A stretch of DNA of 64,000 nucleotides from a virus, in the IMG/VR virus record IMGVR_UViG_3300045988_162176, positions 32,001 to 96,000 of that record; one strand, given 5' to 3'. The translations under genes and the position numbers were made by a program. Shown piece by piece: positions 1-64,000 of this stretch. Positions within the stretch are counted from its first letter, which is position 1. Each line of letters starts with the position of its first letter. The notes beneath the pieces are model-generated. The model had not been told where the DNA came from, searched no databases, and was given only the letters and a program-made list of their open reading frames with translations.

Positions 1-123
1 ATAACAAGAAGACTGTTGATTATCAGTAAAAATAACTACATATAAATTATTTTCATCAAAAGCACTTTCAAGATTTTTCTCAAACTGTTCTTTTTTATGT
101 TTAATATACTCTTTCTTATTCAT
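1..123 (-). CDS. hypothetical protein, N-terminal part only (continues past window start)
   Basis: ATG at 123 preceded by a purine-rich RBS; reads MNKKEYIKHKKEQFEKNLE... open to position 1. Confidence 0.5.
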   Translation of the reverse strand, partial: MNKKEYIKHKKEQFEKNLESAFDENNLYVVIFTDNQQSSCY

Positions 124-212
124 TTATATTTATCTCTCACATTCCAGCCGCAATAGCCAAAGCCAACACACAACAAAAAATAATACCAATAATAACCATA
201 TTAATATTCTCC

Positions 213-728
213 TCATATAGTAAGCTTTTCCAACTTAAAACCACTCTCAGTAACCAAAGGAACAGACAAACCATTACACAAAGTATACAAGCAAGAGATA
301 ACAGCATAAGTACTATCAAGAAAAAATCCATCACTACAAACCTGAATAAGAGAAGTAAACTTAGACAAAGGAAGAGATTCAAACAACTCAGCCAGAGCTT
401 TCATAGTCCAACCATTCTTATTATCAACTGCATCTTGAACAGTCTGCATAAAATTCAAAAAAGTAACGCCAGTAGTAAAAGTAACACTACTATCTTGACT
501 ATACTTATAACCTCTATAAACAACATTGTCTACACGATTACAAAACTCAACAACCTTACTCAAATTACCGCGCTCAAGAGCAAGCAAATCAAAAGGAGCA
601 TTTTCACAAGAATACTCCCAAGTCATATCAATAGCCAAATTATCAACAATCAAGTGATGTTCACTATCTTCTTCGGTATAATAATTAAGATAAAGGATAT
701 CCTGAAAATTATAAACACGTTCAGACAT
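213..728 (-). CDS. hypothetical protein, paralog family A
   Basis: 171-aa ORF; C-terminal motif (LSKF..L......YAVIS.LY..C....L...GFK) shared with 731..1246. Confidence 0.75.
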   Translation of the reverse strand: MSERVYNFQDILYLNYYTEEDSEHHLIVDNLAIDMTWEYSCENAPFDLLALERGNLSKVVEFCNRVDNVVYRGYKYSQDSSVTFTTGVTFLNFMQTVQDAVDNKNGWTMKALAELFESLPLSKFTSLIQVCSDGFFLDSTYAVISCLYTLCNGLSVPLVTESGFKLEKLTI

Positions 729-730
729 TT

Positions 731-1246
731 TTAATTCTCCCCTGTCATATTAATAAACTTAAACCCTGCATCTGCCAATGTAGCAAAGTTAGGATTCTTA
801 CACATAAGATACAAAGCTGAAATAACAGCATACTCATCATTGATATCATCACTGTTATCAATCATAAGTTTAGCAAACTTAAACAAAGGTTGCTTCTTAA
901 AGACTCTCAAGAAACTATCCCAATCAACGCGCGAGCGTTGCTCGCAATCATAGTCATAAACACCGATTTTCTTATTGAAATTACTAATAAAATGTTCAAT
1001 ATAGCAACCAGAGTTATAACCAAAGATATCATTAGGATGTAACTTAAGAATAATACTGACAATATTATTTTCAAGGTCTTCTTTATTATCAGTGGTACGC
1101 TTTGTATAATCAATAGGATAGTCATTAGAATTCTTAAAAGGAGAGTTATTTTGAAGATAATCATCAGAAAGAGAAAGATATAAACAATCATTATTACTAT
1201 GATAAGCAATATCAATCATATCTTTAAATTTAAAACAAGTAATCAT
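731..1246 (-). CDS. hypothetical protein, paralog family A
   Basis: 171-aa ORF adjacent to its paralog; carries the GC-rich palindrome at 923-948 in frame. Confidence 0.75.
   Translation of the reverse strand: MITCFKFKDMIDIAYHSNNDCLYLSLSDDYLQNNSPFKNSNDYPIDYTKRTTDNKEDLENNIVSIILKLHPNDIFGYNSGCYIEHFISNFNKKIGVYDYDCEQRSRVDWDSFLRVFKKQPLFKFAKLMIDNSDDINDEYAVISALYLMCKNPNFATLADAGFKFINMTGEN
923..948. repeat. GC-rich palindromic mini-element, copy 1
   Basis: atcaacgcgcgagcgttgctcgcaat; hairpin GCGAGC-GTT-GCTCGC; translated as DCEQRSRVD. Confidence 0.8.
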
Positions 1247-1261
1247 AATTTAATTTGCTCC

Positions 1262-1780
1262 TTATTTTTTAGAGTTATATTCCTCTTCTAACTTCTTAGC
1301 CTTAGCTTTATCTTTGTCTGTAACCATACCATCAACAAATTTAATGTTTACCTTTTTAACTTCCTTAGTCTTATTCATATCACGAATTAGCGCGGGAGCG
1401 CTGCTCCTAATACCAGTTAATTCTTCAAGGTAAACATTTTCAACAGGCTTAACAATTTCAATACTACATCTATAAAAATTATAATTCTTTTCCATAATTT
1501 CAATAACTTCATCAACAAGTTCAGAAATATTCAAAGGAGAAGAATTACCATCATAAATAGCAGATTTAGCAAAAGAGTCAAACTGGTTTTTCAAAAGATA
1601 ATCAAAAGTATCGAATACATCTTGAAGTTCATACTCCATAATACTAGTACTTAACATCATATCATCACAAGGAGTAAAAGCTACGATACAAGGAGCGACC
1701 TCATTAGTATTCTCATAGATAGAATGAATAGTACGAAATACAGTATAAGTACCAAACGTATGAGTAAGAATAGAACCCAT
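1262..1780 (-). CDS. hypothetical protein
   Basis: 172-aa ORF in the gene train; carries a covarying GC-rich palindrome at 1385-1411. Confidence 0.75.
   Translation of the reverse strand: MGSILTHTFGTYTVFRTIHSIYENTNEVAPCIVAFTPCDDMMLSTSIMEYELQDVFDTFDYLLKNQFDSFAKSAIYDGNSSPLNISELVDEVIEIMEKNYNFYRCSIEIVKPVENVYLEELTGIRSSAPALIRDMNKTKEVKKVNIKFVDGMVTDKDKAKAKKLEEEYNSKK
1385..1411. repeat. GC-rich palindromic mini-element, copy 2 (covarying)
   Basis: aattagcgcgggagcgctgctcctaat; hairpin GGAGC-GCT-GCTCC; translated as IRSSAPALI. Confidence 0.7.
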
Positions 1781-1800
1781 AATTACACTTCCTTTATTTT

Positions 1801-2109
1801 TTAATTAAGCACATTATTAAGAAATCTCTTAGCATCTCTCTGAAAAGAATTCATAAAAGAATTCATATTATTATTAGAAATAAGTGTATAACAAGCAGTA
1901 GAATTATTTCCAATAATATAGTGAACTCTTTTATTTCTATTGAAATAGATAAAAAAGTTATATGCTCTATAAAAGATACCATCTTCCTCATCCCATTCAG
2001 CAGCGTAAACAGCAAATAGAATGATATCATTCTTTTTTGCTTTAAGGTACTTAATCTGGAACTTATTATTTTTATACTTAGCAGAGGTATTAAGTTTAAT
2101 ATTTCTCAT
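1801..2109 (-). CDS. hypothetical protein
   Basis: 102-aa ORF abutting neighbours. Confidence 0.7.
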   Translation of the reverse strand: MRNIKLNTSAKYKNNKFQIKYLKAKKNDIILFAVYAAEWDEEDGIFYRAYNFFIYFNRNKRVHYIIGNNSTACYTLISNNNMNSFMNSFQRDAKRFLNNVLN

Positions 2110-2534
2110 TATTCTTTCTCCTCATTTTTTTTATTTTCAGGATATTTTCTTTTTAAAAAATAATAAGCATTCTCATTAAAACACTTCATAAAAGTTTTAA
2201 AAGGAATGGGGTCATTAATGATACAAATACCCAAACTAAGGTCTTTACAAAGGACAAAAGAAGTAATATTATTACAAGAAGTTTTAAAGAAGAAATACAT
2301 ACGGTCAGCACTATCTGTAAACACACTACACTTATAATGAGCAAAAACAGAAGTATTATTAGGATTAACATGTCTAAGAACAGTAATCTTGTATTTTTTA
2401 TCTTTTAAAGTATCCATTATATTTTTATTAAGCAAAATAGACTTCATAATCAACGCGCGAGCGTTGCTCGCAATACAAACTCCATTCACAGGGGAAGTTC
2501 TAAGTTCAGTGTTCGTGCAAGCACTCCACTTCAC
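2109..2534 (-). CDS. hypothetical protein
   Basis: 141-aa ORF, apparent GTG start downstream of promoter 2610-2638; contains the GC-rich palindrome at 2448-2474. Confidence 0.65.
   Translation of the reverse strand: MKWSACTNTELRTSPVNGVCIASNARALIMKSILLNKNIMDTLKDKKYKITVLRHVNPNNTSVFAHYKCSVFTDSADRMYFFFKTSCNNITSFVLCKDLSLGICIINDPIPFKTFMKCFNENAYYFLKRKYPENKKNEEKE
2448..2474. repeat. GC-rich palindromic mini-element, copy 3
   Basis: Identical 24-nt core to copy 1 but in a different reading frame (IASNARALI). Confidence 0.8.
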
Positions 2535-2609
2535 ATAAGAACTTCCAGAATTTTGGTGTTACGAAAGACAGATATTTATATTTTATCAATTATCTTTCTC
2601 AGTATAGAT

Positions 2610-2638
2610 ATAATAACAGATATAGAGTAAGAAGTCAA
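2610..2638 (-). promoter_or_regulatory. sigma-70-type promoter
   Basis: TTGACT-17-TATTAT with TTTATTAAAC upstream. Confidence 0.6.
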
Positions 2639-3400
2639 TAGTTTAATAAAGATTTTTCTTGTTATTGTAATGATTTTTTATTGTAATGGTGTTTCTGAGT
2701 AATGATTTATAATTACGAAGGTGCTTCATTGCGATGATTTTTATTGCAATGGTGCTTCGCCGATAATCCACCGTGATGCGGTGTTTGTATCATTATGAAA
2801 GATGGTCGCATTACGCTCCGTCCGTCGCTAATGCTCTCTCTTTCATAATGCAAACATCCTCTCGCGGTTACAGCCAAAAATAGAAAAAGAAGGCATAAGA
2901 GTTTGTAATCGTTCGCAAGGCTCACTTCAACAAACTCTAATGCTTTTTCTAGTTTTTGACTGTACTTTTTTCAAATGAAACAGGAAGGTATTACTTATTA
3001 TTATAGAAATATTGAGATAAAAGTTATAGAAAATGTAGAGTTTCTTAGTGAATACGAGCGTAAGCGAAGTATGAAATTAGAAACTCTCCTGTTGAGGGAC
3101 TTTTTTAAAAAAACGTACATTTTGAAATTTCAACAAATTTCTAAATATAGTAAATATAAGGGTTTTAAGAGGGTCAGGTCAAAATCCTTCCATAGAAAGA
3201 AAAAACATTTTATTTCTCTGTCTCGGTTACAGACGGTAACAAAATTACGAATTAAAAATGTCATAAACCCTATATAAATACTGTATTTAATTTTAAAAAT
3301 CCTTAAATGGGATTCTCCAATACTAATATCTATTATATAATATATCCGAAACTGTTTTAAAGAATTTTTTAAATTTAAAATTAGAAAACCCTTATTTTAT

Positions 3401-3429
3401 ATGATAAAAACGAAGATAAATTTTGTCAA
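3401..3429 (-). promoter_or_regulatory. sigma-70-type promoter firing into the non-coding region
   Basis: TTGACA-17-TATCAT. Confidence 0.5.
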
Positions 3430-3494
3430 AAATTTTGCATTTCAGAACGAAACTGTCACCGAGGAAGAAATAAACATAGAAAAATAAAGGTTTT

Positions 3495-4886
3495 TCAATT
3501 TTTATCCTGATAGTTTTTAATTTTTGTCCATGATTTATTAAACAAATCTTCCCATATAGAATTTTTTTCAGTAAGATTAGAAGAAAGAGAATTAAAATTT
3601 TGAGGAATAAGCTTATCTAAGTTAAGTTGAATAAGGTCTTTATTTAACTTTTCATATAAGAAAGTTTCATAATATTGCGAAAGTTGAAAAGCTTCCTCTT
3701 CTTTTTTGTCAATAAAATAAACAGTTCCATCAGGTTGATTGATAACATTTCTTGAATTTGGTATTTCTTTAGCTTGTCTACTCTTTTTTAATTTAGAAAT
3801 TTTCTTTTGAGTTTCTTTATTATTAGTAGTTAAATTCTTTTTTAATAATACATCATCAATATCAGAAGTTTGTTTATAAAGAGATGCACATACAGCAATA
3901 TGTTCAGTAGAATATCTAATTAAATAAGATGGATAAGCAAACAAAGCACCAAGATTAATGATAAGAGAGTGGGTTAATTTCTTTTGAAATTCTTTTAATA
4001 ACCCTTTTTCTAAAATATCAGAATAACCTTTACAATTATACTCAGCAAAGATTTTACCGCGAATATTAACAAAAGTATTTAATTCATTTGGTTTTAAAGG
4101 TCTTTCTTTGTAGGTAACTAATAAAGGCGATTTATCTTTTAATGGTAAATAAAAATTACCATCTTCTTCATATATAGTTGAATAATCAGCATTAAAAGGA
4201 AGTCTATCTTTTTCTATAAATCCACCAACAAATACATCTTGAGGAAAAATAACTCCATCTTTTTCTAATTTATCAATAATAGTTTCTATTTGATAAAAAT
4301 TTTGTTTAGAAGTATGAGAATCATAATCGTCTAAAAGATTTTGAGTTCTTTTAGTTATATTATGAGCAGTTTCTTTGTTATTTCTTAATTCACGGATTTC
4401 TTTTTTAGGTTGAGTAACAAAAGGATATTTTGAATCTCTTAAATTTAAAGTATATTCTTCTAAGCGTCTACCATAAGAATAAGGAGAAAAATGAAATTGT
4501 TTATAATTTTCATTTTGTAATCCTATTGCAATAGCTAAGTCTCCTTTAGACATACAAAGATTTTCTCTTTTAGTATACTAACCATATACATTAAGAAAAG
4601 CGCAAAAAATCCATATAGCTGTATTTTGATATAATTCTTTTGCAACAGCACGATAATATTCATCAGGAGGAACTATTTTAATACAGGTAAATTTATCCTT
4701 GTTCTTTCTCCAAGTAAAACATTTCTTCCAATTTTCTAATTGTTTTTTCTAAAATTTCTTTTGCGATGGAGAAGAATAATTAGGTTCATCAAGTAGCTTG
4801 CAAAGTTCTTTATAGCTATTGACGGTGGAAACATTAGATAGTTTTTCCTAAACTCTAAGATAAAGGCTCTATTTCTAATCAGCCAT
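3495..4886 (-). CDS. hypothetical protein, TAG-recoded (5 in-frame TAG in the N-terminal 110 codons)
   Basis: ATG at 4886 with RBS AAAGGAGATAATTT; frame runs MAD*K*SLYLRV*EKL... straight into the 352-aa ORF 3495..4553; length is a multiple of 3. Confidence 0.7.
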
Positions 4887-4954
4887 AAATTATCTCCTTT
4901 ACATAAGTAGTATTAATAGTTGCACAATATGGCGAATTCTATTAATCCATATAT

Positions 4955-4983
4955 AGTGTAACATATAAAAATCAAGCTGTCAA
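4955..4983 (-). promoter_or_regulatory. sigma-70-type promoter
   Basis: TTGACA-17-TACACT upstream of the recoded gene start at 4886. Confidence 0.55.
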
Positions 4984-5074
4984 GTACAATTTAAAATAAA
5001 AAACAAACTTGTTTATCCGATATGAGATAAACAAGTTTAAAATAAGTTATGAAAATAGTTTAAAATAATGTTTA

Positions 5075-5398
5075 TTATCTAAGCTGATAATTTTTTTCAA
5101 GAAAACGTTCAGAATTAGAAATATATTTTTCGGTAATATCTTCCGCAGTAAAGACCTGAATACAAAGGAATTGAACAGATTCTAACTTTCTTCTTGGAAA
5201 AGCAAAATCAGGATTGATGTTAATGTCTTTTAAGATATCTGTAAGCCATTCTCTCGCATCATTAATAGTTTTAAATCTTTTTGCTTGGTCAAAAGAACGG
5301 AAAGGAGAAGGAAGAGAAAGGAGGACATAGCCAGCATAAGTGGTACGAATTTTACCTTGTTCATAATAAGTAAACTCAATGATAAACTGATTTTTCAT
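5075..5398 (-). CDS. hypothetical small protein (TYAGY family)
   Basis: 107-aa ORF; shares a ..TTYAGY...F..A..F....A..W motif with 5410..5799, 22389..22775 and 22787..23119. Confidence 0.7.
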   Translation of the reverse strand: MKNQFIIEFTYYEQGKIRTTYAGYVLLSLPSPFRSFDQAKRFKTINDAREWLTDILKDININPDFAFPRRKLESVQFLCIQVFTAEDITEKYISNSERFLEKNYQLR

Positions 5399-5409
5399 TT
5401 TATTCTCCT

Positions 5410-5799
5410 TTAAATCTTCTCTACATCTTCTGTATTAATAACGATTTTGGAAATGTAAGTGGAAGAATTTTCCCTCTCAGTAATAATCTTAAAGTAATTC
5501 TTCTGCTTTTCATAGAAATTCTTAGCCGCTTCAATATTGTCAAATTTTTCAGCTTCATTGAAGTCACAGTAAGGATAAGGCCACCAATTATAACCAACCC
5601 TATTATAACCAGCATAAGTGGTCTGAATAAAGTTATTAGAATCCTTCCAAACAAACTTAATAACGTAATAGGTCATGAATTTAGACTGTACAGTTAATTT
5701 GCTTTTTTCACTTTCCCAATTACATCGAGTACATGTTACTCGACCATAGTAAGCATTAAATTCAGCGATAGCACCGCACTGAGGGCAAATTTTGCACAT
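5410..5799 (-). CDS. zinc-ribbon protein (TYAGY family)
   Basis: 129-aa ORF; N-terminal CxxC...CxxC (CKICPQCG...CTRCNWE). Confidence 0.75.
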   Translation of the reverse strand: MCKICPQCGAIAEFNAYYGRVTCTRCNWESEKSKLTVQSKFMTYYVIKFVWKDSNNFIQTTYAGYNRVGYNWWPYPYCDFNEAEKFDNIEAAKNFYEKQKNYFKIITERENSSTYISKIVINTEDVEKI

Positions 5800-5867
5800 A
5801 TTGCTTCACCAGTTTCCTTTCACGGCTCAAATTTGAAGTCTTACGAATTCTTTCTTTTTGTATTTAC

Positions 5868-5896
5868 AGTATAGCAAATCACAAAGTAGAAGTCAA
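5868..5896 (-). promoter_or_regulatory. sigma-70-type promoter
   Basis: TTGACT-17-TATACT. Confidence 0.6.
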
Positions 5897-5944
5897 GTAT
5901 TTAATAAAAAAGAAGAGCCAAAATGACTCTTCTTTATAATATCA

Positions 5945-7708
5945 TTATAATTTTTTTGCGTGGGTTGAAGTAGCAAAACTATTATTATATATTTCCTTTT
6001 TCCATGATGGCCATAACTCAGCAGTTTTTCGAACTGCATTATAAACAGAGGAATAATTTTTAACCTTTTCAGATGATGGTAGGGTGCTTTTCAATTCGTT
6101 CTATCTTTCTTCAAGTCTTCTCCTACGTTCTTCTTCTTGGATTTCATTAAGATTATACAAAATAACATCATCAATAGCCTCGATAACTTCATTCAGCTTA
6201 TGAACAATATCGGTAGTAAGTTTAGTATTTACTTCATAGCTATAAGCAGAATCAGTAAGATAAAGCTTACTAAGATAATTAGGAAGTGAATCAGCACTAG
6301 TAACTTTTCTGCTGGATGGAGGTGATGCATTATCTGTTGTAGATGTGTTAGAATCTTTTTCATTTTTACAATCATTTACATATTTATCATTTACATATTT
6401 ATCAAGATAAGGAAACTGCTTAAAATTATCTTCACTTAACTTATAAACAGAATCAATACGAGCCATTTCCTTGACGCAATTAAGGTCAGACATGAGATAG
6501 TTGCCGATGCGCTTATAATAGTTCTCATAGGGATAAATCAAACTAAGTTCCTTGTCAACTTCAAGGTAATTATATGTTTTATCTTTATAAGAGACAATAA
6601 TAGGTGTCCAACAATAATAGCAATACTTATCATTATATCCAATGCGAGAAATATAGCCAACAGAATTATTGTTATTATAGACAACATCACCGAGCTTAAA
6701 GACAGGTTTGGGCTTTTCTATATCAACACTACCAACCTTATGCGTTCCAGTATCCGTATCATTGTTATCAATGGTAACAACAGACTGATTATTATTTACT
6801 TTAACAGTTTTAGTCTCAGGTTCTTCTTTAACTTCTTTTGTGTAATCCTTGTACTTTTCTTTCATCCAGCTCTTAAATTCATCGAAAGTTTTTTTAGAAA
6901 AATCGGAAGCTGAATAAAAAGTGTCCACCACTCGTGTACAAATTTCATCCAAATCCTCATCAGAAAAGCCAGCAAATTTCTTAACGGATTCTTTACACTT
7001 ATTTTTAGCAGTATTTGTATGGGTTTCAAGGAAGCCATCAATTTTTTTGATAGCTTCATCGAGTTCTTCCTGTGAATAAAATGCGGATTTTAACTGGGTA
7101 TCGACACCCGTTTTTCCCTTATTTTTAGGGAAGTAATTTTTTTCGTTTTCAGTCATTTTTTTGTCCTCTTTCGGGAGACATTTTTCAGTCTCTTTCTCAA
7201 TTTTGTCCTTTAAATCATCAAAAGTTCGTAGGGTAGAAAACTGCCCAACCTTTTCTTCATATTTCTTATCTTCTTCTTGAGTTAAAAGGAATAACTTTTG
7301 AATATCTTCCTTTTCCTCTTTTGTGGGAAAAGTTGTAGGAGACTTCATCGTGTCAAAAATGCTCCAAAGCACATTATAATTTTGAACAAAAGTAATAATA
7401 TTCCAATCTTTAATAGCAGGAATTGTGATTGCATTGCTATCAACATAAAGATAGTACTTAGAAGCAAGGTCATAACGAGTTAACTTTTCATAAGTATTAT
7501 AATAATGACCGCCAGCCCAATCTTCGTTGCAATCTTCACTATGAATACAACGAATATTAATTGTTATTCTACGACCATCAAAAACGACATAGGAAGAAAC
7601 TTCCCAAATATTATAAAACTTGTCGATTAAAATATCTCCCTCTTCAATATTTTCCCAAACATATTGAGCAAAAGCTACGGGATTAGTGGGGAAATCATTC
7701 TTTTTCAT
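5945..7708 (-). CDS. hypothetical protein with TAG read-through extension
   Basis: 535-aa ORF ends at TAG (6101-6103); the same frame stays open 51 more codons to TAA at 5945-5947. Confidence 0.65.
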
Positions 7709-7719
7709 ATTATTCTCCT

Positions 7720-8160
7720 TTACTTTTCAGGGGCATCCTTAAAATCAACAATATCTGTAGGAATATCGCCAGTATCATACTCAATCTTAACACCAGTGTT
7801 CTTGTAAGGAGCATCCTTAAGAGTGAGCTTCTTATCAATCATAGGAGTCAAATCAAAATACTCTTCAATTTCCTTGTCAGTAAGAAGAAGAGCCCCAGTA
7901 AGAGCGCCTACAATCAAATAAAGAGGGTTTTTATGATTATCCTGAGATTTAAGCTCTGTAGAGAAGATAGCACACTGAGTATCATTTTCCTTAAGGATGT
8001 ACTTGACATCATTAGGATTGTCACTATCTTTAGTATCAGGAGTAGGAAGGTTCTTCTTACAAGTCAGCTTGGGAAATTCCTTCTGACGAGCAAGAAGTGT
8101 GTAGTTACGAGAAATGCCCTTACGAGCCTTGAAATTGCGTGCCATACGAGATTTAGGCAT
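7720..8160 (-). CDS. hypothetical protein
   Basis: 146-aa ORF in the gene train. Confidence 0.75.
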   Translation of the reverse strand: MPKSRMARNFKARKGISRNYTLLARQKEFPKLTCKKNLPTPDTKDSDNPNDVKYILKENDTQCAIFSTELKSQDNHKNPLYLIVGALTGALLLTDKEIEEYFDLTPMIDKKLTLKDAPYKNTGVKIEYDTGDIPTDIVDFKDAPEK

Positions 8161-8192
8161 TATAGTTATCTCCTTTTTTAAATTGTTTTATT

Positions 8193-9017
8193 TTAAATCC
8201 AGTAATTGTAATAATTATTATGCGCTCTTTCTTTTTCAGTAGCAATAGAATCAGAATTAAAATTTAATATTGAATTAACTGCATTAATAGACAAATGAAG
8301 TTTGTGAATTGCAACCATTGTTTGTCTTATTTCATTACAATTTTTTGAATTATTTATAATATTATGTTGTTCTAAAGTGCGCCAAATACAAGATTCTTTT
8401 TCATATTTATCAAGAGTAATACGAATTGTTAAATAATCTAAAAGAGCAAATGCAAATTGTAAATCATGCCAATGACGAGTAATATAAAATCCCAAACTTC
8501 CAAAATACTTGTTACAAATTTTGTTGTTGCCGTTTAATGCGCGTTCAAATGCTTGAGTAATAACAACCTCATTTTCTTCAAAAAATGTTTTTCTTTCGAT
8601 AATGTCAAACCAAGTAATATGGAAAAGTTTACCATTTAATAGGTTGTTATAAGATGCACCATCATTAAGATAAGTAAAAGGTTGTGGCAGTTTTCCACTT
8701 GTTTTTGCATTCCATAATGAAGCATTACTTACAAAAGACACAAACCAACTTGGTTGCCATACAATTAAGTCATAGCAATATTCAAGAATAGCATCGAATT
8801 TTTTAGAAATGCTATAAAGAATCATCCAATCATTTTTGTTCTCAGGCTTTTTATAAACAAATTCCCCAAAATCCATATCACCTAAATCTTTCGTCAAGCA
8901 AGTCATAGCTGCAATAAATTGAACAATATTATGTCTGTTAGGCTTTTTCCCTTTAGAAAGAATTTTAGCTTTTTCAGCTTGATATTCATCTATGTTATAC
9001 ATATCTAAATAAATCAT
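8193..9017 (-). CDS. hypothetical protein
   Basis: 274-aa ORF. Confidence 0.75.
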   Translation of the reverse strand: MIYLDMYNIDEYQAEKAKILSKGKKPNRHNIVQFIAAMTCLTKDLGDMDFGEFVYKKPENKNDWMILYSISKKFDAILEYCYDLIVWQPSWFVSFVSNASLWNAKTSGKLPQPFTYLNDGASYNNLLNGKLFHITWFDIIERKTFFEENEVVITQAFERALNGNNKICNKYFGSLGFYITRHWHDLQFAFALLDYLTIRITLDKYEKESCIWRTLEQHNIINNSKNCNEIRQTMVAIHKLHLSINAVNSILNFNSDSIATEKERAHNNYYNYWI

Positions 9018-9904
9018 GTAGCTGTCCTCAATAATTCAGTACATTCTGCAACAACTCTGTGAGCATTTTCACGCAAAGTTCTATCAAATTCTCCCTCAAT
9101 TTCTTCCCCAATGATTTCAGCGGCAATATTATTAAATCTTGTGTGAGGAATGGTTTCAAAGAAATTTGTTCCTTCTCCACCTCTAGCAAAAGTTAAATCG
9201 GCAGTAACGGGGAGGAGGGGATTATCATTACCAACGGCTGTAACAGGAACAAAAGGGTTATAAATAACTTGGGTGTTTGGTTGAGTGCAATGAATATAAA
9301 TCATGTTATTTATTGGATTGTAAATCATATTGTCTACTGGATATCGACTTACACCCTTCTTTTTTACCAAGATATAATTGCCATAAAATCCCATTAACTC
9401 AGTTAAAATCTTAATAGTTTTTACAGAAATACTTTTATAAATAGGATTAAGATAATTTTTTGGGGCATCAAGCATAAGAAAAAAATCATCTATAATTGAA
9501 ACACAATTTTTTAAAGCCTTGAGATATTTATACATTAGACTATAATTTTTAATGGCGTCATTTTTAACAATGAAATCTGCATTAAAAGAAGTATTCATTT
9601 CAGTATAATAACCAACCCAATTACAAAAACTAGTTATTTTTAATCCATCTTTGTTCTTTTTATAGTCAAAGAAAGGATTATTCATGAAAAATGGAACAGT
9701 TACATCTGGATTTTCAGTTCGAAGCATAGTAATATAAGGAAGTATTGGAAGAGTAGGTTCAAGATAATTAAACAATACCGCAAATTTATCAGGGCAAATC
9801 TTTTCATTGTCAAAGAAAGAATTAAAAGGAATTTCAACAAGAATCTTTAAGAAAGAGACAAATTGTTTTTTAATATCCTCACAAGTAATTGTTTTATTTT
9901 CCAT
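9014..9904 (-). CDS. hypothetical protein
   Basis: 296-aa ORF, 4-nt overlap with the downstream gene. Confidence 0.75.
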   Translation of the reverse strand: MENKTITCEDIKKQFVSFLKILVEIPFNSFFDNEKICPDKFAVLFNYLEPTLPILPYITMLRTENPDVTVPFFMNNPFFDYKKNKDGLKITSFCNWVGYYTEMNTSFNADFIVKNDAIKNYSLMYKYLKALKNCVSIIDDFFLMLDAPKNYLNPIYKSISVKTIKILTELMGFYGNYILVKKKGVSRYPVDNMIYNPINNMIYIHCTQPNTQVIYNPFVPVTAVGNDNPLLPVTADLTFARGGEGTNFFETIPHTRFNNIAAEIIGEEIEGEFDRTLRENAHRVVAECTELLRTAT

Positions 9905-10698
9905 TAATAATCATCCCCACAATTCTCGTCATTAGGAATATCTGGAGTAGAATTAAACGTGTCCCCATGTTCATTAAAACCATGATAATAAATACACTTT
10001 TCCATGTCTCTGCTAATTCGCGTAATAAGAAAAAGATTGTAATCAAATTTACTTTTCTTTAGGCTGTTTTCACAAACTTTCAATTCACTTGTAGAATAAT
10101 AAGTAAGGTCAGTAATATGAGTACCAAAACAACGCCCGTTAAGCATTGTAGCTATAGGATAGCTTTCTTTTATTAAATCTCTAAAAGCCCAAATTACAGT
10201 TAAAGCTCCCCAAACATCTTCCATAATACAATATAAGAAAATGAAAAGGTTTTTTTTATTTTGCTTTTTTAAATCCATAATTAATTTATCAGTGTCTTCA
10301 AATAAAGTGATTTCTGATTCAAGAAACTTTTGGCTCAATTGTTCTGGACGTAAACCGTAATCAAGAACAACCTTATCGTAATTTTTAGTATGAGAAACTA
10401 AAAAGTTTTCTTCCATGCAGTCAAGCCAGCTGCTATTAAACATGATTGACTGTTTAGCGGGAAACATGTAAAAATTACGAGGATTCTTTAAGGTTAAAAG
10501 ATACTCATAAGTAGGAACAAAAGCAAAAAACCACTCACGATATTGAAATAACACATCAATAGTCATTTCATTAAAAAGAATTGGTTCGAATAATACGTCT
10601 TTGTTTTGTTCAATCAATCCATTTTTACCTAAAATATGTTCAGTTATATCCACAGCATTAATAACATTCGCATTAGGAGGAGTTACTTTCATTGCCAT
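9904..10698 (-). CDS. hypothetical protein
   Basis: ORF 9904..10761 trimmed to MAMKVTPP (RBS AGAGGTGAAAGT) because promoter 10721-10749 lies inside the longer ORF. Confidence 0.7.
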   Translation of the reverse strand: MAMKVTPPNANVINAVDITEHILGKNGLIEQNKDVLFEPILFNEMTIDVLFQYREWFFAFVPTYEYLLTLKNPRNFYMFPAKQSIMFNSSWLDCMEENFLVSHTKNYDKVVLDYGLRPEQLSQKFLESEITLFEDTDKLIMDLKKQNKKNLFIFLYCIMEDVWGALTVIWAFRDLIKESYPIATMLNGRCFGTHITDLTYYSTSELKVCENSLKKSKFDYNLFLITRISRDMEKCIYYHGFNEHGDTFNSTPDIPNDENCGDDY

Positions 10699-10720
10699 AC
10701 TTTCACCTCTATTCTTTAAT

Positions 10721-10749
10721 ATAATACAACAAAAAGTCTTATTTGTCAA
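10721..10749 (-). promoter_or_regulatory. sigma-70-type promoter embedded in a terminator hairpin
   Basis: TTGACA-17-TATTAT; the -35 box lies in the 3' arm of hairpin 10734-10775. Confidence 0.6.
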
Positions 10750-10775
10750 GGGTTTAATCAAGACAAATAAGACTT
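10730..10775 (-). terminator. intrinsic terminator
   Basis: 14-bp hairpin AAGTCTTATTTGTC/GACAAATAAGACTT followed by TTTTT on the minus strand. Confidence 0.6.
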
Positions 10776-10788
10776 TTATGATATATTT

Positions 10789-11055
10789 TTACTTATTCTT
10801 ATAGAGAAGAGCACGACGAGGGTAAAGATTGGGAGTTTTCATAATTGAAAGATTCTTAATAGCGAAAGCGTAGAATTTGTTAAACTCTTCAAGAGAAGAC
10901 CAACAAAGAATATTCTCATCATTTTTTTGACCAAAGTAATAATACTTATCAGTTGCATTCCAACAGAGATAAGCGCCTGTATCCCGACAGAGACAAGGAC
11001 CTTTTGTATCACTATAAATAGTGTAGACAATTTTCTCCTGTGTGGCATTTGTCAT
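10789..11055 (-). CDS. hypothetical small protein
   Basis: 88-aa ORF followed by terminator 10730-10775. Confidence 0.7.
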   Translation of the reverse strand: MTNATQEKIVYTIYSDTKGPCLCRDTGAYLCWNATDKYYYFGQKNDENILCWSSLEEFNKFYAFAIKNLSIMKTPNLYPRRALLYKNK

Positions 11056-11070
11056 GATAAAATTCTCCTT

Positions 11071-11334
11071 TCAATTTAATCTTGTCCAAAAAACAAAATT
11101 TATATCAATCTCACGAGGAGAAATATCCCAAGGATACTTGTTAGGATAGGACTTAAAATTACTTAAAGTTATCAAATATTCATCTGCGTAACAATCAAAT
11201 TTTTTGCCTTGGAATATTGCTGAATAAACTTCGTAGTTTCCACCAAAAATTTCATCCGTAAATCGAATATCTTCAAGTATAAGAACTTCTTCTCCGATAC
11301 GGGGCTATCTATCTTCAAAACTATACCATTCCAT
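11071..11334 (-). CDS. DUF551-like small protein, TAG-recoded
   Basis: MEWYSFEDR*PRIGEEVLIL...FWTRLN; the TAG aligns with Q/R/K of paralogs (EKRQPRIGE in 12167..12406). Confidence 0.6.
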
Positions 11335-11351
11335 TTTTGTTAATTCCTTTT

Positions 11352-11591
11352 TCAATTCAATCTTGTCCAGCGCAAACAGGAAGATAAAAAATAATGATAT
11401 TGGCTCGAATAATCTTTTTGGATGTATTTTTTAAAATTGTCTAACTTAACATCAAACATTTCTTCGCTATCTACTCTTTTTCTTCCTAAATAAGTAGCGA
11501 TAAATATTTTAGTGTCATTAAAAAATATTTTCGCTACGAGAATTTCTTCCCCAATATGAGGTCTTTTCTTTTCAAATTCAAACCACTCCAT
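11352..11591 (-). CDS. DUF551-like small protein (tandem paralog)
   Basis: 79 aa; MEWFEFEKKRPHIGEEILV...RWTRLN. Confidence 0.7.
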   Translation of the reverse strand: MEWFEFEKKRPHIGEEILVAKIFFNDTKIFIATYLGRKRVDSEEMFDVKLDNFKKYIQKDYSSQYHYFLSSCLRWTRLN

Positions 11592-11594
11592 AGG

Positions 11595-11870
11595 TTATTC
11601 CAATCTTGCCCAACGGAATCTTTTTGGTTCAAATGGAAAAGATGCATGTTCACTTTGTTTGCAAAAGAAATTACCAGAAATTAAAACAAGGTCAGAAAAT
11701 TCAAGTTTTTTGTGATAATAATCATAACGATGCTGTCCAGTAACAGTGCTAAATTTTTCGTAAACACATTTATAAATAACACTTCGTTTTGAACTGTTAG
11801 GAGTTGACCAACAAAGAAGAATAGTTTCTCCCACAAAAGGTTTTTTCTTTTCAAAATCAAACCATTCCAT
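11595..11870 (-). CDS. DUF551-like small protein (tandem paralog)
   Basis: 91 aa; MEWFDFEKKKPFVGETILL...RWARLE. Confidence 0.7.
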   Translation of the reverse strand: MEWFDFEKKKPFVGETILLCWSTPNSSKRSVIYKCVYEKFSTVTGQHRYDYYHKKLEFSDLVLISGNFFCKQSEHASFPFEPKRFRWARLE

Positions 11871-11873
11871 AAC

Positions 11874-12155
11874 TTAATCCAATCTTGTCCAATGAACGAA
11901 TTTTGAATAAAACTGTCTCTTTTCTAAATGGTCATGAAGTTTTTCTCCATCAATTATTTTTAGATTTACAACATATACCATACTCATATCAATTCCAGCA
12001 TAAACACTTTTTTCGATATTTTTATAATTACACTCGTAAATAGTATAATGTTTAGTGGGAATACGCCCGATGATATCGTTAGTACACCATTCATAAATGA
12101 TTAAAATTCGCTCCCCGTTTTTAGGGCGGTGTTCAAAAAAATTTTTCCAATTCAT
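11874..12155 (-). CDS. DUF551-like small protein (tandem paralog)
   Basis: Start moved to MNWKNFFEHRPKNGERILI by paralog alignment; ends HWTRLD. Confidence 0.65.
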   Translation of the reverse strand: MNWKNFFEHRPKNGERILIIYEWCTNDIIGRIPTKHYTIYECNYKNIEKSVYAGIDMSMVYVVNLKIIDGEKLHDHLEKRQFYSKFVHWTRLD

Positions 12156-12166
12156 AATGAGCCCTC

Positions 12167-12406
12167 TTAATCCAATCTTCCCCAATGTAAATTTTCAGAT
12201 GCAAAAAAATGAAATTGACTTATATAATTTTTTGGAAAATATTTCTCAAAATTATCCAATTCAACGTCGCAACTTCCATTATTACATATATTTATTCTCC
12301 CTAAATAAGTAGCAATAAAAATATTGGTTCCTTTCCACATATCTTTAGCTACAAAAATTTTTTCTCCAATACGAGGTTGTCTCTTTTCAAATTCAAGCCA
12401 TTTCAT
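12167..12406 (-). CDS. DUF551-like small protein (tandem paralog)
   Basis: 79 aa; MKWLEFEKRQPRIGEKIFV...HWGRLD. Confidence 0.7.
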   Translation of the reverse strand: MKWLEFEKRQPRIGEKIFVAKDMWKGTNIFIATYLGRINICNNGSCDVELDNFEKYFPKNYISQFHFFASENLHWGRLD

Positions 12407-12409
12407 AAT

Positions 12410-12649
12410 TCAATATAATCTCGCCCAATGAAGACTGACAGACATAAATCTATTATGTTGATTTAAATAACTTTTATTATTATATCTTTTAAAATTATTT
12501 AATCTAATAACAGATACGCCAAAAATATCTATATGCTCTCTTCCTAAATAAGTGCAATAAAAAATATTATTACCATTAGAAAGTTGTTGAATTACAAGAA
12601 TCCTTTCTCCGATAATAGGTCTTTTCTTTTCAAATTCAAACCAATTCAT
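12410..12649 (-). CDS. DUF551-like small protein (tandem paralog)
   Basis: 79 aa; MNWFEFEKKRPIIGERILV...HWARLY. Confidence 0.7.
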   Translation of the reverse strand: MNWFEFEKKRPIIGERILVIQQLSNGNNIFYCTYLGREHIDIFGVSVIRLNNFKRYNNKSYLNQHNRFMSVSLHWARLY

Positions 12650-12652
12650 AAC

Positions 12653-12910
12653 TTAGTTTAACCTCGCCCAATGTAACCCTCTTGCACCAATATATTGAGT
12701 TTTTTCAAAATTATTACACTTTTCTCCAGTAATGTGTTTTAAATTTATAAAGTTGACAGTATACTTCTTGATGTTTTTGAAATTACATTCATAAATAGTA
12801 TAACATGCTTTAGTAGAATGTAATTCAAAATTATATTCACCCCATTCGTGAATGATTAAAATTCGTTCTCCAACTTTAGGGAGGTATTCAAAAAAACTAT
12901 ACCATTCCAT
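12653..12910 (-). CDS. DUF551-like small protein (tandem paralog)
   Basis: 85 aa; MEWYSFFEYLPKVGERILI...HWARLN. Confidence 0.7.
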   Translation of the reverse strand: MEWYSFFEYLPKVGERILIIHEWGEYNFELHSTKACYTIYECNFKNIKKYTVNFINLKHITGEKCNNFEKTQYIGARGLHWARLN

Positions 12911-12915
12911 AACTT

Positions 12916-13197
12916 TTAAATCATTCTTGCCCAGTGTAAATCTCCTGCGTCAAAATACTGGCTTTGAAAAAAATTAACAAATTTTTTCCCAGCAATTTGT
13001 TTTAAATTTGTAAGATTAACAACTGTTCTTTTAGCACTCCCATAAATATTTCTTTTAACGCTTTTGAAATTACACTCATAAATAGCCCAGCATCTTTTCG
13101 ATTGATTCAACTTAAAATCATAATCTACCCATTCACGAATGACTAAAATTCGTTCTTCAATTTTAGGTTGTTTAACACTAAAATTAAATCATTCCAT
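12916..13197 (-). pseudogene. DUF551-like paralog with in-frame TGA at the conserved Trp3 codon
   Basis: ATG GAA TGA TTT... (ME*FNFSVKQPKIEERILVIREW...) in frame with ORF 12916..13110; paralogs have ATG GAA TGG. Confidence 0.5.
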
Positions 13198-13199
13198 GG

Positions 13200-13850
13200 T
13201 TAAAATTCAGGACAACGCCCAGCGTCTACTGTCCAACGGAATTCATCTTTTGTTAACTGCCAATAAAACTCTCCTCTCATACTAACAAAAATATACTTCC
13301 CGTTTGTAGAATCATAACAATATTTAGCAGGGAAAGTGTTATAAGGAGAACAATTGGAAGTAGAGGGACGTTCCTTAACACAAAGAGTAATAGGAAGTCC
13401 AACAGGAGGAATCTTTTCATTAATGCTCCACCACTTAAGGTCTGCAATGTTAATGAAATTTTTAGTAATGAGGGGATAAATCTTTTCTTCTTTGGTCGAT
13501 TTACGAACAGCAACCTTATGAGACTTCTTCTCTTCTTTGGTAGATTCCTCTTTATAGTCGATAACAGTAGCAGAGTCATTTTCAACACGCTCGAAAAAAT
13601 CTGCTGGAATAATAGCTCCATTAAAAGCTGGGCCTTTAATTACATAACATTCTTTGTATTGACCCATGGAATTATTGTAAACAGGACCTTCAATTGTATG
13701 AAAACATCCCCAAAGAAAATTTTTGGAAGTTTCATCTACAGGGATACCATAAAGTGATGTTGCAGAGTCTCCATTCTTATCTTTATACTTCTGGACAGCC
13801 CAAGGAAAATATTTTTCAATATAAAGAGAATTGGAAAGAATACCAATCAT
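13200..13850 (-). CDS. hypothetical protein with a C-terminal DUF551-like module
   Basis: 216 aa; C-terminus WWSINEKIPPVGLPITL...FRWTV resembles the tandem family. Confidence 0.7.
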   Translation of the reverse strand: MIGILSNSLYIEKYFPWAVQKYKDKNGDSATSLYGIPVDETSKNFLWGCFHTIEGPVYNNSMGQYKECYVIKGPAFNGAIIPADFFERVENDSATVIDYKEESTKEEKKSHKVAVRKSTKEEKIYPLITKNFINIADLKWWSINEKIPPVGLPITLCVKERPSTSNCSPYNTFPAKYCYDSTNGKYIFVSMRGEFYWQLTKDEFRWTVDAGRCPEF

Positions 13851-13884
13851 AATTTACTTCCTTTCATTTTTATCAAAGTTACTG

Positions 13885-14079
13885 TTAATCCTCTCTTGAA
13901 AGAGTTTTATCTTCATCTGCAAGAATGAGTGGCTTTGTATCACGCATACGGGTTCTCTTCACAGTGTATGTCTTATGGCAGTAAAAACAAGGAACTTTAT
14001 AATTCCCATTCCAACCTACCATATTAGCTCTTCCGCAATAAGGGCAATCAATAATGCCCAGTACAGGCTTATTAGCCAT
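13885..14079 (-). CDS. zinc-ribbon small protein
   Basis: 64 aa; CPYCG...CFYCH. Confidence 0.65.
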   Translation of the reverse strand: MANKPVLGIIDCPYCGRANMVGWNGNYKVPCFYCHKTYTVKRTRMRDTKPLILADEDKTLSRED

Positions 14080-14103
14080 TAGATTTCCTCCTTTATAACT
14101 TCT

Positions 14104-14322
14104 TTATCGGGCGGCATCTTCAATTCTAACGATAAAGGTCTTAGATATAAAAGGCGAATCTTTATCATAAAATTTAACAACAAGACCAGTATCATTTTCA
14201 GGTTCGTAATGAAAATCAACATAGTCTCCACCAAGAACTGCATTATCTCCGAAGAGAGCTTTGACAATATCTTTTCTCAAATCTTCCTGAGTGTATGCGA
14301 CAAGATTTTCAATTCGTTTCAT
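14104..14322 (-). CDS. hypothetical small protein (paralog of 14342..14566)
   Basis: Start set to MKRIENLVAYTQEDLRKDI by alignment with MKKVDKVLWYHQEDLRKDI. Confidence 0.65.
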   Translation of the reverse strand: MKRIENLVAYTQEDLRKDIVKALFGDNAVLGGDYVDFHYEPENDTGLVVKFYDKDSPFISKTFIVRIEDAAR

Positions 14323-14341
14323 AAAATAACAGCTCCTTTTT

Positions 14342-14566
14342 TTAGAACGCTTCCTCAACTTCATCAATCATAATACGAAAAGTCTTAGTAAGATTAGGCT
14401 GGTCTTTATCTTGCACCTTAACAAAAAGTCCAGCGCGATTATCATCATCATAATGGAAATCGATATAATCCTCGTGGAGAATGGCATATTCACCAAAGAG
14501 AGCCTTAATGATATCTTTTCTCAAATCTTCCTGATGATACCACAGAACTTTATCAACCTTTTTCAT
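14342..14566 (-). CDS. hypothetical small protein
   Basis: 74 aa; immediately downstream of promoter 14599-14627 and RBS AAAGGAG. Confidence 0.75.
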   Translation of the reverse strand: MKKVDKVLWYHQEDLRKDIIKALFGEYAILHEDYIDFHYDDDNRAGLFVKVQDKDQPNLTKTFRIMIDEVEEAF

Positions 14567-14598
14567 AAAATAACAGCTCCTTTCTTTACTGTAACTAT

Positions 14599-14627
14599 AT
14601 TATAGCAAGTAAGAAAGAAGCTGTCAA
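14599..14627 (-). promoter_or_regulatory. sigma-70-type promoter
   Basis: AATTTAATAAACAC TTGACA-17-TATAAT. Confidence 0.7.
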
Positions 14628-14641
14628 GTGTTTATTAAATT

Positions 14642-15466
14642 TTAATCAAAAATATCAATGTCACTACGAGGACAATAGGAACGAGATTCTTCAAGTGTTT
14701 TCTTAGCTCGATTGTTAGCAGCATTAATTTTTTCAACAATCAAGCCACAATTTTCAAGCTTGTTGATAATTTCCATCTGTTCCTTAATAGTACGTCTTGC
14801 AATAAGGACATCTTGAAGCTTTTTAAAGATAAGATAGCCATTACAAGCGTCAAGGTGAGAGAACTCGATGTAATGAAGAATATCAACCACCTGAGCATTA
14901 TAATCACCCAGTTGAGTTGCTAAATCTTCATTAGAAGGAAGAGAATTAATAGCAGAAGTGATATTTTCAAAAATCTTTGACATAGCTTCCAAAGGAGGAA
15001 GAATCTTATTTCTGGAATATTCACTTGCTTGATATCTCTTGTTTGAATCTTTGACAGGAAGTTCATCACCATCAATCATTGCTTTTGCGCAATTGGAATG
15101 AGAAACAACGGGCAAAACCGAATCTTTAAATTTCATTTCGATAGGATTCCCATTTGTGACAGGTGCTTCACCTAAGCTTTCTTGCAAGTTAAGAACCGCT
15201 TTAGAAACACTTGAGAGAATTAATCCTTTATTTGCCACATTAGAGACAAGTTTATCATATACCAGATTGCCAGTTTCGGCGTGATAAATGGAAAATACGC
15301 GATTTGACAAAAACTTGTCAACAAGAGAATGATTGAGAACAATGTTTGCAGCTTTGTCAACATCCTTAAACAAATGTTTCTTGTCAGGATTTGAAATATA
15401 GCTGTACTGATTACCAACAAACTGAACATAAGAGTTAGTTGTAGTTTCTTTCAGATAAAAGCTCAT
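14642..15466 (-). CDS. hypothetical protein
   Basis: ORF trimmed to MSFYLKE (RBS GAAAGGAGAT) downstream of a TTGAAA-17-TATAAT promoter. Confidence 0.7.
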   Translation of the reverse strand: MSFYLKETTTNSYVQFVGNQYSYISNPDKKHLFKDVDKAANIVLNHSLVDKFLSNRVFSIYHAETGNLVYDKLVSNVANKGLILSSVSKAVLNLQESLGEAPVTNGNPIEMKFKDSVLPVVSHSNCAKAMIDGDELPVKDSNKRYQASEYSRNKILPPLEAMSKIFENITSAINSLPSNEDLATQLGDYNAQVVDILHYIEFSHLDACNGYLIFKKLQDVLIARRTIKEQMEIINKLENCGLIVEKINAANNRAKKTLEESRSYCPRSDIDIFD

Positions 15467-15536
15467 ATCAGCTTTATCTCCTTTCAATCTTGATATGGTA
15501 ATTATATCAAAATAAAAGGATTATTTCAAGGGTTTA

Positions 15537-15914
15537 TTAACAAATTTTTTCGGGATTAATAATAGAATAATTAATTCCAACCACAAGAAATTCATCACGA
15601 TGAGATAAGTAAAACAAATGAATTACTCTTTCTCCGAGATAAATTTCTTCGTCTGCATCAAGTAACATATATCTCTCATGTTCAGGGCTAATTTCATAAA
15701 TATCTGTTCTAATTTCTGTAATGGTTTTAAGTTCATTTTCAGACAACGGATTATCCCCTTTATTATCCATAACAGAAATTTCATTTAAAGGAACAAAGTT
15801 TCCAAGCAAAGGAGAATTATTAGAAGTTAAACAAATACCAATTTTAGTGTCGTTATGCCAAACAGTACTTGTCCCTCTAAGACCAATAGGCATAGAAAAA
15901 ATATTATTAGTCAT
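15537..15914 (-). CDS. hypothetical protein
   Basis: 125-aa ORF. Confidence 0.7.
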   Translation of the reverse strand: MTNNIFSMPIGLRGTSTVWHNDTKIGICLTSNNSPLLGNFVPLNEISVMDNKGDNPLSENELKTITEIRTDIYEISPEHERYMLLDADEEIYLGERVIHLFYLSHRDEFLVVGINYSIINPEKIC

Positions 15915-16176
15915 CTAAAATTTTCCTTCCGCAATAAGGACAAAAATTCATATCTAAATGTAATTGTTCTCCACATTCAGAACAAACTTCAAAGATTCGA
16001 GCAATATTATAGCGTCCATCTTTTTGATATGTAGTTACAAGTTTCTTCCTGCATGTTACTTTACTACCTACTCCAAAGCCAAGTGTATTCAATTGGTCTT
16101 CTACAAGGTCTCTTTCCCACGCAACTTGTTCGTAGACACCATAAGAAACGGTATCAGGATGTTCTTTATTATTCAT
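15907..16176 (-). CDS. hypothetical protein with a C-terminal zinc ribbon
   Basis: Start at MNNKEHPD (RBS GGAGGA); CSECG...CPYCG. Confidence 0.65.
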   Translation of the reverse strand: MNNKEHPDTVSYGVYEQVAWERDLVEDQLNTLGFGVGSKVTCRKKLVTTYQKDGRYNIARIFEVCSECGEQLHLDMNFCPYCGRKILDD

Positions 16177-16213
16177 TAATATAAATCCTCCGAGTAAAGT
16201 TCTGTTTTTTATG

Positions 16214-16447
16214 TTAATTACAACCATTTTTCATAAAAGCTCCACAAACAGGACAATAAGAACTGGCAATAACATGAATTCCAACGTCGTTAATAGTGGT
16301 TCGGATGATACCTCTTTTTTTACAATGAGAACACGTTGCTATAGCAAGAGTCTTATAAAAAGGCTTAACATCATAATAAAAATCTATATCAGTCCAATTT
16401 GCTTCGGGGGAAGAAACAACTTTAGATTTAATATATTTGGTTTTCAT
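16214..16447 (-). CDS. zinc-ribbon small protein (paralog of 16791..17003)
   Basis: MKTKYIKSKVV...CSHC...CPVCGAFMKNG; RBS GAGGTGA. Confidence 0.65.
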   Translation of the reverse strand: MKTKYIKSKVVSSPEANWTDIDFYYDVKPFYKTLAIATCSHCKKRGIIRTTINDVGIHVIASSYCPVCGAFMKNGCN

Positions 16448-16477
16448 ATTACTTTTCACCTCATCATTTGTTAGTCA

Positions 16478-16789
16478 TTAATACAAATCCTCCGAGTAAA
16501 GTTCTGTTTCTTTACGCTGTTCTTTAAAGTAAATAAGAGAAGCAGGAAGAGAATCTTTTACAAGCTCAAAAGCCTTTTCTCTGGTATAAAAGTTTCCAGC
16601 TTCGTCAATAAAACCTTCTTCTTTGTCCCAATCAAAAGGTTTGTAATTTCCTGTTAACATATTGCTAATACGTGCAAAATTTCTATAACCATCACCATGA
16701 CGAGGACAGGGAAGAATAATATCCTTTTTAATATCATCAGGGATAAATCTAGGAGTAAATTTAATAGCAGCACAAATAATTTTTGACAT
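16478..16789 (-). CDS. hypothetical protein
   Basis: 103-aa ORF. Confidence 0.7.
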   Translation of the reverse strand: MSKIICAAIKFTPRFIPDDIKKDIILPCPRHGDGYRNFARISNMLTGNYKPFDWDKEEGFIDEAGNFYTREKAFELVKDSLPASLIYFKEQRKETELYSEDLY

Positions 16790-16790
16790 A

Positions 16791-17003
16791 TTATACCTTA
16801 ATTAAGCCGTTTTTCATAAAAGCACCACAAGCGGGACAATAAGGACTACTGATTGCGTAGTCACCTTCCTTAGTAACTTTGGTTCTAATTTTTCCTCTAC
16901 GGTTACAATGAGAACAAGTTGCAACTTCTGTGTTATAATTAATGTCATACCAGTAATTTTCTTCTGGTAAGACAACTTTAGATTTAATATGTTTAATTTT
17001 CAT
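16791..17003 (-). CDS. zinc-ribbon small protein
   Basis: MKIKHIKSKVV...CSHC...CPACGAFMKNG; RBS GGAGGG. Confidence 0.65.
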   Translation of the reverse strand: MKIKHIKSKVVLPEENYWYDINYNTEVATCSHCNRRGKIRTKVTKEGDYAISSPYCPACGAFMKNGLIKV

Positions 17004-17004
17004 A

Positions 17005-17319
17005 TTAACCCTCCATTTCTTCAACAGGAAAAATTTGATTCTTCATGCCATTATCTTTAGGGATGGCGATGAATTTACCATAACTATCGGGATTGTAGAT
17101 ATTCCTATCTCCGTACCAGCAACCCATAAAAACGCCAAAGGCTTTCTGATACCTATTATAAAACACCCTTCCCATATAGGAATGATTCTTACCCTTAATT
17201 TCATATAAATTGCCAGTAATAATATTGTTACCATTGACATCAAGAAGAGAGGTTACGACGTTGCAATTTTCTCTCTTGTCGCGGGTAGGTTCTCTGCGTC
17301 CCTTTTTAATACGTTCCAT
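17005..17319 (-). CDS. hypothetical protein
   Basis: Start at MERIKKG (RBS GGAAGGAG). Confidence 0.65.
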   Translation of the reverse strand: MERIKKGRREPTRDKRENCNVVTSLLDVNGNNIITGNLYEIKGKNHSYMGRVFYNRYQKAFGVFMGCWYGDRNIYNPDSYGKFIAIPKDNGMKNQIFPVEEMEG

Positions 17320-17717
17320 TAATAACGCTCCTTCCATTCATAAGTATATATAAATTTAGAAATAAGTTCTTTATGCCCTTTGTAATTAATGAATCTTTTT
17401 TCTCCGATGCCGATAAAAACAGATTTAATTTTACCGACTTTCTTTACTTGGACAGGCTTTTTAATCCAACATTCACCAGTAATAATTGCATCAATTACAT
17501 GGGTTTTACATGAATAACCTTTTAACTTTTGGTTAACAGGAGTATATACATAATATTCTGTACCAATGTCCTGCAAAGCTGAAAGGCAACCTTTAATAGT
17601 AGGAGAAAAACAAACTCTTGGAATAGAAACATCCTCATTAAAGGCTACAGCAGTTTCTGGAATTTTGGGAGTTAGAATTGTAAGATTAGGGTCACGAGAG
17701 AGATGATATAACATCAA
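17319..17717 (-). CDS. hypothetical protein
   Basis: 132-aa ORF. Confidence 0.7.
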
Positions 17718-17983
17718 ACTCTCCTTTCAGCATCAGGTTGAGTATATACACGACGATACATTTGTTCATAAACTCCCTCAGTAAGAATGAGAGGGGAGCT
17801 AAATACACGAGTAGAATGAGAAACGGTACGTACAAAGGTCTTTATATAAATTTCCTTATCAGGCGTAACTTCGAGAACAGAACCATCAGCAAAATTGTTA
17901 CCCTGATACCAACAATCTTTATACCAAATCTCTTCCAGAACTTCCTCAAAAGTTAAATTATAAGTGTACTTTTTCTTTTCCAT
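17714..17983 (-). CDS. hypothetical protein
   Basis: Start at MEKKKY (RBS AAGGAG) downstream of promoter 18014-18042. Confidence 0.7.
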
Positions 17984-18013
17984 AAAAAACAACTCCTTAT
18001 TCTTGATATTTAA

Positions 18014-18042
18014 ATAATACCAAAAGAATAAGGAGTTGTCAA
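18014..18042 (-). promoter_or_regulatory. sigma-70-type promoter
   Basis: TTGACA-17-TATTAT. Confidence 0.65.
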
Positions 18043-18046
18043 GTAT

Positions 18047-18736
18047 TTAATCTTTTTTCTTGCCAAGAATTGCAAGCAAACGAATAAAGATATTAATAAT
18101 ATCAAGATAAAGGTCTGTTGCACAACTAATGGCATTATAAGGTGTAGCAGCATAGTTCTGAGAACAGTACCAATCATAGCCAATATAAAGAGAAAATAGT
18201 GCTACAACTGCATAATCAATTACATGACCTTCGTATCCGAGAAAGAATACTAAAACTCCCTCAATAAAAATAATACTAATTAAAGATACAAGAAGGATAT
18301 GTCCAAGAGAACAAAAATACTCTGGAAATACTGTGCTAACAATAATCATAATTACCACAATAATAGCAGTAAGAAGACATACATAACTAATACTCAACAC
18401 TGTATACTGACTTACATAAACGCTTAGAAGTGCTCCAATGGGCAAGCAAATAAGATTAAACCCAAGAAAAGCAACTATAGCGTTTTCTGTGCCACTAATA
18501 ATAATAGCCCCAAGAAAAGCCAGAGCAAAATATCCCAAAATAAAGAGAAGAGGATGAGACGATACAAAGCTAAAGACCTGTGTTTCAAGGAACATACAGA
18601 TGAAAAAATTACAAATCAATCCCCAAAGAATAGTACATCCCATGAGAGCATTAAATCCTGCATCACTCATTTGCATATCTTCTGGCATACAGTCAAAAGC
18701 AATTCTATCTTCTTTTAAATTAAAGCCGTTATTCAT
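18047..18736 (-). CDS. Bax inhibitor-1/YccA-like multi-pass membrane protein
   Basis: 229 aa, about 7 hydrophobic segments; C-terminal ...DLYLDIINIFIRLLAILG typical of the BI-1/YccA family. Confidence 0.65.
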   Translation of the reverse strand: MNNGFNLKEDRIAFDCMPEDMQMSDAGFNALMGCTILWGLICNFFICMFLETQVFSFVSSHPLLFILGYFALAFLGAIIISGTENAIVAFLGFNLICLPIGALLSVYVSQYTVLSISYVCLLTAIIVVIMIIVSTVFPEYFCSLGHILLVSLISIIFIEGVLVFFLGYEGHVIDYAVVALFSLYIGYDWYCSQNYAATPYNAISCATDLYLDIINIFIRLLAILGKKKD

Positions 18737-19034
18737 TCTTAGTTTCCTTTTCTTTTTCTAGTTTCTTCTTCCACATTTTCAAGTAATCATCAAGGTCAAG
18801 AAAAGAAATATTATTAGTTAACCCCTCTTTAATTTTATCCATCATCATTTTTGCCAACCAATACTCATCTTCTGTAAAAACACCCAAGTTACAAGAAGAT
18901 TTATCATTAAGCTCAATAGTAAGAGAATAAACAAGGGGAGAAGTTTCCCAGCCAAAATCTCCACAGACAATAATGTGAATAGCTTTCCAGCCCATATCCA
19001 AATTGATAATTTGATTATCATAGCAAATAATCAT
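18729..19034 (-). CDS. hypothetical protein
   Basis: 101-aa ORF. Confidence 0.7.
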   Translation of the reverse strand: MIICYDNQIINLDMGWKAIHIIVCGDFGWETSPLVYSLTIELNDKSSCNLGVFTEDEYWLAKMMMDKIKEGLTNNISFLDLDDYLKMWKKKLEKEKETKNE

Positions 19035-19256
19035 TTAGATTACCTCCTCAAGTTTGTTTTCGGAGATATCTACAATAGAAGAATTCTTTGTAATAGCAAC
19101 ACGAATTTTAGAGAAAGCCTTTTTTGCAAGGTCTTCATTTTCATACTTTAAAAGGTAGTTTCTATTTGCTAAACCAATCGTAATATTATTTTTATTAATT
19201 CTTATAAATTCAATTTTATCAAGATTAAATAAAGTATTATTACTAACAATAAACAT
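19035..19256 (-). CDS. hypothetical small protein
   Basis: Start at MFIVSNN (RBS AAGGAGAA). Confidence 0.6.
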   Translation of the reverse strand: MFIVSNNTLFNLDKIEFIRINKNNITIGLANRNYLLKYENEDLAKKAFSKIRVAITKNSSIVDISENKLEEVI

Positions 19257-19304
19257 TTTAAATATTCTCCTTAGCATTTTAATCAAATAAAAGATTTCTT
19301 TTAT

Positions 19305-19952
19305 TTAAAAATCTACCATGGGAGGGTCATTGTCATATTCTGTTTTCATCTTTATAAGGGCAGCAATATCTTTTCCTTTTATATTATTATGATGCCAATG
19401 TAATTCTTTATCAAGATTTTCTTTAACTTTTGTAGAAGTCTCTGCTGCTTTCTTCATTTCTTCTTCGGACTGTTTTTTAAGAATTTCAATATCTTCCTGA
19501 GCACTTTCAAGAATAAGTTTGAGATTTTTTACCTCTCTTTCATTCGCTTCTCTGGTTTCTTTAGACTTGAGATATTTATGTCTCCATAAAGAATATTTTA
19601 GATTGCCAATAAAACCAAAATCTACATAAACATCTTTAATACAATAACTATGATTCCAATAATTTGAGGTAATAATAATATCTCCAAACTTCGGTCTGGT
19701 TGTATCAATGCGACAAGATGGGAGGCAACCTAAACTCCATTTTTTAGTATTCAAGCAATAAATATCATACCATTTATCGAAACCCATCTTGACACATTCT
19801 TCACGTTTGCGCTTTTCGTTAATGTCATCTAAATCAGCATCAAAGATTCCTTTGAAAACAAGCGGACCAATTAAAAGCCCAAAAAGAAGCCATACAAGAA
19901 CTCCACCTAAAAAGACAAGAAATAAAATCATAGCAATTTTTAATAGTATCAT
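19305..19952 (-). CDS. membrane-anchored coiled-coil protein (paralog of 19954..20496)
   Basis: 215 aa; N-terminal TM helix; shared FGFIGN.KY and coiled-coil C-terminus. Confidence 0.7.
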   Translation of the reverse strand: MILLKIAMILFLVFLGGVLVWLLFGLLIGPLVFKGIFDADLDDINEKRKREECVKMGFDKWYDIYCLNTKKWSLGCLPSCRIDTTRPKFGDIIITSNYWNHSYCIKDVYVDFGFIGNLKYSLWRHKYLKSKETREANEREVKNLKLILESAQEDIEILKKQSEEEMKKAAETSTKVKENLDKELHWHHNNIKGKDIAALIKMKTEYDNDPPMVDF

Positions 19953-19953
19953 A

Positions 19954-20496
19954 TCAATTCTCCCATCTATCAGTAGATTTTAATTCAATTTCTTTATTTA
20001 AATAAGACTCTCGAATTTTATCAATTTCTTTTTTGGCTTTGTTGGTTTCTTCTTCGGCTTTCTTTTGGATTTCTTCAATATCTCCCTGCACAGCTTCAAG
20101 AACATATCTTAAACTGTCTTGAGAGTTTTTGTTAAATTCTTCTTTCTTTCGTTTATTTTTCATGTCATATTTAAAGAAGACATATTTAATATTTCCAATA
20201 AAACCGAAATTGATATAAACATTACCCCAATTGCCTGTTTTTGTTCTAACAGTTCGGCACGGTGCGAACCATTTCAACTCCCATTCATGAGGAGCTAAAA
20301 TATAATATTTCTTCCAATCATTAAACTTTAAATGTGCCCAACTACGCCAATCTTTGCGATATTCTTTAATCCAATCAGTTATTGTATTTTTATATCCATA
20401 GTCTTCGTCTTTATAAATAATATAGGCAAGATAACAAACAAATACAACAAGTGCAATAAAAAACAACCCACTAATAAAACACAAAATTGTTAACAT
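19954..20496 (-). CDS. membrane-anchored coiled-coil protein
   Basis: 180 aa; N-terminal TM helix; paralog of the downstream gene. Confidence 0.7.
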   Translation of the reverse strand: MLTILCFISGLFFIALVVFVCYLAYIIYKDEDYGYKNTITDWIKEYRKDWRSWAHLKFNDWKKYYILAPHEWELKWFAPCRTVRTKTGNWGNVYINFGFIGNIKYVFFKYDMKNKRKKEEFNKNSQDSLRYVLEAVQGDIEEIQKKAEEETNKAKKEIDKIRESYLNKEIELKSTDRWEN

Positions 20497-20525
20497 AAAA
20501 ACACCTCTCTTTTTTTAGTATATTC

Positions 20526-20554
20526 AATATACCATAAAAGAGAAGTGTTGTCAA
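20526..20554 (-). promoter_or_regulatory. sigma-70-type promoter
   Basis: TTGACA-17-TATATT. Confidence 0.65.
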
Positions 20555-20574
20555 CTATTTATTAAATTAAATTG

Positions 20575-20880
20575 TTAGTTTTCCTTGGGCTTAATAGTAA
20601 TAATTGAATCAATTTTCTTAACAAAAACAGAAAATCCATAATATTCTGAGATAAAATCACACATATCCTTGAAGAGTTGATGGTTAATTACATTTAAATA
20701 TTGTGGATAAATAGTATAAATACAAACATTTTCAAGTTCATAATCATAACTGATAAAGAAAGTATCTGTTAAAGTAGCCAGAGTTTCATCTTGGTCAATA
20801 ATACGCTGAATAAAATCTGCAATTTCCTAGTCAATAGGGGAAGTAATATCAGAAATTATCTCATATTTCTTTTTGTTCAT
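20575..20880 (-). CDS. hypothetical protein, TAG-recoded
   Basis: MNKKKYEIISDITSPID*EIADFIQRIIDQ...KPKEN, 102 codons with one in-frame TAG; no ORF called here under the standard code. Confidence 0.6.
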
Positions 20881-21226
20881 TGCTTTTTTCCTCGCTTAAA
20901 TCGCTTAAATATTCATCTAATACACTATCAACATTACCACTTACAAAGATGATAGGAGGGTCTTCTTTGGAATAGGGATAAGAAGTAGAATTAAGATATT
21001 CATAGTCTTTAGGCATTACACAAGCCCAATGATTTAGTTTGGGTACATAAACAAGATTAGAAAAACCCCAGTTATAAAACAAATCAAGTTCTCTCGCAGT
21101 AAAATTTAATCTGTAAGCTTCATGTTTATAATATTCAGATTTCTTTTTATCGTTTGTTTTATTAGAAGCTTTAAGATAATCTTTTAAAATTTCTTCAATT
21201 TTAAGACAAGTATCAAAAATTTTCAT
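20861..21226 (-). CDS. hypothetical protein
   Basis: Start at MKIFDTC (RBS GGAGGAA), overlapping the stop of the upstream gene. Confidence 0.7.
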   Translation of the reverse strand: MKIFDTCLKIEEILKDYLKASNKTNDKKKSEYYKHEAYRLNFTARELDLFYNWGFSNLVYVPKLNHWACVMPKDYEYLNSTSYPYSKEDPPIIFVSGNVDSVLDEYLSDLSEEKSNEQKEI

Positions 21227-22257
21227 TATTCCTCCACATAACAGATATAGCAATTATATCCTTTTTCAGCTAAATCAGCCTTAACCTTTTCAGCACCAGA
21301 CTTTTTAGCAAAGAATCCTACTTGAACCTTGTAAAGTTTGGTTTTATGGTCTAGTATACAGAAAGCAGTTGAATAATCAATAATACCAGTTAAGGTGCGA
21401 ATCTCATTACGGTAGGTAATCGCACGAGCAGAATTACTAAAAGCTCCCAACTGACAGCGATAGCCAGTCTTTTTAGGACGGTTTTCCTCTTTCTTATCAA
21501 TTTTATTCTGTTTCTTTTCTTCTATCTCTGCTTTTTCTCTTTCGGCATTAGAACGAAGCCAGAAAGCGAGAATAGAATCAACAGGTCTCAACCAACCAGA
21601 AGCAGAAAGTCGTGTTCCTTCAAAGTTTGTGTAAGTAGAATTTCCACCATCCTGATTGCAACAATAATCTACATCAGGAAAAAGAGATTTAATAAAGTTC
21701 TGAGCAGTAGAAAGCTTCATACCACCAGACACAACAGAAACAATAAAGTACTTTTCATTCTTGGGATTGCCATCTGTCTTTGTCCAACCGAACATCTGTC
21801 TCTTAGCTTCGTAATCAATATCAGCATAGTTCTTTACAGATTGAGGTTGCTTATTTTTAAACAGGGCAGGATATTCTGTGCCAAAATCTCTCCAACCAAC
21901 GCCATTGTTAAATACGCCATTCATAATCTTTCCAGAATTTGTAATACCCCAACCATTAGAGAAATTACTATCTTTGGCATAAACAGTATTGTTGCTTTTC
22001 AAATTCCAGATAGAAGTTCCACTTGCAGTATCAAAGAAGAAAGCGTTCGTTACAATATCAGGCTTGTAGCCATAAAGATTATACATCTTTTCAGGGCTTA
22101 ACTTGGGTTGAGTACACATATCAATACTTGCACTCTTTAATTCGCTTTTAGGCCAATCAATTACAACTACATTGTTATAAGTAACCCCTCTTACAATAGG
22201 GTGATACCAACGAAGCAGAGAATTGTTTTTACCATAATGATACTAAATATTTGCCAT
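21226..22257 (-). CDS. cell-wall-associated protein: phosphodiester-glycosidase-like domain + C-terminal SPOR domain; TAG-recoded
   Basis: MANI*YHYGKNN... continues in frame into the 297-aa ORF; C-terminus RCQLGAFSNSARA...YKVQVGFFAKKSGAEKVKADL is SPOR-like. Confidence 0.6.
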
Positions 22258-22388
22258 GTTATCTCCATTCTTCTATATATTTCAATAGATTAATTTAAAT
22301 TAAAATAAAGGACAAGTATCCTTTTCTATTATTAGTTTAGCATAAAAAAGAATACTTGTCAATATTTAAATTGTTAAATTTTTATGAA

Positions 22389-22775
22389 TTATACTTCTTT
22401 GTAAGGTTCTGTAATGGGAACATCTACCTTTTTCTTTTTATTATATGTACGCTTCTTGGTAGTTTCAAGAGTTACATTGTTAGTAACAGTCTCTTCCTTA
22501 GAAAGATAAATATTCATAACAGGAACAAGCTTAAGCTCTTCAATGGTAATGCTTGTCCAGTCATAGTACTTAGGAGGAAGATTGGTTTCATCAAAATGGA
22601 ATTTAAACCACTTTTCTGCTGAGAGGGGACAACTAAAACGTCTCGCCTTATCAAAATCAACAAAGAAGCCAGTAAGACCGAGATAATCTTCTCCTGCATA
22701 AAGAGTCTTAATTTCAGAATCTCGGTTTGCTTTAATGGTAATATAATACACAGGCTGATTTTTAAGAGCCACCAT
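22389..22775 (-). CDS. hypothetical small protein (TYAGY family)
   Basis: 128 aa; IKTLYAGEDY...FDKARRF. Confidence 0.7.
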   Translation of the reverse strand: MVALKNQPVYYITIKANRDSEIKTLYAGEDYLGLTGFFVDFDKARRFSCPLSAEKWFKFHFDETNLPPKYYDWTSITIEELKLVPVMNIYLSKEETVTNNVTLETTKKRTYNKKKKVDVPITEPYKEV

Positions 22776-22786
22776 AATATTCTCCT

Positions 22787-23119
22787 TTAATGCATGATAG
22801 TATACTTACTTCCAATTTCTACCTTGATAATCTTTGCGTAATTGAAATCATATTCCTTGGCATAAGTCTTATTTTCAAGGAAGAACTTCTTATTTTTGCC
22901 CCACCATTCCTTAGCATCTTTCTCTGTGTCAAAAGAATAGCAAGAAAGAGTAAACTGTTCCGCAATAAGATAGGGAACGTTTGCCCAACCTCTATTAGCA
23001 AAACCATAAGAGGGAGATTCACCATAATTAAGAGGTAATTTCTTTCTAGGAATACCAACACAGTAATAAGTCTCCATGTTAGAATGAGCAAGACCATTAT
23101 CTGTAAGATTAAAAACCAT
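22787..23119 (-). CDS. hypothetical small protein (TYAGY-related)
   Basis: Start at MVFNLTD; ...FDTEKDAKEWW. Confidence 0.65.
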   Translation of the reverse strand: MVFNLTDNGLAHSNMETYYCVGIPRKKLPLNYGESPSYGFANRGWANVPYLIAEQFTLSCYSFDTEKDAKEWWGKNKKFFLENKTYAKEYDFNYAKIIKVEIGSKYTIMH

Positions 23120-23618
23120 TGTTCTTTCCGTCCCTTTCTGCAATCTGTTTTTTAAGATTGTCAATATGAGCCAACTTTTGTCTCAAGGTTTCTTTTGTGC
23201 CTTCAATTCTATTGGCATAATATTCAAAGCTGGTTTGCAAACGCTTAAAAGATTTCTCTTCTTCATCATAAGCGTGTTCAGCTTTAGCCAATGCTTCATC
23301 AAGAGAATCTCTAACGGGAAAATTATCAGCGAAAGAAATTTTTCTATTCTTGGGAATGTGAACATAAAAACGTCTGCTATTAAGACTAGCAAGAGGATTG
23401 TTTTGTCTCCAACTCATATATTTTTCGTAAGATTCAAAGACGTAATTTTGATAAGAATTTTTTCTAATTGTAATTACTTCTGTAGAACCTGATACTCGAC
23501 AGACATAAAAATCTTTGTTCTCATAAACGACAGGATACACAGAAATAGACTTGATATCATGATGAATTTCAACAATCTTTCCGTGTTCCCAAGGTTTCAT
23601 AGCTTCGTAGTTATCCAT
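23109..23618 (-). CDS. hypothetical protein
   Basis: 169-aa ORF. Confidence 0.7.
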   Translation of the reverse strand: MDNYEAMKPWEHGKIVEIHHDIKSISVYPVVYENKDFYVCRVSGSTEVITIRKNSYQNYVFESYEKYMSWRQNNPLASLNSRRFYVHIPKNRKISFADNFPVRDSLDEALAKAEHAYDEEEKSFKRLQTSFEYYANRIEGTKETLRQKLAHIDNLKKQIAERDGKNNGF

Positions 23619-23629
23619 GTTAAACCTCC

Positions 23630-24034
23630 TTAAAAGTTTTCAGGGGAAGTGTGATATTTATTATCCATTAAAGAAGTGGTAACAACATGTTCTTTTCGAA
23701 TAACAGAAAAATAATGTTCAAGATATTGAGGCGCATTAGGAAAAGGACTAGGATTATTGTAGGATTTAACAGCTTTAACAAAAGTGTTAATTAAATTTTC
23801 ACTGTTTGGGTCAGATTTAAATTCCCCAACCAATGCTAAAGCCTCTCCTTCAGAATTAGCACTGAGAATATTGTCTTCTTCATAAGTTTGCGAAAAGAAA
23901 TAATTGTGGACAAAATACATAAGGTCGCGCTTAATAAAATAAATACATTTGTATTTATTAAACTTAACCACAAGAACAGGATAATAGGTAATAATTTTGT
24001 TTTCTACTACATTATTTCCAATTTTATAATTCAT
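23630..24034 (-). CDS. hypothetical protein
   Basis: 134-aa ORF. Confidence 0.7.
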   Translation of the reverse strand: MNYKIGNNVVENKIITYYPVLVVKFNKYKCIYFIKRDLMYFVHNYFFSQTYEEDNILSANSEGEALALVGEFKSDPNSENLINTFVKAVKSYNNPSPFPNAPQYLEHYFSVIRKEHVVTTSLMDNKYHTSPENF

Positions 24035-24043
24035 AATTTCACC

Positions 24044-24382
24044 TCAAATATTTTTTAGTTCGATTACAGTTTTAAGAGTGCAAGCATTTTTTCCAGCAAA
24101 CACAAAGACAAAACCTTTATAATAATAAATACGTTCGCTATTAGATTTAGTGCGGAAACGACGTTTAAAAGCATACATTTCTTCACTGGTTAGTCCATTT
24201 TTCTCGTAGTTGTAAATAGTTAAAGCATCAAGATTGATGCCTTTGTTACGAGCATTACAAGCTAACTGACGAAGCTCTCTTTCGTTCTTAATACCAAGTC
24301 TTTCCAATCCACGGTCACGAGAATGAAAAGTTAGCTTGATTTTATCAGAACCAATTTTGTTGTGAAAATTACGATTGTACAT
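24044..24382 (-). CDS. hypothetical protein
   Basis: 112-aa ORF downstream of promoter 24424-24452. Confidence 0.7.
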   Translation of the reverse strand: MYNRNFHNKIGSDKIKLTFHSRDRGLERLGIKNERELRQLACNARNKGINLDALTIYNYEKNGLTSEEMYAFKRRFRTKSNSERIYYYKGFVFVFAGKNACTLKTVIELKNI

Positions 24383-24423
24383 TTATTAAACAACTCCTTT
24401 CGGTGGATTCACTTCATATTTAA

Positions 24424-24452
24424 AGTATACCAGACCTAAAAGGAGTTGTCAA
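24424..24452 (-). promoter_or_regulatory. sigma-70-type promoter
   Basis: TTGACA-17-TATACT. Confidence 0.65.
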
Positions 24453-24459
24453 GTGTTTA

Positions 24460-24948
24460 TTAAATTGATTCTGGGAATACAGCTAATCTTTCTCTAAGAG
24501 CCGCATACTCTTTTAAAATCTGGTTATAATTATCAATAGCGTCTTTAGTTCCTTCTTCTGCTTCTTCAATGGTAAGAAGTTCAAGAGAAGTATTGTCTCC
24601 CCGACTGTCAATTTTTACGCCAATAAGATAATACTTCTGACCATTTTGATGATTAAAGCAAAATTCAGCTAAGGTTTTCTTTTGCCAAGAACTAATATAA
24701 ATCCTTAGAGAATATTCTAAAAAGCTAAGAAGATAAGCAGGAGTAGCTTCTTCTCCCATAACAAACCAATATTCGTCTTCGCTTTCATAAGGATTGGGAA
24801 TATAGAAGCAACGCTTTACCATTACGGCACGAATATCAGAACTTTTTTCATAGGCAAAACATTCCTCTTCTGTATTGAACATACGACCATCTTCTGCAAC
24901 CCAATACGTTTTTTCTGTTGCAGGAACTACTTCTTTCTGCATTTTCAT
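24460..24948 (-). CDS. hypothetical protein
   Basis: 162-aa ORF. Confidence 0.7.
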   Translation of the reverse strand: MKMQKEVVPATEKTYWVAEDGRMFNTEEECFAYEKSSDIRAVMVKRCFYIPNPYESEDEYWFVMGEEATPAYLLSFLEYSLRIYISSWQKKTLAEFCFNHQNGQKYYLIGVKIDSRGDNTSLELLTIEEAEEGTKDAIDNYNQILKEYAALRERLAVFPESI

Positions 24949-24949
24949 A

Positions 24950-25300
24950 TTAATTAAAATCCTTAATTACTTTATAATAAAATTCATCTTTTAATTTATC
25001 AGAAATGATGCCCATCTTGTGAAAATGCTCGTTTAGTTTAATGCAAGCTAATTTAATAAATTCGTTATAATTAAATATCCATGTCCAACCTAAAACAAGG
25101 TTTATGATTGGAAGAGCACTTAAAATAAGAATTTGAATAATTGGAATTGCAGAACCAGTACTGGATAATTTAATTTTAACATTTCTTGCATCAAAAAAAT
25201 TATTCACATATTTTGTAATTTCTTTGACAAGATAAAAGAAAACCAAAACATCCAGAATAAAAACAAATCGCCAAACATTAATTAGAATTTTTAGAATCAT
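24950..25300 (-). CDS. hypothetical membrane protein
   Basis: 116 aa with two hydrophobic segments. Confidence 0.65.
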   Translation of the reverse strand: MILKILINVWRFVFILDVLVFFYLVKEITKYVNNFFDARNVKIKLSSTGSAIPIIQILILSALPIINLVLGWTWIFNYNEFIKLACIKLNEHFHKMGIISDKLKDEFYYKVIKDFN

Positions 25301-25505
25301 CTGTCTTTGTATCTTTCTCCTTTACTTCTTCAACTTCTTTCGGGACTTCTTTGAATTTTTTACAAAGATAAGATAAATGCCCCATGGAATTATATGTAAA
25401 TCCACTTTCATGATGTCTTACACAATCCTTCCATGGGCATTTCTTTTCATCACAGCCAGTAAAAGGAAGTAAAGATATCTATCTGTCACCTTTTGGAATA
25501 TACAT
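25278..25505 (-). CDS. Cys/His-rich small protein, TAG-recoded
   Basis: MYIPKGDR*ISLLPFTGCDEKKCPWKDCVRHHESG...; 76 codons, one TAG. Confidence 0.55.
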
Positions 25506-25528
25506 TTATTTTTCTCCTATATGTATTA

Positions 25529-26065
25529 TTATCCCTTAATTTGAATATAAGGGATAGACTCGGGACCAATATCAAAGTCCCATCCGTTTTCCACAATTTT
25601 TTCAAGAAAAGTCTTGTTATTTGCCAGATTCCAAACAATATTACTACAGCAATCTTTATGAATGGTATAATAAGGATGCTTGATATTTTTTTCACGACCA
25701 ACTTCAAAAAGACGCCCCATAATGACATTAAAGAAATAACTTGCATCATTATCTTTAAAAGTCTGATTCCAAACTTCTGCATCTTCCTTTGCTTTTGCGC
25801 TGGTAATATCAACCCAAGAACCATCTTCATTCTTTTGAAAGGAGAGTTCATACCCTCTACACTCGCAAAGCTCTTTAAATCGCTTATCATTGGTTAGAAT
25901 TTTCCATAAAGTCGGAGTGAGCTGGAAACTTTCAAAACGTGCAACACTATATCCCAAACTGGAATTGTGGTCAAGACGTTCTTCGATATAACTAAGAAGC
26001 TTGGTGATATTATTATTCTTATTATTGCTCTTGTATTCTTCAAGATATTCCTGTTTAGTAAACAT
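25529..26065 (-). CDS. hypothetical protein
   Basis: 178-aa ORF downstream of promoter 26105-26133. Confidence 0.75.
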   Translation of the reverse strand: MFTKQEYLEEYKSNNKNNNITKLLSYIEERLDHNSSLGYSVARFESFQLTPTLWKILTNDKRFKELCECRGYELSFQKNEDGSWVDITSAKAKEDAEVWNQTFKDNDASYFFNVIMGRLFEVGREKNIKHPYYTIHKDCCSNIVWNLANNKTFLEKIVENGWDFDIGPESIPYIQIKG

Positions 26066-26104
26066 AATTTAACAACTCCCATTGCTTTTTTAGTTGATAT
26101 TTAT

Positions 26105-26133
26105 ATAATACTACAAGCAAAGAGAGTTGTCAA
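26105..26133 (-). promoter_or_regulatory. sigma-70-type promoter
   Basis: TTGACA-17-TATTAT. Confidence 0.65.
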
Positions 26134-26140
26134 GTGGTTA

Positions 26141-26530
26141 TTAAGTTTTTTTACCAATTTTATAAGGGTATAATTTTAATTCTTCTGATAAATCTTTATA
26201 CTGGATAGCTTTTTCTTCAATAAGATAAGAATCATTTTTCTTTTTTGAAGATTTCATATCTTTAAGATTTTTGCTACCACAATAAGGACAATAAATAAAT
26301 TCTTTTTCGAGAGCATATCTTGTAATGAATTCTGGATTAGATAAAGTAGAAGTTGCGTGCATATATTCTCTGCAATTTATACAATAAGAATAAAAAGCTC
26401 CATCATGGATAAATTTAATTACAAGCCAGTCTCCATTTCGAAATAAGACTCTGTAACGAGGGTCATTACCATTGTACTGATAATCACTGTACTTCGCTTG
26501 TCTTATCTTCTTTCTTTGTTTCTTCGACAT
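26141..26530 (-). CDS. hypothetical protein with zinc-ribbon-like cysteines
   Basis: 129 aa; CINC...CPYCG. Confidence 0.7.
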   Translation of the reverse strand: MSKKQRKKIRQAKYSDYQYNGNDPRYRVLFRNGDWLVIKFIHDGAFYSYCINCREYMHATSTLSNPEFITRYALEKEFIYCPYCGSKNLKDMKSSKKKNDSYLIEEKAIQYKDLSEELKLYPYKIGKKT

Positions 26531-26535
26531 TTTCT

Positions 26536-26832
26536 TTATTTTAACTTTCCTTGAAATAAATATGTTACTGTAGTATTTGTTTTGTCGGCAATAATCATAA
26601 AATCACGGCAAGTAAGAAAATATTTTTTATGAATAATTTTTCTTACATTCTTTTCTGAAATATTAAGAAATTCAGCCCACTGCTTGTATGAATAAGGACT
26701 TGCTTTCATTACTTTGCTTACTCGCTTTAATTTATCCATATAAGGTTTATTAGGATGAATATAATAGAATTTAATATAATACCAAAAACCAAGAAGTTTA
26801 TTTTTAAAATTTTTCATGGCTTCTTTTTCCAT
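26536..26832 (-). CDS. possible helix-turn-helix protein
   Basis: 98 aa; KQWAEFLNISEKNVRKIIHKK resembles an HTH. Confidence 0.5.
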   Translation of the reverse strand: MEKEAMKNFKNKLLGFWYYIKFYYIHPNKPYMDKLKRVSKVMKASPYSYKQWAEFLNISEKNVRKIIHKKYFLTCRDFMIIADKTNTTVTYLFQGKLK

Positions 26833-26847
26833 TATTCGAAAGTATTT

Positions 26848-27033
26848 TTAAGAATTGCTTTTTTGAAGAAATTCTTCCACATTCTTTAAACAATTACTAC
26901 ATAAATCATAAGATTGATAATCATCCCAAATTTCGCCGCCACGTTCAAAATGTCTTTTTATTTTTAAAATATTAATATTGAAAGGATTTGAAATAGGCAT
27001 TCCGCATCTATCGCAAAAACATTTAGTTGCCAT
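26848..27033 (-). CDS. zinc-ribbon small protein
   Basis: Start at MATKCFCDRCG (RBS AAGGAGAA); second pair CSNC. Confidence 0.6.
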   Translation of the reverse strand: MATKCFCDRCGMPISNPFNINILKIKRHFERGGEIWDDYQSYDLCSNCLKNVEEFLQKSNS

Positions 27034-27325
27034 TTTGTTTTTCTCCTTTGTAGTATTTCTTCTCAATCATCTGGTCGATACAGCCTTTATAACAACCTCG
27101 ATGAACTGTTCTTATATGACCTTTATGCCAAATCCATTTCCACCAAGGTAAATATCCTTTGTAATGAAAATCATGCTCCCCTTCTTCATCAAGCCACATC
27201 CAATGTGGGCAAGGAACTTTATTCAAAAAAACAGGAAGATACATTATTTTAATTTTAGGATTTTTTATTTTAGCTTTAATAGCTTCAAATAAACAATTAG
27301 AATAAAAGTCTTTTGAATTTTTCAT
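27023..27325 (-). CDS. hypothetical protein
   Basis: 100-aa ORF. Confidence 0.7.
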   Translation of the reverse strand: MKNSKDFYSNCLFEAIKAKIKNPKIKIMYLPVFLNKVPCPHWMWLDEEGEHDFHYKGYLPWWKWIWHKGHIRTVHRGCYKGCIDQMIEKKYYKGEKQNGN

Positions 27326-27816
27326 TTACTAATCCTATCTGCAATCGTACTTGCTACAAAACTATCTGGTTTAACAGTTGGTTCGTAACCAGCACCTTTT
27401 AACCACCCAACAATTTCTGGAATTACTTGACCACTTGGTCCAGCATATCCAGCATCTACATGAATCCCAATGCTAGTATACTTTTCATAGTCAAAATTTT
27501 CTTGAATAGACAAAGTTGTTAATTCATCAATTAACTGGTCAGCATATACAATGCTTAATTCAGTTTCCTTGTGAATTTTAACTTTTAAATTTAAAATAAT
27601 GGGGAGCTTTTGAATTTCATAGAAGAACTTACCACCTTTGCCATCGGTATAGACAGCAATGACAATGACGGCTTTTGTTTCATCTTTGTGATTTTGACTA
27701 TCAGTACCAATGACAATATGATTATGTTCTGCTACATCTGCATGGTCTCTAATATAGTCAAAAATAATTTCGGCTATTTGGCGCATATTTACTCGTCCAT
27801 ATGTCGGACTAATCAT
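27322..27816 (-). CDS. YkuK/DUF458-type RNase H-like protein
   Basis: 164 aa; ...HIVIGTDSQNHKDETKAVIVIAVYTDGKGG... matches the YkuK family pattern from memory. Confidence 0.55.
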   Translation of the reverse strand: MISPTYGRVNMRQIAEIIFDYIRDHADVAEHNHIVIGTDSQNHKDETKAVIVIAVYTDGKGGKFFYEIQKLPIILNLKVKIHKETELSIVYADQLIDELTTLSIQENFDYEKYTSIGIHVDAGYAGPSGQVIPEIVGWLKGAGYEPTVKPDSFVASTIADRISK

Positions 27817-27842
27817 ATTATCATTCCTTTACTTTGTTTTAA

Positions 27843-28676
27843 TTATAAACTGTTAAGTTTATCTATGATTTGATTAAACTTATCAATTGTTTTAGAAGAG
27901 AATTCGTATTTTTTGTTCGTGTTTCTATCGTAAATTGTACTAATTACACTACCAGAATCATACTTATAGTAAAAATCGTCCTTCGTAAAATGAGGAAGTT
28001 TTGCCTTAGCTTCTTTAACAGGCATTTCTACAACAACACGAGTTGTAGTAAAAATCTCATAATCTTCTGGATTATAAAACCAATTCAGTTCTTTCTTGAG
28101 AGCTTTAATAGAAGTGAAATACTTAGCTCCATCTTTATCTGTAACAAGTGGCGTATCTCCAAAAGTACTCATTCCTTTATAATAGCACTCTTCGGGATTA
28201 GAACCTTTAACAAACTCAGAATTAATTTTAGCAATATAAACTTGCTCTTCTGTTTTTGTTTCTGTCTCTTTTTTTAGAGGCTTTCGAATTGTAATTTCTT
28301 CAATTTCATAATCTTCTTCATTGAAAAACCAATCAGCCGTGCATTTTGCTTCAAAGAAAGTTTTAAAAGGATAAGCTTCTTCTTTCTTACCAAAAACAAC
28401 TTCTTCATGATGTAAACCAGACGCATTACAATAATAATTTTTTCCTTCTGTGGGAACTTCATGTTCTTTTGCATTAGATTTAATACAAATAACATCAGGT
28501 TTAACACGAATAATAAAACGTTTGTTTGAATCATTACCATTTTTAAGATTTTCATTTAGCAAAGTGCCACATACAGGACAATAATTAGCATGGACATAAA
28601 AATCCCCATGGTCAATAAGATTCTTTTTACTTGTAGCGTTAATAGTGAATCTATAATTCTCACACCACTTACACAT
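27843..28676 (-). CDS. hypothetical protein with an N-terminal zinc ribbon
   Basis: 277 aa; CKWC...CPVCG; internally duplicated ...EDYEI... modules. Confidence 0.7.
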   Translation of the reverse strand: MCKWCENYRFTINATSKKNLIDHGDFYVHANYCPVCGTLLNENLKNGNDSNKRFIIRVKPDVICIKSNAKEHEVPTEGKNYYCNASGLHHEEVVFGKKEEAYPFKTFFEAKCTADWFFNEEDYEIEEITIRKPLKKETETKTEEQVYIAKINSEFVKGSNPEECYYKGMSTFGDTPLVTDKDGAKYFTSIKALKKELNWFYNPEDYEIFTTTRVVVEMPVKEAKAKLPHFTKDDFYYKYDSGSVISTIYDRNTNKKYEFSSKTIDKFNQIIDKLNSL

Positions 28677-28713
28677 ATAGAAAAGACTCCTTTCAGTCTA
28701 ATTTACTATCAAT

Positions 28714-28742
28714 AGTATAAACCAAAAAGAGTCTGTTGTCAA
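28714..28742 (-). promoter_or_regulatory. sigma-70-type promoter
   Basis: TTGACA-17-TATACT. Confidence 0.65.
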
Positions 28743-28747
28743 GAGTT

Positions 28748-28972
28748 TTATTTAATTTTCTTTTGTTTTCTTATTTCACTTTGAATTTTAAACCAATAAA
28801 TTGCTGCCATAACAAGAGCAATAGGCCAACAAAAAATCAAAGTTAAATAATGTAATAAGGTTACTTCTTTATCATTTTTATTAGCAGGACAATTATAAAC
28901 ATTATATGTTACTGCAAGCCCACATAAAAGATAAAGAGCAAAACCTATTAGAGATACATCATTCAATCTCAT
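28748..28972 (-). CDS. small membrane protein
   Basis: Start tentatively at MRLNDVSLIG; two hydrophobic helices; lies just downstream of the tnpB element. Confidence 0.5.
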   Translation of the reverse strand: MRLNDVSLIGFALYLLCGLAVTYNVYNCPANKNDKEVTLLHYLTLIFCWPIALVMAAIYWFKIQSEIRKQKKIK

Positions 28973-29019
28973 TGGTAAGTTGCCACTCAAAATGTATTTA
29001 AATATATTTAAACACATCG

Positions 29020-29200
29020 AGAAATTGAAATCCTTACGGATAATTCTTACTGCTTCATAATATATGCTTTCACGATTATAAATAATCCGCTATTCGCAGG
29101 TCCTTGTATATTCCACAGTCGTAAATTCCCGAAATAGCCTTCGGTACATACTTATGATTGCTTAATTATACAATTTCATAAGTTAAAGCATCTCTCAAAT
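29020..29200 (-). ncRNA. probable TnpB omega-RNA (reRNA) scaffold
   Basis: By analogy with characterised TnpB loci, the guide RNA overlaps the 3' end of tnpB and the right end; the region is visibly G+C-richer and hairpin-rich (e.g. CCGAAGGCTATTTCGG). Confidence 0.45.
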
Positions 29201-30317
29201 TAAGACTTGCATTGAAATCTCTATCTGCAATATAACCACATGAACAGTAGTATACTCTGTCTGAAAGTTTTAAGTCTTTATTAATATTACCACAACAATG
29301 ACATAATTTAGAAGAGGGATAAAATCTATCTACAATTCTTAATTCAATATCATTTTCGGCACATTTAACTTTTAATTTTGTTCTAAATTCATAAAACTTT
29401 TGTGCGGCAATAGCTTTTGAAAGATACTTATTCTTCATCATACCTGATATATCTAAATTTTCAATAGTTATATAAGATGGCTTGGTTTTTACTATCTCAG
29501 CTATTATTTTATTGATATAATCAGTTCGAATATTAGTTATTTTATGATAAAGTTTTTGTACTTTAAGTTTTTGTTTTTGTATATTTTTTTGAGTGCTGCC
29601 TCCTTTCTTAAAATTTTCATATTTACGAGAAAGACATCGTTGTTCTCTTCGTAATTGTTTTTCTATTTTTTTTATTTCCCTTGATTTGTTGATATTTTTA
29701 TATATTTTACCATTTGAAATAACGGCAAAATCTTTCAAACCCAAATCAATTCCTATACCTTCATTAAAATTGTGCGCAATTTGAATATTTGGCATCTCTA
29801 CTAAAACAGATACAAAATATTTATTTGCTTTAATAGATACTGTGCCGCTCTTAATTTTCAAACCGCTTTTAGATACTGGTATATAACCTTTTTCTTTTAA
29901 ACGAACCCATCCCAAACTTGGAATTTTAATTCTATGTCTTTCACAAAGACAATCGGTTAAATTATTTTTAACAAAATACATTTTTACATCAGATTTTCCT
30001 TTTTTCTTAAATTTAGGATAACCTGATTGATGTTTAAAAAATTTTGTAAAAGCAGCATATCCATCTTCAATAGATTTTTTTACTGCTTTTGAATATACTT
30101 CTTTAATCCATATTTTGTCAGGATTGTTTGGAATATATTCATTATTAAGCCATAAACTAAAACTTTTTCCTGTTACAAATTTTTTATTTCGGTCATATAA
30201 TTCTTTATTATAAGACAAATAAAAATTGTAAATATATCTACAAGTCCCAATTGTTTTATTAATTTGAATCTTTTGTTCTTTTGTTGGATTTATTTCCGTT
30301 TTAAAACTTTTTAACAT
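29166..30317 (-). CDS. tnpB: TnpB (IS200/IS605-family RNA-guided nuclease, OrfB)
   Basis: 383 aa; N-terminal FKTEINPTKEQ; RuvC motifs IGIDLG, ITIENL, ADRDFNASLNL; zinc finger CHCCG...CSCG. Confidence 0.9.
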   Translation of the reverse strand: MLKSFKTEINPTKEQKIQINKTIGTCRYIYNFYLSYNKELYDRNKKFVTGKSFSLWLNNEYIPNNPDKIWIKEVYSKAVKKSIEDGYAAFTKFFKHQSGYPKFKKKGKSDVKMYFVKNNLTDCLCERHRIKIPSLGWVRLKEKGYIPVSKSGLKIKSGTVSIKANKYFVSVLVEMPNIQIAHNFNEGIGIDLGLKDFAVISNGKIYKNINKSREIKKIEKQLRREQRCLSRKYENFKKGGSTQKNIQKQKLKVQKLYHKITNIRTDYINKIIAEIVKTKPSYITIENLDISGMMKNKYLSKAIAAQKFYEFRTKLKVKCAENDIELRIVDRFYPSSKLCHCCGNINKDLKLSDRVYYCSCGYIADRDFNASLNLRDALTYEIV

Positions 30318-38742: not shown

Positions 38743-39327
38743 TTAATTCCCCTTAAAGTAATACTCATAATGTTCTCCATCCCAAAGAGGATGTTTAACC
38801 ATCTTGTCAGTATTCCAATCAGAATATTCACCATTTTCGTTCACATCAGCAACATAACAATTATCATCAGGGTCGCAACCATTATCATTGCCAGTGTAAA
38901 TACAACTTTTTGGGTCAAAAAGAAAACGTTTTAACTTGTCATCGTCTTCAAGAATTTCATTAATGAAGGGAACAAGTTCTCCTGCATGGTCTACAGAACC
39001 GCCATTATCCCAAAATTCCCAACCACCATATTTGCTTGTTTCTCTTTTATAGGTTGGAACGAAAATTTTAATCTTAAAATCTTCTTCAAGTTTACGCTTA
39101 AAATCTTTCGCTTGAGCAAACATATCACAGTTAAGCATGGCAGTGTAAAGATAAGAAGCCTTATCTTCTGTGGAAGAGTAGCAACGTGTGTCCCAACCAT
39201 AATCTTCATCTGCATTAAAATTTAGATAAGCTGGAATATGTTTTGGACCATAATTGTCCTTTGAAATAACAAGAGAATGACAAGAACTTGAATTTGTCTC
39301 AAATACGTTCTTACGAATCTGTTTCAT
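38743..39327 (-). CDS. FETNSSS-motif family protein (copy 1 of 4)
   Basis: Start at MKQIRKNVFETNSSSCHSL; later GGSVDH and GNDNG motifs are shared with the paralogs. Confidence 0.7.
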   Translation of the reverse strand: MKQIRKNVFETNSSSCHSLVISKDNYGPKHIPAYLNFNADEDYGWDTRCYSSTEDKASYLYTAMLNCDMFAQAKDFKRKLEEDFKIKIFVPTYKRETSKYGGWEFWDNGGSVDHAGELVPFINEILEDDDKLKRFLFDPKSCIYTGNDNGCDPDDNCYVADVNENGEYSDWNTDKMVKHPLWDGEHYEYYFKGN

Positions 39328-40276
39328 TATTTGTCTCCTCATTCAAATCTCTCAAGAACTGATACATTTCAGTAACAGTCTTATCGCCAACATCATAACG
39401 ATTATTTACATCACAAGAATTTCTTGCAAACTGCATTTCTACTGCGTCAATGTACATAGAAGCACTGGTCTGTTCACCGTCTTGGCCATCATCGCCCATG
39501 TACATAGTATTCCAGTCTTCCTCAGACATAAGACGCTGAGGTTCGAGCTGTTTAATAGCAAGGTTGTCAAAACTAATAACAGAGAACCACTTCTCGTCAA
39601 TCATATGACCAAGATTGTCATAGATTGCTTTCTGTTTATTCGCTACAAGCTTCTTAGCCCAATCTTCCTTAACATATTCCTCACCACGACGAACAGTCTT
39701 ATAACCAAGAATGAGAATCTTAAGGTTACGATTCTTAAGAGCACGAAGAGTATCCATTGTTACAATACCATTAATGACATGGAGAACAAGATTAGGATAC
39801 TTAGAAATAGTCTTAAGGAACTGTGGCTGAAGAGGGTCAACAAGAGAGACCCCAATGCCATAGATGAACTTCTCATTAACAAGCTGTTCAATAAGCTCTT
39901 GATTCTTCATGAATTCAAACTGATGAACAGTAATATTGGGAATGAGTTTGAGTTCCTTGCACTTGCGGAGAAATGGAATCAAATCAGGGTGAGAAGTTAC
40001 TGCGCCACCGCCAACTGCAATTTCAGTGTATTCGTGAAAACTTTTAAGGAGATTTTGGAACTTTTCTCCCATAATATCGCCGCTTTTACCCTCTAAAGTG
40101 GCATTTTCATGACAAAATTTACAACCAATAGGGCAAAATCTGGTAATGCAAATGTCGGCGCTTTCTGGAAAATCAGCCTTGAAAAAGCTCAAATCATTTT
40201 CACGAGTTTTGGTTCCGTTGTCCAGATTCAGCTCCACTGTATAATTTCCGTTCTGATAGGTAACAATATTATCCAT
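39311..40276 (-). CDS. radical SAM domain protein
   Basis: 321 aa; CPIGCKFC (CxxxCxxC) cluster motif followed by a GGG-containing segment (EIAVGGGAVTSHPD). Confidence 0.7.
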   Translation of the reverse strand: MDNIVTYQNGNYTVELNLDNGTKTRENDLSFFKADFPESADICITRFCPIGCKFCHENATLEGKSGDIMGEKFQNLLKSFHEYTEIAVGGGAVTSHPDLIPFLRKCKELKLIPNITVHQFEFMKNQELIEQLVNEKFIYGIGVSLVDPLQPQFLKTISKYPNLVLHVINGIVTMDTLRALKNRNLKILILGYKTVRRGEEYVKEDWAKKLVANKQKAIYDNLGHMIDEKWFSVISFDNLAIKQLEPQRLMSEEDWNTMYMGDDGQDGEQTSASMYIDAVEMQFARNSCDVNNRYDVGDKTVTEMYQFLRDLNEETNNETDS

Positions 40277-40292
40277 TTTATTTTCCCTTTCT

Positions 40293-40466
40293 TTAATGTT
40301 CGATGCGAGGATTATCCTCCATATACTTCTTTACTTTGTCACCATCATAGCGAGAGGGACAAGCATTACAAAGGTAAGAACCATAATATTCACAAGCATG
40401 AACCTCTTCCTGAGACTTGGGAGCAGACTCACAATTCAGGTGGTCATATGCGCAATAAATCTTCAT
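40293..40466 (-). CDS. Cys-rich small protein (below the ORF-track cutoff)
   Basis: Hand translation: MKIYCAYDHLNCESAPKSQEEVHACEYYGSYLCNACPSRYDGDKVKKYMEDNPRIEH, 57 aa. Confidence 0.5.
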   Translation of the reverse strand: MKIYCAYDHLNCESAPKSQEEVHACEYYGSYLCNACPSRYDGDKVKKYMEDNPRIEH

Positions 40467-40468
40467 TT

Positions 40469-40831
40469 TTATTCGTCTCCTTTTTCTCGAACAATGTAAA
40501 TATTATTTCCTTTATCTTCAAGAATTTCATAATTCTTTATAAAATCTAAGGAAACATTTTCTTTTAACTGTACTATATATCTCTCTTCATAAATTGGATG
40601 AAGAGCACTTTGAAACAGTTTGCCAGCAACAAAACCAAGCCCAATAGCACTTAAAGCACAGATAAGAGTTAGTATCCAACCTAGTTTTTGTTTTAAGCAT
40701 TCTCCAAATGTCCAAAGCAGCATTAAAGTAAAAGCTAAAAAAATGAATCCTACAAAAATTAAAGCATCAGAATCAGCAGATACTCTAACCATTTCAGAAG
40801 TTAAAACTTCAACACCATCAATCATCGGCAT
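40469..40831 (-). CDS. single/double-pass membrane protein, tandem family (1 of 4)
   Basis: MPMIDGVEVLTSE..TM..YEERYIVQLKENVSLDFIKNYEILEDKGNNIYIVREK. Confidence 0.75.
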   Translation of the reverse strand: MPMIDGVEVLTSEMVRVSADSDALIFVGFIFLAFTLMLLWTFGECLKQKLGWILTLICALSAIGLGFVAGKLFQSALHPIYEERYIVQLKENVSLDFIKNYEILEDKGNNIYIVREKGDE

Positions 40832-41174
40832 CCCTCTCTTTAATTACATAGACATTATTGCCTTTTCGTTCAACAATATCATATTTATCAATAAAGTCAG
40901 AAGAAATTTTATCATCTAATTGAACAAGATATCTGTCTTCATATTTTGGATTAAAAACGCCATCGAAACCAATATAGGAAATAACACCTAAAAGTATTAT
41001 CAGTCCAAGACCACATACAAATGTTGGTATTTCTCCATCTTTAACACAAGAGACAAGCATAACAATTAAAACAATACAACCTATTACTCCAACAATAGCA
41101 AGAATTAAACTACTTAAAAAACCACAAGAGATACAAATAGTTTCAGTAGTAATTAGATTAACACCATCAATCAT
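40818..41174 (-). CDS. membrane protein, tandem family (2 of 4)
   Basis: MIDGVNLITTE..TM..YEDRYLVQLDDKISSDFIDKYDIVERKGNNVYVIKER. Confidence 0.75.
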   Translation of the reverse strand: MIDGVNLITTETICISCGFLSSLILAIVGVIGCIVLIVMLVSCVKDGEIPTFVCGLGLIILLGVISYIGFDGVFNPKYEDRYLVQLDDKISSDFIDKYDIVERKGNNVYVIKERDADD

Positions 41175-41553
41175 CTTTGTCAGCCCTTTCTTTTAATGTG
41201 TAGATTTTTCCTTCTCTGGAAATAATATAGTCTTCTTCAAGTTTTTCATAATCAGTTAAAGAAAAATGGTCGGGGTCAGTAAATCTAACTTCATAAGAAA
41301 TAATTTCAACTGGATGTTTCATTGCATACAAATTAAATCCTGTAACCACACAGAAAAGAATTGTTGCTGCAACAATAAAACAAAATCCATCCATTGACCC
41401 ACATCCTTTAAACCAATCTACAATATATGCGCATATGCAAATAATTCCAATAAGCACAATAGCAATAGAAATAGCAAGAACAAACGGGTCTCCGTCTTTC
41501 GTAGTTACAACTGTATTAAGAATTTCAATAGCAGGGTTATTTTCAATCGACAT
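41167..41553 (-). CDS. membrane protein, tandem family (3 of 4)
   Basis: 128 aa; TM segments, then ...YEVRFTDPDHFSLTDYEKLEEDYIISREGKIYTLKER. Confidence 0.7.
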   Translation of the reverse strand: MSIENNPAIEILNTVVTTKDGDPFVLAISIAIVLIGIICICAYIVDWFKGCGSMDGFCFIVAATILFCVVTGFNLYAMKHPVEIISYEVRFTDPDHFSLTDYEKLEEDYIISREGKIYTLKERADKDD

Positions 41554-41947
41554 TTTCTTTCTCCCTAATTACATAAGTGTTATCTTTTTCATTGTGTCCA
41601 AGAATTTCATATTTCTTAGTAAACTCATTGTAACTAACTTCATCAGAAATCGTTACAGTATATTTTGTGGTATAAACTGGATTGAAAAAACAATCGTTAA
41701 TACCTTTGCTTACAAGAACAGAAGAAAAGAAAAGACAAAGTCCTAAAATAATAATACTTAAGCTGTTAAAAACAATTTTAAAGAGCTTGTGCGGAACAAG
41801 TTTCGTCATGTTAAAACCAGCTTTTAGAATTTGGATTGATAAAAACATCAAAACACAAGCAATCGCACAAATAAAAATAAAAAGAGGAACATCTACATTT
41901 TTAATTACTTCTGTACTAATAATATTAATTCCTTCGAGCATAATCAC
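41543..41947 (-). CDS. membrane protein, tandem family (4 of 4)
   Basis: MLEGINIISTE..TM..YTTKYTVTISDEVSYNEFTKKYEILGHNEKDNTYVIREK. Confidence 0.7.
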   Translation of the reverse strand: MIMLEGINIISTEVIKNVDVPLFIFICAIACVLMFLSIQILKAGFNMTKLVPHKLFKIVFNSLSIIILGLCLFFSSVLVSKGINDCFFNPVYTTKYTVTISDEVSYNEFTKKYEILGHNEKDNTYVIREKENVD

Positions 41948-42045
41948 TTCTCCTTTCGAGTAATTAAATTATACCCTATAAAAACAAATAAGTCAAGGAG
42001 TTAATAAAAATTATTCTCCTTGACTTATTAAAATATTTTTAATTA

Positions 42046-42489
42046 TTAGTTATAACCATAAGCACAAGTAATAACAAGCTTGTCACCACTTGGAGATGTA
42101 TAATGAGAAATTTCTGTATGAAGTCCATCACTACTACAATCCTGCATAAACTCTTGATAAGTTAAACCAGACCCTTCATAGTCGAAAAGAGAATTCTTTT
42201 CTTGTCTGCGTTGCTGTGCAATATGATTGTAAGTGTATTCTTCTCTTTCTGCGTCTGTAAGTTCAGACCAGTCTTTGTAATATTTGCCTTTACCGATGTT
42301 ATAAGCTTCTTCTGCTTCTTTTCTATCTTGCTTGGTAATTTTAATGGTATTCTTAACAAAAGTTTCATGCCATTTATTAAAAAGCAATTTACCATCTTTC
42401 CAGTCTTTGTACTCATCTTCAGTACAAATGGCAAGTGTATGAGTAGAAGAAGAATTTGTTTCAAATACATTTTTACGAATTTGCTTCAT
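42046..42489 (-). CDS. FETNSSS-motif family protein (copy 2, short)
   Basis: MKQIRKNVFETNSSSTHTL... Confidence 0.7.
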   Translation of the reverse strand: MKQIRKNVFETNSSSTHTLAICTEDEYKDWKDGKLLFNKWHETFVKNTIKITKQDRKEAEEAYNIGKGKYYKDWSELTDAEREEYTYNHIAQQRRQEKNSLFDYEGSGLTYQEFMQDCSSDGLHTEISHYTSPSGDKLVITCAYGYN

Positions 42490-42922
42490 TTAATTTTACC
42501 TCTTCTAAAATTTTAGATTCTACCAGTTTGTTCATTTTATTTTCATATTTCTTAATAATCATATCAAGAAAAGAAAAACTGTGTCCACTATCTTGAGCTC
42601 TGAAAAAAGCATTATATGGCTGACCAAAATCATCATCAATAACTTCAAGATTATCAAAATCATTCCAAGATTTAAGGTCATCAAGGTCAATTGCTACATC
42701 AAAGCTAAATTCATACGAAATTCTTTCTATTTTGGAGTTGAAAAGACAAAAATGATAAGTCATCCAATAATGGTCAGACTTTTTAGATTCTCTCCAAAAC
42801 CCCTCTTTAAACCCTGCATCAGTAAGAAGAATAATTTGTTCTGCTGTAGTTAAAGAAAGAAAATAGTCAGATAATTCATAACGCTTCATTTTGCGTTTAG
42901 TCTTCATGTTTGGAGTCTGCAT
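42473..42922 (-). CDS. hypothetical protein (start uncertain)
   Basis: 149-aa ORF overlapping the end of 42897..43529; internal Met codons are possible starts. Confidence 0.6.
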   Translation of the reverse strand: MQTPNMKTKRKMKRYELSDYFLSLTTAEQIILLTDAGFKEGFWRESKKSDHYWMTYHFCLFNSKIERISYEFSFDVAIDLDDLKSWNDFDNLEVIDDDFGQPYNAFFRAQDSGHSFSFLDMIIKKYENKMNKLVESKILEEVKLNEANS

Positions 42923-43529
42923 CTTCTTTCTCCTTTTCCAATTGAGCTAAATATTGCTTGTGCCATTCTTCTTCCTCTTCAGCATAACTATCATGGATGA
43001 TTTTGGAAGTGTCTACCAAACCAGAATCCTTAATATGAGGCCAGCAATTGTACTCATCGCCATCCACAACTACAATATATCTCTTATTAGTTAAAAATTC
43101 CTCAAGAGATACATTATACTTCTTAAGCCACCCCTCAATCTGATAATCGTCAGTGCCGCCATAGGTTGGAACAGGCACATTTGCTACTACATAATCTTTA
43201 ACTTCTGAATCCCAAACATAATCTTTGGTATCGAATTCAAAATCTGTAAATCCATCAATATACTTTTTACAAATTTCTCTGCATTCATCTACAAGATTAC
43301 CATTAGACGATGCAATAGCATATCTCAGCTTATCCTTAAAAGTTACAAGCATATCAAAAGGAGAACGATAAAATTCAAGAGAAGATTCCCACAATCTTAC
43401 GATACCATCAGTCATATAAAAATTTTTATTAATTTCTTCTCTAGTATAATGCTCATTATCAGTAGTAATTACCAAAGAATGACTTGAGCTACTATTAGTT
43501 TCAAAAACATTACATCTAATCTGTTTCAT
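42897..43529 (-). CDS. FETNSSS-motif family protein (copy 3)
   Basis: MKQIRCNVFETNSSSSHSL... Confidence 0.7.
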   Translation of the reverse strand: MKQIRCNVFETNSSSSHSLVITTDNEHYTREEINKNFYMTDGIVRLWESSLEFYRSPFDMLVTFKDKLRYAIASSNGNLVDECREICKKYIDGFTDFEFDTKDYVWDSEVKDYVVANVPVPTYGGTDDYQIEGWLKKYNVSLEEFLTNKRYIVVVDGDEYNCWPHIKDSGLVDTSKIIHDSYAEEEEEWHKQYLAQLEKEKEDADSKHED

Positions 43530-43538
43530 ATTATCTCC

Positions 43539-44333
43539 TTAAAATCCAGTCTGAGCACTCTTGAAATTCAAAGTCTTGCTAACCCCCTCAACTTCTGCAA
43601 CAATATCATCATATTCTTTGCCATCATAGGTGTATTTACCATTATTCTTTTTATTGACACGAACATGTCCATCAAAGTTTTTAATAATAGTAGCACAATG
43701 CTTGGGAAGGTTAAGATTGGGGTTATATTCCAAAACTTCATCCATAAGGAAGACACCAACCTGACCAGAATCAGCACAGAACTCTCCCATCTTTTCCTTG
43801 GTCAAGCTGTTGCGGACAGTGCATGACCAATCACCGTAAATAGTGTCGCAGACGATAAAAGTATTAAGACCAAGCTTTTCCATGGCTTCTCCACAGCAGC
43901 ACTTTCCCCAATCATCTTCCTGCTCAGTTTCCCACTTTGTTACAGCTTTGTTGTAAGCTTCATTTTCAGTTTCGTAAGTGGGAGAAAGAGGAATCACGCG
44001 AATATTAGGGTCTTTTGTTCTTGTCCCTCTAATCCACGTTTCATAAGCATCAACAAGTTTCGCTTCTCTCTCAGGAGTACGATGGCTTTCAGGAAGGTCG
44101 TAGATACGAAGAGGTTTCTTCATTTCAATATAAATAACATCTTCGTACATATCAGGAGTAGGATAACCTTTATGTCCATCCCCAATAATCTTATGTTTGG
44201 AATAATAATCTTCCATCTTAGGATAAGTATTGTAATTCATCTTACGGTCTTCGCGGATAATATAACAAGGGTCAGTAATGAGAATATCACCAACAAAACG
44301 AACAAAACGATTATACTGATTGCAAAAGTTCAT
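43539..44333 (-). CDS. hypothetical protein (possibly DUF4241-like)
   Basis: Start at MNFCNQYNRF (RBS AAGGAGAGG) because promoter 44365-44393 lies in the longer ORF; GDILITDPCYI and YGDWSC motifs. Confidence 0.6.
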   Translation of the reverse strand: MNFCNQYNRFVRFVGDILITDPCYIIREDRKMNYNTYPKMEDYYSKHKIIGDGHKGYPTPDMYEDVIYIEMKKPLRIYDLPESHRTPEREAKLVDAYETWIRGTRTKDPNIRVIPLSPTYETENEAYNKAVTKWETEQEDDWGKCCCGEAMEKLGLNTFIVCDTIYGDWSCTVRNSLTKEKMGEFCADSGQVGVFLMDEVLEYNPNLNLPKHCATIIKNFDGHVRVNKKNNGKYTYDGKEYDDIVAEVEGVSKTLNFKSAQTGF

Positions 44334-44364
44334 AAAAACACCTCTCCTTATTTTTTCTACTAAA

Positions 44365-44393
44365 AGAATATCATAAGGAGAGGTAAATGTCAA
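44365..44393 (-). promoter_or_regulatory. sigma-70-type promoter
   Basis: TTGACA-17-TATTCT. Confidence 0.55.
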
Positions 44394-44429
44394 GTGCTTA
44401 TTAAATTATTTCTTGTCGATTTTATTGTC

Positions 44430-44636
44430 TTAAAGAAGAGGAGAAACCTCATCAATAATTTCAAACTGGCTCAAATCATTAGCGTCAAACTTCTTGTCCT
44501 GCTCACAATACATAATGCCCACAAGACCAAGAGCACCAAACTGATTAGGAAGAGGCATAATCTGATATACACGATAAATCTTTCCATCAATTGAGTTCTT
44601 CTTCTTGCACTTAAACATACAACTATTATTAGCCAT
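44430..44636 (-). CDS. hypothetical small protein
   Basis: 68-aa ORF, RBS AAGGAG. Confidence 0.65.
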   Translation of the reverse strand: MANNSCMFKCKKKNSIDGKIYRVYQIMPLPNQFGALGLVGIMYCEQDKKFDANDLSQFEIIDEVSPLL

Positions 44637-44777
44637 TTTAATTACTCCTTAATTGTTTTTTCACCCTGTTTTTGCAACTTTTTTATTAAAAAACAAGGGA
44701 AATTATTAATTTTTTAATAAAAATTGATACGATAAAATTTCACTTTTATTCTATCTTGTTTTATTTTGTTTTAATAA

Positions 44778-45326
44778 TTAGTGATTGTCATTGTCGATAA
44801 ACAAACTATAACACTTATTAAAAATATAATCTTCTAATGTAATTCCATCTCTTGCAAAAATATAATACATTCCATCAGAAACATAATAATCAAGACTTTG
44901 ATGGTCTACATAACCATCTTCATCAGGACTAATTTCAATTCCTATAATGTGAATATCATGCTTAGAAAGAGCGTGCTTTACATCATCTTCAAATTTTTGG
45001 AAATCATCAGATTCCATAACTTCTTTAATAGCTTCTTCTTTATCTTCTCTACTGCTCCAATTAATATTATAACCTTGGAAACAAGTTATAGCAGTTAAGA
45101 TATATTCAAGTTTAGCTATTGCGCTATTTTCATCTAAATCAGAGTCCCAACCCCATCCAAAGGTTTCAAAATTTAATTTTAAATATTTACCGTAACCATT
45201 GTGACCATAATCCTCTTCAATGTAATCATCTAACTGAGTATAATCATAATTATCTTTACTACTAATACTCAATGAATGAACACTTGAAGAATTAGTCTCA
45301 AAAACATTTTTTCTAATTTGTTTCAT
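44778..45326 (-). CDS. FETNSSS-motif family protein (copy 4)
   Basis: MKQIRKNVFETNSSSVHSL...DGYVDHQS...IDNDNH. Confidence 0.7.
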   Translation of the reverse strand: MKQIRKNVFETNSSSVHSLSISSKDNYDYTQLDDYIEEDYGHNGYGKYLKLNFETFGWGWDSDLDENSAIAKLEYILTAITCFQGYNINWSSREDKEEAIKEVMESDDFQKFEDDVKHALSKHDIHIIGIEISPDEDGYVDHQSLDYYVSDGMYYIFARDGITLEDYIFNKCYSLFIDNDNH

Positions 45327-45327
45327 A

Positions 45328-45543
45328 TTAATACCTTACCCGACGTAATTGGTCAAAAATTTCAATCCGCTTGTCAAAACCTAAAGACCATAACACATCT
45401 TCCATTAAACTATCCATTGCTCTATGTCCCCAGCCATTTAAAAGAGTCGCATCACCTTGACATAAATTTACAATCTCTTGCGCTCTTTCTGCAAATTCTT
45501 CTGGCGTAAAAGGAACAACAGTTTTACTTTCCAATACTTCCAA
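45328..45543 (-). CDS. hypothetical small protein (TTG start)
   Basis: 71-aa ORF; GGAGA about 10 nt upstream of the TTG. Confidence 0.5.
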   Translation of the reverse strand: MEVLESKTVVPFTPEEFAERAQEIVNLCQGDATLLNGWGHRAMDSLMEDVLWSLGFDKRIEIFDQLRRVRY

Positions 45544-45572
45544 ACATCAAAGTCTCCAATCTTGGCTAACTT

Positions 45573-45818
45573 TTAGCCAGCATCATAAATCCTCGAAGGG
45601 ATTATGCCACTATCCTTCTCAGGAACATAGCCGTCATCTCTATTAAATTGTACATCAGGTTCAAATAGAGGTCTAAAATCTCCATCACCATCACTATAGA
45701 AACCAATTAAAGTAGAATGTCCAATCTTTCCACAGGCTTCCATATAACGTAACATAGAAAGAAAAGAATCAATCCATCTTTCTTCCATGGTACACTTAAT
45801 ATTAAAAGTTTTTTTCAT
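45573..45818 (-). CDS. hypothetical small protein
   Basis: Start at MKKTFNIKC (RBS AAGGAG) downstream of promoter 45851-45879. Confidence 0.65.
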   Translation of the reverse strand: MKKTFNIKCTMEERWIDSFLSMLRYMEACGKIGHSTLIGFYSDGDGDFRPLFEPDVQFNRDDGYVPEKDSGIIPSRIYDAG

Positions 45819-45850
45819 TTTTAAAACTCCTTGAACATTTTTATAAATAA

Positions 45851-45879
45851 AGTATAGCATAAAGAAACAAAGTTGTCAA
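45851..45879 (-). promoter_or_regulatory. sigma-70-type promoter embedded in a terminator hairpin
   Basis: TTGACA-17-TATACT. Confidence 0.6.
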
Positions 45880-45909
45880 GAAGTTCTAAAAACTTTTTCT
45901 TGACAACTT
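45861..45909 (-). terminator. intrinsic terminator
   Basis: 13-bp hairpin AAGTTGTCAAGAA/TTCTTGACAACTT followed by a T-rich tract. Confidence 0.55.
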
Positions 45910-45930
45910 TGCAGCAACTTGTTAATTTAA

Positions 45931-46308
45931 TTATAAATCATGCTTCTTATAATATTTTCTTGGAAGTCTATGCGTAGGTTCAGACCTTCCACCTTTTAAC
46001 AAAGAATGAAATTCTCTCTTCTTGTATTCAGGTGTAAGATACTGGTCAATCCAAGAAAATTCAGGATGGTCTTTTTTATATTTAAGTCTATCATTCCAAA
46101 TCCTCTGAAATCTCTTTTGACAAAAAGCATACCATTCAGAATGACTAAGACCGCTGTAATCAACCACAGTAACAGAAAGTCGAGGAGCTTTATCTAAATA
46201 CTGCATAAGTTCTGTTACAGTATTAAAAGTTTTCTTGAAAGAATACTCTTGAGAAACATTGCTATTGTGTTTTTCTTTGTTATGACGAAGAAACTTAACT
46301 TCAAACAT
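45931..46308 (-). CDS. hypothetical protein
   Basis: Start at MFEVKFLRH (RBS GGGAGAAAG), overlapping the upstream stop. Confidence 0.65.
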   Translation of the reverse strand: MFEVKFLRHNKEKHNSNVSQEYSFKKTFNTVTELMQYLDKAPRLSVTVVDYSGLSHSEWYAFCQKRFQRIWNDRLKYKKDHPEFSWIDQYLTPEYKKREFHSLLKGGRSEPTHRLPRKYYKKHDL

Positions 46309-46663
46309 TTTCTTTCTCCCTAAACATATTCTCAAAATTGAACCCGTGTTTTGTATAAATTAAACCATCTTTTCCAATTACAAAATAATCTCCAAGCTCA
46401 ACAAATTCGCTATATTCATCATGAGAATTATCTTCTGGTCTATAAGCAACAAAAGCCTGTCTACCTTCATTGTCAATGTTCTTTTCAAACCAAGTCTTAT
46501 TAAGTTTCTTGAAACTTTCAAGTGCTTTTTCAGAATATTTAACGATATTCTTAATTTCAGTATTATGAGCTTCAAAGAATTCCACAACTTCTTCCCAATT
46601 GTCTTTTTCCCACTTCAAAGCTTCTACTTCATAAGGAATAATTTCGTAAATTTTAGTAGACAT
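46301..46663 (-). CDS. hypothetical protein
   Basis: 120-aa ORF preceded by an about 280-nt structured leader. Confidence 0.7.
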   Translation of the reverse strand: MSTKIYEIIPYEVEALKWEKDNWEEVVEFFEAHNTEIKNIVKYSEKALESFKKLNKTWFEKNIDNEGRQAFVAYRPEDNSHDEYSEFVELGDYFVIGKDGLIYTKHGFNFENMFREKENV

Positions 46664-46945
46664 TGTACTCCCCTTTCTTTTATCTGCTCTAAAATTTCCT
46701 ACACAATAAACGCTAACACGAATGTTGCCTTATCCATTTACCTTCTTACATAAGATATAGAAGTTCCATACACCACCATCGGAAATCTTTTAGAGGATTG
46801 CTCCCGCTACCTTTAAGCAAGTTTAGTTCGTCGTAGCAATCTGCGTTGGTGAAACGCCTTACAACCAAATCAATTATTGAATGCTTGCTACATCTTGTCT
46901 CAAGCCTTTTCTAGTTCGCTAAAGTGTTACCTTTAGCTTGATTAT
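46664..46945 (-). ncRNA. long structured 5' leader / candidate cis-regulatory RNA (N1)
   Basis: Promoter 46946-46974 lies about 280 nt upstream of the ATG at 46663; nested helices (GTAGCAA..TTGCTAC, TTGGT..ACCAA); shares AAAGGTAGCG[AG]G with N2. Confidence 0.45.
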
Positions 46946-46974
46946 ATAATAGCACTTAACTTTCATTTTGTCAA
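46946..46974 (-). promoter_or_regulatory. promoter of leader N1
   Basis: TTGACA-17-TATTAT. Confidence 0.65.
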
Positions 46975-47003
46975 GTACTTATTACATACTTTTCAAAAAT
47001 TTT

Positions 47004-47366
47004 TTAAAGTCGTTGATGCGTAATTGGGTCAAACCCTTCTTGTTCAGAAATATTTAAATATTTATCATATTTTTCTGCATCTAAAGGAGTGCATTGCATA
47101 AGATAATTAATACTTTTCTCCATGCTTTCAATCTTCTTTTCCATACTTTCAATCTTTTCTTTATTGAATTGAATATGTTTAATCTCCCATTTAACACCCA
47201 AAGTATAACAATATCCAATATAAACAGAAAAGGCTATTATTAAAACAATATACCATAATATACTTGTCGTATGACAAGTAGTTAAATAATGTGCTCCAAT
47301 AAAAAAGTAAAAAGCATTAAGAATTAATCCTAAAATACCATGTAACTTTTTATTATTATTTTCCAT
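47004..47366 (-). CDS. membrane protein
   Basis: 120 aa; two TM helices, repeated KIESMEK. Confidence 0.7.
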   Translation of the reverse strand: MENNNKKLHGILGLILNAFYFFIGAHYLTTCHTTSILWYIVLIIAFSVYIGYCYTLGVKWEIKHIQFNKEKIESMEKKIESMEKSINYLMQCTPLDAEKYDKYLNISEQEGFDPITHQRL

Positions 47367-47374
47367 CTCTCGTA

Positions 47375-47656
47375 TTACAACACCCCTCTAATCTTTAGCC
47401 AATTATTAATAAACACCATCAAATTGTTTTTTGCAGATGCTAAAGAATCATTCCAATTCCACCTTGGGGGCGAAATAGAATTGTAATATTTTTTATAAAC
47501 CATTGCTTTAATTGATAGATGTAATTCTTTTTCTTCTTGGGCTATAGAAATTTCTTCATTTGGAATTAAAGTAAACACAAGTCCTAAATGACTGTATGTT
47601 GTAATGTCTTGGAGACTGCAAAGCAATTCTTTTTGCCATTTCTCCCATGAATTCAT
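47375..47656 (-). CDS. hypothetical small protein
   Basis: 93-aa ORF. Confidence 0.7.
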   Translation of the reverse strand: MNSWEKWQKELLCSLQDITTYSHLGLVFTLIPNEEISIAQEEKELHLSIKAMVYKKYYNSISPPRWNWNDSLASAKNNLMVFINNWLKIRGVL

Positions 47657-47697
47657 TTAATGTAGTCTCCTTTTTATTTATTTTAAAATATTTTAAA

Positions 47698-48153
47698 TTA
47701 ACTCATTGGAGGAAACCAATAATAACCTAAAATATCTTCTGCTTCTTCTCTATCTTGCTTATTATACTCTAAGAGAGTATTCAAGTCAATAATTTTCCCG
47801 TCACTTTTAATTTTGTTTTTAGTGTCTTTATTAGCAATTCGCTTTTGTGAAATCGCAATTACCTTTTTATAATAATCAGATTCCTCAACAAGCTTTTGAC
47901 CAATCTTTTGATAAGCCAACATGTTTTGTTCATAAGACTTTTTCAATTTTTCAATGTTTTCTAAAAGTCCCATGTAAGCATTAAATGCCTGACAAGTACA
48001 ATAATAATTGCCTGTACCAGTTGGCTTCATTTCTTGAGAGCAAAACTTACATTTAGGTGGAGTTGTATAAACTATATCTTGAGGATTTTTAGGTGTGGGG
48101 GAAGAATTTTCATCCTTTCCCCCATTAATCACTGTAAAATTAATCTTAGCCAT
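47698..48153 (-). CDS. hypothetical protein with zinc-ribbon-like cysteines
   Basis: 151 aa; CKFC...CTC. Confidence 0.7.
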   Translation of the reverse strand: MAKINFTVINGGKDENSSPTPKNPQDIVYTTPPKCKFCSQEMKPTGTGNYYCTCQAFNAYMGLLENIEKLKKSYEQNMLAYQKIGQKLVEESDYYKKVIAISQKRIANKDTKNKIKSDGKIIDLNTLLEYNKQDREEAEDILGYYWFPPMS

Positions 48154-48158
48154 ATTAA

Positions 48159-48524
48159 TTACTTGTTAGAAGTACCAAGTACTCCACGTTCTGCACGATT
48201 CTCAACACGAAGATTCATCCACAATAAGCATTCTTCCAAATGAGTAAGTGCTAGTGCATTTTCACGACAAGCAAATTCACCAGACTGAAAACCCTGAAGA
48301 CGGTCGCGAACAATCTCAAGAAGGTCTGTATCAAGAAGACCATGAATAGAATCAGTTTCCTTACGCGGACCGTTCTGGAAAGCAATCGAATAAGGAGTCT
48401 CATTGCCCTGACCATCAGTTACAATAACATTGTAAACATGGTTGGCATTACCCACACCCTTTTCATCAACTGCATAAACAGTGTTGAGATTATTGTTCTT
48501 CTGAATAGTATTAAGCTTACGCAT
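48159..48524 (-). CDS. hypothetical protein
   Basis: 121-aa ORF; ...FQNGPRKE...CRENALALTHLEECLLWMNLR... looks like a conserved phage family I cannot name. Confidence 0.7.
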   Translation of the reverse strand: MRKLNTIQKNNNLNTVYAVDEKGVGNANHVYNVIVTDGQGNETPYSIAFQNGPRKETDSIHGLLDTDLLEIVRDRLQGFQSGEFACRENALALTHLEECLLWMNLRVENRAERGVLGTSNK

Positions 48525-48538
48525 TTAATTTACCTCTT

Positions 48539-48943
48539 TTAATTATTAATTAATTTACAAACCCATTGTACAGACTCAACAGAATCGGTTTTCTTATAAA
48601 TCACACAAGCAAGAACTGCTTCATCAAAATCTACAAAATAAGTATTACAAACATGAATCTTATTTTCTTTGTCTTTATAAGTGGGAATGTAATAAATTTC
48701 CTCTTTACGATTGATTCCTGTGACAATGCACATATCTTCACCAATCATCGAGCCAAAAAATCGCCAACCCTCGGAATTCTTAGTTACTGCGTTTTCAAAC
48801 TCGGCAACTTTCTTTTCATTTTCTTGTTCACGCTGATACATTCCGTAAACATGATACTTACGAATCTTAGGAGTCTCAGGAGATAAAAGAGTAGAAAAGA
48901 ATTCTTCAACTTCTCCATATGTAACTGCATTGTTAATTGCCAT
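48539..48943 (-). CDS. hypothetical protein
   Basis: 134-aa ORF downstream of promoter 48970-48998. Confidence 0.75.
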   Translation of the reverse strand: MAINNAVTYGEVEEFFSTLLSPETPKIRKYHVYGMYQREQENEKKVAEFENAVTKNSEGWRFFGSMIGEDMCIVTGINRKEEIYYIPTYKDKENKIHVCNTYFVDFDEAVLACVIYKKTDSVESVQWVCKLINN

Positions 48944-48969
48944 ATCAACTCTCCTTTCTATTTATTTAG

Positions 48970-48998
48970 ATATTACCATATATCTTTTTTCTTGTCAA
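48970..48998 (-). promoter_or_regulatory. sigma-70-type promoter
   Basis: TTGACA-17-TAATAT. Confidence 0.65.
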
Positions 48999-49030
48999 GT
49001 ATTTATTAAAAGTTTCTCTCAAGAACGTGT

Positions 49031-49062
49031 AAAAAAAGGAAGAAGCCATTCGACCTCTTCCT
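49031..49062 (-). terminator. intrinsic terminator
   Basis: AGGAAGAGG..CTTCTTCCT hairpin followed by TTTTTTT. Confidence 0.65.
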
Positions 49063-49115
49063 CTTTTTTGGAGTGAATTTATAAAAATTTTAAACGGACT
49101 ACTTTTTATTTTTAA

Positions 49116-49571
49116 TTACTTACAACCAAAGCGCTTCTTAGAAATCGCTTCAATCGAAGGAATCTTTTCAGTGTTGATGCTCTTCTTAGCACAATAATGT
49201 TCAATGGTTGCAACCAGAACTCGTGCATCAAGAAGCATTGCAAGAATCTTACGGTCAAATGCTCGATGATACTTTTCAAGAGCCTTGCCACGAGCAAACT
49301 CCTTGCCAATGTCCTCAACGAACTTATCACCGTCAGCATGGTTTACCTTAGCCTTACCACGATAGCTGTTTTCAAGAAGAGTGTTCTCCCAAATACCTTC
49401 AAGAGAAATAGTCTTCATATCAGCCTTTTCACAAAGACGAGTAATAACATGCATTGCATCAAATGCAGTATCAGTTACCTCAGCCTTGACTACGCCACCA
49501 CTCTCATAAACACCATAAGCAATGGAAGAGTTAGACGGTCGGGAAATGTCATTCTTGCAGTTGTCACACAT
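49116..49571 (-). CDS. hypothetical protein
   Basis: 151-aa ORF followed by terminator 49031-49062. Confidence 0.75.
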   Translation of the reverse strand: MCDNCKNDISRPSNSSIAYGVYESGGVVKAEVTDTAFDAMHVITRLCEKADMKTISLEGIWENTLLENSYRGKAKVNHADGDKFVEDIGKEFARGKALEKYHRAFDRKILAMLLDARVLVATIEHYCAKKSINTEKIPSIEAISKKRFGCK

Positions 49572-49678
49572 AATTTTTTGTCTCCTTTAATTTCTTTGTT
49601 TTACTTTAGTTATTATTTTAGTTTTTTGTTTCTTCTGCTTATATGTCAAAAGGAAAAATACTTTTCCTTAGATATTTC

Positions 49679-49749
49679 AGCGGCGACTTCGAATCGAACG
49701 AGCATTTCACGGGTTAGAGCCGTGCGCATTGACCATTATACTACGCCGC
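49679..49749 (-). tRNA. suppressor tRNA, anticodon CTA (reads UAG)
   Basis: GCGGCGT AG TATAATGGTCAATGCG C ACGGC(CACGG) CTCTAAC CCGTG...TCGCCGC; perfect 5-bp anticodon stem, loop CT-CTA-AC; the T stem pairs only 3 bp; no encoded CCA. Confidence 0.7.
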
Positions 49750-49778
49750 AATGTTAAATAAAGTCAAATGACCTTAAG

Positions 49779-49855
49779 TGGCACGCCTGACGAGATTCGA
49801 ACTCATAAGATACACTTTAGAAGAGTGCGGTTTTATCCAATTAGACTACAGGCGC
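49779..49855 (-). tRNA. tRNA-Arg(TCT)
   Basis: Canonical cloverleaf, 77 nt, loop CTTCTAA, TTCGAAT T-loop, encoded CCA. Confidence 0.9.
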
Positions 49856-49860
49856 TTAAT

Positions 49861-49937
49861 AAAGCTAGACTCATTTTTCAAAACATTTGTAATCCCAAAT
49901 CACAAGTCTCTAAATAATTGCTGTAAGAGTCTACTTT
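49861..49937 (-). ncRNA. E-element 1 (simple)
   Basis: AAAG TAGACTC TTACAGCAA ..45 nt.. GAGTCTA G CTTT; ends 9 nt before tRNA-Arg(TCT). Confidence 0.6.
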
Positions 49938-49954
49938 ATTTTTTTATTTATAAA

Positions 49955-50090
49955 TGGTGGGAATGGAGTGACTCGAACACTCAATTTCCCGATTTGGTGT
50001 TTTAGACAAGTCTTGCACTTGCATTTGAAGTTTTACTTTTAAACTACTAAAACATAAGTCGGGCCCTCTGACCAATTGAGATACATCCCC
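49955..50090 (-). tRNA. tRNA-Ile(TAT)-like interrupted by a 59-nt insertion in the anticodon loop
   Basis: GGGGATG..CCCGA CTTAT[59 nt]AA TCGGG AAATT GAGTG TTCGAGT CACTC CATTCCC A CCA; all four stems pair. Confidence 0.7.
49995..50053 (-). ncRNA. tRNA-shaped insertion (I-type element I1) inside the tRNA-Ile anticodon loop
   Basis: GTTTTAG TA GTTT AAAAGTA AAAC ... CAAGT GCAAG ACTTG . CTAAAAC ACCA: 7-bp acceptor-like helix, D-like and T-like hairpins, 3' ACCA. Confidence 0.6.
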
Positions 50091-50100
50091 ATATAAAATC

Positions 50101-50192
50101 CTAGACACCATATAAAAATCTAAAAAAGTATTTATTCCAATTAAATATATTTCCCAGTATTTTTATTTTAATTGCTGTAAGTGTCTACTTTT
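50101..50192 (-). ncRNA. E-element 2 (simple)
   Basis: AAAAG TAGACAC TTACAGCAA ... GTGTCTA G; ends 10 nt before the interrupted tRNA-Ile. Confidence 0.6.
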
Positions 50193-50204
50193 AACATTAC
50201 TAAT

Positions 50205-50274
50205 CTAAACCCTATCCATAATCTTTTTTTCAAGCAAAAATTAAGTAGTTAAATTGCTGTAAGGGTTTACTTTT
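50205..50274 (-). ncRNA. E-element 3 (simple)
   Basis: AAAAG TAAACCC TTACAGCAA ... GGGTTTA G; directly upstream of E2. Confidence 0.6.
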
Positions 50275-50326
50275 AAATCATCAATAACTTACCATCTTGT
50301 TTGTAGTACTCCAAACAATTCAATCT

Positions 50327-50392
50327 TGCACCGTGGGGGATTCGAACCCCTCTTAAGCCCTCCGTCGAGCGACCCCAACCTTGGTACGGCAC
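50327..50392 (-). ncRNA. tRNA-like element (acceptor stem + T arm, non-canonical body)
   Basis: GTGCCGT...AGGGG TTCGAAT CCCCC ACGGTGC A; only about 66 nt; no convincing D or anticodon arms. Confidence 0.4.
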
Positions 50393-50399
50393 TTATAAA

Positions 50400-50540
50400 C
50401 TAGACGCATAATACTAACAAAGGAGAATCATGAAAGCATCATAAACTAATTAGCAAGGAACAATACCCAAAATCTTTTTTTAAATATTAGAATTTTTTTA
50501 TAGAATTTGATTTTTATTATTGTTTGCTGTAAGCGTCTAC
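50400..50540 (-). ncRNA. E-element 4 (long AT-rich interior)
   Basis: G TAGACGC TTACAGCAA ..110 nt.. GCGTCTA G. Confidence 0.55.
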
Positions 50541-50565
50541 GTTAGATAATTTGAATTGTTGCTTA

Positions 50566-50646
50566 TGGCAGGGATGGAAGGATTCGAACCTTCGAAAAAA
50601 ACTCATAGAGTCAAAGTCTACTGCCTTACCGCTTGGCTACACCCCT
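50566..50646 (-). tRNA. tRNA-Gln(TTG)-like with a type-II-style D arm and an 11-nt unstructured variable region
   Basis: AGGGGTG TA GCC AAGCGGTAA GGC A GTAGA CTTTGAC TCTAT GAGTTTTTTTC GAAGG TTCGAAT CCTTC CATCCCT G CCA. Confidence 0.65.
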
Positions 50647-50653
50647 ATATATT

Positions 50654-50780
50654 TTCCTTAGCTGGTGGTTCCGATTCGCCCATCCAGAACTCCCTACTTG
50701 AGTGCCATTCTATACTCATTAGAGGCTTTCCGACTGAAGGGTATTTTAATTTATTTATCGTCTTTTAAACTACTAAGGAA
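50654..50780 (-). ncRNA. free-standing I-type tRNA-like spacer RNA (I3)
   Basis: 8-bp closing helix TTCCTTAG/CTAAGGAA, then TA GTTT AAAAG..., the same start as the two anticodon-loop insertions; 3' hairpin CTGGATGG..CCACCAG. Confidence 0.5.
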
Positions 50781-50781
50781 T

Positions 50782-50856
50782 TGGAGCAGAAGACGGGAAT
50801 CGAACCCGCACCTACGACCTCGGAAGCCGTTATTCTCACCATTAAACCACTTCTGC
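50782..50856 (-). tRNA. tRNA-Arg(CCG)
   Basis: Canonical 75-nt cloverleaf, loop TTCCGAG, encoded CCA; first gene after promoter 50887-50915. Confidence 0.9.
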
Positions 50857-50886
50857 AAGGTTGGTTTATCTCTCAACCACATCTTA

Positions 50887-50915
50887 AGTATAACATATAC
50901 TTTTCATCTTGTCAA
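50887..50915 (-). promoter_or_regulatory. promoter of tRNA/E-element operon (Arg-CCG to Sup-CTA)
   Basis: TTGACA-17-TATACT. Confidence 0.65.
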
Positions 50916-51106
50916 GTACTTTTTAAAATTTCTTTTTGGAAGATTTTTTCGTTCAAATTAAGGAGGACAAAAACTTTTTGATACCAAAACAACTCAAGAC
51001 CAAGAAGTTCACAAAGAGCATCAACATCTTTCATTGTATACTTGTCTTTCTTTAAAGCTTTAATTTTTTCAACAATTTCCTCTTCTAAGAATAAAAATTC
51101 GTCCAT
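50912..51106 (-). CDS. hypothetical small protein inside the tRNA island
   Basis: 64-aa ORF; RBS AAGAGGA. Confidence 0.55.
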   Translation of the reverse strand: MDEFLFLEEEIVEKIKALKKDKYTMKDVDALCELLGLELFWYQKVFVLLNLNEKIFQKEILKST

Positions 51107-51143
51107 AATAAAAATCCTCTTTTATTTGGGGAAAAATTCTAAA

Positions 51144-51216
51144 ATGAAGTGGTTGGAATCGAACCAACGACCAGCGAAGATACCCCAACGCCGCTCTACC
51201 CCTGAGCTACACTTCA
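51144..51216 (-). tRNA. atypical tRNA or tRNA pseudogene (defective anticodon arm)
   Basis: Good acceptor, D (GCTC AGGGGTA GAGC) and T (GTTGG TTCGATT CCAAC) arms, but the anticodon arm has only GCG/CGC pairing around TTGGGGTATCTT. Confidence 0.45.
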
Positions 51217-51217
51217 A

Positions 51218-51292
51218 TGGAGCTGGATGAGAATTTTGAAATCTCGACTTCCACTTTACAAGAGTGGCGCTCTGCCTCTGAGCTAATCCAGC
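51218..51292 (-). tRNA. tRNA-Thr(TGT)
   Basis: 75-nt cloverleaf, loop CTTGTAA, encoded CCA. Confidence 0.85.
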
Positions 51293-51317
51293 AAATAAAG
51301 GACTAAACAAATAGTCC

Positions 51318-51833
51318 TTATCCACGAGTACGTTTCCAATAATTTGCCATTTTATATTCAGGCTTATTAGTAACTTCCTCGATAAACACTTCAGGAAAAG
51401 GCCAAACATAACTATTAGCTTCTTCCTCAGAATCAAATTCAACTTCGGCATAATAGAAGGCATTATCAGTTCCGCCATCTACAAGATTGAATTCAATTAA
51501 ATAACCATTATTGTAAAGACCTCTATAATCTTTTACAATAGGATTATAACCAAGTTCATTAAAACAGTCAAACAAAGAATTATCTGTAAGATTTGTTTCA
51601 ATTTCAGTACGAGTTAAAGTACCACCAGACTTGAAAGTAAGAGCATCTGGACGATAACCTTTGCCACTTTCAAACCAACGTCTTATACGAATTTCCTGTG
51701 AAATTTTTCCATCAGAATTATATTTGATATTAATATAAATAGTTTTAACAATTCCGACTTCATCAAAATCGACTTTAGGAAAACCAGAGATTAAAAACTT
51801 ACGTTCGATTTCGATTGAATTATTATTACTCAT
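51318..51833 (-). CDS. CYTH-domain (triphosphate tunnel metalloenzyme) protein
   Basis: 171 aa; N-terminal EIERKFL (ExExK signature), later acidic/basic beta-strand pattern (EIRIRR, YAEVEF). Confidence 0.75.
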   Translation of the reverse strand: MSNNNSIEIERKFLISGFPKVDFDEVGIVKTIYINIKYNSDGKISQEIRIRRWFESGKGYRPDALTFKSGGTLTRTEIETNLTDNSLFDCFNELGYNPIVKDYRGLYNNGYLIEFNLVDGGTDNAFYYAEVEFDSEEEANSYVWPFPEVFIEEVTNKPEYKMANYWKRTRG

Positions 51834-51852
51834 TTTTAATCTCCTTTTTCCA

Positions 51853-51947
51853 TGGCACTAGCGGTAAGATTCGAACTCACGAGACGGATACAAGCCGTCA
51901 CACATCATTTCAAGTGATGGCAGTTATGACCACTTCTGTACGCTAGC
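51853..51947 (-). tRNA. tRNA-Ser(TGA)
   Basis: 95 nt, long variable arm, loop CTTGAAA, encoded CCA. Confidence 0.85.
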
Positions 51948-51954
51948 ATTTATT

Positions 51955-52260
51955 TTATGTTTCAGAGAACAGATAGATACCTTTTTCTCCTACATCCTTT
52001 TTAATATCAGTAAATTCTTTATCACTAATTTGAGTCATTGGAGGGAATACACTTTTGAAAGAAGAACAACCATCTTTTTCAATAGTAACCATTTGTTTCT
52101 TACAAACTGGGCAAGTATAATTCCAAGATAAAAAATTAGTTTCATCCTTAGCAATTTTCATCTCTACTACTTGCATTATTCCCTTATTACAATGAGGACA
52201 TCTATAAACAAACTTTTTATTACTTGCTGTCTAATAAATGTAAGTCTTAAAATTAGTCAT
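51955..52260 (-). CDS. double zinc-ribbon small protein, TAG-recoded
   Basis: MTNFKTYIY*TASNKKFVYRCPHCNKGIMQVVEM...CPVCKK; 102 codons. Confidence 0.6.
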
Positions 52261-52284
52261 TAGAATTTACTTCCTTTTATTTTT

Positions 52285-52372
52285 TGGTTGCTGAAGCATG
52301 GGAGTCGAACCCACTATCGTACAGGGTATGAACCTGACATGATTTATAATTATCCGTTTCACTCGCCAGCAA
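52285..52372 (-). tRNA. atypical tRNA, probable anticodon CAT (Met/Ile2), with extra nucleotides between the D and anticodon arms
   Basis: Starts directly after the CCA of tRNA-Cys; TCAGG TTCATAC CCTGT arm, GTGGG TTCGACT CCCAT T arm, acceptor TTGCTG/CAGCAA, CCA. Confidence 0.5.
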
Positions 52373-52448
52373 TGGTGGACCTGACAAGACTTGAACTTGC
52401 GACTTCCTGCGTGCAAAGCAGACACTCTCCCAACTGAGTTACAGGCCC
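52373..52448 (-). tRNA. tRNA-Cys(GCA)
   Basis: Canonical 76-nt cloverleaf, loop TTTGCAC. Confidence 0.9.
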
Positions 52449-52989
52449 ATAATTAAACTATACTCCCAAATAGCAACAGAGTTTTTTACAAGAACTCTAT
52501 AACTTGGCTTTTGTTGTTCATCCTCAGCACCACCTGTTAGGAGCAATAAGCAGTATGCTCGGCTTATTGTGTTTTAAGGTTACATGACCCATAACCTCAA
52601 TACCTACCCCGATTTAGTTGCAGTAATCAGAGTTTTTGTTTGAACAAGTACGCAACCACTTGTCCCCGTAAACACGGCACAGACTTCTCCGTATAGCTTT
52701 TCGCTGTAGGTTTTTGATGTTACATTCGCACCCTAACATCTCTCGCCATATATCTGTGTTCTGCCCATGTGCGGCTCATAGCCTTTTTCAGCTTGTGACA
52801 GCTTACTTTGCGTTCGAGAACCATTCACTTGTTCTCTACTCCAAGACTTCGGACGGGCGTTGGGGCTTTAGCTTAACGGACTAAAGGTGAGTTCAAATAT
52901 ATGAAACACCGACGAGGCTTTAGCCATCCTTGCTGAATCGGGCAGTTTAATATAAGTTATATTCTCTGTCTGCCAATTGATATATAACT
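52449..52989 (-). ncRNA. large (about 0.54 kb) structured RNA between tRNA-Leu(CAA) and tRNA-Cys (L2)
   Basis: No ORF on the minus strand; markedly G+C-richer; many local and long-range complementary segments. Confidence 0.55.
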
Positions 52990-53074
52990 TGGTGGCTAAG
53001 GTGGGACTTGAACCCACATCTCTTTCGAGGGTTGTACTTGAAGCAACTGCGTATGCCAATTTCGCCACTCAGCC
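52990..53074 (-). tRNA. tRNA-Leu(CAA)
   Basis: 85 nt, long variable arm, loop TTCAAGT, TTCAAGT T-loop, CCA. Confidence 0.85.
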
Positions 53075-53087
53075 ATAATAATTAATA

Positions 53088-53209
53088 CTAGACACGTTTT
53101 TTTTGATATCGGTCATCCAGACATCCCCCGAAGGAGACGGAAGAATCGAACTTCCCCGTTTAATTTTCCATATTAAAGAATCAAGTAATTTTGCTGTGCG
53201 TGTCTACTT
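53088..53209 (-). ncRNA. E-element 5 with a closed-acceptor tRNA-like domain
   Basis: AAG TAGACACG CACAGCAA ... GGAAG TTCGATT CTTCC GTCTCC TTCG GGGGAT ... CGTGTCTA G; ends 12 nt before tRNA-Leu(CAA). Confidence 0.6.
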
Positions 53210-53260
53210 GAAAGGAATTTATATTTGCCTATTAGAAAAATAGGAGCGTCAATCTATTAA

Positions 53261-53392
53261 CTAGACTCATTTTACAAAATCTGTTGCTCTACCAGTTGAG
53301 CTAACTCCCGATGGTCGGGAGCAGAGGATTCGAACCTCCAACACACAGGCCCATAGCATTTGTGATTGTAAAGTTGCTGTTAGAGTCTACTT
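53261..53392 (-). ncRNA. E-element 6 enclosing the permuted tRNA-Gln
   Basis: AAG TAGACTC TAACAGCAA C TTTACAA ... [permuted tRNA] ... TTGTAAA AT GAGTCTA G. Confidence 0.6.
53273..53349 (-). tRNA. circularly permuted tRNA-Gln(TTG)-like module (3' half, CCA, T, 5' half) inside E-element 6
   Basis: CCTGT GTGTT GGAGG TTCGAAT CCTCT GCTCCCG A CCA T CGGGAGT TA GCTC AACTGGTA GAGC A ACAGA TTTTGTA; the acceptor halves are mutually complementary. Confidence 0.6.
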
Positions 53393-53466
53393 GAAAGGAA
53401 TGCTTTTATGAACAATAAAAAATGAACATTAGCTTACAAATAAATTTGTATCTTTACCATGTTTTT

Positions 53467-53495
53467 ACTATAACATAAAATTTTCATTTTGTCAA
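53467..53495 (-). promoter_or_regulatory. promoter of the E6-E5-tRNA-Leu-L2-tRNA-Cys unit
   Basis: TTGACA-17-TATAGT. Confidence 0.65.
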
Positions 53496-53518
53496 GAATT
53501 TTAAAACAAAAATTTTAC

Positions 53519-53603
53519 TGGTGGGTGAGGAAGGTGCCGACCCTTCTACTCCGTTAGGAAAGAGTTTTACAGACTCCCGTGTTTGCCGATTCACTACTCA
53601 CCT
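53519..53603 (-). tRNA. tRNA-Tyr(GTA)
   Basis: 85 nt, long variable arm, loop CTGTAAA; unusual T-loop GTCGGCA. Confidence 0.75.
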
Positions 53604-53633
53604 ATTTAATTATTTTCCTTTTTTAGAAAGGGG

Positions 53634-53698
53634 CTAGACGCTTTTTGTGTATTCTTATTTAACAGATAAGTACATTTAAATTGCTGTAAGCGTCTACT
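53634..53698 (-). ncRNA. E-element 7 (simple, with an anticodon-arm-like hairpin)
   Basis: AG TAGACGC TTACAGCAA ... CTTAT CTGTTAA ATAAG ... GCGTCTA G. Confidence 0.55.
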
Positions 53699-53732
53699 AT
53701 TGAAGTCATTACAAAATTAGCATTTCTGCTAT

Positions 53733-53808
53733 TGGTGCTCATGGAGGGACTCGAACCCTCGACAGACGGCTTAAAAGGCCGCTACTCTACCAACTGAGTT
53801 ACATGGGC
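53733..53808 (-). tRNA. tRNA-Lys(TTT)
   Basis: 76 nt, loop CTTTTAA, one C-A mismatch in the acceptor stem. Confidence 0.85.
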
Positions 53809-53815
53809 ATAAATA

Positions 53816-53951
53816 CTAGAGACATTGTTGTTATGGACTCCTGCCTTAAACCACTTGGCTACATACTTCAACTGAAGACGTTCGGATTCGAACCGAAGAA
53901 TGGGAGTTTGGCTTCTAACATACTTTCAGAATTGCTGTTAGTCTCTACTTT
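53816..53951 (-). ncRNA. E-element 8 with a closed-acceptor tRNA-like domain
   Basis: AAAG TAGAGAC TAACAGCAA ... ACTCC CATTC TTCGG TTCGAAT CCGAA CGTCTTC AGTT GAAG.. GCC AAGTGGTTTAA GGC A GGAGT ... GTCTCTA G. Confidence 0.6.
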
Positions 53952-54119
53952 ATAAATATCTTATTGAAAGGAAATTATTCATATCAGATAGAGAGAAAGG
54001 AGAAATAATATCTCGTCAAATAATTAATTCTTAACCCTTCGATAGATTTAAGTTCCCCTCATTTAAATCCGATAAAACTTACTCACACTATCATAAGAAC
54101 GGATTTCTGATTTGAATAA

Positions 54120-54195
54120 TGGTACTCGGTACGGGGTTCGAACCCGTGCTACTGACGTGAAAGGCCAGTGTCTTAGCCCACTTGACTAACCGAGC
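54120..54195 (-). tRNA. tRNA-Glu(TTC)
   Basis: 76 nt, loop CTTTCAC. Confidence 0.85.
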
Positions 54196-54203
54196 ATATT
54201 AAC

Positions 54204-54324
54204 CTAGACTCTTTTGCGTATTATTCACCACAGAGCGCCCTCTGACGAGAATCGAACTCGCTAATGATTGTTTTGCAGACAATTGTGTTAACCTTTTTAA
54301 GAATTTGCTGTAAGAGTCTACTTT
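54204..54324 (-). ncRNA. E-element 9 with a closed-acceptor tRNA-like domain
   Basis: AAAG TAGACTC TTACAGCAA ... GCGAG TTCGATT CTCGT CAGAG GGCG CTCTG TGG... GAGTCTA G; ends 8 nt before tRNA-Glu. Confidence 0.6.
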
Positions 54325-54353
54325 ATTATTCAGGAGGTTTTACCTATGCACTT

Positions 54354-54382
54354 ATTATAACATATCATCTTTAAGATGTCAA
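54354..54382 (-). promoter_or_regulatory. promoter of the E9-tRNA-Glu-E8-tRNA-Lys-E7-tRNA-Tyr unit
   Basis: TTGACA-17-TATAAT. Confidence 0.65.
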
Positions 54383-54494
54383 CCACTTATTAAAATTTTC
54401 TTTTTGCTTTTTATCTTTTTGAGAAGTTTTTATTTTGCTCTTTTCTTAAGATGTATTTATCTTACCACACTTTTAGATTTCTGTCAAGACTTTA

Positions 54495-54887
54495 TTAGAA
54501 ATTTTCTTTTTCGAAATGATTAGCAAAAGCTATATAATTTTGACTTTTAATAAGCTCCTCAAAAACCTCTACAGGAGGCTCAACAAAGTTTCTAATAAGG
54601 TCTACTAATTCTATCATAGAATTAGCTTCGAGGGTAAAGATTAAACCATCATATGGAATACATCTATAAACCCATTTGCCTGACGTACTTTGATAACAAT
54701 CGGCATTAGTCCAAACTTGAGTAGCATCTAAAATACGAGATTCCCAAGGATATTTAATAATTTCAGAACCTCTTTTATACCAATAATTAAATTCTTTATC
54801 TTTTAAAATATCATTGGTTTCAAGCTCGCACTCGTCGCCATTACAAATAGAATAATGACCGACAATTTTAAATGAAGAAGTATCCAT
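54495..54887 (-). CDS. hypothetical protein
   Basis: 130-aa ORF. Confidence 0.7.
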   Translation of the reverse strand: MDTSSFKIVGHYSICNGDECELETNDILKDKEFNYWYKRGSEIIKYPWESRILDATQVWTNADCYQSTSGKWVYRCIPYDGLIFTLEANSMIELVDLIRNFVEPPVEVFEELIKSQNYIAFANHFEKENF

Positions 54888-55159
54888 TACTCAGTAACCT
54901 CAGCGTAAGTTAATTCCATAATATCAGGCTTAACGGGATAAAATTCACCCTTAATTCCCTTAACAATGTAATCTCCTACAGAAGCACAGTGATAACCTTC
55001 AAGAGTATAAATAATAAGATTCTTTTTAATTCCCTTCATTGTATGTTCAGTAGTAACACAACAATGAGCGCCAACGAAACTTGTAATTTCTTCTTCGTTA
55101 TCGCCAGTCCAGATAATTGCTTGAATAGCAATAGGTTTCTTAATATATGTCTTAATCAT
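54887..55159 (-). CDS. hypothetical small protein
   Basis: 90-aa ORF. Confidence 0.7.
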   Translation of the reverse strand: MIKTYIKKPIAIQAIIWTGDNEEEITSFVGAHCCVTTEHTMKGIKKNLIIYTLEGYHCASVGDYIVKGIKGEFYPVKPDIMELTYAEVTE

Positions 55160-55175
55160 ATCTCTTCACCTTGAC

Positions 55176-55472
55176 TCATCTATATTTATACTTAAGTTGA
55201 CAAGACTTCAACCAAATCCAAAACAAAAGAGAAGCGTCAATTCCATCTACTTCATTCATAATGCGATAATTATCAGAATCTTTTTCAGGATAGCCATAAA
55301 CTACTTGTGCATCATAGCACTAAACAAGATACTTACAATTTGTCTTAGATATAATAGCAAGCTCACTTATATAATTAAATTTATCAACTTTCTTTTCGTA
55401 ATAAGTCCCGAATTTATCTGAAGAGATAAGTTTATATCCATGTTTAGCAAACTGTTTGTCAATATAATCCAT
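55176..55472 (-). CDS. hypothetical small protein, TAG-recoded
   Basis: MDYIDKQFAKHGYKLISSDKFGTYYEKKVDKFNYISELAIISKTNCKYLV*CYDAQVVYGYPEK...; TAG at 55320-55322; 99 codons. Confidence 0.55.
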
Positions 55473-55835
55473 AAAAATACCCTTTTATTTTATTAAATAT
55501 ATAAGGAACAAAAACTGATAACTACTGACAGACCAGCTTTTCACTTATCTGTCCTCGGTTTGGCTGAGGAGGGGCTATTCCTTATAAGGGGCTTACACTC
55601 AACTATCTTGGTCATTTTCATTATCAGTTTTGCTCATTGCATAAGGGTTTAACGTACCCAGTTAAGCAAAGCAACGGTCTTTCTATTGTTACCAGTCCAT
55701 CAGACTTGGAGGGCGGTTCAGTGTCGAATACATTGTAACCAGCTAAACTGTATTCCAAGATAAGTTTCGTACTATATCTTACGGATTTCTTGTTTTTTTA
55801 AAAAGACATCAAGAAATATCTAACCATTCTGTCTT
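55473..55835 (-). ncRNA. structured non-coding region L4
   Basis: About 360 nt without an ORF between E13 and the CDS start at 55472; hairpins (GACAGA..TCTGTC, TCCTC..GAGGA, repeated AGCCCCT). Confidence 0.35.
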
Positions 55836-55936
55836 TTGGAGCGGCATCGAAGAATCGAACTCCAAACATAATAAAAGTATTGTCCATGGCTACTTTTATT
55901 ATTACACCAGTTGCCGCATATTTGCTGTCTCTCCAA
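55836..55936 (-). ncRNA. E-like element 13 enclosing a normal-order tRNA-like RNA with a 12-bp arm
   Basis: TTGGAG AG ACAGCAA ATAT GCGGCAA CTGGTG TAATAATAAAAGTA GCCATGGACAA TACTTTTATTATG TT TGGAG TTCGATT CTTCG ATGCCGC TCCAA. Confidence 0.4.
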
Positions 55937-56010
55937 GCTGTCACCGCTAATATGGTTGTAGGTTCTGGACGGTCTGAACTTAGGTGCGCCATACACACAT
56001 CCTAACATTA

Positions 56011-56123
56011 AGCGATACTCCATCTGTTAGGCGAACTTCCATCTTTATAAGACGGTATCGTAGTTACTGGACCTCATAATTGGATTCGAACCAACTTCCT
56101 CTCCCGATGTGGCTGTTATCGCT
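56011..56123 (-). ncRNA. E-element 12 (divergent) with a tRNA-like domain
   Basis: AGCGATA ACAGCC ... GTTGG TTCGAAT CCAAT TTATGAG ..21 nt.. CTTATAA ... TATCGCT. Confidence 0.45.
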
Positions 56124-56509
56124 AAGGAGCTACCTTAGTGTTTATTCAACATCAGTTATCGAGAATGCACCATTACACTAATGGGGATATAAATGTTATA
56201 GACCTTTTAACTATAACTCACAGGCTTTCCCTTATTCAAACAAGGTGGCGGGACGTGTGCTGTGTTTTTAAAAGAAAGTCCTTGTTATACTTTTTCTTTC
56301 AAGGATTTAGTGGTAAGAACTTTTCTTGACCATAGGCGTTCTCAAACCTACTCCTTTACCTATATGCTCAACATAAATTAGGTTAAGCATCTCAACCTTG
56401 AGGTCAACTGGGGTATCTTACAGCCGTTCGGTTTATTTTTAGTTTGAGTAAACCTTCCTCAAACACTCCTTCATCCACTTTTTTACAAGGATACGGAATC
56501 CACGAGTTT
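56124..56509 (-). ncRNA. structured non-coding region L3
   Basis: About 385 nt without an ORF between tRNA-Ser(GCT) and E12; dense hairpins (GTTTGAG..CTCAAAC, ATGCTTAAC..GTTGAGCAT, GTTATAG..CTATAAC). Confidence 0.4.
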
Positions 56510-56597
56510 TGGCGCAGATAACAGGATTCGAACCTGTATTACCTTACGGTAAGCGGCTGTAGCAGAGCCGTGAGATAGCCAATTACTCCATATCTGC
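56510..56597 (-). tRNA. tRNA-Ser(GCT)
   Basis: 88 nt, long variable arm CTTACCGTAAGG, loop CTGCTAC. Confidence 0.85.
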
Positions 56598-56609
56598 ATA
56601 ATGAGCAAT

Positions 56610-56737
56610 CTTGACACTTTTTTCTAGCCAACCACGGTTAACCATTCCTTGCTCAAGGGATACGTTAATAAGGAGTCGAACCTTACACGACGTTATTCCA
56701 AAAACATAAAATAAATTTGCTGTGAGTGTCAACTTTT
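56610..56737 (-). ncRNA. E-element 10 with a tRNA-like domain
   Basis: AAAAG TTGACAC TCACAGCAA ... TAAGG TTCGACT CCTTA TTAAC..CCTT GAGC AAGG..GTTAA ... GTGTCAA G; ends 12 nt before tRNA-Ser(GCT). Confidence 0.55.
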
Positions 56738-56755
56738 GTTTAAATTTAAGTCTGA

Positions 56756-56833
56756 TGGTGGGAATAACAGGACTCGAACCTGTAAGCCTCCGCCGTGTAA
56801 AGGCGGCATTCTAACCAGTTGAACTATACTCCC
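56756..56833 (-). tRNA. tRNA-Val(TAC)
   Basis: 78 nt, loop TTTACAC. Confidence 0.85.
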
Positions 56834-56972
56834 ATATAATATTGGTTTTTACGTTAAATACCAGAGGACTTTCGTATTTTACCAACAAACCTCACGTTAC
56901 TTGACTTATTTATAGACGTTGAGTAATTACGTCTCAACAATACATTTATTAAGATAAGAAAGGAAAATTATC

Positions 56973-57419
56973 TTAGCCTACTGCTTCTTCAGTTACAGTA
57001 TCTTCATCAGGGATAACATTACCAGTGTTATCAATCTTGTCATTCGAAGGAACAGGATTGGTGTTTTGAAGCTGGCTCTCCTTCAATTTTTCATCATGAA
57101 GTTCACGATTCACCTCATAAACAGCGGCTTCAATAGCCTTACGAACTTCATCTGCATCAAGAGTGATACCAAGAGCTTCCATCTGCTGATTAAAATACTT
57201 TGTTGCTTCCTGCAAGCGCTTTTCAATTTCCCGTGGGAACATCTGCTCAACAGCCTTAACTGCAATCAAAGCATACTTATGAATAAGTTCTGCTTGAGTA
57301 AGAGCATGATTAACATCGTCCAACTTACCCTTCTTCTTAAGATAAGGAATAAGGACAACTGTAAAAATCAAAGAGCACAAACCAATTACAGCAACTACGA
57401 TAGGGGTAATATCAGTCAT
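56973..57419 (-). CDS. membrane-anchored protein
   Basis: 148 aa; N-terminal TM helix; downstream of promoter 57447-57475. Confidence 0.75.
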   Translation of the reverse strand: MTDITPIVVAVIGLCSLIFTVVLIPYLKKKGKLDDVNHALTQAELIHKYALIAVKAVEQMFPREIEKRLQEATKYFNQQMEALGITLDADEVRKAIEAAVYEVNRELHDEKLKESQLQNTNPVPSNDKIDNTGNVIPDEDTVTEEAVG

Positions 57420-57446
57420 TTTTCGTACTTCCTTTTTACATTTTGA

Positions 57447-57475
57447 ATTATAGCATCTAACAAACGCTTTGTCAA
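57447..57475 (-). promoter_or_regulatory. sigma-70-type promoter
   Basis: TTGACA-17-TATAAT. Confidence 0.65.
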
Positions 57476-57497
57476 GTGTTTATTAAATAAAATTTGA

Positions 57498-57631
57498 TGG
57501 AGCAAGATACGAGATTCGAACTCGCCCTTACGGTTTTGGTCCTTTAAGTAAGACTTGAACTTACATCAATGGTTTTTCATTAAACTATTAAAGGGGAAGA
57601 CCGTCGTGCTAACCACTAACACTAATCCTGC
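57498..57631 (-). tRNA. tRNA-Gly(TCC)-like interrupted by a 58-nt insertion in the anticodon loop
   Basis: GCAGGAT TA GTGT TAGTGGTTA GCAC G ACGGT CTTCC[58 nt]AA ACCGT AAGG GCGAG TTCGAAT CTCGT ATCTTGC T CCA. Confidence 0.7.
57537..57594 (-). ncRNA. tRNA-shaped insertion (I-type element I2) inside the tRNA-Gly anticodon loop
   Basis: CCTTTAA TA GTTT AATGA AAAC CATTGAT GTAAG TTCAAGT CTTAC TTAAAGG ACCA; homologous to I1 with a covarying 7-bp helix. Confidence 0.6.
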
Positions 57632-57781
57632 ATATATGATGCCACTCACGCATGAATGGCATCAAACCCCACGCTCCGTAGAGACCTCATGCTAGCCTGA
57701 TAGGTTTCCTACTAAGATACCAGTAAAGTAATGAGCTTAACCAGACAAACGTAGACTTAACCAGTGGAGTATCTAGCTTAA
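57632..57781 (-). ncRNA. structured leader upstream of the interrupted tRNA-Gly
   Basis: 150 nt without an ORF; hairpin GATGCCA..TGGCATC; repeated CTGGTTAAG. Confidence 0.3.
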
Positions 57782-58252
57782 TTAATATTCAAGAACATCC
57801 CATTCACAATAATAAATATTATGACTCATAAGATAAGAATTAAGAATGTCTTCTTCAGATTGATTTCTAAGTTTCTCAATTTTTTGTTCTAAGTCCTTGA
57901 TATAAAAACTTTTTCTTTCAATCTCTTTTGTATATTTGCGCAACTTTGCCTTTACATCTTTAAGTAAAACATAAAGACGCTTTTGCTGGTCATCAGAAAG
58001 AGTTGCTAACGAATCCAAAGATTCCATTAAATCATTCTTTCTCTGACAATATTCTTTATGCTGTTCAATATAAGGTTGTCGTTCTTTTTTAGCAATTTCT
58101 ACCTTGTCTGTAAGATATTTAATATCTTCACAAAGTTTAACACTTGCTTCAAGAAAATAACTCTGCTTATCTTTAAGCATAGCTTCTTCAGTCATCACTG
58201 CATCGACAGAAGATTCTTCATACCAACCTGTATACTTAAGCCAAACTTTCAT
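57782..58252 (-). CDS. hypothetical coiled-coil protein
   Basis: 156-aa ORF. Confidence 0.7.
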   Translation of the reverse strand: MKVWLKYTGWYEESSVDAVMTEEAMLKDKQSYFLEASVKLCEDIKYLTDKVEIAKKERQPYIEQHKEYCQRKNDLMESLDSLATLSDDQQKRLYVLLKDVKAKLRKYTKEIERKSFYIKDLEQKIEKLRNQSEEDILNSYLMSHNIYYCEWDVLEY

Positions 58253-58254
58253 AA

Positions 58255-58728
58255 TTACTTTTTCACCGAAGTCACGCCATTAAAATCATACAAACGTACA
58301 ATATGGCTTAGTCCTAAAGTGTCAGAAATATCAGCACTAATGATAGACCAATCTCCACCAGCAAGACCACACCCAATCATATAAGGCATAGCAATCTCTT
58401 CTCCAATAGGAATCATTTCACGAATCTTAAGAAGACATTCATGAAAATATTCATAGTTGGTGTTTACATTTGGTCCACCAATGCCAATCTGAGAAAACAT
58501 ATTAAGAAAAACTTTATCTTTGTTTTCCTCAATTCGAAGAACTTTACCATAAAGCTCTTCAGGAGTATGATAACTACAAAACTTATTATACTCCAAATAA
58601 ACATGAGGATAATTCTTCTTAATTTGAAGAGCAACACCAGCGCCCATTACACCAAAGGTATTAGCCTGATGACAAATATACTTTGCCGAAGTCTTAAGGA
58701 CATCGCCTTGAATAATAGACACTGACAT
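58255..58728 (-). CDS. macro-domain protein (ADP-ribose binding/hydrolase fold)
   Basis: 157 aa; IIQGDVL...YICHQANTFGVMGAGVALQIKKNYP...IGCGLAGGDW. Confidence 0.75.
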   Translation of the reverse strand: MSVSIIQGDVLKTSAKYICHQANTFGVMGAGVALQIKKNYPHVYLEYNKFCSYHTPEELYGKVLRIEENKDKVFLNMFSQIGIGGPNVNTNYEYFHECLLKIREMIPIGEEIAMPYMIGCGLAGGDWSIISADISDTLGLSHIVRLYDFNGVTSVKK

Positions 58729-58739
58729 AACCTTCTCCT

Positions 58740-59027
58740 TTATTCTTTATCTGTTTCTTGCAAATTTTCTTGCAACTTCTTATAATACATATGATAAGAA
58801 TCAAAGTATTTAAGAAGAAATTCTTTATAAACTTTAGCGACATAATTAGCAGAACCCACAGGAAAATCAAGACCCAAATCTTCTGCAATAATATCTACAG
58901 CTTTTCTCAAAGGCTCAGGAGGGATATTATTCAGTTTAAACTTTTTAGTTTCTGAATCATTATCACACCAAGCTTTGCCATTTACAACCGTTAAAAACCT
59001 AATTGAAGGATTCTTAGAGAGTTCCAA
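58740..59027 (-). CDS. hypothetical protein (TTG start)
   Basis: The longer ORF to 59060 overlaps a promoter-like site at about 59051-59079; TTG preceded by GAGGAA. Confidence 0.5.
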   Translation of the reverse strand: MELSKNPSIRFLTVVNGKAWCDNDSETKKFKLNNIPPEPLRKAVDIIAEDLGLDFPVGSANYVAKVYKEFLLKYFDSYHMYYKKLQENLQETDKE

Positions 59028-59109
59028 CTTGTGTTCCTCACTTCTCTTATAGGGTAACACAGATGTTTAAATCTGTCAAGTATTTAATAAAAGAAATTTT
59101 TTATTTCTC

Positions 59110-59346
59110 CTACTTTTTATTATCATCAAATTTGCCAGAATGGATAGCTTTTCTACTGACAAACTTTGCCGCAGAAAATATAAATACAAACAAGGGAAAG
59201 AAAAATACACCTAAAGATTCAAATGACTCAGAAAAATCCCAATAGTCTTCATCTTCTTCTGCAATGCACTTCATTACACGAGCAAAGAAAATCCACAGAA
59301 TATGATTAAGAATTATAAGAATTGTAATAATCAACCACTTAGGCAT
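59110..59346 (-). CDS. small membrane protein
   Basis: 78 aa, two hydrophobic helices. Confidence 0.65.
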   Translation of the reverse strand: MPKWLIITILIILNHILWIFFARVMKCIAEEDEDYWDFSESFESLGVFFFPLFVFIFSAAKFVSRKAIHSGKFDDNKK

Positions 59347-59359
59347 ATTAATTCCTTTC

Positions 59360-59435
59360 TGGCACGCCTACCGAGACTCGAACTCAGAACTAATCTTTAG
59401 GAGAGATTTGTTTTATCCAGTTAGACTATAGACGT
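59360..59435 (-). tRNA. tRNA-Arg(CCT)
   Basis: 76 nt, loop CTCCTAA. Confidence 0.85.
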
Positions 59436-59440
59436 ATACC

Positions 59441-59875
59441 TTATTTTTTCTTTTTGGGTACAGCTTCAGCTACAAAAAGAACAGGATTCTCATTTTCATC
59501 ATATGTAACTATGGCTTCCATTTCAGCCTTTACATTAAAAGAAGCTGTTTTTAAATATCTACCACAAAAACTTCCATGAAGATTAGAAAGATTCTCATAG
59601 TTATAATCCAAATTGTTTTGAACACTAATCCCCATTGTTGCTAATGTGATAAATACATCATATTTTTCTTTAGGTTTTTCTATAAAACCAGTATACCCAT
59701 CACATTTATACCTAACATAAATAGGCAAATTATCTTTCATATTTAAGTCAACAAAACTTAAATCATAAAATTTTGTGTGGCAATATGGACATTCATAATT
59801 AGAATTAGCTGAATACTTTTGATGACAACAAGGACAAGTAACCTAATTACGATATCTAAAACTCTTCTTAGACAT
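59441..59875 (-). CDS. zinc-ribbon protein, TAG-recoded
   Basis: MSKKSFRYRN*VTCPCCHQKYSANSNYECPYCHTKFYDLSFVDLNMKDNLPIYV...; 145 codons in frame with ORF 59441..59740. Confidence 0.6.
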
Positions 59876-59883
59876 AATTTACC

Positions 59884-60246
59884 TCATACTGTAAAACAAG
59901 ACACGGGAATTTTTGTAGAATTCTTTTCTTCCATAACATAAAAAGAAACATTTGAAAGCTTAATATTATTCCACTCTTCTTTAGTTTTAGAAGAATACTT
60001 GGGCCAAAAAAGCCCTTCAAATGTTACAAAATTGTTTTCAGGGTCAACATAAAGAGTCCTTACAAACCCAACAACCCTATCTGCAACAGTTTTCTCTTCA
60101 TAAACTACTTCTTCACAAATAGGAGTCCTAAAGCAATCTTTAAGACCTTCCCACATTGCATCTGTAAGCCAATCCCCCAACTCATCTCTCTTTAGAGTAA
60201 ACTCTTGAGTTAGAAACTTTTCATCAGGAGAGTAATTTTCAGCCAT
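59884..60246 (-). CDS. hypothetical protein
   Basis: 120-aa ORF. Confidence 0.7.
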   Translation of the reverse strand: MAENYSPDEKFLTQEFTLKRDELGDWLTDAMWEGLKDCFRTPICEEVVYEEKTVADRVVGFVRTLYVDPENNFVTFEGLFWPKYSSKTKEEWNNIKLSNVSFYVMEEKNSTKIPVSCFTV

Positions 60247-60550
60247 TGTTCATTTCCTCAAAAGGAGTAGTATCCTTAGTGGGAGTACCAATAACACTGA
60301 GAACAGGAGTAAGATTGCCTTCAACATCAGAACAATAATAAAGCCAACCATTCATATCAGAAACGATATGATAAACACGATTCTGCTCATTCTTCACCAT
60401 GTAGCCAGTATCAGTAAAACCAACAGGAACACTATCCACATCAGCCCCGATACTATTCTTGCTATTGTTACAACCAGACAGTGCCAAAATTGCAACAAAA
60501 GCCACAATAACAAGAAGACCAGCAACAAACTTATTCCAACTCTTCTGCAT
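60239..60550 (-). CDS. putative lipoprotein
   Basis: 103 aa; signal peptide ending in the lipobox LALSGC. Confidence 0.7.
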   Translation of the reverse strand: MQKSWNKFVAGLLVIVAFVAILALSGCNNSKNSIGADVDSVPVGFTDTGYMVKNEQNRVYHIVSDMNGWLYYCSDVEGNLTPVLSVIGTPTKDTTPFEEMNNG

Positions 60551-60586
60551 AATTAATTCCTCACTTTTAAATAGATTTTTATTCTT

Positions 60587-60662
60587 TGGTCTGAGTGGCG
60601 AGGCTCAAACTCACGACCTCATGGTCCCAAACCACGCGCTCTATCAACTGAGCTACACCCAG
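60587..60662 (-). tRNA. tRNA-Pro(TGG)
   Basis: 76 nt, loop TTTGGGA. Confidence 0.85.
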
Positions 60663-60796
60663 AAATGTGTGGGCGAGTTATAAATCAATTCATAGTACAG
60701 GTACTACTATTTTCTAACTTCCCTCGCCTCAAGTTTGTTCAAACAATCTATTTTCTAAAAAATTAAAAAATTTTTTGTTTGCTAATAATATAAAAA

Positions 60797-61546
60797 TTAT
60801 CTTTTGATTTTGTTTACAATTTCATTTAGGAATTTTGCTGGGGAAGAATTTTCTTCAAGATAATTGCTTCCATTAATAAAACTATCAAAAGACTCGTCAA
60901 AAGCTACTTCTATCGACTTTTTTTTATTGTCAATTAAATCATCAAATTTTTGATATGCCAAACCAAAATTATATCCCCAATTATAAGACCTTATGCGATT
61001 ATTGTTTAAACTCGTTGATGCTAAAGCTCCAAATTCACAAGCTAATCCAAAAAGCACGGCAGTTTTCCTACTATTTACTTCTGCTATATCAAAAGTCTTA
61101 AAAGTTTCTAGATACTGACCAGAAGCCATTAATTGAATAGTATTAGAAAGTGTTTGTACAGCCTCAATTTTATTGCCTAAAGGAAGATAACATTCAGTTA
61201 AATTTTTAAAAGCGGCAGCAATTAAACCCCCTCCAGCCAAAATTGCCGCAGCCTCACCAAATTTTTTGTGAGTTGTTTCTCTATCACGACGATAATTATC
61301 ATTATCCATACAAGGTAAATCATCATAAATCAAGCTCATATTGTGAATATATTCTATAGCCATTGCATAAGAAATTGCATCCTGTGCATTTCCTCCATAA
61401 AATTCACACCATGCAAGCGTCATATATGGTCTAAGACGTTTACCTTCTTGTAACGCATAATTCTCTACAGGCCCAAGATAATCTTCAAATTTATTTTCTT
61501 GTAAATAGTCTTCAATTATTTTCTCGTATTTTTTTTGCAAATCCAT
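60797..61546 (-). CDS. polyprenyl (farnesyl/geranylgeranyl) diphosphate synthase
   Basis: Start at MDLQKKYEK; first Asp-rich motif LIYDDLPCMDNDNYRR, second FDDLID, KRLRP near the N-terminus. Confidence 0.85.
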   Translation of the reverse strand: MDLQKKYEKIIEDYLQENKFEDYLGPVENYALQEGKRLRPYMTLAWCEFYGGNAQDAISYAMAIEYIHNMSLIYDDLPCMDNDNYRRDRETTHKKFGEAAAILAGGGLIAAAFKNLTECYLPLGNKIEAVQTLSNTIQLMASGQYLETFKTFDIAEVNSRKTAVLFGLACEFGALASTSLNNNRIRSYNWGYNFGLAYQKFDDLIDNKKKSIEVAFDESFDSFINGSNYLEENSSPAKFLNEIVNKIKR

Positions 61547-61601
61547 GTTATTTTCTCTCAATTCAATTTGTTTAATTCAAAGTCTATTTTGTAAAAATGA
61601 A

Positions 61602-61689
61602 TGGTACTGGTGAAGGGAATCGAACCCTCACGATATAAATATCAACAGATTTTAAGTCTGCACTGTCTACCAGTTCCAGCACACCAGCA
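61602..61689 (-). tRNA. tRNA-Leu(TAA)
   Basis: 88 nt, long variable arm, loop CTTAAAA; own promoter 61717-61745. Confidence 0.85.
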
Positions 61690-61716
61690 TATTTTCTTTT
61701 CCCTTTCGATATGATA

Positions 61717-61745
61717 ATCATAACATACAATCATCAAATTGTCAA
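61717..61745 (-). promoter_or_regulatory. promoter of tRNA-Leu(TAA)
   Basis: TTGACA-17-TATGAT. Confidence 0.6.
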
Positions 61746-61749
61746 GGCT

Positions 61750-61958
61750 TTAATAAAACTTTCTTTTTATTTTCTTTAGAGTGTTTATCTTAGATGTGTA
61801 CCCAAAACCGTTAAAATGGTACACTCGCTACCTTTTAATTTTATAGTTGGGAAGGTGTCTTTTGGCAACATATTACGCACCCTGAGTAAGCAAGGCCGTT
61901 GAACCACATTTCTCTATGAGTTATCTTACTTTTCTCACAGCTACCGATTAACCAACTG
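61750..61958 (-). ncRNA. about 200-nt promoter-driven non-coding RNA (N2)
   Basis: Promoter 61966-61994; no ORF; closing helix AGTTGG..CCAACT and hairpin GTGTACC..GGTACAC; ends at the next promoter. Confidence 0.45.
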
Positions 61959-61965
61959 TATATTT

Positions 61966-61994
61966 ATATTACCACACAAACACTATTTTGTCAA
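61966..61994 (-). promoter_or_regulatory. promoter of ncRNA N2
   Basis: TTGACA-17-TAATAT. Confidence 0.6.
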
Positions 61995-62004
61995 TAGTTT
62001 AATA

Positions 62005-62304
62005 CTAAAATTCTGACTTTTTCAATGTAGGAGTAATATCTAAATTAGAATTTGCACTTGTACGAGTATAAGTAGAACCAGCCCAATCTGACCCCCAGAT
62101 GTCAGCCTTGGTAGTAACATACTTCTTATATTTGCAAGAAAGTTTTACAGAAAGACACTCAGGATAATCTTTAATACTTTTTTTGAGCTCATTAAAAGAT
62201 TCTTCTGCTTTGACCACATCCTCTGTGTATTTACAAATTGCTTCGTTTTCACATCCTGAACAAACACTTGGAATATATTCTCGACCTGTATTAAGTACCA
62301 TCAT
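62005..62304 (-). CDS. hypothetical Cys-containing protein
   Basis: 99-aa ORF; ends at TAG (read-through adds 2 codons). Confidence 0.65.
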   Translation of the reverse strand: MMVLNTGREYIPSVCSGCENEAICKYTEDVVKAEESFNELKKSIKDYPECLSVKLSCKYKKYVTTKADIWGSDWAGSTYTRTSANSNLDITPTLKKSEF

Positions 62305-62818
62305 TGTTTTCTTCTCCTTCCTTATAATATTCTTGTAAAATCAAATTATAACATAGCGTATTAGGATGATAATATGGATTATCATAAATCTGACTATCAT
62401 CCCCAGTAAAACATTTCATAATACCAGCACAAACACCAGAAGAACGACTAATGCCAGCATTACAATGAACAATAATTACATCAACCTTATCCCACCACTT
62501 ATTGACAAAATCAATAACTTTTTTAGCATCTTCTTTTGTCATCAGTTGATAAATACGAGACTCATAAACAAAACCATCTGAATTAGTATAGTTTTCTACA
62601 ATTAGACCTTCATCCTTCTTCCAGTACTGCATACCCTTATAGGGCTGAATATCATCAAAGAAAAGAGATAATTGAGCCTTAATATTATTAAATTTATTAG
62701 GAAGTTGACGCACGCCAATCTCGATAGAATCATTAATGCTAATTACAACAGAATTCTCTTCATGAGAACCATAGCTATATTTAACACAATCTCTACGACT
62801 CATAACCTTAAACTGCAT
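62291..62818 (-). CDS. Cys-based (PTP/dual-specificity-like) phosphatase
   Basis: 175 aa; active-site signature VHCNAGISRS (HCx5R[ST]). Confidence 0.75.
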   Translation of the reverse strand: MQFKVMSRRDCVKYSYGSHEENSVVISINDSIEIGVRQLPNKFNNIKAQLSLFFDDIQPYKGMQYWKKDEGLIVENYTNSDGFVYESRIYQLMTKEDAKKVIDFVNKWWDKVDVIIVHCNAGISRSSGVCAGIMKCFTGDDSQIYDNPYYHPNTLCYNLILQEYYKEGEENNDGT

Positions 62819-62848
62819 CGGAAAAATCTCCTTTCTTATTTATATAAT

Positions 62849-63187
62849 TTAATCTAAACTTATTTTACGTCTATATCTACATTCTCTGACAAACCAATCT
62901 TGCAATTCTTTTACAGTCATTGGTTTTGGGGGTGGTTCTAATTTATATTCTCCATTTTCATCCAAAGGTTGACCAGTATAACAATAAGCTCTAACATAAC
63001 ATTCTGCCGCAGGAACCATATCTTCTGGATTTTTTACATAATGGTCAGCTATAAATCCAACCGCAAATTTTCCAGCAGTAGTATAAGTTTTTACGTGCCT
63101 TGACAGGCAAAGATATTGTCCTCTATCAACTGGCTTATTATTATATTTGTATTCTCCTAAAGCACAACCAACATCCCACAGTTCCAT
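62849..63187 (-). CDS. hypothetical protein
   Basis: 112-aa ORF. Confidence 0.65.
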   Translation of the reverse strand: MELWDVGCALGEYKYNNKPVDRGQYLCLSRHVKTYTTAGKFAVGFIADHYVKNPEDMVPAAECYVRAYCYTGQPLDENGEYKLEPPPKPMTVKELQDWFVRECRYRRKISLD

Positions 63188-63275
63188 ATAATAATCTGTA
63201 TCTGTAGGATAAATCTTTGTGCCTTTTACATTTAGATTGCTAAAATCAATTAACTACTTTGCTCTTGCAATATTT

Positions 63276-64000
63276 TTAAACAGACTCATTGGTAAATACC
63301 TTCTGACTAATAAAGTCTTTACCTTCTTCACTTGTTAAAATTGGCATTTCATAATCAAGAATCCACTTATAACGAATAGCCTCCTGACCATCTTTGCCAA
63401 TAACAGTAGTAGGAACACGATATGCACAAGTACCACGTTTCTCTACTGTTGTATAATCGTTCCAGTTTACACCCTTTTCAGTAAACATCTTATCCTGTAA
63501 TTTGGTAGTATTAATACCATGAAGTTCTTTTTGAGAATACAAAGATTGAGCAACTGCCTGAATAGAATTTCGAGTACAATCCTGCTGTCTCCAAACAAAA
63601 TAATTATGCACTTCAAAGGCAGGGACAACAAATACTCTACTATCAAAGGTGGGCATTTCTTTTCCCTTACGAACCATTTTCCAATCGTAAGAATCTTGAT
63701 TCATATTAAAGATATCTAAGGTTGTATCAATAATAGTATTCTCGGCAAAATAATTATTAAACCAAAGAGTACAAAGAGCCGCAGATGTACTAACAATTTT
63801 TTGAATATTATTGTCAAACCATGGCTGAGAATTTCTTTCGCTCTGAATCATGACAAGAGAAATTTCATCTGACTCAACATAACCAAACTTAACATTTGGA
63901 ATAATTTCACAGAGCTTAAGCATAGTCTGTTGCATGGTTTTAACAAAAATAGGGTCAAAAGGTTTCTTCATACCACGGCAGAATGAATGAAAATGAGCTC
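63276..64000 (-). CDS. Thg1-like protein (tRNA-His guanylyltransferase family 3'-5' nucleotidyltransferase), N-terminus beyond the window
   Basis: GYVESDEISLV, FDSRVFVVP..EVHNYFVWRQQDCTRNS match Thg1/TLP motifs; the frame stays open upstream of the listed Met to position 64000 (..AHFHSFCRGMKKPFDP). Confidence 0.8.
   Translation of the reverse strand, partial: AHFHSFCRGMKKPFDPIFVKTMQQTMLKLCEIIPNVKFGYVESDEISLVMIQSERNSQPWFDNNIQKIVSTSAALCTLWFNNYFAENTIIDTTLDIFNMNQDSYDWKMVRKGKEMPTFDSRVFVVPAFEVHNYFVWRQQDCTRNSIQAVAQSLYSQKELHGINTTKLQDKMFTEKGVNWNDYTTVEKRGTCAYRVPTTVIGKDGQEAIRYKWILDYEMPILTSEEGKDFISQKVFTNESV

What the first reader, a model, noticed from the sequence alone, without database searches (positions are those of the whole stretch)
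53088..56737. Closed-acceptor, permuted tRNA-like domains inside E5, E8, E9, E10 and E12
Each of these elements contains, in this order:
- a canonical T arm (for example GGAAG TTCGATT CTTCC, TTCGG TTCGAAT CCGAA, GCGAG TTCGATT CTCGT)
- a hairpin where the acceptor stem would be, capped by a short loop (GTCTCC-UUCG-GGGGAT in E5, CAGAG-GGCG-CTCTG in E9)
- a GG-containing D-like segment

E8 also keeps a 5-bp anticodon-stem analogue (GGAGT/ACTCC). The order T arm, closed acceptor, D arm is what results if a tRNA is circularised at the acceptor end and opened at the anticodon. It is the architecture reported for bacterial YrlA Y RNAs.

These RNAs cannot be aminoacylated because they have no free CCA. 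They would still present the tRNA elbow, so they could bind tRNA-recognising enzymes such as RNase P, modification enzymes, or host anticodon nucleases or other tRNA-targeting defences.
Basis: partly seen in the sequence, partly recalled or inferred. Interest (0 to 1): 0.8.

Follow-up and report, generated by a model that had tools for sequence, protein, structure and literature searches.

The report
Phage Y-RNA-like tRNA mimics on conserved stem
These are small phage RNAs that copy the upper half of a tRNA and sit on a conserved stem carrying the motif ACAGCAA; that stem travels with a Ro60-like protein gene in hundreds of phages, pointing to a widespread RNA-protein particle that has not been described.

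Summary
All five elements carry a textbook T arm: 24 strict T arms on this strand against about 1 expected. In E5, E8, E9 and E12 a closed hairpin follows the T arm directly. Only E8, and the unlisted E6, has a canonical D arm. E5 has a mini hairpin with a conserved GG. E9 and E12 are degenerate. E10 is not permuted.

Compensatory changes in orthologues support the E5 and E8 arms. Across 46 relatives, all 16 pairs of the T / closed-acceptor / D fold covary.

Every element sits in one scaffold: an 8-9 bp stem, then ACAGCAA, with a conserved unpaired 3' G. A copy lies in the 5' UTR of a 572-aa gene in this window (DUF2828 plus vWA) whose model matches only Ro60 over its full length.

The same scaffold flanks this gene family in divergent metagenomic phages and in FelixO1, A511, mycobacteriophage Faith1, and Staphylococcus, Campylobacter, Enterococcus and Bacillus phages.

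So the YrlA / Y RNA reading is right in kind. However, these RNAs fail Rfam YrlA, lack its GNCGAA motif and pair with a different Ro-like family.

I rate this a new variant of a known kind. Binding to the protein is inferred, not shown.

The parts
53088..53207 (-). E5: outer stem P1 GUAGACACG/CGUGUCUAG plus ACAGCAA; T arm 53139-53155; closed hairpin GUCUCC-UUCG-GGGGAU 53123-53138; mini D-like hairpin GUC-UGGAU-GAC 53112-53122
   Evidence: Orthologues at 80% identity change the T stem GGAAG/CUUCC to UAAGG/CCUUA and the hairpin GUCUCC/GGGGAU to AUCUUC/GAAGAU, both compensatory. Not detected by model R1 or by Rfam YrlA.
53261..53390 (-). P1, ACAGCAA, inner stem UUUACAA/UUGUAAA, AAUGCU motif, T arm 53323-53339, 7-bp closed acceptor with loop A-CCA-U 53304-53322, canonical D arm 53286-53301
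   Evidence: Rfam YrlA 39.8 bits (gathering score 69), E 5e-7, model positions 1-114. The minimum-energy fold reproduces every arm, z = -2.7. Seed of model R1.
53816..53948 (-). E8: P1 UAGAGAC/GUCUCUA plus ACAGCAA; anticodon-stem analogue ACUCC (53903-53907) / GGAGU (53837-53841); T arm 53881-53897; closed acceptor 53862-53880 (7 bp, 1 bulge); D arm 53843-53859
   Evidence: Model R1, built without E8, gives 26.4 bits, E 4e-4, full length. The minimum-energy fold reproduces the permuted cloverleaf. All 27 pairs are paired in 8 orthologues, with compensatory changes in the anticodon analogue, T stem and acceptor.
54204..54321 (-). E9: P1 plus ACAGCAA; anticodon-like (YrlA 'V') hairpin AUUGU-CUGCAAA-ACAAU 54267-54283; T arm 54245-54261; closed hairpin CAGAG-GGCG-CUCUG 54231-54244; degenerate D-like GUG-AAUAAUA-CGC 54216-54228
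   Evidence: One compensatory T-stem change (G-C to A-U in L059), and a loop triplet that varies GCA/UGA/GAA among relatives 95-99% identical. Weak partial Rfam tRNA match, 19.7 bits.
55833..55937 (-). E10: variant outer stem UUGGAG/CUCCAA plus ACAGCAA; NORMAL-order tRNA-like fold: acceptor GCGGCA (within 55905-55917) / UGCCGC (55841-55846), GG-containing D remnant, 12-bp long hairpin 55869-55904, T arm 55848-55864
   Evidence: No closed hairpin follows the T arm, so the stated order is not met.
56610..56733 (-). E12: P1 GUUGACACU/AGUGUCAAG (compensatory relative to GUAGAC/GUCUAG) plus ACAGCAA; T arm 56669-56685; long interrupted hairpin 56638-56668; CC-GUGGUU-GG 56628-56637
   Evidence: Paralogue of E5, 75% identity over the 5' 68 nt. 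The GG is not conserved in L078. Only the T arm is seen by R1, 7.8 bits.
37771..37832 (-). E0: scaffold-only copy (UUAGACUCUC-ACAGCAA...GAGUCUAG) in the 5' UTR of the Ro60-like gene, after a TTGACA...TATAGT promoter
   Evidence: The same position is occupied in relatives L120-L134.
36030..37748 (-). 572-aa Ro60-like protein gene (Pfam DUF2828 + DUF7788 + weak vWA; PHROG 850 'RNA-binding protein')
   Evidence: For the AlphaFold model (pLDDT 68.5), the five best PDB matches are all Ro60, E 8e-6 to 1e-4, 510-610 aligned columns.
49865..50540 (-). E1-E4: scaffold-only or non-tRNA-like copies (49865-49934, 50101-50188, 50205-50270, 50400-50540)
53634..53697 (-). E7: scaffold-only copy

Best explanation
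The elements are phage non-coding RNAs of the Y RNA kind, built from two modules.

**Module 1, the handle.** It is shared by all 12 or more copies in the window. It is an 8-9 bp stem formed by the two ends of the RNA (consensus 5' AGACnCnn / nnGnGUCU 3'), followed on the 5' strand by the invariant single-stranded heptamer ACAGCAA, and on the 3' strand by a conserved unpaired G. I infer that this handle is the binding site of the phage's Ro60-like protein (DUF2828-vWA, 36030-37748).

**Module 2, the cargo.** It is variable. In E6 and E8 it is a complete tRNA 'top half' (T arm, acceptor stem closed by a loop, D arm), joined to the handle through what would be the anticodon stem. This is the YrlA architecture. 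E5, E9 and E12 are eroded versions that keep the T arm and the closed hairpin. E10 attaches a normal-order tRNA-like fold through its acceptor end. E0-E4 and E7 carry no tRNA-like cargo.

**Proposed mode of action.** The particle would use the tRNA-shaped cargo to engage tRNA-recognising factors. Candidates are RNase P, the CCA-adding enzyme, TruB or Dus, exonucleases such as PNPase, and host tRNA-targeting nucleases. The Ro-like ring would be held on the handle, so the RNA acts as tether or gate as in Ro60-Y RNA particles. The copy in the gene's own 5' UTR suggests feedback control of the protein's synthesis.

**What is shown:** the folds, their covariation, the scaffold, the Ro60-like fold of the protein, and the genomic linkage.

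**What is inferred:** physical binding, the partners, and the biological role.
For: **The scaffold is real.**
- TAGAC-N(2-8)-CAGCAA occurs 8 times against 0.14 expected.
- ACAGCAA starts at a fixed position in 11 of 12 elements and one base earlier in E10.
- The 8 stem pairs are 96-100% paired, each with 2-5 pair types. The 3' G is at least 90% conserved and unpaired in 42 of 52 sequences.

**The protein is Ro60-like.** The top five PDB fold matches are all Ro60. PHROG 850 is named 'RNA-binding protein'. Mycobacteriophage records name the homologue 'Ro-like RNA binding protein'.

**The RNA and the gene are linked.**
- In 80 loci fetched by protein alone, 76 strict elements lie on the gene strand and none on the other. 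Scrambled heptamers give 0-5.
- 44 of 55 distinct elements lie within 1 kb of the gene, where only 10.7% of flanking bases lie.
- Loci fetched by the RNA pattern alone carry the gene next to the pattern at 32-47% protein identity.
- The scaffold lies beside the gene in FelixO1, A511, Faith1, Staphylococcus S-CoN_Ph3, Campylobacter CP8, Enterococcus VRE9_2 and Bacillus PK-3.

**The tRNA-like fold is real.**
- Family alignment: 93% of cells paired, 16 of 16 pairs compensatory, slid controls 32-48%.
- E8. E5.
- E6 matches Rfam YrlA at 39.8 bits.

**Context.** tRNA-repair-type genes lie in the array: a Thg1-like gene and a macro-domain phosphatase.
Against: - No binding data exist.
- In this window the tRNA-like elements lie 15-19 kb from the Ro-like gene. 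Only E0 is adjacent to it.
- Phage genes here are almost all on one strand, so the strand bias alone is weak evidence.
- The Ro-like gene often sits next to tRNA arrays, so part of the linkage could be to the array rather than to the protein. However, A511 and Faith1 have the elements at the gene, not in the array.
- Six of 12 window elements end 7-13 nt before a tRNA, which also fits a processing role.
- The protein model is of moderate quality (pLDDT 68.5, TM 0.3-0.4), and sequence profiles do not reach Ro60.
- E5, E9 and E12 are not distinguishable from 'T arm only' by model R1.
- Thermodynamic z-scores are weak, -1.2 to -2.7.
Confidence: 0.6

Rival explanations
1. The stems are processing or stabilising punctuation of the polycistronic tRNA-array transcript: nuclease sites or protective leader hairpins placed just 5' of tRNAs and of one mRNA. 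On this view the tRNA-like inserts are decaying tRNA duplicates with no function of their own.
For: Six of 12 window elements end 7-13 nt upstream of a called tRNA. The FelixO1 copies lie between tRNAs with about 10-nt spacers. Several copies have no tRNA-like cargo. E9 and E12 look eroded.
Against: In A511 and Faith1 the elements flank the Ro-like gene rather than tRNAs. An invariant ACAGCAA and a conserved unpaired G across hosts from Mycobacterium to Listeria to Salmonella point to a specific, conserved ligand. Compensatory changes maintain the T arm and closed acceptor, which neutral decay would not do.
Confidence: 0.15
2. The scaffold is a functional RNA whose ligand is not the Ro-like protein. 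It could bind another phage or host factor, or be a small self-processing RNA. The gene linkage would then reflect shared regulation only.
For: No binding evidence exists. The motif differs from the known Ro60-binding motifs GGUCCGA and GNCGAA (PMC4201824). The window's array is far from the gene.
Against: The elements lie close to the gene across 32-97% protein identity and at least seven host genera. The tRNA-like cargo and the AAUGCU motif are shared with YrlA, a proven Ro60 ligand. No ribozyme family matches at E up to 5-10.
Confidence: 0.15
3. They are true circularly permuted (or split) tRNA genes. Their transcripts would be cut in the acceptor loop and joined or held together to give decoding tRNAs, as in the permuted tRNA genes of Cyanidioschyzon merolae (from my own knowledge).
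For: The E6 acceptor loop reads A-CCA-U on a perfect 7-bp stem, as expected from a tandem tRNA duplication. RNase P cutting and CCA addition of a closed acceptor is documented for M. smegmatis YrlA (PMC4201824).
Against: No element has an anticodon loop at the junction. The anticodon-stem analogue continues into the inner stem, ACAGCAA and P1. E5 and E9 have 5-6 bp stems capped by tetraloops without CCA. ARAGORN and Rfam tRNA do not call them. No RNA ligase was found among the ORFs scanned; only about 20 were scanned.
Confidence: 0.05
4. They are miniature mobile DNA elements with terminal inverted repeats (GTAGAC...GTCTAC) that happen to carry tRNA fragments.
For: They are repeated, similar in size and flanked by inverted repeats.
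Against: The arms differ between copies while staying complementary within each copy, which is RNA-type covariation. ACAGCAA is on one side only. Orientation is fixed relative to transcription. Orthologous positions are conserved between phages. No transposase is associated: the window's TnpB at 29166-30317 has its own RAGATH-18 RNA.
Confidence: 0.03

Closest known systems
YrlA (Y RNA-like A, Rfam RF02553), the tRNA-mimicking Y RNA bound by bacterial Ro60/Rsr (Chen et al. 2014, PMC4201824)
   Same: - The order is V hairpin, T arm, acceptor stem closed by a loop, then D arm.
- The 5' and 3' ends pair in a stem.
- An AAUGCU stretch precedes the tRNA-like domain (E6 and many relatives).
- The RNAs are encoded on the same strand as a Ro60-like gene, usually beside it, often in several copies.
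- The family includes members without a full tRNA-like domain, like YrlB.
   Different: - None reaches the Rfam gathering score (best 39.8 against 69).
- The Rsr-binding motif GNCGAAN0-1G is absent. An extra outer module is present instead: an 8-9 bp stem, ACAGCAA and a 3' G.
- The protein partner family is DUF2828/PHROG 850, not Pfam TROVE.
- There are at least 12 copies per genome, interleaved with tRNA genes.
- The same family also contains normal-order and open-acceptor topologies.
Thermus phage phiLo Ro60 with Yrl1/Yrl2 (PMC12135203), and the Ro60 plus Y RNA pairs of mycobacteriophages, CcrColossus and Bacillus phage G
   Same: A phage-encoded ring-plus-vWA protein with phage-encoded stem-bulge-stem RNAs next to its gene.
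   Different: Those use canonical TROVE Ro60 and a CGAA motif, with one or two RNAs. Here the motif and the protein family differ, and the RNAs form a large array.
Circularly permuted tRNA genes (Cyanidioschyzon merolae type; from my own knowledge)
   Same: The 3' half precedes the 5' half. The acceptor strands are joined through a short loop that can contain CCA (E6). The likely origin is tandem tRNA duplication.
   Different: No anticodon loop can be reconstituted, no bulge-helix-bulge junction is evident, and the ends are locked in a conserved protein-type handle.
Canonical phage tRNA genes of the same array
   Same: T-arm sequence, D-arm sequence (E6, E8), genomic location and strand.
   Different: No free acceptor end and no anticodon loop. 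Not called by ARAGORN or by Rfam tRNA at the gathering score.

Membership tests
YrlA (Rfam RF02553) | Scores at or above the family's gathering threshold (69 bits) with the Rfam covariance model | tested here: not met
   E6 scores 39.8 bits (E 5e-7) over the full model. E5, E8 and E9 give no match at E up to 10. E10 and E12 give no match at E up to 5. The FelixO1, A511 and Faith1 loci give no YrlA match at E up to 0.01.
YrlA (Rfam RF02553) | T stem-loop, then a stem-loop in the acceptor position, then a D stem-loop, with tRNA-like conserved nucleotides | tested here: met
   - Met for E6 and E8.
- Met by 46 distinct relatives with covariation in all 16 pairs.
- Only partly met by E5 (mini D hairpin).
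- Weakly met by E9 and E12.
- Not met by E10, which is in normal order.
YrlA (Rfam RF02553) | GNCGAAN0-1G motif near the 5' end (proposed Rsr contact; PMC4201824) | tested here: not met
   G.CGAA occurs in none of E0-E12. E6 has CACAAAUGCU where YrlA has GGCGAAUGCU. All elements carry ACAGCAA instead.
YrlA (Rfam RF02553) | Encoded within about 4 kb of, and on the same strand as, a Ro60 (TROVE) orthologue | tested here: inconclusive
   The strand is the same. E5-E12 lie 15-19 kb from the gene and only E0 is adjacent. The protein has a Ro60-like fold but matches Pfam DUF2828, not TROVE. In related phages the elements lie within 1 kb of the gene.
YrlA (Rfam RF02553) | Bound by Ro60/Rsr; pseudouridine 55 and dihydrouridine made by TruB and DusA | not testable with these tools
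   Needs immunoprecipitation and modification mapping.
Permuted tRNA genes | Joining the transcript's ends restores a complete anticodon stem-loop, giving a decoding tRNA | tested here: not met
   The ends form P1. Between P1 and the anticodon-stem analogue lie ACAGCAA and an inner stem, and no 7-nt anticodon loop is present.
Canonical tRNA | Detected by ARAGORN or by Rfam RF00005 at the gathering score, with a free acceptor end | tested here: not met
   None of E5, E6, E8, E9, E10 or E12 is called. E9 has only a 19.7-bit partial match.
Ro60 / TROVE protein family (for the 572-aa partner) | Helical-repeat ring followed by a vWA domain; recognisable by the Pfam TROVE profile | tested here: inconclusive
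   Fold search: the top five PDB matches are Ro60 over 510-610 columns, and there is a weak vWA match. There is no Pfam TROVE match, and no PDB sequence or profile match to Ro60.

The most novel reading that the evidence does not exclude
The stem-ACAGCAA-G handle is the cognate RNA of the DUF2828/PHROG 850 Ro60-like protein. Together they would form a very widespread phage ribonucleoprotein that has gone unrecognised. It is present in classical laboratory phages (FelixO1, Listeria A511, cluster L mycobacteriophages, and Staphylococcus, Campylobacter, Enterococcus and Bacillus phages) and in large gut phages.

On this reading one conserved handle displays a library of cargo modules. These include tRNA mimics in at least three chain topologies:
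- closed acceptor, permuted
- normal order, attached through the acceptor end
- open acceptor, with the handle in the anticodon position

The modules are interleaved with the phage's tRNA genes and would act in conflicts over tRNA.
Probability: 0.45. Interest if true: 0.85.

Novelty: new variant of a known kind. Interest (0 to 1): 0.72.

Why it matters
Ro60-Y RNA particles are known from animals, some bacteria and a few phages, but their biological role, and the reason bacterial Y RNAs mimic tRNA, remain unclear.

If this reading is right, a second and much larger Ro-like family has its own RNA partners with a simple, invariant recognition motif. That family covers 695 cultured phage records in INPHARED and thousands of metagenomic proteins. 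The system would also exist in easily handled phage-host pairs such as FelixO1/Salmonella, A511/Listeria and cluster L phages/M. smegmatis.

That would make several questions directly testable:
- what the tRNA-like module recruits
- why phages keep a dozen differently loaded copies among their tRNA genes
- whether these RNAs counter host attacks on tRNA

It also offers natural examples of one RNA fold in several circular permutations. And it gives a lead for the uncharacterised DUF2828 proteins of plants and other eukaryotes.

Tried and rejected
- **Megablast of the array against INPHARED phages:** no match.
- **Sequence and profile searches of the protein against PDB:** no Ro60 match. NCBIfam: nothing. 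Only the fold search linked it to Ro60.
- **Rfam, for the scaffold:** nothing at the gathering score, nor at E up to 5-10.
- **My model R1** (permuted T / acceptor / D, built from E6 and four distant relatives) is dominated by the canonical D arm. It found E8 but not E5, E9 or E12. It scored the obvious FelixO1 example at only 17 bits. It is therefore too narrow to be used as a negative test.
- **Free-energy z-scores** are weak, -1.2 to -2.7, and carry little weight.
- **Strand bias** (76 against 0) is of limited value because these phages transcribe nearly everything in one direction. I therefore added scrambled-motif controls and a proximity test.
- **Literature:** searches for DUF2828, 'Ro-like', phage Y RNA and permuted tRNA in phages found no description of this RNA. 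The supplementary tables of Chen et al. 2014, which list their 22 phages, are not held. I therefore cannot exclude that some of these phages were covered there.
- **Rejected readings:** ribozyme (no family match), terminator (no U run after the stem), mobile-element inverted repeats (arms covary per copy), and kink-turn (no tandem G-A pairs).
- **Not used:** the metagenome and GTDB genome scans.

Full report
**What is in the interval**

The window is phage-like, with nearly all genes on the minus strand. A tRNA array spans about 49.6-62 kb: ARAGORN tRNAs and Rfam gives 17 tRNA matches.

A repeated element is interleaved with these tRNAs. Read on the minus strand, it starts with GUAGAC-NNNN-ACAGCAA and ends with NNNN-GUCUAG. 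A variable insert of 40-120 nt lies between. The pattern TAGAC-N(2-8)-CAGCAA occurs 8 times against 0.14 expected.

With variant stems included there are at least 12 copies:
- E0: 37771-37832
- E1-E4: 49865-50540
- E5: 53088-53207
- E6: 53261-53390
- E7: 53634-53697
- E8: 53816-53948
- E9: 54204-54321
- E10: 55833-55937
- E12: 56610-56733

The finding's coordinates run from the 3' end of E5 to the 5' end of E12.

**Checking the observation**

T arms. A strict definition (5-bp stem, loop TTCRANY) gives 24 T arms on the minus strand, against about 1 expected per 64 kb. Ten lie outside called tRNAs, including one in each of E5, E6, E8, E9, E10 and E12.

Closed hairpin. In E5, E8, E9 and E12 a closed hairpin follows the T arm directly. 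In E10 it does not. There the T arm is followed by UGCCGC, which pairs with GCGGCA near the 5' end. E10 is therefore a normal-order tRNA-like fold whose acceptor stem stacks on the outer stem.

D-like segment. E5 has a 3-bp mini hairpin with UGG in the loop. In E9 the GG lies in a stem and the loop has none. In E12 the GG is lost in one orthologue.

The E8 anticodon-stem analogue ACUCC/GGAGU is real.

**Tests of the tRNA-like fold**

Rfam. The YrlA model matches E6 over its full length at 39.8 bits (E about 5e-7). That is below the gathering score of 69. It does not match E5, E8 or E9 even at E up to 10.

An independent model. I built model R1 of the T arm, closed acceptor and D arm from E6 and four distant relatives. 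In the window it finds E8 at 26.4 bits (E 4e-4, full length). E5, E9, E10 and E12 are not separated from the 15-23-bit background produced by ordinary tRNA T arms.

Orthologues in closely related IMG/VR phages supply covariation:
- For E8, all 27 proposed pairs are paired in 8 sequences. There are compensatory changes in the anticodon analogue (A-U to G-C, with a G-U intermediate), the T stem (U-A to C-G) and the closed acceptor (U-A to C-G). The acceptor also shows one single-sided change, G-U to A-U.
- For E5, the T stem changes from GGAAG/CUUCC to UAAGG/CCUUA and the hairpin from GUCUCC/GGGGAU to AUCUUC/GAAGAU.

Across the family, 46 distinct R1 matches are 93% paired. All 16 pairs show compensatory changes, against 32-48% pairing when the partners are slid. 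That alignment is fitted to the model, which favours the structure.

Thermodynamic folding reproduces the full permuted cloverleaf for E6 and E8.

**The scaffold and the Ro60-like gene**

E0 lies in the 5' UTR of a 572-aa ORF (36030-37748, minus strand), after a sigma-70-like promoter. The protein matches Pfam DUF2828 and DUF7788, with a weak vWA match, and PHROG 850 'RNA-binding protein'.

I built an AlphaFold model from 35 homologues (pLDDT 68.5). Its five best PDB matches are all Ro60, at E 8e-6 to 1e-4 over 510-610 aligned columns. The next matches are vWA proteins. Sequence profiles do not reach Ro60. The protein is therefore a remote Ro60 relative, not a Pfam TROVE member.

Linkage evidence:
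- In 80 IMG/VR loci fetched through the protein alone (44-97% identity), the strict scaffold occurs 76 times on the gene strand and never on the other. Four unrelated scrambled heptamers give 0-5.
- Among the non-close relatives, 44 of 55 distinct elements lie within 1 kb of the gene, where only 10.7% of flanking bases lie.
- R1 finds 91 permuted tRNA-like domains in these loci, many 300-700 nt upstream of the gene. Each of the 24 I inspected is preceded by ACAGCAA or a one-base variant, and many also by an AAUGCU-like stretch. That stretch corresponds to the CGAAUGCU region of YrlA.
- Conversely, loci fetched only through the RNA pattern carry the gene beside the pattern at 32-47% protein identity.

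**Cultured phages**

The protein family occurs in 695 INPHARED records. I inspected nine. Seven have the scaffold next to the gene, always on the gene strand:
- FelixO1: four copies among the tRNAs just downstream of ORF86. One has a T arm, a 7-bp closed acceptor and a D arm.
- Listeria phage A511: three copies in the 5' UTR of gp57.
- Mycobacteriophage Faith1: three copies just 3' of the annotated 'Ro-like RNA binding protein'. The middle one has a permuted tRNA-like domain (R1 35.4 bits).
- Staphylococcus S-CoN_Ph3, Campylobacter CP8, Enterococcus VRE9_2 and Bacillus PK-3.

Synechococcus phage B23 has variant motifs (UCAGCCA, UCAGCAA). It also has a 110-nt 'undetermined tRNA' with an open acceptor. 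In that RNA a local hairpin plus ACUGCAA replaces the anticodon loop.

The handle consensus is 5' AGACnCnn-ACAGCAA ... nnGnGUCU-W-G 3'. It has eight covarying pairs and a conserved unpaired 3' G.

**Topologies**

The family holds the same parts in different chain orders:
- Ends at the outer stem with the acceptor closed: E6, E8 and the FelixO1 and Faith1 examples.
- Ends at the outer stem with a normal-order tRNA-like fold attached through its acceptor: E10 and several IMG/VR elements.
- The outer stem closed as a local hairpin with the chain opened at the acceptor: B23, and probably the window's E11 candidate at about 56060-56190, which ends in ...UAUGAGG-U-CCA.

A tandem tRNA duplication would produce the permuted order. 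The A-CCA-U loop of E6 is what such a junction would leave. That origin is my inference.

**How it most likely works**

I commit to a Y-RNA-like particle. The stem-ACAGCAA-G handle binds the Ro60-like protein. The cargo, where tRNA-shaped, engages tRNA-recognising factors. The 5' UTR copies feed back on the protein's own synthesis. I put confidence in the RNA-protein pairing at about 0.6. The partners and the role are open.

Chen et al. 2014 (PMC4201824) showed that YrlA is modified by TruB and DusA. They also showed that the M. smegmatis RNA, with a 7-bp closed acceptor, is cut by RNase P and receives CCA in vivo. E5 and E9, with 5-6 bp stems and tetraloops, probably stay closed.

The array also holds a Thg1-like gene (63276-63971) and a macro-domain phosphatase (58255-58728). 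Both fit a tRNA-repair setting.

**Rivals**

- Processing punctuation of the array transcript. Six of 12 elements end 7-13 nt before a tRNA. Against this, A511 and Faith1 place the elements at the gene rather than at tRNAs, and the arms are maintained by compensatory change.
- A ligand other than the Ro-like protein.
- True permuted tRNA genes. No anticodon loop can be restored.
- Mobile inverted-repeat elements. The arms covary within each copy, and the motif is on one side only.

**Comparison and novelty**

The closest known system is Ro60 with YrlA, including its phage versions (PMC4201824, PMC12135203).

Features in common: the tRNA-like order, paired ends, the AAUGCU stretch, and encoding beside a Ro-like gene.

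Features that differ: all elements fail the Rfam threshold, the GNCGAA motif is absent, there is an extra invariant handle, the protein family is different, there are a dozen copies interleaved with tRNAs, and several topologies occur.

I found no description of this RNA in Rfam 15 or in the papers held. The phage list of Chen et al. is not available to me. I rate the finding a new variant of a known kind. The wider reading is a widespread, unrecognised Ro-like RNP in cultured phages, at a probability of about 0.45.

**Caveats**

- Nothing here shows binding or expression.
- The protein model is of moderate quality.
- Many loci are close relatives, so counts are not independent events.
- The scaffold scan required perfect arm complementarity, which biases the percentage paired, though not the diversity of pair types or the conserved non-pair.

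Noticed in passing
It has a 7-bp closed acceptor whose loop reads A-CCA-U, as if left by a tandem tRNA duplication. I predict it is an RNase P substrate.
   Followed up: yes
window 37771-37832 (-): A handle-only copy lies in the 5' UTR of the Ro60-like gene. A511 has three copies in the equivalent 5' UTR. This suggests autoregulation.
   Followed up: partly
window about 56060-56190 (-): Candidate E11: a tRNA-like RNA with D arm GUGU-AAUGGU-GCAU and T arm 56079-56095, ending in UAUGAGG-U-CCA. Its anticodon position holds a local hairpin CUAAGG-UAGC-UCCUUAG followed by ACAGCCA. It looks like an open-acceptor, unpermuted version of the same design, as in Synechococcus phage B23.
   Followed up: partly
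window 54267-54283 (-) and orthologues in L012, L013, L038, L044, L046, L059, L078: The anticodon-like loop of E9 reads CUGCAAA, CUUGAAA or CUGAAAA in phages whose E9 is otherwise 95-99% identical. The few differences cluster in the 'anticodon' triplet.
   Followed up: no
window 49865-56733 (-): Six of 12 elements (E1, E2, E5, E8, E9, E12) end 7-13 nt upstream of a called tRNA. The FelixO1 copies show the same spacing. RNase P cleavage of the tRNA would set the element's 3' end.
   Followed up: partly
window 49958-50090 (-) and 57500-57640 (-): Two tRNAs have long insertions in the anticodon region: about 65-70 nt in the first and about 65 nt in the second. The second insertion contains a nested mini T arm, GUAAG-UUCAAGU-CUUAC. 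Neither insertion carries ACAGCAA.
   Followed up: no
window 50325-50395 (-) and 52290-52365 (-): Two further uncalled tRNA-like pieces carry good or near-perfect T arms: GGGGUUCGAAUCCCC, and GUGGG-UUCGACU-CCCAU at 52298-52314. They lie directly after E4 and after tRNA-Ala respectively.
   Followed up: no
window 52450-52990 (-) and 55480-56500 (-); L201 4459-5010: These are long ORF-free stretches inside the array with no Rfam match. In A511 the equivalent position, between the tRNA array and the Ro-like gene, holds a sub-threshold ROOL RNA match (87.5 bits, gathering score 99.1).
   Followed up: no
window 49679-49749 (-): A tRNA with anticodon CUA (ARAGORN calls it 'Pyl'; Rfam tRNA 36.8 bits). 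It could be an amber suppressor, which hints at TAG recoding in this phage.
   Followed up: no
window 29047-30317 (-): A TnpB/IS605 OrfB gene (29166-30317) is followed by a RAGATH-18 RNA (29047-29119, 59.9 bits). This is probably its guide RNA and is unrelated to the finding.
   Followed up: no
window 63276-63971 (-), 58255-58728 (-), 62291-62818 (-): A Thg1-like tRNA-His guanylyltransferase, a macro-domain phosphatase and a dual-specificity-phosphatase-like gene lie within the tRNA array. Together they look like tRNA-repair-type equipment.
   Followed up: partly
L200 (FelixO1, AF320576.1 record 23.8-24.8 kb): Several small ORFs annotated 'unknown' in the 2001 FelixO1 record overlap the scaffold RNAs and tRNAs. 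ORF94 (locus 8414-8644), on the opposite strand, overlaps the fourth scaffold element. They are probably not genes.
   Followed up: no

What the first reader, a model, noticed from the sequence alone, without database searches (positions are those of the whole stretch)
53261..53392. Circularly permuted tRNA-Gln(UUG) gene nested in E-element 6
Reading the minus strand, a complete tRNA 3' half (anticodon-stem 3' strand CCTGT, variable loop, GGAGG-TTCGAAT-CCTCT, acceptor GCTCCCG, A, CCA) is followed after one T by the matching 5' half (CGGGAGT TA GCTC AACTGGTA GAGC A ACAGA TTTTGTA). The acceptor strands pair 7/7 (one G-U), so this is one tRNA whose ends are joined and which is opened in the anticodon loop.

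The open ends are held together by the E-element stem. A second helix does the same: the anticodon nucleotides UUGUAAA pair with UUUACAA in the 5' flank, and that flank contains the Gln codon CAA.

Permuted tRNA genes are known from a few algae and archaea, where they are matured through a circular intermediate. I know of no bacterial or phage example.

There are two readings. It could be a real tRNA matured by ligation plus RNase P cleavage. Or it could be a tRNA-Gln mimic, for example a decoy or a Y-RNA-type tRNA-like domain. This is relevant because the phage appears to reassign UAG to Gln.
Basis: seen in the sequence. Interest (0 to 1): 0.85.

Follow-up and report, generated by a model that had tools for sequence, protein, structure and literature searches.

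The report
Phage tRNA-shaped Y-RNA-like element
The sequence really is a tRNA with its two halves swapped, but it is most likely not a decoding tRNA: it looks like a tRNA-mimicking "Y RNA" that partners a divergent Ro60-like protein encoded by the same gut phage.

Summary
On the minus strand, 53391-53260 reads: closing stem, ACAGCAA bulge, anticodon-stem 3' strand, variable loop, T arm, 7-bp acceptor closed by the loop ACCAU, D arm, anticodon-stem 5' strand, closing stem.

The Gln identity and the "real permuted tRNA" reading are not supported. Position 37 would be U, no bulge-helix-bulge motif is present, a normal tRNA-Gln(UUG) sits in the same array, and the body is not Gln-like.

The only non-tRNA Rfam match is YrlA (Y RNA-like), at 39.8 bits against a gathering score of 69. 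Its topology is the same and is already known in bacteria and mycobacteriophages.

The "E-element" is a widespread RNA motif: a covarying 5'/3' stem plus ACAGCAA. It is tied to a DUF2828+vWA protein, encoded here at 36030-37748. The best structural matches of that protein's predicted model are Ro60. An E-element lies in this gene's 5' UTR in about 60 of 80 phage loci.

A covariance model finds 14 distinct permuted tRNA-like E-elements in several phage lineages. In that set 33 of 35 base pairs show compensatory changes.

Best reading: a YrlA-type Y RNA for a phage Ro60-like protein. Protein binding and RNase P cleavage are inferred, not shown. It is a new variant of a known kind.

The parts
53260..53391 (-). 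Whole element: an E-element enclosing a circularly permuted tRNA-like module
   Evidence: Sequence. Covariance model R1 self-hit of 161 bits at 53260-53391. YrlA hit at 53268-53366.
53467..53495 (-). Sigma-70-type promoter-like site (TTGACA-17-TATAGT with TG), about 75 nt upstream of the element
   Evidence: 11 of 12 matches. Member of repeat family D3. No minus-strand terminator between 54500 and 52800, so the element is probably co-transcribed with the next E-element and tRNA-Leu. This is inferred.
53383..53389 (-). E-stem 5' strand UAGACUC
   Evidence: Pairs 7/7 with 53262-53268. The three inner positions covary among the 11 E-elements of the window.
53374..53380 (-). Conserved single-stranded ACAGCAA motif, the hallmark of the E-element
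53366..53372 (-).
   Evidence: Complementary 7/7 to 53271-53277. Not in the minimum-free-energy fold. Weakly conserved in the family.
53345..53349 (-). Anticodon-stem-like 3' strand CCUGU
   Evidence: 4 pairs plus an A-C mismatch with 53280-53284. The helix is 91% paired, with compensatory changes, in the family.
53323..53339 (-). T arm GGAGG-UUCGAAU-CCUCU
   Evidence: 100% paired in the family, and all 5 pairs show compensatory changes.
53316..53322 (-). Acceptor 3' strand GCUCCCG
   Evidence: 7/7 pairs with 53304-53310. The helix is 96% paired, and all 7 pairs covary in the family.
53311..53315 (-). Closing loop A-CCA-U (discriminator, CCA, one U)
   Evidence: Invariant in 8 homologues. N-CCA-U... 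loops also occur in L142 and L092/L098 members.
53304..53310 (-). Acceptor 5' strand CGGGAGU
53286..53301 (-). D arm GCUC-AACUGGUA-GAGC, preceded by U8 A9
53280..53284 (-). Anticodon-stem-like 5' strand ACAGA
53271..53277 (-).
53261..53268 (-). E-stem 3' strand GAGUCUA plus the conserved unpaired G
53815..53949 (-). Second E-element with a complete permuted tRNA-like module (closing loop AGUU, no CCA), 7 nt upstream of tRNA-Lys
   Evidence: R1 hit of 42.5 bits. The L038 homologue shows compensatory changes in the T stem and acceptor.
53087..53208 (-). E-element with a T arm, a UUCG-closed acceptor-like hairpin and a D-like hairpin, 13 nt upstream of tRNA-Leu(CAA)
   Evidence: T stem and acceptor hairpin fully covary between the window and its relatives..
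54203..54322 (-). E-element with a T arm and a closed hairpin, 8 nt upstream of tRNA-Glu
56609..56734 (-). E-element (GUUGAC variant) with a T arm, 12 nt upstream of tRNA-Ser(GCU)
53633..53698 (-). Simple E-element without a T arm, upstream of tRNA-Tyr
50400..50540 (-). E-element with a 115-nt AU-rich insert, 7 nt upstream of an atypical tRNA-like sequence
50205..50270 (-). Simple E-element (GUAAAC variant)
50100..50189 (-). Simple E-element, 10 nt upstream of the 133-nt tRNA at 49958-50090
49864..49935 (-). Simple E-element, 9 nt upstream of tRNA-Arg(UCU)
37771..37832 (-). E-element in the 5' UTR of the Ro60-like gene, between the promoter-like site 37879-37851 and the ATG at 37748
   Evidence: Conserved in all relatives with at least 90% identity. 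Analogous elements occur in about 60 of 80 DUF2828 loci.
36030..37748 (-). Gene for a 572-aa DUF2828 + DUF7788/vWA protein with a Ro60-like predicted fold: the proposed protein partner
   Evidence: Pfam. PHROG 850 'RNA-binding protein'. AlphaFold2 model. Foldseek against PDB: the top 7 hits are all Ro60. BFVD hit to a Ro-like protein of Gordonia phage VanLee.

Best explanation
The element is a non-coding, tRNA-shaped RNA module. It is not a decoding tRNA.

Its T arm, D arm and 7-bp acceptor stem form a normal tRNA elbow. The acceptor end is closed by the loop A-CCA-U. The anticodon side is open and runs into a 5'/3' closing stem that carries a conserved single-stranded ACAGCAA. This stem plus motif is the 'E-element'.

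This is the architecture of YrlA-type bacterial Y RNAs. The most likely mechanism has three steps.
1. The element is transcribed from the promoter-like site at 53495-53467 as part of a tRNA-array transcript.
2. The E-stem/ACAGCAA module is the binding site for the phage's own Ro60-like protein (DUF2828+vWA, 36030-37748). That protein's mRNA carries the same module in its 5' UTR.
3. The tRNA-like domain acts as a tRNA mimic that engages tRNA-recognising factors. A 7-bp acceptor followed by ACCA-U makes RNase P cleavage in the loop plausible. Trimming one nucleotide would then leave a CCA end, as happens in M. smegmatis YrlA.

Shown here: the structure and its covariation, family membership across phage lineages, and the genomic linkage of E-elements to DUF2828 genes. 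The Ro60-like fold is a prediction from a model.

Inferred: protein binding, RNase P cleavage, and any downstream role such as RNA quality control, recruitment of an exonuclease, or acting as a decoy.
For: - Structure.
- Closest family: YrlA is the only non-tRNA Rfam match. It covers the full model, at 39.8 bits, E = 1e-7 to 6e-6. Other family members give YrlA hits of 34-43 bits.
- Wider RNA family: a covariance model built on the element finds full-length relatives in distant phage contigs L098, L142, L007, L092 and L001, and at window 53815-53949.
- Covariation: on 14 distinct sequences, 92% of cells are paired, against 61.5% in shuffles and at most 44.5% when partners are slid. 33 of 35 pairs have compensatory changes.
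- Not tRNA junctions: these hits lie between annotated tRNAs, not across two of them.
- Protein partner: the gene at 36030-37748 is DUF2828+vWA. The top 7 PDB fold matches of its model are all Ro60, over 550-590 columns, with E about 1e-6. A phage 'Ro-like RNA binding protein' is also hit.
- E-element in the gene's 5' UTR: seen in the window, in all close relatives and in about 60 of 80 loci at 45-97% amino-acid identity.
- ACAGCAA strand bias: 417 copies on the gene strand against 119 on the other in 1.6 Mb of viral DUF2828 loci, and 265 against 64 in genome loci.
- Stem closure: 42% of gene-strand copies are closed by a 7-bp stem, against 8-16% for control 7-mers.
- Reciprocal test: contigs found only through the RNA motif encode DUF2828 homologues.
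- Local order in L098: tRNA, then permuted tRNA-like E-element, then simple E-element, then the DUF2828 gene.
- Literature precedent: YrlA mimics tRNA, and M. smegmatis YrlA is cut by RNase P and gains CCA (PMC4201824). The Ro60 of Thermus phage phiLo binds two Y-like RNAs encoded upstream of its gene, each a 5'-3' stem with a bulge carrying CGAA (PMC12135203).
Against: - There is no direct evidence of binding or processing.
- The Ro60 likeness rests on a medium-confidence model (pLDDT 68, TM about 0.4). Sequence and profile searches do not see it, and the Pfam TROVE family is not hit.
- The YrlA score is well below Rfam's gathering score (39.8 against 69).
- The canonical Ro-binding motif GNCGAAN0-1G is replaced by ACAGCAA.
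- In this window the protein gene lies 15.5 kb from the element.
- 8 of 11 E-elements in the window sit 7-30 nt upstream of tRNAs, and 14% do so across all loci. They could therefore be processing signals independent of the protein.
- Direct homologues of the element are 97% identical and carry no compensatory changes on their own.
- The family alignment was fitted to the model's structure, which biases the pair counts towards it.
Confidence: 0.6

Rival explanations
1. It is a genuine circularly permuted tRNA-Gln(UUG) gene. The transcript would be cut at both ends, ligated in the anticodon loop (possibly through a circle), and opened at the CCA-U-C junction by RNase P to give a decoding tRNA.
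For: All tRNA parts are present, and ARAGORN calls tRNA-Gln(ttg) after a hand-made join. CCA is encoded next to a 7-bp acceptor. The phage carries a CUA suppressor tRNA and some in-frame TAG codons.
Against: - The join point is arbitrary. Position 37 would be U, whereas tRNAs almost always have a purine there (established tRNA knowledge).
- The stem has 4 pairs plus an A-C mismatch.
- The 'anticodon' lies in a segment that can pair into a helix, and no bulge-helix-bulge motif is visible.
- Family members have no conserved 7-nt loop at this place.
- A canonical tRNA-Gln(UUG) is in the same array.
- The body is not Gln-like. The nearest phage tRNAs are Phe, Asn, Val and Thr, and tRNAs starting CGGG are mostly Pro.
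- No RNA ligase was found among about 30 window ORFs scanned.
Confidence: 0.03
2. It is a processing or insulating module of the polycistronic tRNA transcript. The E-stem and the tRNA-like fold would give RNase P, RNase III or exonucleases defined entry and stop points, so that neighbouring tRNAs mature correctly. No role for the Ro60-like protein is needed.
For: 8 of 11 E-elements in the window lie 7-30 nt upstream of a tRNA. Across loci, 40 of 292 lie within 40 nt upstream of a tRNA, against 2 of 292 random points. Promoter-like sites are present and no terminators separate the elements from the tRNAs.
Against: - It does not explain the tight, reciprocal linkage to DUF2828 genes, nor the E-element in that gene's 5' UTR.
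- Most E-elements are not next to a tRNA.
- Element 53391-53260 is itself followed by another E-element, not by a tRNA.
Confidence: 0.17
3. It is a tRNA decoy. The mimic would soak up a host factor that attacks or modifies the tRNA acceptor end or elbow, such as defence nucleases or nucleotidyl- or acetyl-transferase toxins. It would act with or without the Ro60-like protein.
For: The tRNA elbow and acceptor-CCA features are intact while there is no anticodon loop. Several tRNA-like E-elements occur per genome. The window also encodes other tRNA-related functions, including Thg1-like, macro-domain and phosphatase proteins.
Against: This is purely inferential. No target is identified. It largely overlaps the best explanation and does not exclude it.
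Confidence: 0.1
4. It is non-functional debris: the remnant of a tandem tRNA duplication that lost its outer halves and happens to lie inside a repeat.
For: N-CCA followed by a U-rich spacer is what a junction between two tandem tRNA genes looks like. In L170, tandem non-permuted E-bearing tRNA-like genes mimic the arrangement across their junction.
Against: Compensatory changes are seen in every arm across distant phages. The tertiary-interaction nucleotides U8, A14, G18G19, the T loop and an R15:Y48 pair are kept. The element is conserved in position and sequence in at least 8 relatives. It is always enclosed by an E-stem.
Confidence: 0.05

Closest known systems
YrlA (Y RNA-like, Rfam RF02553) of bacteria and mycobacteriophages, especially M. 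smegmatis YrlA
   Same: - tRNA-like domain with a T arm, a D arm and an acceptor-like stem closed by a loop.
- The molecule is open on the anticodon side, where the 5' and 3' ends pair into a stem with a conserved bulge.
- Full-length covariance-model match.
[quoted passage not shown]
- A gene for a Ro60-type protein in the same genome.
   Different: - The score is below Rfam's threshold (39.8 against 69).
- The YrlA middle stem is missing.
- The conserved bulge is ACAGCAA rather than GNCGAAN0-1G.
- CCA is already encoded in the closing loop.
- The presumed protein partner is a DUF2828 protein, recognisable as Ro60-like only by predicted fold.
- There are 11 related elements per 64 kb, most of them acting as leaders of tRNA genes.
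- Homologous RNAs also exist in the non-permuted order.
Yrl1/Yrl2 Y-like RNAs of Thermus phage phiLo, with phage Ro60 (PMC12135203)
   Same: Phage-encoded. The elements lie immediately upstream of the Ro60-type gene, as in L098 and as the 37832 element does here. Each is a 5'-3' stem flanking a bulge that holds a short conserved motif.
   Different: The phiLo protein is a recognisable Ro60, and its motif is CGAA. That paper describes stem-bulge-stem RNAs. A tRNA-like domain and a tRNA-array context were not among the passages I read.
Circularly permuted tRNA genes of Cyanidioschyzon merolae and some other algae and archaea
   Same: In the gene, the 3' half precedes the 5' half, and the acceptor ends are joined by a short spacer.
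   Different: Those genes are processed through a bulge-helix-bulge motif and a circular intermediate into real decoding tRNAs, and do not encode CCA. Here there is no such motif and no conserved anticodon loop, CCA is encoded, and a normal isoacceptor is present.
Small stable tRNA-like RNAs of phage tRNA clusters, for example T4 species 1 and 2 RNAs (from memory)
   Same: Non-tRNA stable RNAs encoded inside a phage tRNA array and co-processed with the tRNAs.
   Different: No known link to a Ro60-type protein and no permuted tRNA topology. The comparison rests on recollection only.

Membership tests
YrlA / bacterial Y RNA-like (RF02553) | tRNA-like domain: T arm, D arm and an acceptor-like stem closed by a loop, open on the anticodon side | tested here: met
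YrlA / bacterial Y RNA-like (RF02553) | Covariance-model score at or above Rfam's gathering score (69 bits) | tested here: not met
   39.8 bits. Relatives score 34-43 bits.
YrlA / bacterial Y RNA-like (RF02553) | Ro60-binding module: a 5'/3' stem with the conserved GNCGAAN0-1G motif on the 5' strand (PMC4201824) | tested here: not met
   A 5'/3' stem is present, but the conserved motif is ACAGCAA. Only a partial resemblance, CACAAAUGCU against GGCGAAUGCU, appears in the inner loop.
YrlA / bacterial Y RNA-like (RF02553) | Encoded next to a Ro60 (TROVE) orthologue | tested here: inconclusive
   No Pfam TROVE hit. A DUF2828+vWA protein with a Ro60-like predicted fold is encoded 15.5 kb away. In L098/L092 a permuted tRNA-like E-element lies directly upstream of the gene.
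YrlA / bacterial Y RNA-like (RF02553) | Bound by the Ro60 protein in vivo | not testable with these tools
   Needs immunoprecipitation or gel-shift assays.
YrlA, M. smegmatis subtype | 7-bp acceptor stem, RNase P cleavage in the closing loop, CCA 3' end | tested here: inconclusive
   The 7-bp acceptor and the ACCA-U loop are present. Cleavage itself cannot be tested here.
Circularly permuted tRNA genes (algal/archaeal type) | 3' half upstream of the 5' half, with joined acceptor ends | tested here: met
Circularly permuted tRNA genes (algal/archaeal type) | Transcript ends form a bulge-helix-bulge motif for the splicing endonuclease | tested here: not met
   By inspection. The 3' cut would fall inside a 7-bp complementary segment and the 5' cut inside a 16-nt loop. 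There are no 3-nt bulges flanking a 4-bp helix.
Circularly permuted tRNA genes (algal/archaeal type) | Rejoining gives a canonical anticodon arm: a 5-bp stem and a 7-nt loop with U33 and a purine at 37 | tested here: not met
   The stem is 4 bp plus an A-C mismatch, and position 37 is U. No conserved loop exists in the family.
Circularly permuted tRNA genes (algal/archaeal type) | A circular or ligated intermediate and a mature tRNA are detectable | not testable with these tools
   Needs RNA-seq or RT-PCR.
tRNA-Gln | Body and acceptor resemble glutamine tRNAs | tested here: not met
   No Gln tRNA among the 25 nearest of 573 phage tRNAs. tRNAs starting CGGG are mostly Pro. Only 57 of 76 positions match the phage's own tRNA-Gln, with gaps.
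E-element (DUF2828-associated RNA motif, defined here) | 5'/3' closing stem of 7-9 bp with covarying positions, followed on the 5' side by N1-2-ACAGCAA; variable insert; unpaired G after the 3' strand | tested here: met
E-element (DUF2828-associated RNA motif, defined here) | Occurs on the coding strand near a DUF2828 gene | tested here: met
   Same strand and same genome, with a copy in the gene's 5' UTR.

The most novel reading that the evidence does not exclude
E-elements and DUF2828 proteins together form a large, so far undescribed Ro60/Y-RNA-type ribonucleoprotein system of gut phages. Protein relatives also occur in giant viruses and plants.

In this system the Y-like RNAs are built into tRNA-array transcripts, and the same tRNA-like RNA exists in two circular permutations. 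In one the acceptor is closed and the E-stem is open, as here. In the other the E-stem is closed and the acceptor is open, as in the 'long tRNAs' of other phages.

In the permuted form, RNase P would cut the encoded N-CCA-U loop and release a two-piece tRNA mimic with a genuine CCA end. That end could be charged, or could be recognised by tRNA-directed enzymes or defence factors.
Probability: 0.35. Interest if true: 0.8.

Novelty: new variant of a known kind. Interest (0 to 1): 0.62.

Why it matters
DUF2828 is a large family of unknown function. More than 5,000 relatives were scored here, including phage and giant-virus proteins. The family name also appears in plant papers.

A cognate, easily recognised RNA motif would make that function directly testable. 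So would a concrete hypothesis: a Ro60-like ring that binds a stem-bulge RNA.

For Ro/Y-RNA biology the finding would add three things. It would add a second protein clade with its own RNA signature. It would show that tRNA mimicry by Y RNAs recurs in phages. It would offer natural circular permutations that separate the roles of the two modules.

For phage biology it suggests that large tRNA arrays carry built-in RNA-protein machinery for tRNA handling.

It does not support a new route of tRNA biogenesis, or a link to UAG-to-Gln recoding.

Tried and rejected
1. GenBank phage search with 1.5 kb around the element. Only generic tRNA matches came back and no related genome.
2. Sequence and profile searches of the DUF2828 protein against PDB sequences. 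Nothing meaningful was found, and only the fold comparison shows Ro60.
3. Literature search for DUF2828. Only incidental mentions in plant and tardigrade papers. Searches for permuted tRNA plus bacteriophage, and for TROVE/phage/Y RNA, found no description of this system.
4. My idea that UUGUAAA belongs to a conserved E-module helix (UUUAC/GUAAA). Rejected: only about 8% of 138 E-elements have these words, and helix lengths between insert ends barely exceed a shuffled control.
5. HDV-like, 'theta' or other self-cleaving ribozyme reading of the E-element. An HDV-like fold would need a partner for ACAGCAA downstream of the closing stem, and none is seen in the sequences. No ribozyme family appears in the Rfam scan at E up to 5.
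6. Terminal inverted repeats of a mobile DNA element. Rejected because the stems covary rather than being conserved, and because ACAGCAA is strongly strand-biased.
7. Junction of two adjacent ordinary tRNAs. Rejected because no tRNA is called on either side of the halves, and family hits lie between annotated tRNAs, not across them.
8. Cluster look-up for source names of the protein. No names were given.
9. The cow-rumen-4 Rfam hit in L007 is an unrelated hairpin.
Full report
**1. Observation**

The window from about 49.6 to 61.7 kb is a minus-strand tRNA array. It holds 17 ARAGORN tRNAs, including a CUA suppressor, and Rfam adds two more.

The order is:
- a 7-nt stem strand, UAGACUC;
- the motif ACAGCAA;
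- UUUACAA and a 16-nt loop;
- CCUGU, a 5-nt variable loop, and a canonical T arm;
- acceptor 3' strand GCUCCCG, then A-CCA-U, then acceptor 5' strand CGGGAGU (7/7 pairs, one G-U);
- U8 A9 and a canonical D arm with GG;
- ACAGA, UU, UUGUAAA, AU, and the stem strand GAGUCUA.

Rejoined by hand, it is called a 76-nt tRNA by ARAGORN. RNAfold gives -42.2 kcal/mol, z = -3.0, and recovers the outer stem, T arm, acceptor and D arm.

**2. The repeat it sits in**

The motif GUAGAC-NNN-N-ACAGCAA occurs 11 times on the minus strand. Ten copies are in the tRNA array and one is at 37832.

Each copy is closed 36-115 nt downstream by N'N'N'-GUCUAG, and NNN covaries with N'N'N'. The 5' motif alone was used for the search, so the matching 3' strands are an unbiased test.

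Eight copies end 7-30 nt before a tRNA. Five inserts contain a T arm followed by a closed acceptor-like hairpin. Two of these, 53391-53260 and 53949-53815, are complete permuted tRNA-like modules.

Promoter-like sites of the TTGACA-17-TATAGT type precede groups of elements. One lies at 53495-53467, and there is no minus-strand terminator nearby.

**3. Known RNA families**

At Rfam gathering thresholds only tRNAs and one RAGATH-18 are found. With E-value thresholds, the sole non-tRNA match over the element is YrlA (Y RNA-like). It matches the full model at 39.8 bits against a gathering score of 69, with E = 6e-6 to 1e-7. The match is carried by the T arm, closed acceptor, D arm and an AAUGCU stretch. 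The YrlA middle stem is absent.

YrlA RNAs are known tRNA mimics with exactly this topology. They occur in bacteria and mycobacteriophages. M. smegmatis YrlA has a 7-bp acceptor, is cut by RNase P in vitro, and acquires CCA in vivo (PMC4201824). The statement that no bacterial or phage example exists is therefore wrong.

**4. The protein partner**

The 37832 E-element lies between a promoter-like site (37879-37851) and the ATG of a 572-aa gene at 36030-37748.
- Pfam assigns the protein DUF2828 plus DUF7788/vWA, with a DGSGSM metal-ion-dependent adhesion (MIDAS) motif.
- PHROGs calls the family 'RNA-binding protein'.
- Sequence and profile searches against PDB see nothing.
- An AlphaFold2 model from 39 homologues has pLDDT 68.
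- Its seven best PDB matches are all Ro60 from Xenopus and human, aligned over 550-590 columns with E about 1e-6 and TM about 0.4. Isolated vWA domains follow.
- In the viral structure library it matches DUF2828 proteins of phages and giant viruses, and a 'Ro-like RNA binding protein' of a Gordonia phage.

I conclude that the protein is a divergent Ro60-like ring-plus-vWA protein. This is a structural inference of moderate strength.

**5. Linkage of E-elements to DUF2828 genes**

- In 80 viral loci encoding relatives at 45-97% identity, all close relatives keep the 5'-UTR element. About 60 of the 80 have an analogous stem-ACAGCAA element just upstream of the gene.
- ACAGCAA occurs 417 times on the gene strand and 119 times on the other, where about 100 are expected.
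- 42% of gene-strand copies are closed by a 7-bp stem within 130 nt, against 8-16% for control words.
- The stems differ widely in sequence (AAGACAC/GUGUCUU, AGGCACU/AGUGCCU, AAGCUCU/AGAGCUU, GGGACGC/GCGUCCC). The generic consensus is A-AGRCNNN-N1-2-ACAGCAA-UUU...N'N'N'GYCUU-G.
- Reciprocal test: contigs picked up only through the RNA pattern (L098, L092, L031, L010/L111, L048, L043) encode DUF2828 homologues of 32-47% identity.
- In L098 the order is tRNA, permuted tRNA-like E-element, simple E-element, DUF2828 gene. This mirrors rsr-yrlA loci and Thermus phage phiLo, whose Ro60 binds two Y-like RNAs encoded upstream of its gene (PMC12135203).
- The same linkage holds in genome assemblies of gut Clostridia and others: 265 against 64 copies, and 112 closed elements in 0.52 Mb.
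- The closest relative there is a 123-kb contig binned with an uncultured Clostridium. This fits the sigma-70-type promoters.

**6. The permuted tRNA-like family**

Direct homologues of the element are 97% identical. They keep every pair (97.5% of cells) but show no double changes.

A covariance model built on them finds full-length matches in distant phages: L098 (67, 56 and 41 bits), L142 (67, 63, 41 and 38), L007 (53 and 46), L092, L001, and window 53949-53815 (42.5). All lie between annotated tRNAs.

On 14 distinct sequences:
- 92% of cells pair, against 61.5% in shuffles and at most 44.5% with slid partners;
- 33 of 35 pairs have compensatory changes;
- the T arm, acceptor, D arm, anticodon-like stem and E-stem are each 91-100% paired;

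The alignment is fitted to the model, which favours the structure. The arms are also plain in the raw sequences.

Closing loops are ACCAU, GCCAUUUUU, GCCAUUGU, CCCAUAAUG and UCCAUAU in five members. In others they are degenerate: GCAUU, ACAUA, CCUAU, AGUU.

**7. A related form in normal order**

In other DUF2828 phages, Rfam reports 'long tRNAs' of 114-150 nt. By inspection, these carry the E-module as a closed hairpin between the D arm and the T arm. An example from L151 reads: D arm-GC-GUAAAA-UA-ACGUGUCUU-GGGA-AAGACGU-AA-ACAGCAA-UUUUAC-...-T arm-acceptor.

The window's element is the circular permutation of that design. Here the E-stem is open and the acceptor is closed. I did not model this form formally.

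**8. Why it is not a working tRNA-Gln**

- The UUG becomes an anticodon only after an arbitrary join.
- Position 37 would be U, and the stem has an A-C mismatch.
- No bulge-helix-bulge motif exists at the ends.
- Family members have no conserved loop at that place.
- A normal tRNA-Gln(UUG) lies at 50566-50646.
- The body is nearest to Phe, Asn, Val and Thr tRNAs, and its CGGG...A73 acceptor is Pro-like if anything.
- No ligase was found among about 30 ORFs of the window.
- The CAA in the flank is simply the complement of UUG.

**9. Mechanism, with its limits**

Shown:
- a conserved, covarying, tRNA-shaped RNA module enclosed by an E-element;
- E-elements genomically coupled to a protein whose predicted fold is Ro60-like.

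Inferred:
- the E-stem/ACAGCAA bulge binds that protein, and in the gene's own 5' UTR may allow autoregulation;
- the tRNA-like domain engages tRNA-recognising factors;
- the 7-bp acceptor plus ACCA-U loop is cut by RNase P between U53311 and C53310, and trimmed to CCA, as in M. smegmatis YrlA.

The element's further role is open. It could be RNA quality control of the phage's tRNAs, tethering of an exonuclease, or action as a decoy.

Rivals: a protein-independent processing module (0.17), a decoy (0.10, overlapping the best explanation), debris of a tandem duplication (0.05), and a true permuted tRNA (0.03).

**10. Verdict**

The element is real and structured, and it is a member of a phage RNA family. 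It works like a YrlA-type Y RNA, but it fails two membership criteria of that Rfam family: the score threshold and the GNCGAA motif.

It is best filed as a new variant of a known kind. The E-element/DUF2828 pairing is the part that appears undescribed in the literature I could search.

Noticed in passing
window 29047-29119 (-) and 29166-30317 (-): An Rfam RAGATH-18 RNA (59.9 bits) lies directly downstream of a TnpB/IS605 OrfB-type gene with HTH_OrfB, OrfB_IS605 and Cas12f1-like TNB domains. The position is where a TnpB guide (omega) RNA would be expected.
   Followed up: no
window 49958-50090 (-): A 133-nt tRNA is seen by Rfam (51.8 bits) but not by ARAGORN. It has an intact anticodon stem CCCGA/UCGGG around a roughly 59-nt insertion at the canonical 37/38 position, and would read as tRNA-Ile(UAU). 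The insertion is far too short for a group I intron. It contains an E-like hairpin AAGAC-UU-GUCU followed by ACACCAA.
   Followed up: partly
window 57540-57594 (-): A 55-nt tRNA-like sequence (Rfam tRNA, 41.6 bits) has an acceptor stem CCUUUAA/UUAAAGG and a T arm but no anticodon arm.
   Followed up: no
window ~50324-50395 (-): An atypical tRNA-like sequence lies 7 nt after E-element 50540-50400. It has a 7-bp acceptor GUGCCGU/ACGGUGC and a T arm GGGGG-UUCGAAU-CCCCC, but a non-standard interior. It is conserved in relatives and is called by neither ARAGORN nor Rfam.
   Followed up: no
window 50566-50646 (-): The phage's canonical tRNA-Gln(UUG) is 81 nt long, with an unusually long U-rich variable region (GAGUUUUUUUCG).
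   Followed up: no
window 49679-49749 (-); ORFs 3495-4886 (-) and 37868-38338 (-): There is a suppressor tRNA with anticodon CUA. Only a few ORFs carry in-frame TAG codons (5 each in these two), which suggests partial or late-gene TAG recoding.
   Followed up: partly
window 38743-39342, 42046-42489, 42897-43529, 44778-45326 (-): A family of paralogous proteins shares the N-terminus MKQIRKNVFETNSSS-HSL. One representative gave no Pfam hit.
   Followed up: no
window 63276-63971, 62291-62818, 58255-58728, 51318-51908 (-): Several tRNA/RNA-end-related genes are interleaved with the tRNA array: a Thg1-like 3'-5' polymerase, a dual-specificity-phosphatase-like protein and a macro-domain protein. A further ORF begins IEIERKFLI, which looks CYTH-like (my impression only). 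It has a PHROG hit of unknown function and no Pfam hit.
   Followed up: partly
L151 ~9600-9760, L144 9511-9778, L170 4649-4890, L163 9409-9649, L198 9236-9672, L155 5825-6094: 'Long tRNAs' of 114-150 nt in distant DUF2828 phages carry the E-module (stem-GNRA loop-stem-ACAGCAA) as a closed hairpin between the D arm and the T arm. This is the non-permuted counterpart of the window's element. Some E-elements (L155 6248 and 8291) enclose a whole tRNA in normal order.
   Followed up: partly
L001 9640-9726 and 11175-11291: Permuted tRNA-like modules (T arm, closed 7-bp acceptor, D arm) are enclosed by a long stem without any ACAGCAA motif. The permuted tRNA-like design therefore also exists outside the E-element family.
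   Followed up: no
L007 189-254: An Rfam cow-rumen-4 RNA (67.7 bits, above its gathering score) lies in a phage contig that also carries permuted tRNA-like E-elements. It is a hairpin upstream of a gene and unrelated to the E-element.
   Followed up: partly

Follow-up and report, generated by a model that had tools for sequence, protein, structure and literature searches.

What is a second tRNA-shaped element doing inside the anticodon loop of a tRNA gene, and how could such a gene yield a tRNA? This question is raised by positions 57498-57631 of the window, by which we mean the whole 64,000-nucleotide stretch of viral DNA analysed here. The first-pass annotation had read this segment as a tRNA-Gly(UCC) gene split behind nucleotide 36, the interruption being a tRNA-shaped element with ACCA at its end. 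Both the removal of the insert and the uninterrupted alleles described below bear this out, with the correction that all features lie on the minus strand, as follows:

57498..57631, minus strand: interrupted tRNA-Gly(UCC) gene, complete, CCA encoded, 134 nt (sequence reading, ARAGORN on the spliced form, nested-cloverleaf fold)
57595..57631, minus strand: exon 1, tRNA positions 1-36, with acceptor 5' strand, D arm, anticodon-stem 5' strand and loop CTTCC (boundary from the empty alleles L002, L009, L010 and L099)
57537..57594, minus strand: tRNA-like insert (putative intron), 58 nt (Rfam tRNA, 41.6 bits at 57540-57594; covariance model R1, 71 bits at 57537-57594; presence or absence among relatives)
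57588..57594, minus strand: 5' strand of the insert's acceptor-like helix, CCTTTAA, its base 1 forming the 5' junction (7/7 pairs with 57541-57547; 7/7 pairs covary in 20 distinct inserts)
57572..57585, minus strand: D-like arm of the insert, GTTT-AATGAA-AAAC (4/4 pairs change on both sides across inserts)
57548..57564, minus strand: T arm of the insert, GTAAG-TTCAAGT-CTTAC, adjoining the acceptor 3' strand (G53, U54, C56, A58 and C61 invariant in 20 inserts; stem covaries)
57541..57547, minus strand: 3' strand of the acceptor-like helix, TTAAAGG (sequence reading, covariation)
57537..57540, minus strand: 3' tail of the insert, ACCA (discriminator plus CCA), the 3' junction following the last A (family tail rule)
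57498..57536, minus strand: exon 2, with loop AA, anticodon-stem 3' strand, variable loop, T arm, acceptor 3' strand, U73 and CCA (sequence reading, ARAGORN, empty alleles)

On its own strand the gene reads GCAGGAT TA GTGT TAGTGGTT AGCAC G ACGGT CTTCC [58 nt] AA ACCGT AAGG GCGAG TTCGAAT CTCGT ATCTTGC T CCA. Taking out the 58 nt leaves 76 nt that ARAGORN calls as tRNA-Gly(tcc) with the loop CTTCCAA, and the outer gene meets the RF00005 criterion of a cloverleaf with a 7-nt anticodon loop after removal of the insert. It also carries U73, G1-C72 and C2-G71, which we take to be identity elements of the bacterial tRNA-Gly type. The lowest-energy fold of the complete 134 nt is one cloverleaf inside another (z = -2.2), with a 5 x 6 internal loop separating the outer anticodon stem from the 7-bp inner helix. 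At default settings ARAGORN finds 17 tRNAs, all of them minus-strand genes located at 49.6-61.7 kb of the window, without calling the interrupted tRNA-Gly; the Gly and Ile tRNAs of this array exist only as interrupted copies. In intron mode the same program reports the gene as tRNA-SeC(tca) with a shifted intron, a reading excluded by the empty-site alleles, which show the loop CTTCCAA. Two further intron-like calls in the array were rejected: 'Thr(tgt) i(38,85)' (53130-53309) is spurious and overlaps a YrlA-like RNA and a promoter-like stretch, and the 119-nt 'Val(cac) i(30,46)' at 56068-56186, considered as a nested intron, is a conserved free-standing tRNA-like RNA.

The insert itself (57594..57537) reads CCTTTAA TA GTTT AATGAA AAAC CATTGAT GTAAG TTCAAGT CTTAC TTAAAGG ACCA. 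Searched alone against the Rfam tRNA model RF00005 it exceeds the gathering score of 29, reaching 41.6 bits (E = 2e-5 for the window). It has no anticodon arm, and ARAGORN calls no tRNA in it by itself. Read in this way, the Gly insert is a tRNA-like top half and not a decoding tRNA.

The boundaries of the insert are given by nature rather than by a program. With a neighbouring macro-like protein as query, 14 IMG/VR contigs were recovered whose copies of this protein are 92-99% identical. In four near-identical phages (L002, L009, L010 and L099) the tRNA-Gly gene is uninterrupted, with ACGGTCTTCC joined directly to AAACCGT, which places the insertion exactly between nucleotides 36 and 37 and refutes the 'SeC' reading. 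In L011, ARAGORN reports an uninterrupted tRNA-Gly that the Gly-allele search across IMG/VR contigs had missed. The 58-nt insert of the window recurs in L003 and L013; nine loci carry a 69-nt version with an additional 6-bp hairpin, capped by GAAA, at the place of an anticodon arm. In two of these loci (L004 and L005) this hairpin contains two G·U pairs, which speak for selection acting on the RNA. For the Gly, Glu, Gln and Thr genes there are empty-site alleles whose exons are otherwise identical, and in the assembly ERZ28635101 the Gly gene is empty and the Glu gene is interrupted. Such presence/absence polymorphism indicates that neither the interrupted nor the empty state is essential. An assembly artefact, which the first-pass annotation had left as a possibility, can be discarded because the identical interrupted gene occurs in independent assemblies, namely the ENA assembly ERZ27296301 (its contig k119_55060, of 214,176 bp, is the source contig), the Logan assembly of SRR1930145, and IMG/VR contigs. 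Among GenBank phages no relatives were detected by megablast (3.5 kb) or by blastn (interrupted gene).

The claim that the Gly insert is homologous in architecture to an insert in tRNA-Ile(UAU) also stands; the covariance model built on the inserts, R1, scores 71 bits on the former and 68.7 bits on the latter. The pattern common to the two occurs twice in the window against 0.01 occurrences expected. The Ile insert, earlier given as 58 nt, is in fact 59 nt long. A third element that had been grouped with the two, I3 at 50654-50780, is a separately conserved RNA and gives no match to R1 at E <= 1. Within the window's phage clade, inserts of 50-87 nt interrupt several further tRNA genes. The sister gene and the sites used in the clade are:

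49955..50090, minus strand: tRNA-Ile(UAU) of the window, with the 59-nt insert 49995-50053 at 36/37 (Rfam tRNA, 51.8 bits over 49958-50090; spliced form tRNA-Ile(tat); R1, 68.7 bits at 49995-50053)
Ile(UAU), window's clade: inserts at 36/37 and a different insert at 32/33
Glu(UUC), window's clade: insert at 36/37
Lys(UUU), window's clade, two different genes: inserts at 34/35 and 35/36
Pro(UGG), window's clade: insert at 34/35
Thr(UGU), window's clade: insert at 34/35
Gln(UUG), window's clade: insert at 35/36

The first-pass annotation had also noted that both inserts occupy the same position and are followed by AA; position 36/37 is right for the Gly and Ile pair and fails as a rule for the family, whose sites range from 32/33 to 36/37.

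Calling these two elements a family proved an understatement. A search for further members in viral metagenomes, including the interior of tRNA genes, had been suggested from the outset, and it brought the total to at least 51 distinct inserts. These are 50-135 nt long, interrupt phage tRNAs of about ten kinds, and come from many metagenomes and many unrelated viral contigs. A D-arm/T-arm pattern search contributed nested members in other contigs and samples (L020, L049, L052, L054 and L074). A second, sequence-agnostic pattern specified two T loops, the inner one followed by 12 nt, CCA and 14-20 nt and then by the outer one. It was combined with a filter that demanded 7/7 pairs in the inner helix and an ARAGORN tRNA after exact removal, with the junction within the anticodon loop; in viral contigs this retrieved at least 39 distinct nested inserts. 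With pairing of at least 6/7, 38 of the 117 pattern matches at new viral loci were validated, among the matches listed. In bacterial and archaeal genomes, by contrast, the same pattern and filter validated none of 130, again among the matches listed, and on this count the nested inserts are so far specific to phages. Taken alone, only 7 of the at least 51 distinct inserts are called as tRNAs by ARAGORN, mostly with aberrant loops, one nested element being a plausible full tRNA(CUA). Free-standing mini-tRNAs of 65-66 nt with the same architecture also occur in the tRNA arrays of other phages (L026, L036 and L051).

The interrupted genes are neither a random sample of tRNAs nor visibly decaying. 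Among the matches listed, tRNA-Lys(UUU) is the most frequently interrupted tRNA, accounting for 12 of 38 nested inserts, compared with 34 of the 1420 uninterrupted tRNAs (2.4%) at the same loci. The outer tRNAs show no decay, having 21.0 stem pairs per gene where uninterrupted tRNAs have 21.2, a comparison in which detection is biased towards intact genes. Decay was measured as pairs per gene; mismatch counts taken from ARAGORN brackets are uninformative, because the brackets mark paired positions only.

A single rule describes where these inserts begin and end. In every family member, base 1 is the first base of its own 7-nt acceptor-helix strand; in nearly all, the 3' strand of this helix, abutted by a 5-7-5 T arm, ends four bases before the end of the insert. 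Among 93 distinct long-intron candidates (211 viral or assembly loci), 69 have their first 7 nt paired 7/7 with a strand near the intron end, and exact removal of each of these 69 leaves a tRNA whose anticodon loop has 7 nt and contains the junction. As first parsed, their tails were NCCA in 55, a one-substitution version of it (ACAA, ACCG or CCCT) in 6 and a single nucleotide in 1; the seven remaining tails, apparently of 2 nt, came from ARAGORN intron calls that were 2 nt short and belong to the 4-nt class (six NCCA, one ACCG). The tail is thus 4 nt long in all parsed family members except one, and its natural variants (ACAA, ACCG, TTCA and CCCT) keep the length and not the sequence. The Gly insert meets all the criteria of the family, namely location in an anticodon loop, a 7-bp helix starting at base 1, an abutting 5-7-5 T arm, an NCCA-like tail and clean removal.

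Because the inserts run from the start of their own helix to four bases beyond it, the junction tracks the ends of the intron, and its position within the host loop is free. Among the matches listed, 38 distinct inserts were distributed over sites 35/36 (14), 34/35 (12), 36/37 (10) and 32/33 (2), and sites 33/34 and 37/38 were unused. In the same 38, the base preceding the insert was U in 28, C in 8, A in 2 and never G; base 1 was G in 22 and C in 16, and the first pair was always G-C or C-G. The preceding base and the first pair both fit what is expected of RNase P substrates. The tail does not simply mirror the way the host gene encodes its CCA. One CCA-less intron is in the CCA-less array L049, but six of the seven nested genes that lack an encoded CCA keep an intron NCCA regardless (in one of the six, L151, the outer tRNA is unassigned). 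NCCA is therefore a feature of the intron itself, and its retention fits a role in RNase P binding, in definition of the 3' cut, or in both.

Conservation of shape without conservation of sequence was measured on 20 distinct inserts aligned at fixed offsets from independently defined junctions. All 312 of 312 pair cells were standard pairs and 14 of 16 pairs changed on both sides, which upholds and extends the argument, first made from the two helices of the window, that their complete difference in sequence is compensatory. The covariation score was 0.83, compared with 0.26 for shuffles (0/500 reached 0.83) and 0.12-0.19 for slid controls; two caveats are that the D-arm columns were placed by eye and that the sequences are related. 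In the inner T arm, G53, U54, C56, A58 and C61 are invariant across the 20 inserts. The D arm and central region are variable or missing, and two 50-nt members without any D arm indicate that the D-like arm is dispensable.

What is conserved in the insert, the acceptor helix and the T arm, is also the part of a tRNA that serves RNase P, RNase Z and the CCA-adding enzyme for recognition. The features of such an RNase P/RNase Z substrate (stacked acceptor helix and T arm, T loop and 3' NCCA) are all present in the insert, and its junctions coincide with the mature 5' end (+1) and 3' end (A76) of a tRNA; cleavage and ligation are inferred. We propose that the 58 nt may be an intron at the RNA level that imitates a tRNA's top half: its 7-bp acceptor helix stacks on a T arm of 5 bp with a canonical T loop, a 3' NCCA follows, and its own ends would set the splice sites. 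RNase P would cleave at the 5' end of the intron's acceptor helix and leave exon 1 ending at C36 with a 3'-OH. In the least certain step, an endonuclease of the RNase Z/BN type would then cut after the intron's A76 and leave A37 of exon 2 with a 5'-phosphate. The halves, presumably kept together by the outer cloverleaf, would be sealed by an ATP-dependent ligase like T4 Rnl1, and the spliced RNA would be expected to read GGUCUUCC immediately followed by AAACCGU. The excised piece would be a mature-looking mini-tRNA, which may have its own function. As DNA, the element behaves like a mobile or recombining insertion, which some near-identical phages have and others lack. The need for a ligase could explain why inserts are tolerated in anticodon loops only.

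How firmly each layer of this proposal can be held differs. In its broad form, excision set by the tRNA-like ends of the intron and followed by ligation, we consider it probable; splicing itself has not been shown. The specific pathway of RNase P, an RNase Z-type cut and a ligase, for which there are no RNA data, we regard as evenly poised between right and wrong. Tentatively, and with confidence just short of even, we suggest that it amounts to a third tRNA-splicing route beside group I and bulge-helix-bulge introns, in which a mobile top-half mimic is excised by RNase P and an RNase Z-type nuclease and an anticodon-loop ligase rejoins the exons.

It is established which ends RNase P and RNase Z leave and that Rnl1 prefers nicks in anticodon loops, and a 3'-OH/5'-phosphate nick in a tRNA anticodon loop is the natural substrate of T4 Rnl1. 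Only some RNase Z/BN enzymes are documented to cleave immediately behind an encoded CCA; others, that of B. subtilis among them, are inhibited by CCA, and the closest protein relatives of this phage are Bacillus and Enterococcus phages. Inserts at 32/33 would leave only one unpaired base between the outer anticodon stem and the RNase P site, an awkward geometry that we count against the pathway. Neither the natural tail variants nor the architecture of the Lak introns discussed below follows from the RNase P/RNase Z model. Pfam and PHROGs searches of the 64-kb window revealed no gene for an RNA ligase, RtcB, a polynucleotide kinase or RNase Z, and none turned up within 10 kb on either side of it in the source contig; about 130 kb of the 214-kb genome were outside this search. 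Likewise, phmmer gave no RNA ligase match among 3470 ORFs from 2.1 Mb around nested tRNAs (with T4 Rnl1 and Rnl2 as queries).

Embedded tRNA-shaped modules that direct RNase P and RNase Z to cut at their own ends are known from tRNA punctuation in mitochondrial polycistrons and from the MALAT1 mascRNA. By analogy, the insert most likely works like these processing modules. The difference lies in the flanks, which in tRNA punctuation and mascRNA are freed separately and not rejoined, whereas those of the insert are tRNA halves that need ligation. The proposed break in the anticodon loop, with 3'-OH and 5'-phosphate ends, resembles the damage mended by the T4 Pnkp/Rnl1 repair system. tRNA-Lys(UUU) is the classical target of anticodon nuclease and repair, and it is also the most-interrupted tRNA among the matches listed; this bias may link the spread of the family to anticodon-nuclease damage and repair. 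Unlike T4, the DNA examined has no homologue of Rnl1, Rnl2 or Pnkp, and the PrrC site, 33/34, is not used by the inserts among the matches listed. The YrlA type of Y RNA is, like the insert, a tRNA mimic without a decoding anticodon; it is circularly permuted, with a loop-closed acceptor, ends at the anticodon position and is free-standing, whereas the insert is nested and has open acceptor ends. A YrlA-like RNA is present at 53268-53366, in the same tRNA array.

The sole precedent found in a full-text literature search is the group of reports on Lak megaphages. Devoto et al. 2019 (PMC6784885) described 'enigmatic' introns in Lak tRNA genes, one of which 'may itself encode a tRNA'; they lie in the anticodon loops of Tyr, Phe, Thr and Gly-UCC tRNA genes, are present in some genomes and missing in close relatives, and are missed by bacterial-mode tRNA finders, and no mechanism was proposed for them. 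In our own reading of Table S6 of that paper (PMC6784885), the Lak introns share with the insert an acceptor-like helix that abuts a T arm, and differ from it in a 3' tail of 2-3 nt (CA, ACA or CTA) in place of NCCA. They are 79-114 nt long, and a 5' hairpin plus an A-rich ATTAAA linker, together 25-30 nt, precede the tRNA-like part, so that the Lak 5' junction is not at the acceptor helix and the RNase P/RNase Z pathway alone would not explain these introns. Of the Lak-type criteria, the Gly insert meets that of a tRNA-like module within a phage anticodon-loop intron and fails those of the 5' hairpin, the ATTAAA linker and the short CA-type tail. The phage of the window also differs from Lak, being unrelated, of about 214 kb and of 32% G+C. 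Judged on sequence, the Gly insert is a more minimal variant of Lak-like, still unexplained tRNA introns. As far as we could find, the family's rule for its boundaries, its variable positions in the loop, the covariation, the bias to Lys(UUU) and the contrast between phages and cells are new.

Four other explanations have to be weighed against excision at the intron's own ends. The 58 nt may be no intron at all and instead a selfish or functional mini-tRNA, lodged in a host tRNA that is inactive or a mere carrier and whose halves are never rejoined. A polymorphism in which neither state is essential agrees with this, as do the missing ligase in the DNA examined and the free-standing mini-tRNAs of L026, L036 and L051, which suggest that the small RNA may have a role of its own. 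Yet all of the at least 51 distinct inserts lie in anticodon loops, where their removal restores a 7-nt loop and a cloverleaf; the outer tRNAs are paired as well as uninterrupted ones, with the reservation that detection favours intact genes; diverged outer tRNAs in unrelated contigs have kept their structure around the insert; and the tRNA array of the window has no Gly or Ile tRNAs other than the interrupted ones. We consider this account unlikely, though still to be reckoned with. The excision could also be the work of a dedicated, possibly phage-encoded nuclease that leaves 2',3'-cyclic phosphate and 5'-OH ends to be joined by an RtcB-type ligase. Since the boundary rule and the conserved fold require merely a nuclease that measures structure, they do not single out RNase P or RNase Z, and the awkwardness of a 3' cut after CCA for many RNase Z enzymes and the 5' extension of the Lak introns, which hints at another recogniser, point the same way. 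Genes related to tRNA metabolism (Thg1-like, DSP-like phosphatase, CYTH and macro-like) lie by the tRNA array, and the window holds many ORFs of unknown function. However, no candidate nuclease or RtcB was found in the window and its 10-kb flanks, the conserved features match the minimal substrate of RNase P exactly, and the occurrence of the family in many unrelated phage lineages favours universal host enzymes over a dedicated nuclease. A dedicated enzyme therefore seems to us distinctly improbable.

The two remaining explanations fare worse. If the element were a miniature transposon acting at the DNA level, for example a hairpin-ended IS200/IS605 derivative mobilised in trans, its likeness to a tRNA would be incidental; clean insertion without target duplication and precise empty sites would be natural, and a TnpB gene with a RAGATH-18 RNA is indeed present in the window (29047-30317). 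What such an element should show is lacking: the flanks differ among members with no conserved target motif on either strand, the inserts meet neither IS200/IS605 miniature-element criterion (a fixed 4-5-nt target and conserved subterminal hairpin sequences), and Pfam reveals no TnpA transposase in the window. In addition, the termini differ completely in sequence with only their pairing kept, helices contain G·U pairs, and both the NCCA tail and the invariant bases of a canonical T loop have been kept, so that we hold a transposon of this kind to be very improbable. Membership in a known intron class can practically be dismissed. Self-splicing group I introns and archaeal-type bulge-helix-bulge introns are both found in tRNA anticodon loops. 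Bacterial group I introns are mobile, have G as their last base and measure at least about 200 nt; the insert has 58 nt, ends in A, lacks a group I core (the P3-P8 criterion is not met) and has no Rfam group I match, and neither group I introns nor self-cleaving ribozyme families gave an Rfam match in 49000-62500 at E <= 1. Archaeal and eukaryal bulge-helix-bulge introns are removed by protein-dependent cutting and ligation, and in archaea occur also at non-canonical positions. The insert lacks their motif, having a 5 x 6 internal loop and not two 3-nt bulges around a 4-bp helix; the family resides in phages of bacterial hosts and, among the matches listed, uses sites 32/33 to 36/37 and never 37/38; and the proposed recognition is of the insert's own tRNA shape, not of an exon-intron helix.

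Excision set by the intron's own ends, followed by ligation, thus remains our preferred reading, and the rule that an insert runs from the start of its helix to four bases beyond it makes the 'enigmatic' tRNA introns of phages directly testable. There are practical consequences as well. Standard bacterial-mode finders miss the Gly and Ile genes of the window, and intron mode returns 'SeC', 'Trp' and similar labels; with interrupted genes missed or mislabelled in this way, phage tRNA repertoires and the codon-usage inferences drawn from them are incomplete. Nested tRNA-like modules might also serve RNA engineering as compact, enzyme-defined excision cassettes. In evolutionary terms, the family would represent a mobile element without any protein, 50-135 nt long, which owes its survival to mimicry of the processing signals of its host gene and spreads across different tRNA genes and phage lineages. 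If the proposal is true, the combination of RNase P, a 3'-end nuclease and a ligase would constitute a new splicing pathway in the bacterial world.

Free-standing RNAs with the architecture of the nested inserts, the tRNA-shaped putative introns found in anticodon loops of the phage tRNA genes, were identified in unrelated viral contigs as mini-tRNAs of 65-66 nt, located in five of the retrieved loci as follows.

L026:3992-4056, mini-tRNA
L036:6066-6131, minus strand, mini-tRNA
L051:3882-3947, mini-tRNA
L055:7698-7763, mini-tRNA
L092:683-748, mini-tRNA

These sequences read GTCATAA...TTATGGC with a TACC or TACT tail, and their anticodon arm is replaced by a stem of 3-4 bp, which carries a GAAA cap in the 66-nt versions; in L026 and L051, the mini-tRNA starts 2-3 nt downstream of a tRNA-Ala. 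Further unrelated viral contigs (L182, L175, L179, L171 and others) display a short "minihelix", composed of a T arm and an acceptor 3' strand with an NCCA end, about 15 nt past a full tRNA. Among the matches listed for the generic pattern (inner T loop, 12 nt, CCA, 14-20 nt, outer T loop), this tRNA-then-minihelix arrangement explains many of those that are not nested.

The tRNA array of the window itself contains other structured RNAs, together with a tRNA bearing the anticodon CUA.

56068-56186, minus strand, conserved free-standing tRNA-like RNA of 119 nt
50654-50780, minus strand, I3, with an 8-bp terminal helix (TTCCTTAG/CTAAGGAA)
49679-49749, minus strand, tRNA with anticodon CUA (amber suppressor), called "Pyl" by ARAGORN

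The 119-nt RNA combines an acceptor stem (CCCCAT/ATGAGG), a T arm (GTTGG-TTCGAAT-CCAAT) and a U-CCA end with a long central arm containing the hairpin CTAAGG-UAGC-UCCUUAG, and a similar hairpin, GGG-UAGC-UCCC, is contained in the 87-nt Thr insert of the viral locus L012. The Val, Ile or Ala identities returned for this RNA by the intron mode of ARAGORN are miscalls. Element I3, pointed out in the first-pass annotation, begins with TAGTTTAAAAG, as the inserts do, and is almost invariant across the close relatives of the phage, with a diverged version in loci L006 and L011. It matched neither the covariance model built from the nested inserts nor any Rfam family, and is an uncharacterised structured RNA.

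Only 5 of the 91 long minus-strand ORFs in the window stop at TAG, and recoding of TAG lengthens the ORFs of this window only slightly. In a different viral record, IMGVR_UViG_3300045988_106809 (locus L203:2828), a 75-nt element is nested at position 36/37 of a tRNA-Ile(UAU), and ARAGORN recognizes this element as a complete tRNA with anticodon CUA; it may be a functional suppressor tRNA carried within another tRNA.

A 17-nt motif, GTAGACNCTTACAGCAA, occurs 11 times in the window, always on the minus strand, against 0.03 copies expected. The majority of these are located between tRNA genes, and the motif is possibly a phage-specific promoter or processing signal; examples are given below.

49918-49934, minus strand, copy of the 17-nt motif
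50172-50188, minus strand, copy of the 17-nt motif
50524-50540, minus strand, copy of the 17-nt motif
53681-53697, minus strand, copy of the 17-nt motif
54305-54321, minus strand, copy of the 17-nt motif

Adjoining the array, genes related to RNA and NAD form a cluster (62291-63971, minus strand), which continues in loci L097 and L001 just past the end of the window. Its members include a Thg1-like 3'-5' nucleotidyltransferase and a cysteine (DSP-type) phosphatase and, outside the window, a WGR-PARP-like protein, macro-like proteins, a UvrD helicase and ThyX. Other protein-coding and associated features are the following.

58255-58728, weak macro-like ORF
29166-30317, minus strand, TnpB gene (OrfB_IS605 and Cas12f1-like TNB domain)
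29047-29119, minus strand, RAGATH-18 RNA (59.9 bits), adjoining the TnpB gene
38743-39342, 42046-42489, 42897-43529 and 44778-45326, minus strand, paralogous ORFs (at least four) with the common N-terminal motif MKQIRKNVFETNSSS-H-L

The TnpB/RAGATH-18 locus spans 29047-30317, and no TnpA was seen. The paralogous ORFs, which are adjoined by a radical-SAM gene, had no Pfam match, nor did the only one searched against PHROGs (42897-43529) match there.

Finally, two features of the window are candidates for an RNA-protein pair.

53268-53366, minus strand, circularly permuted, tRNA-like RNA resembling YrlA, a bacterial Y RNA, within the tRNA array
36030-37796, minus strand, 588-aa DUF2828/DUF7788 vWA protein

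The RNA scored 39.8 bits (E = 6e-6), below the gathering score of 69. Relatives of the protein in Enterococcus phages bear the annotation "RNA-binding protein". Together, they may represent a Ro-like protein/Y RNA pair encoded by the phage.
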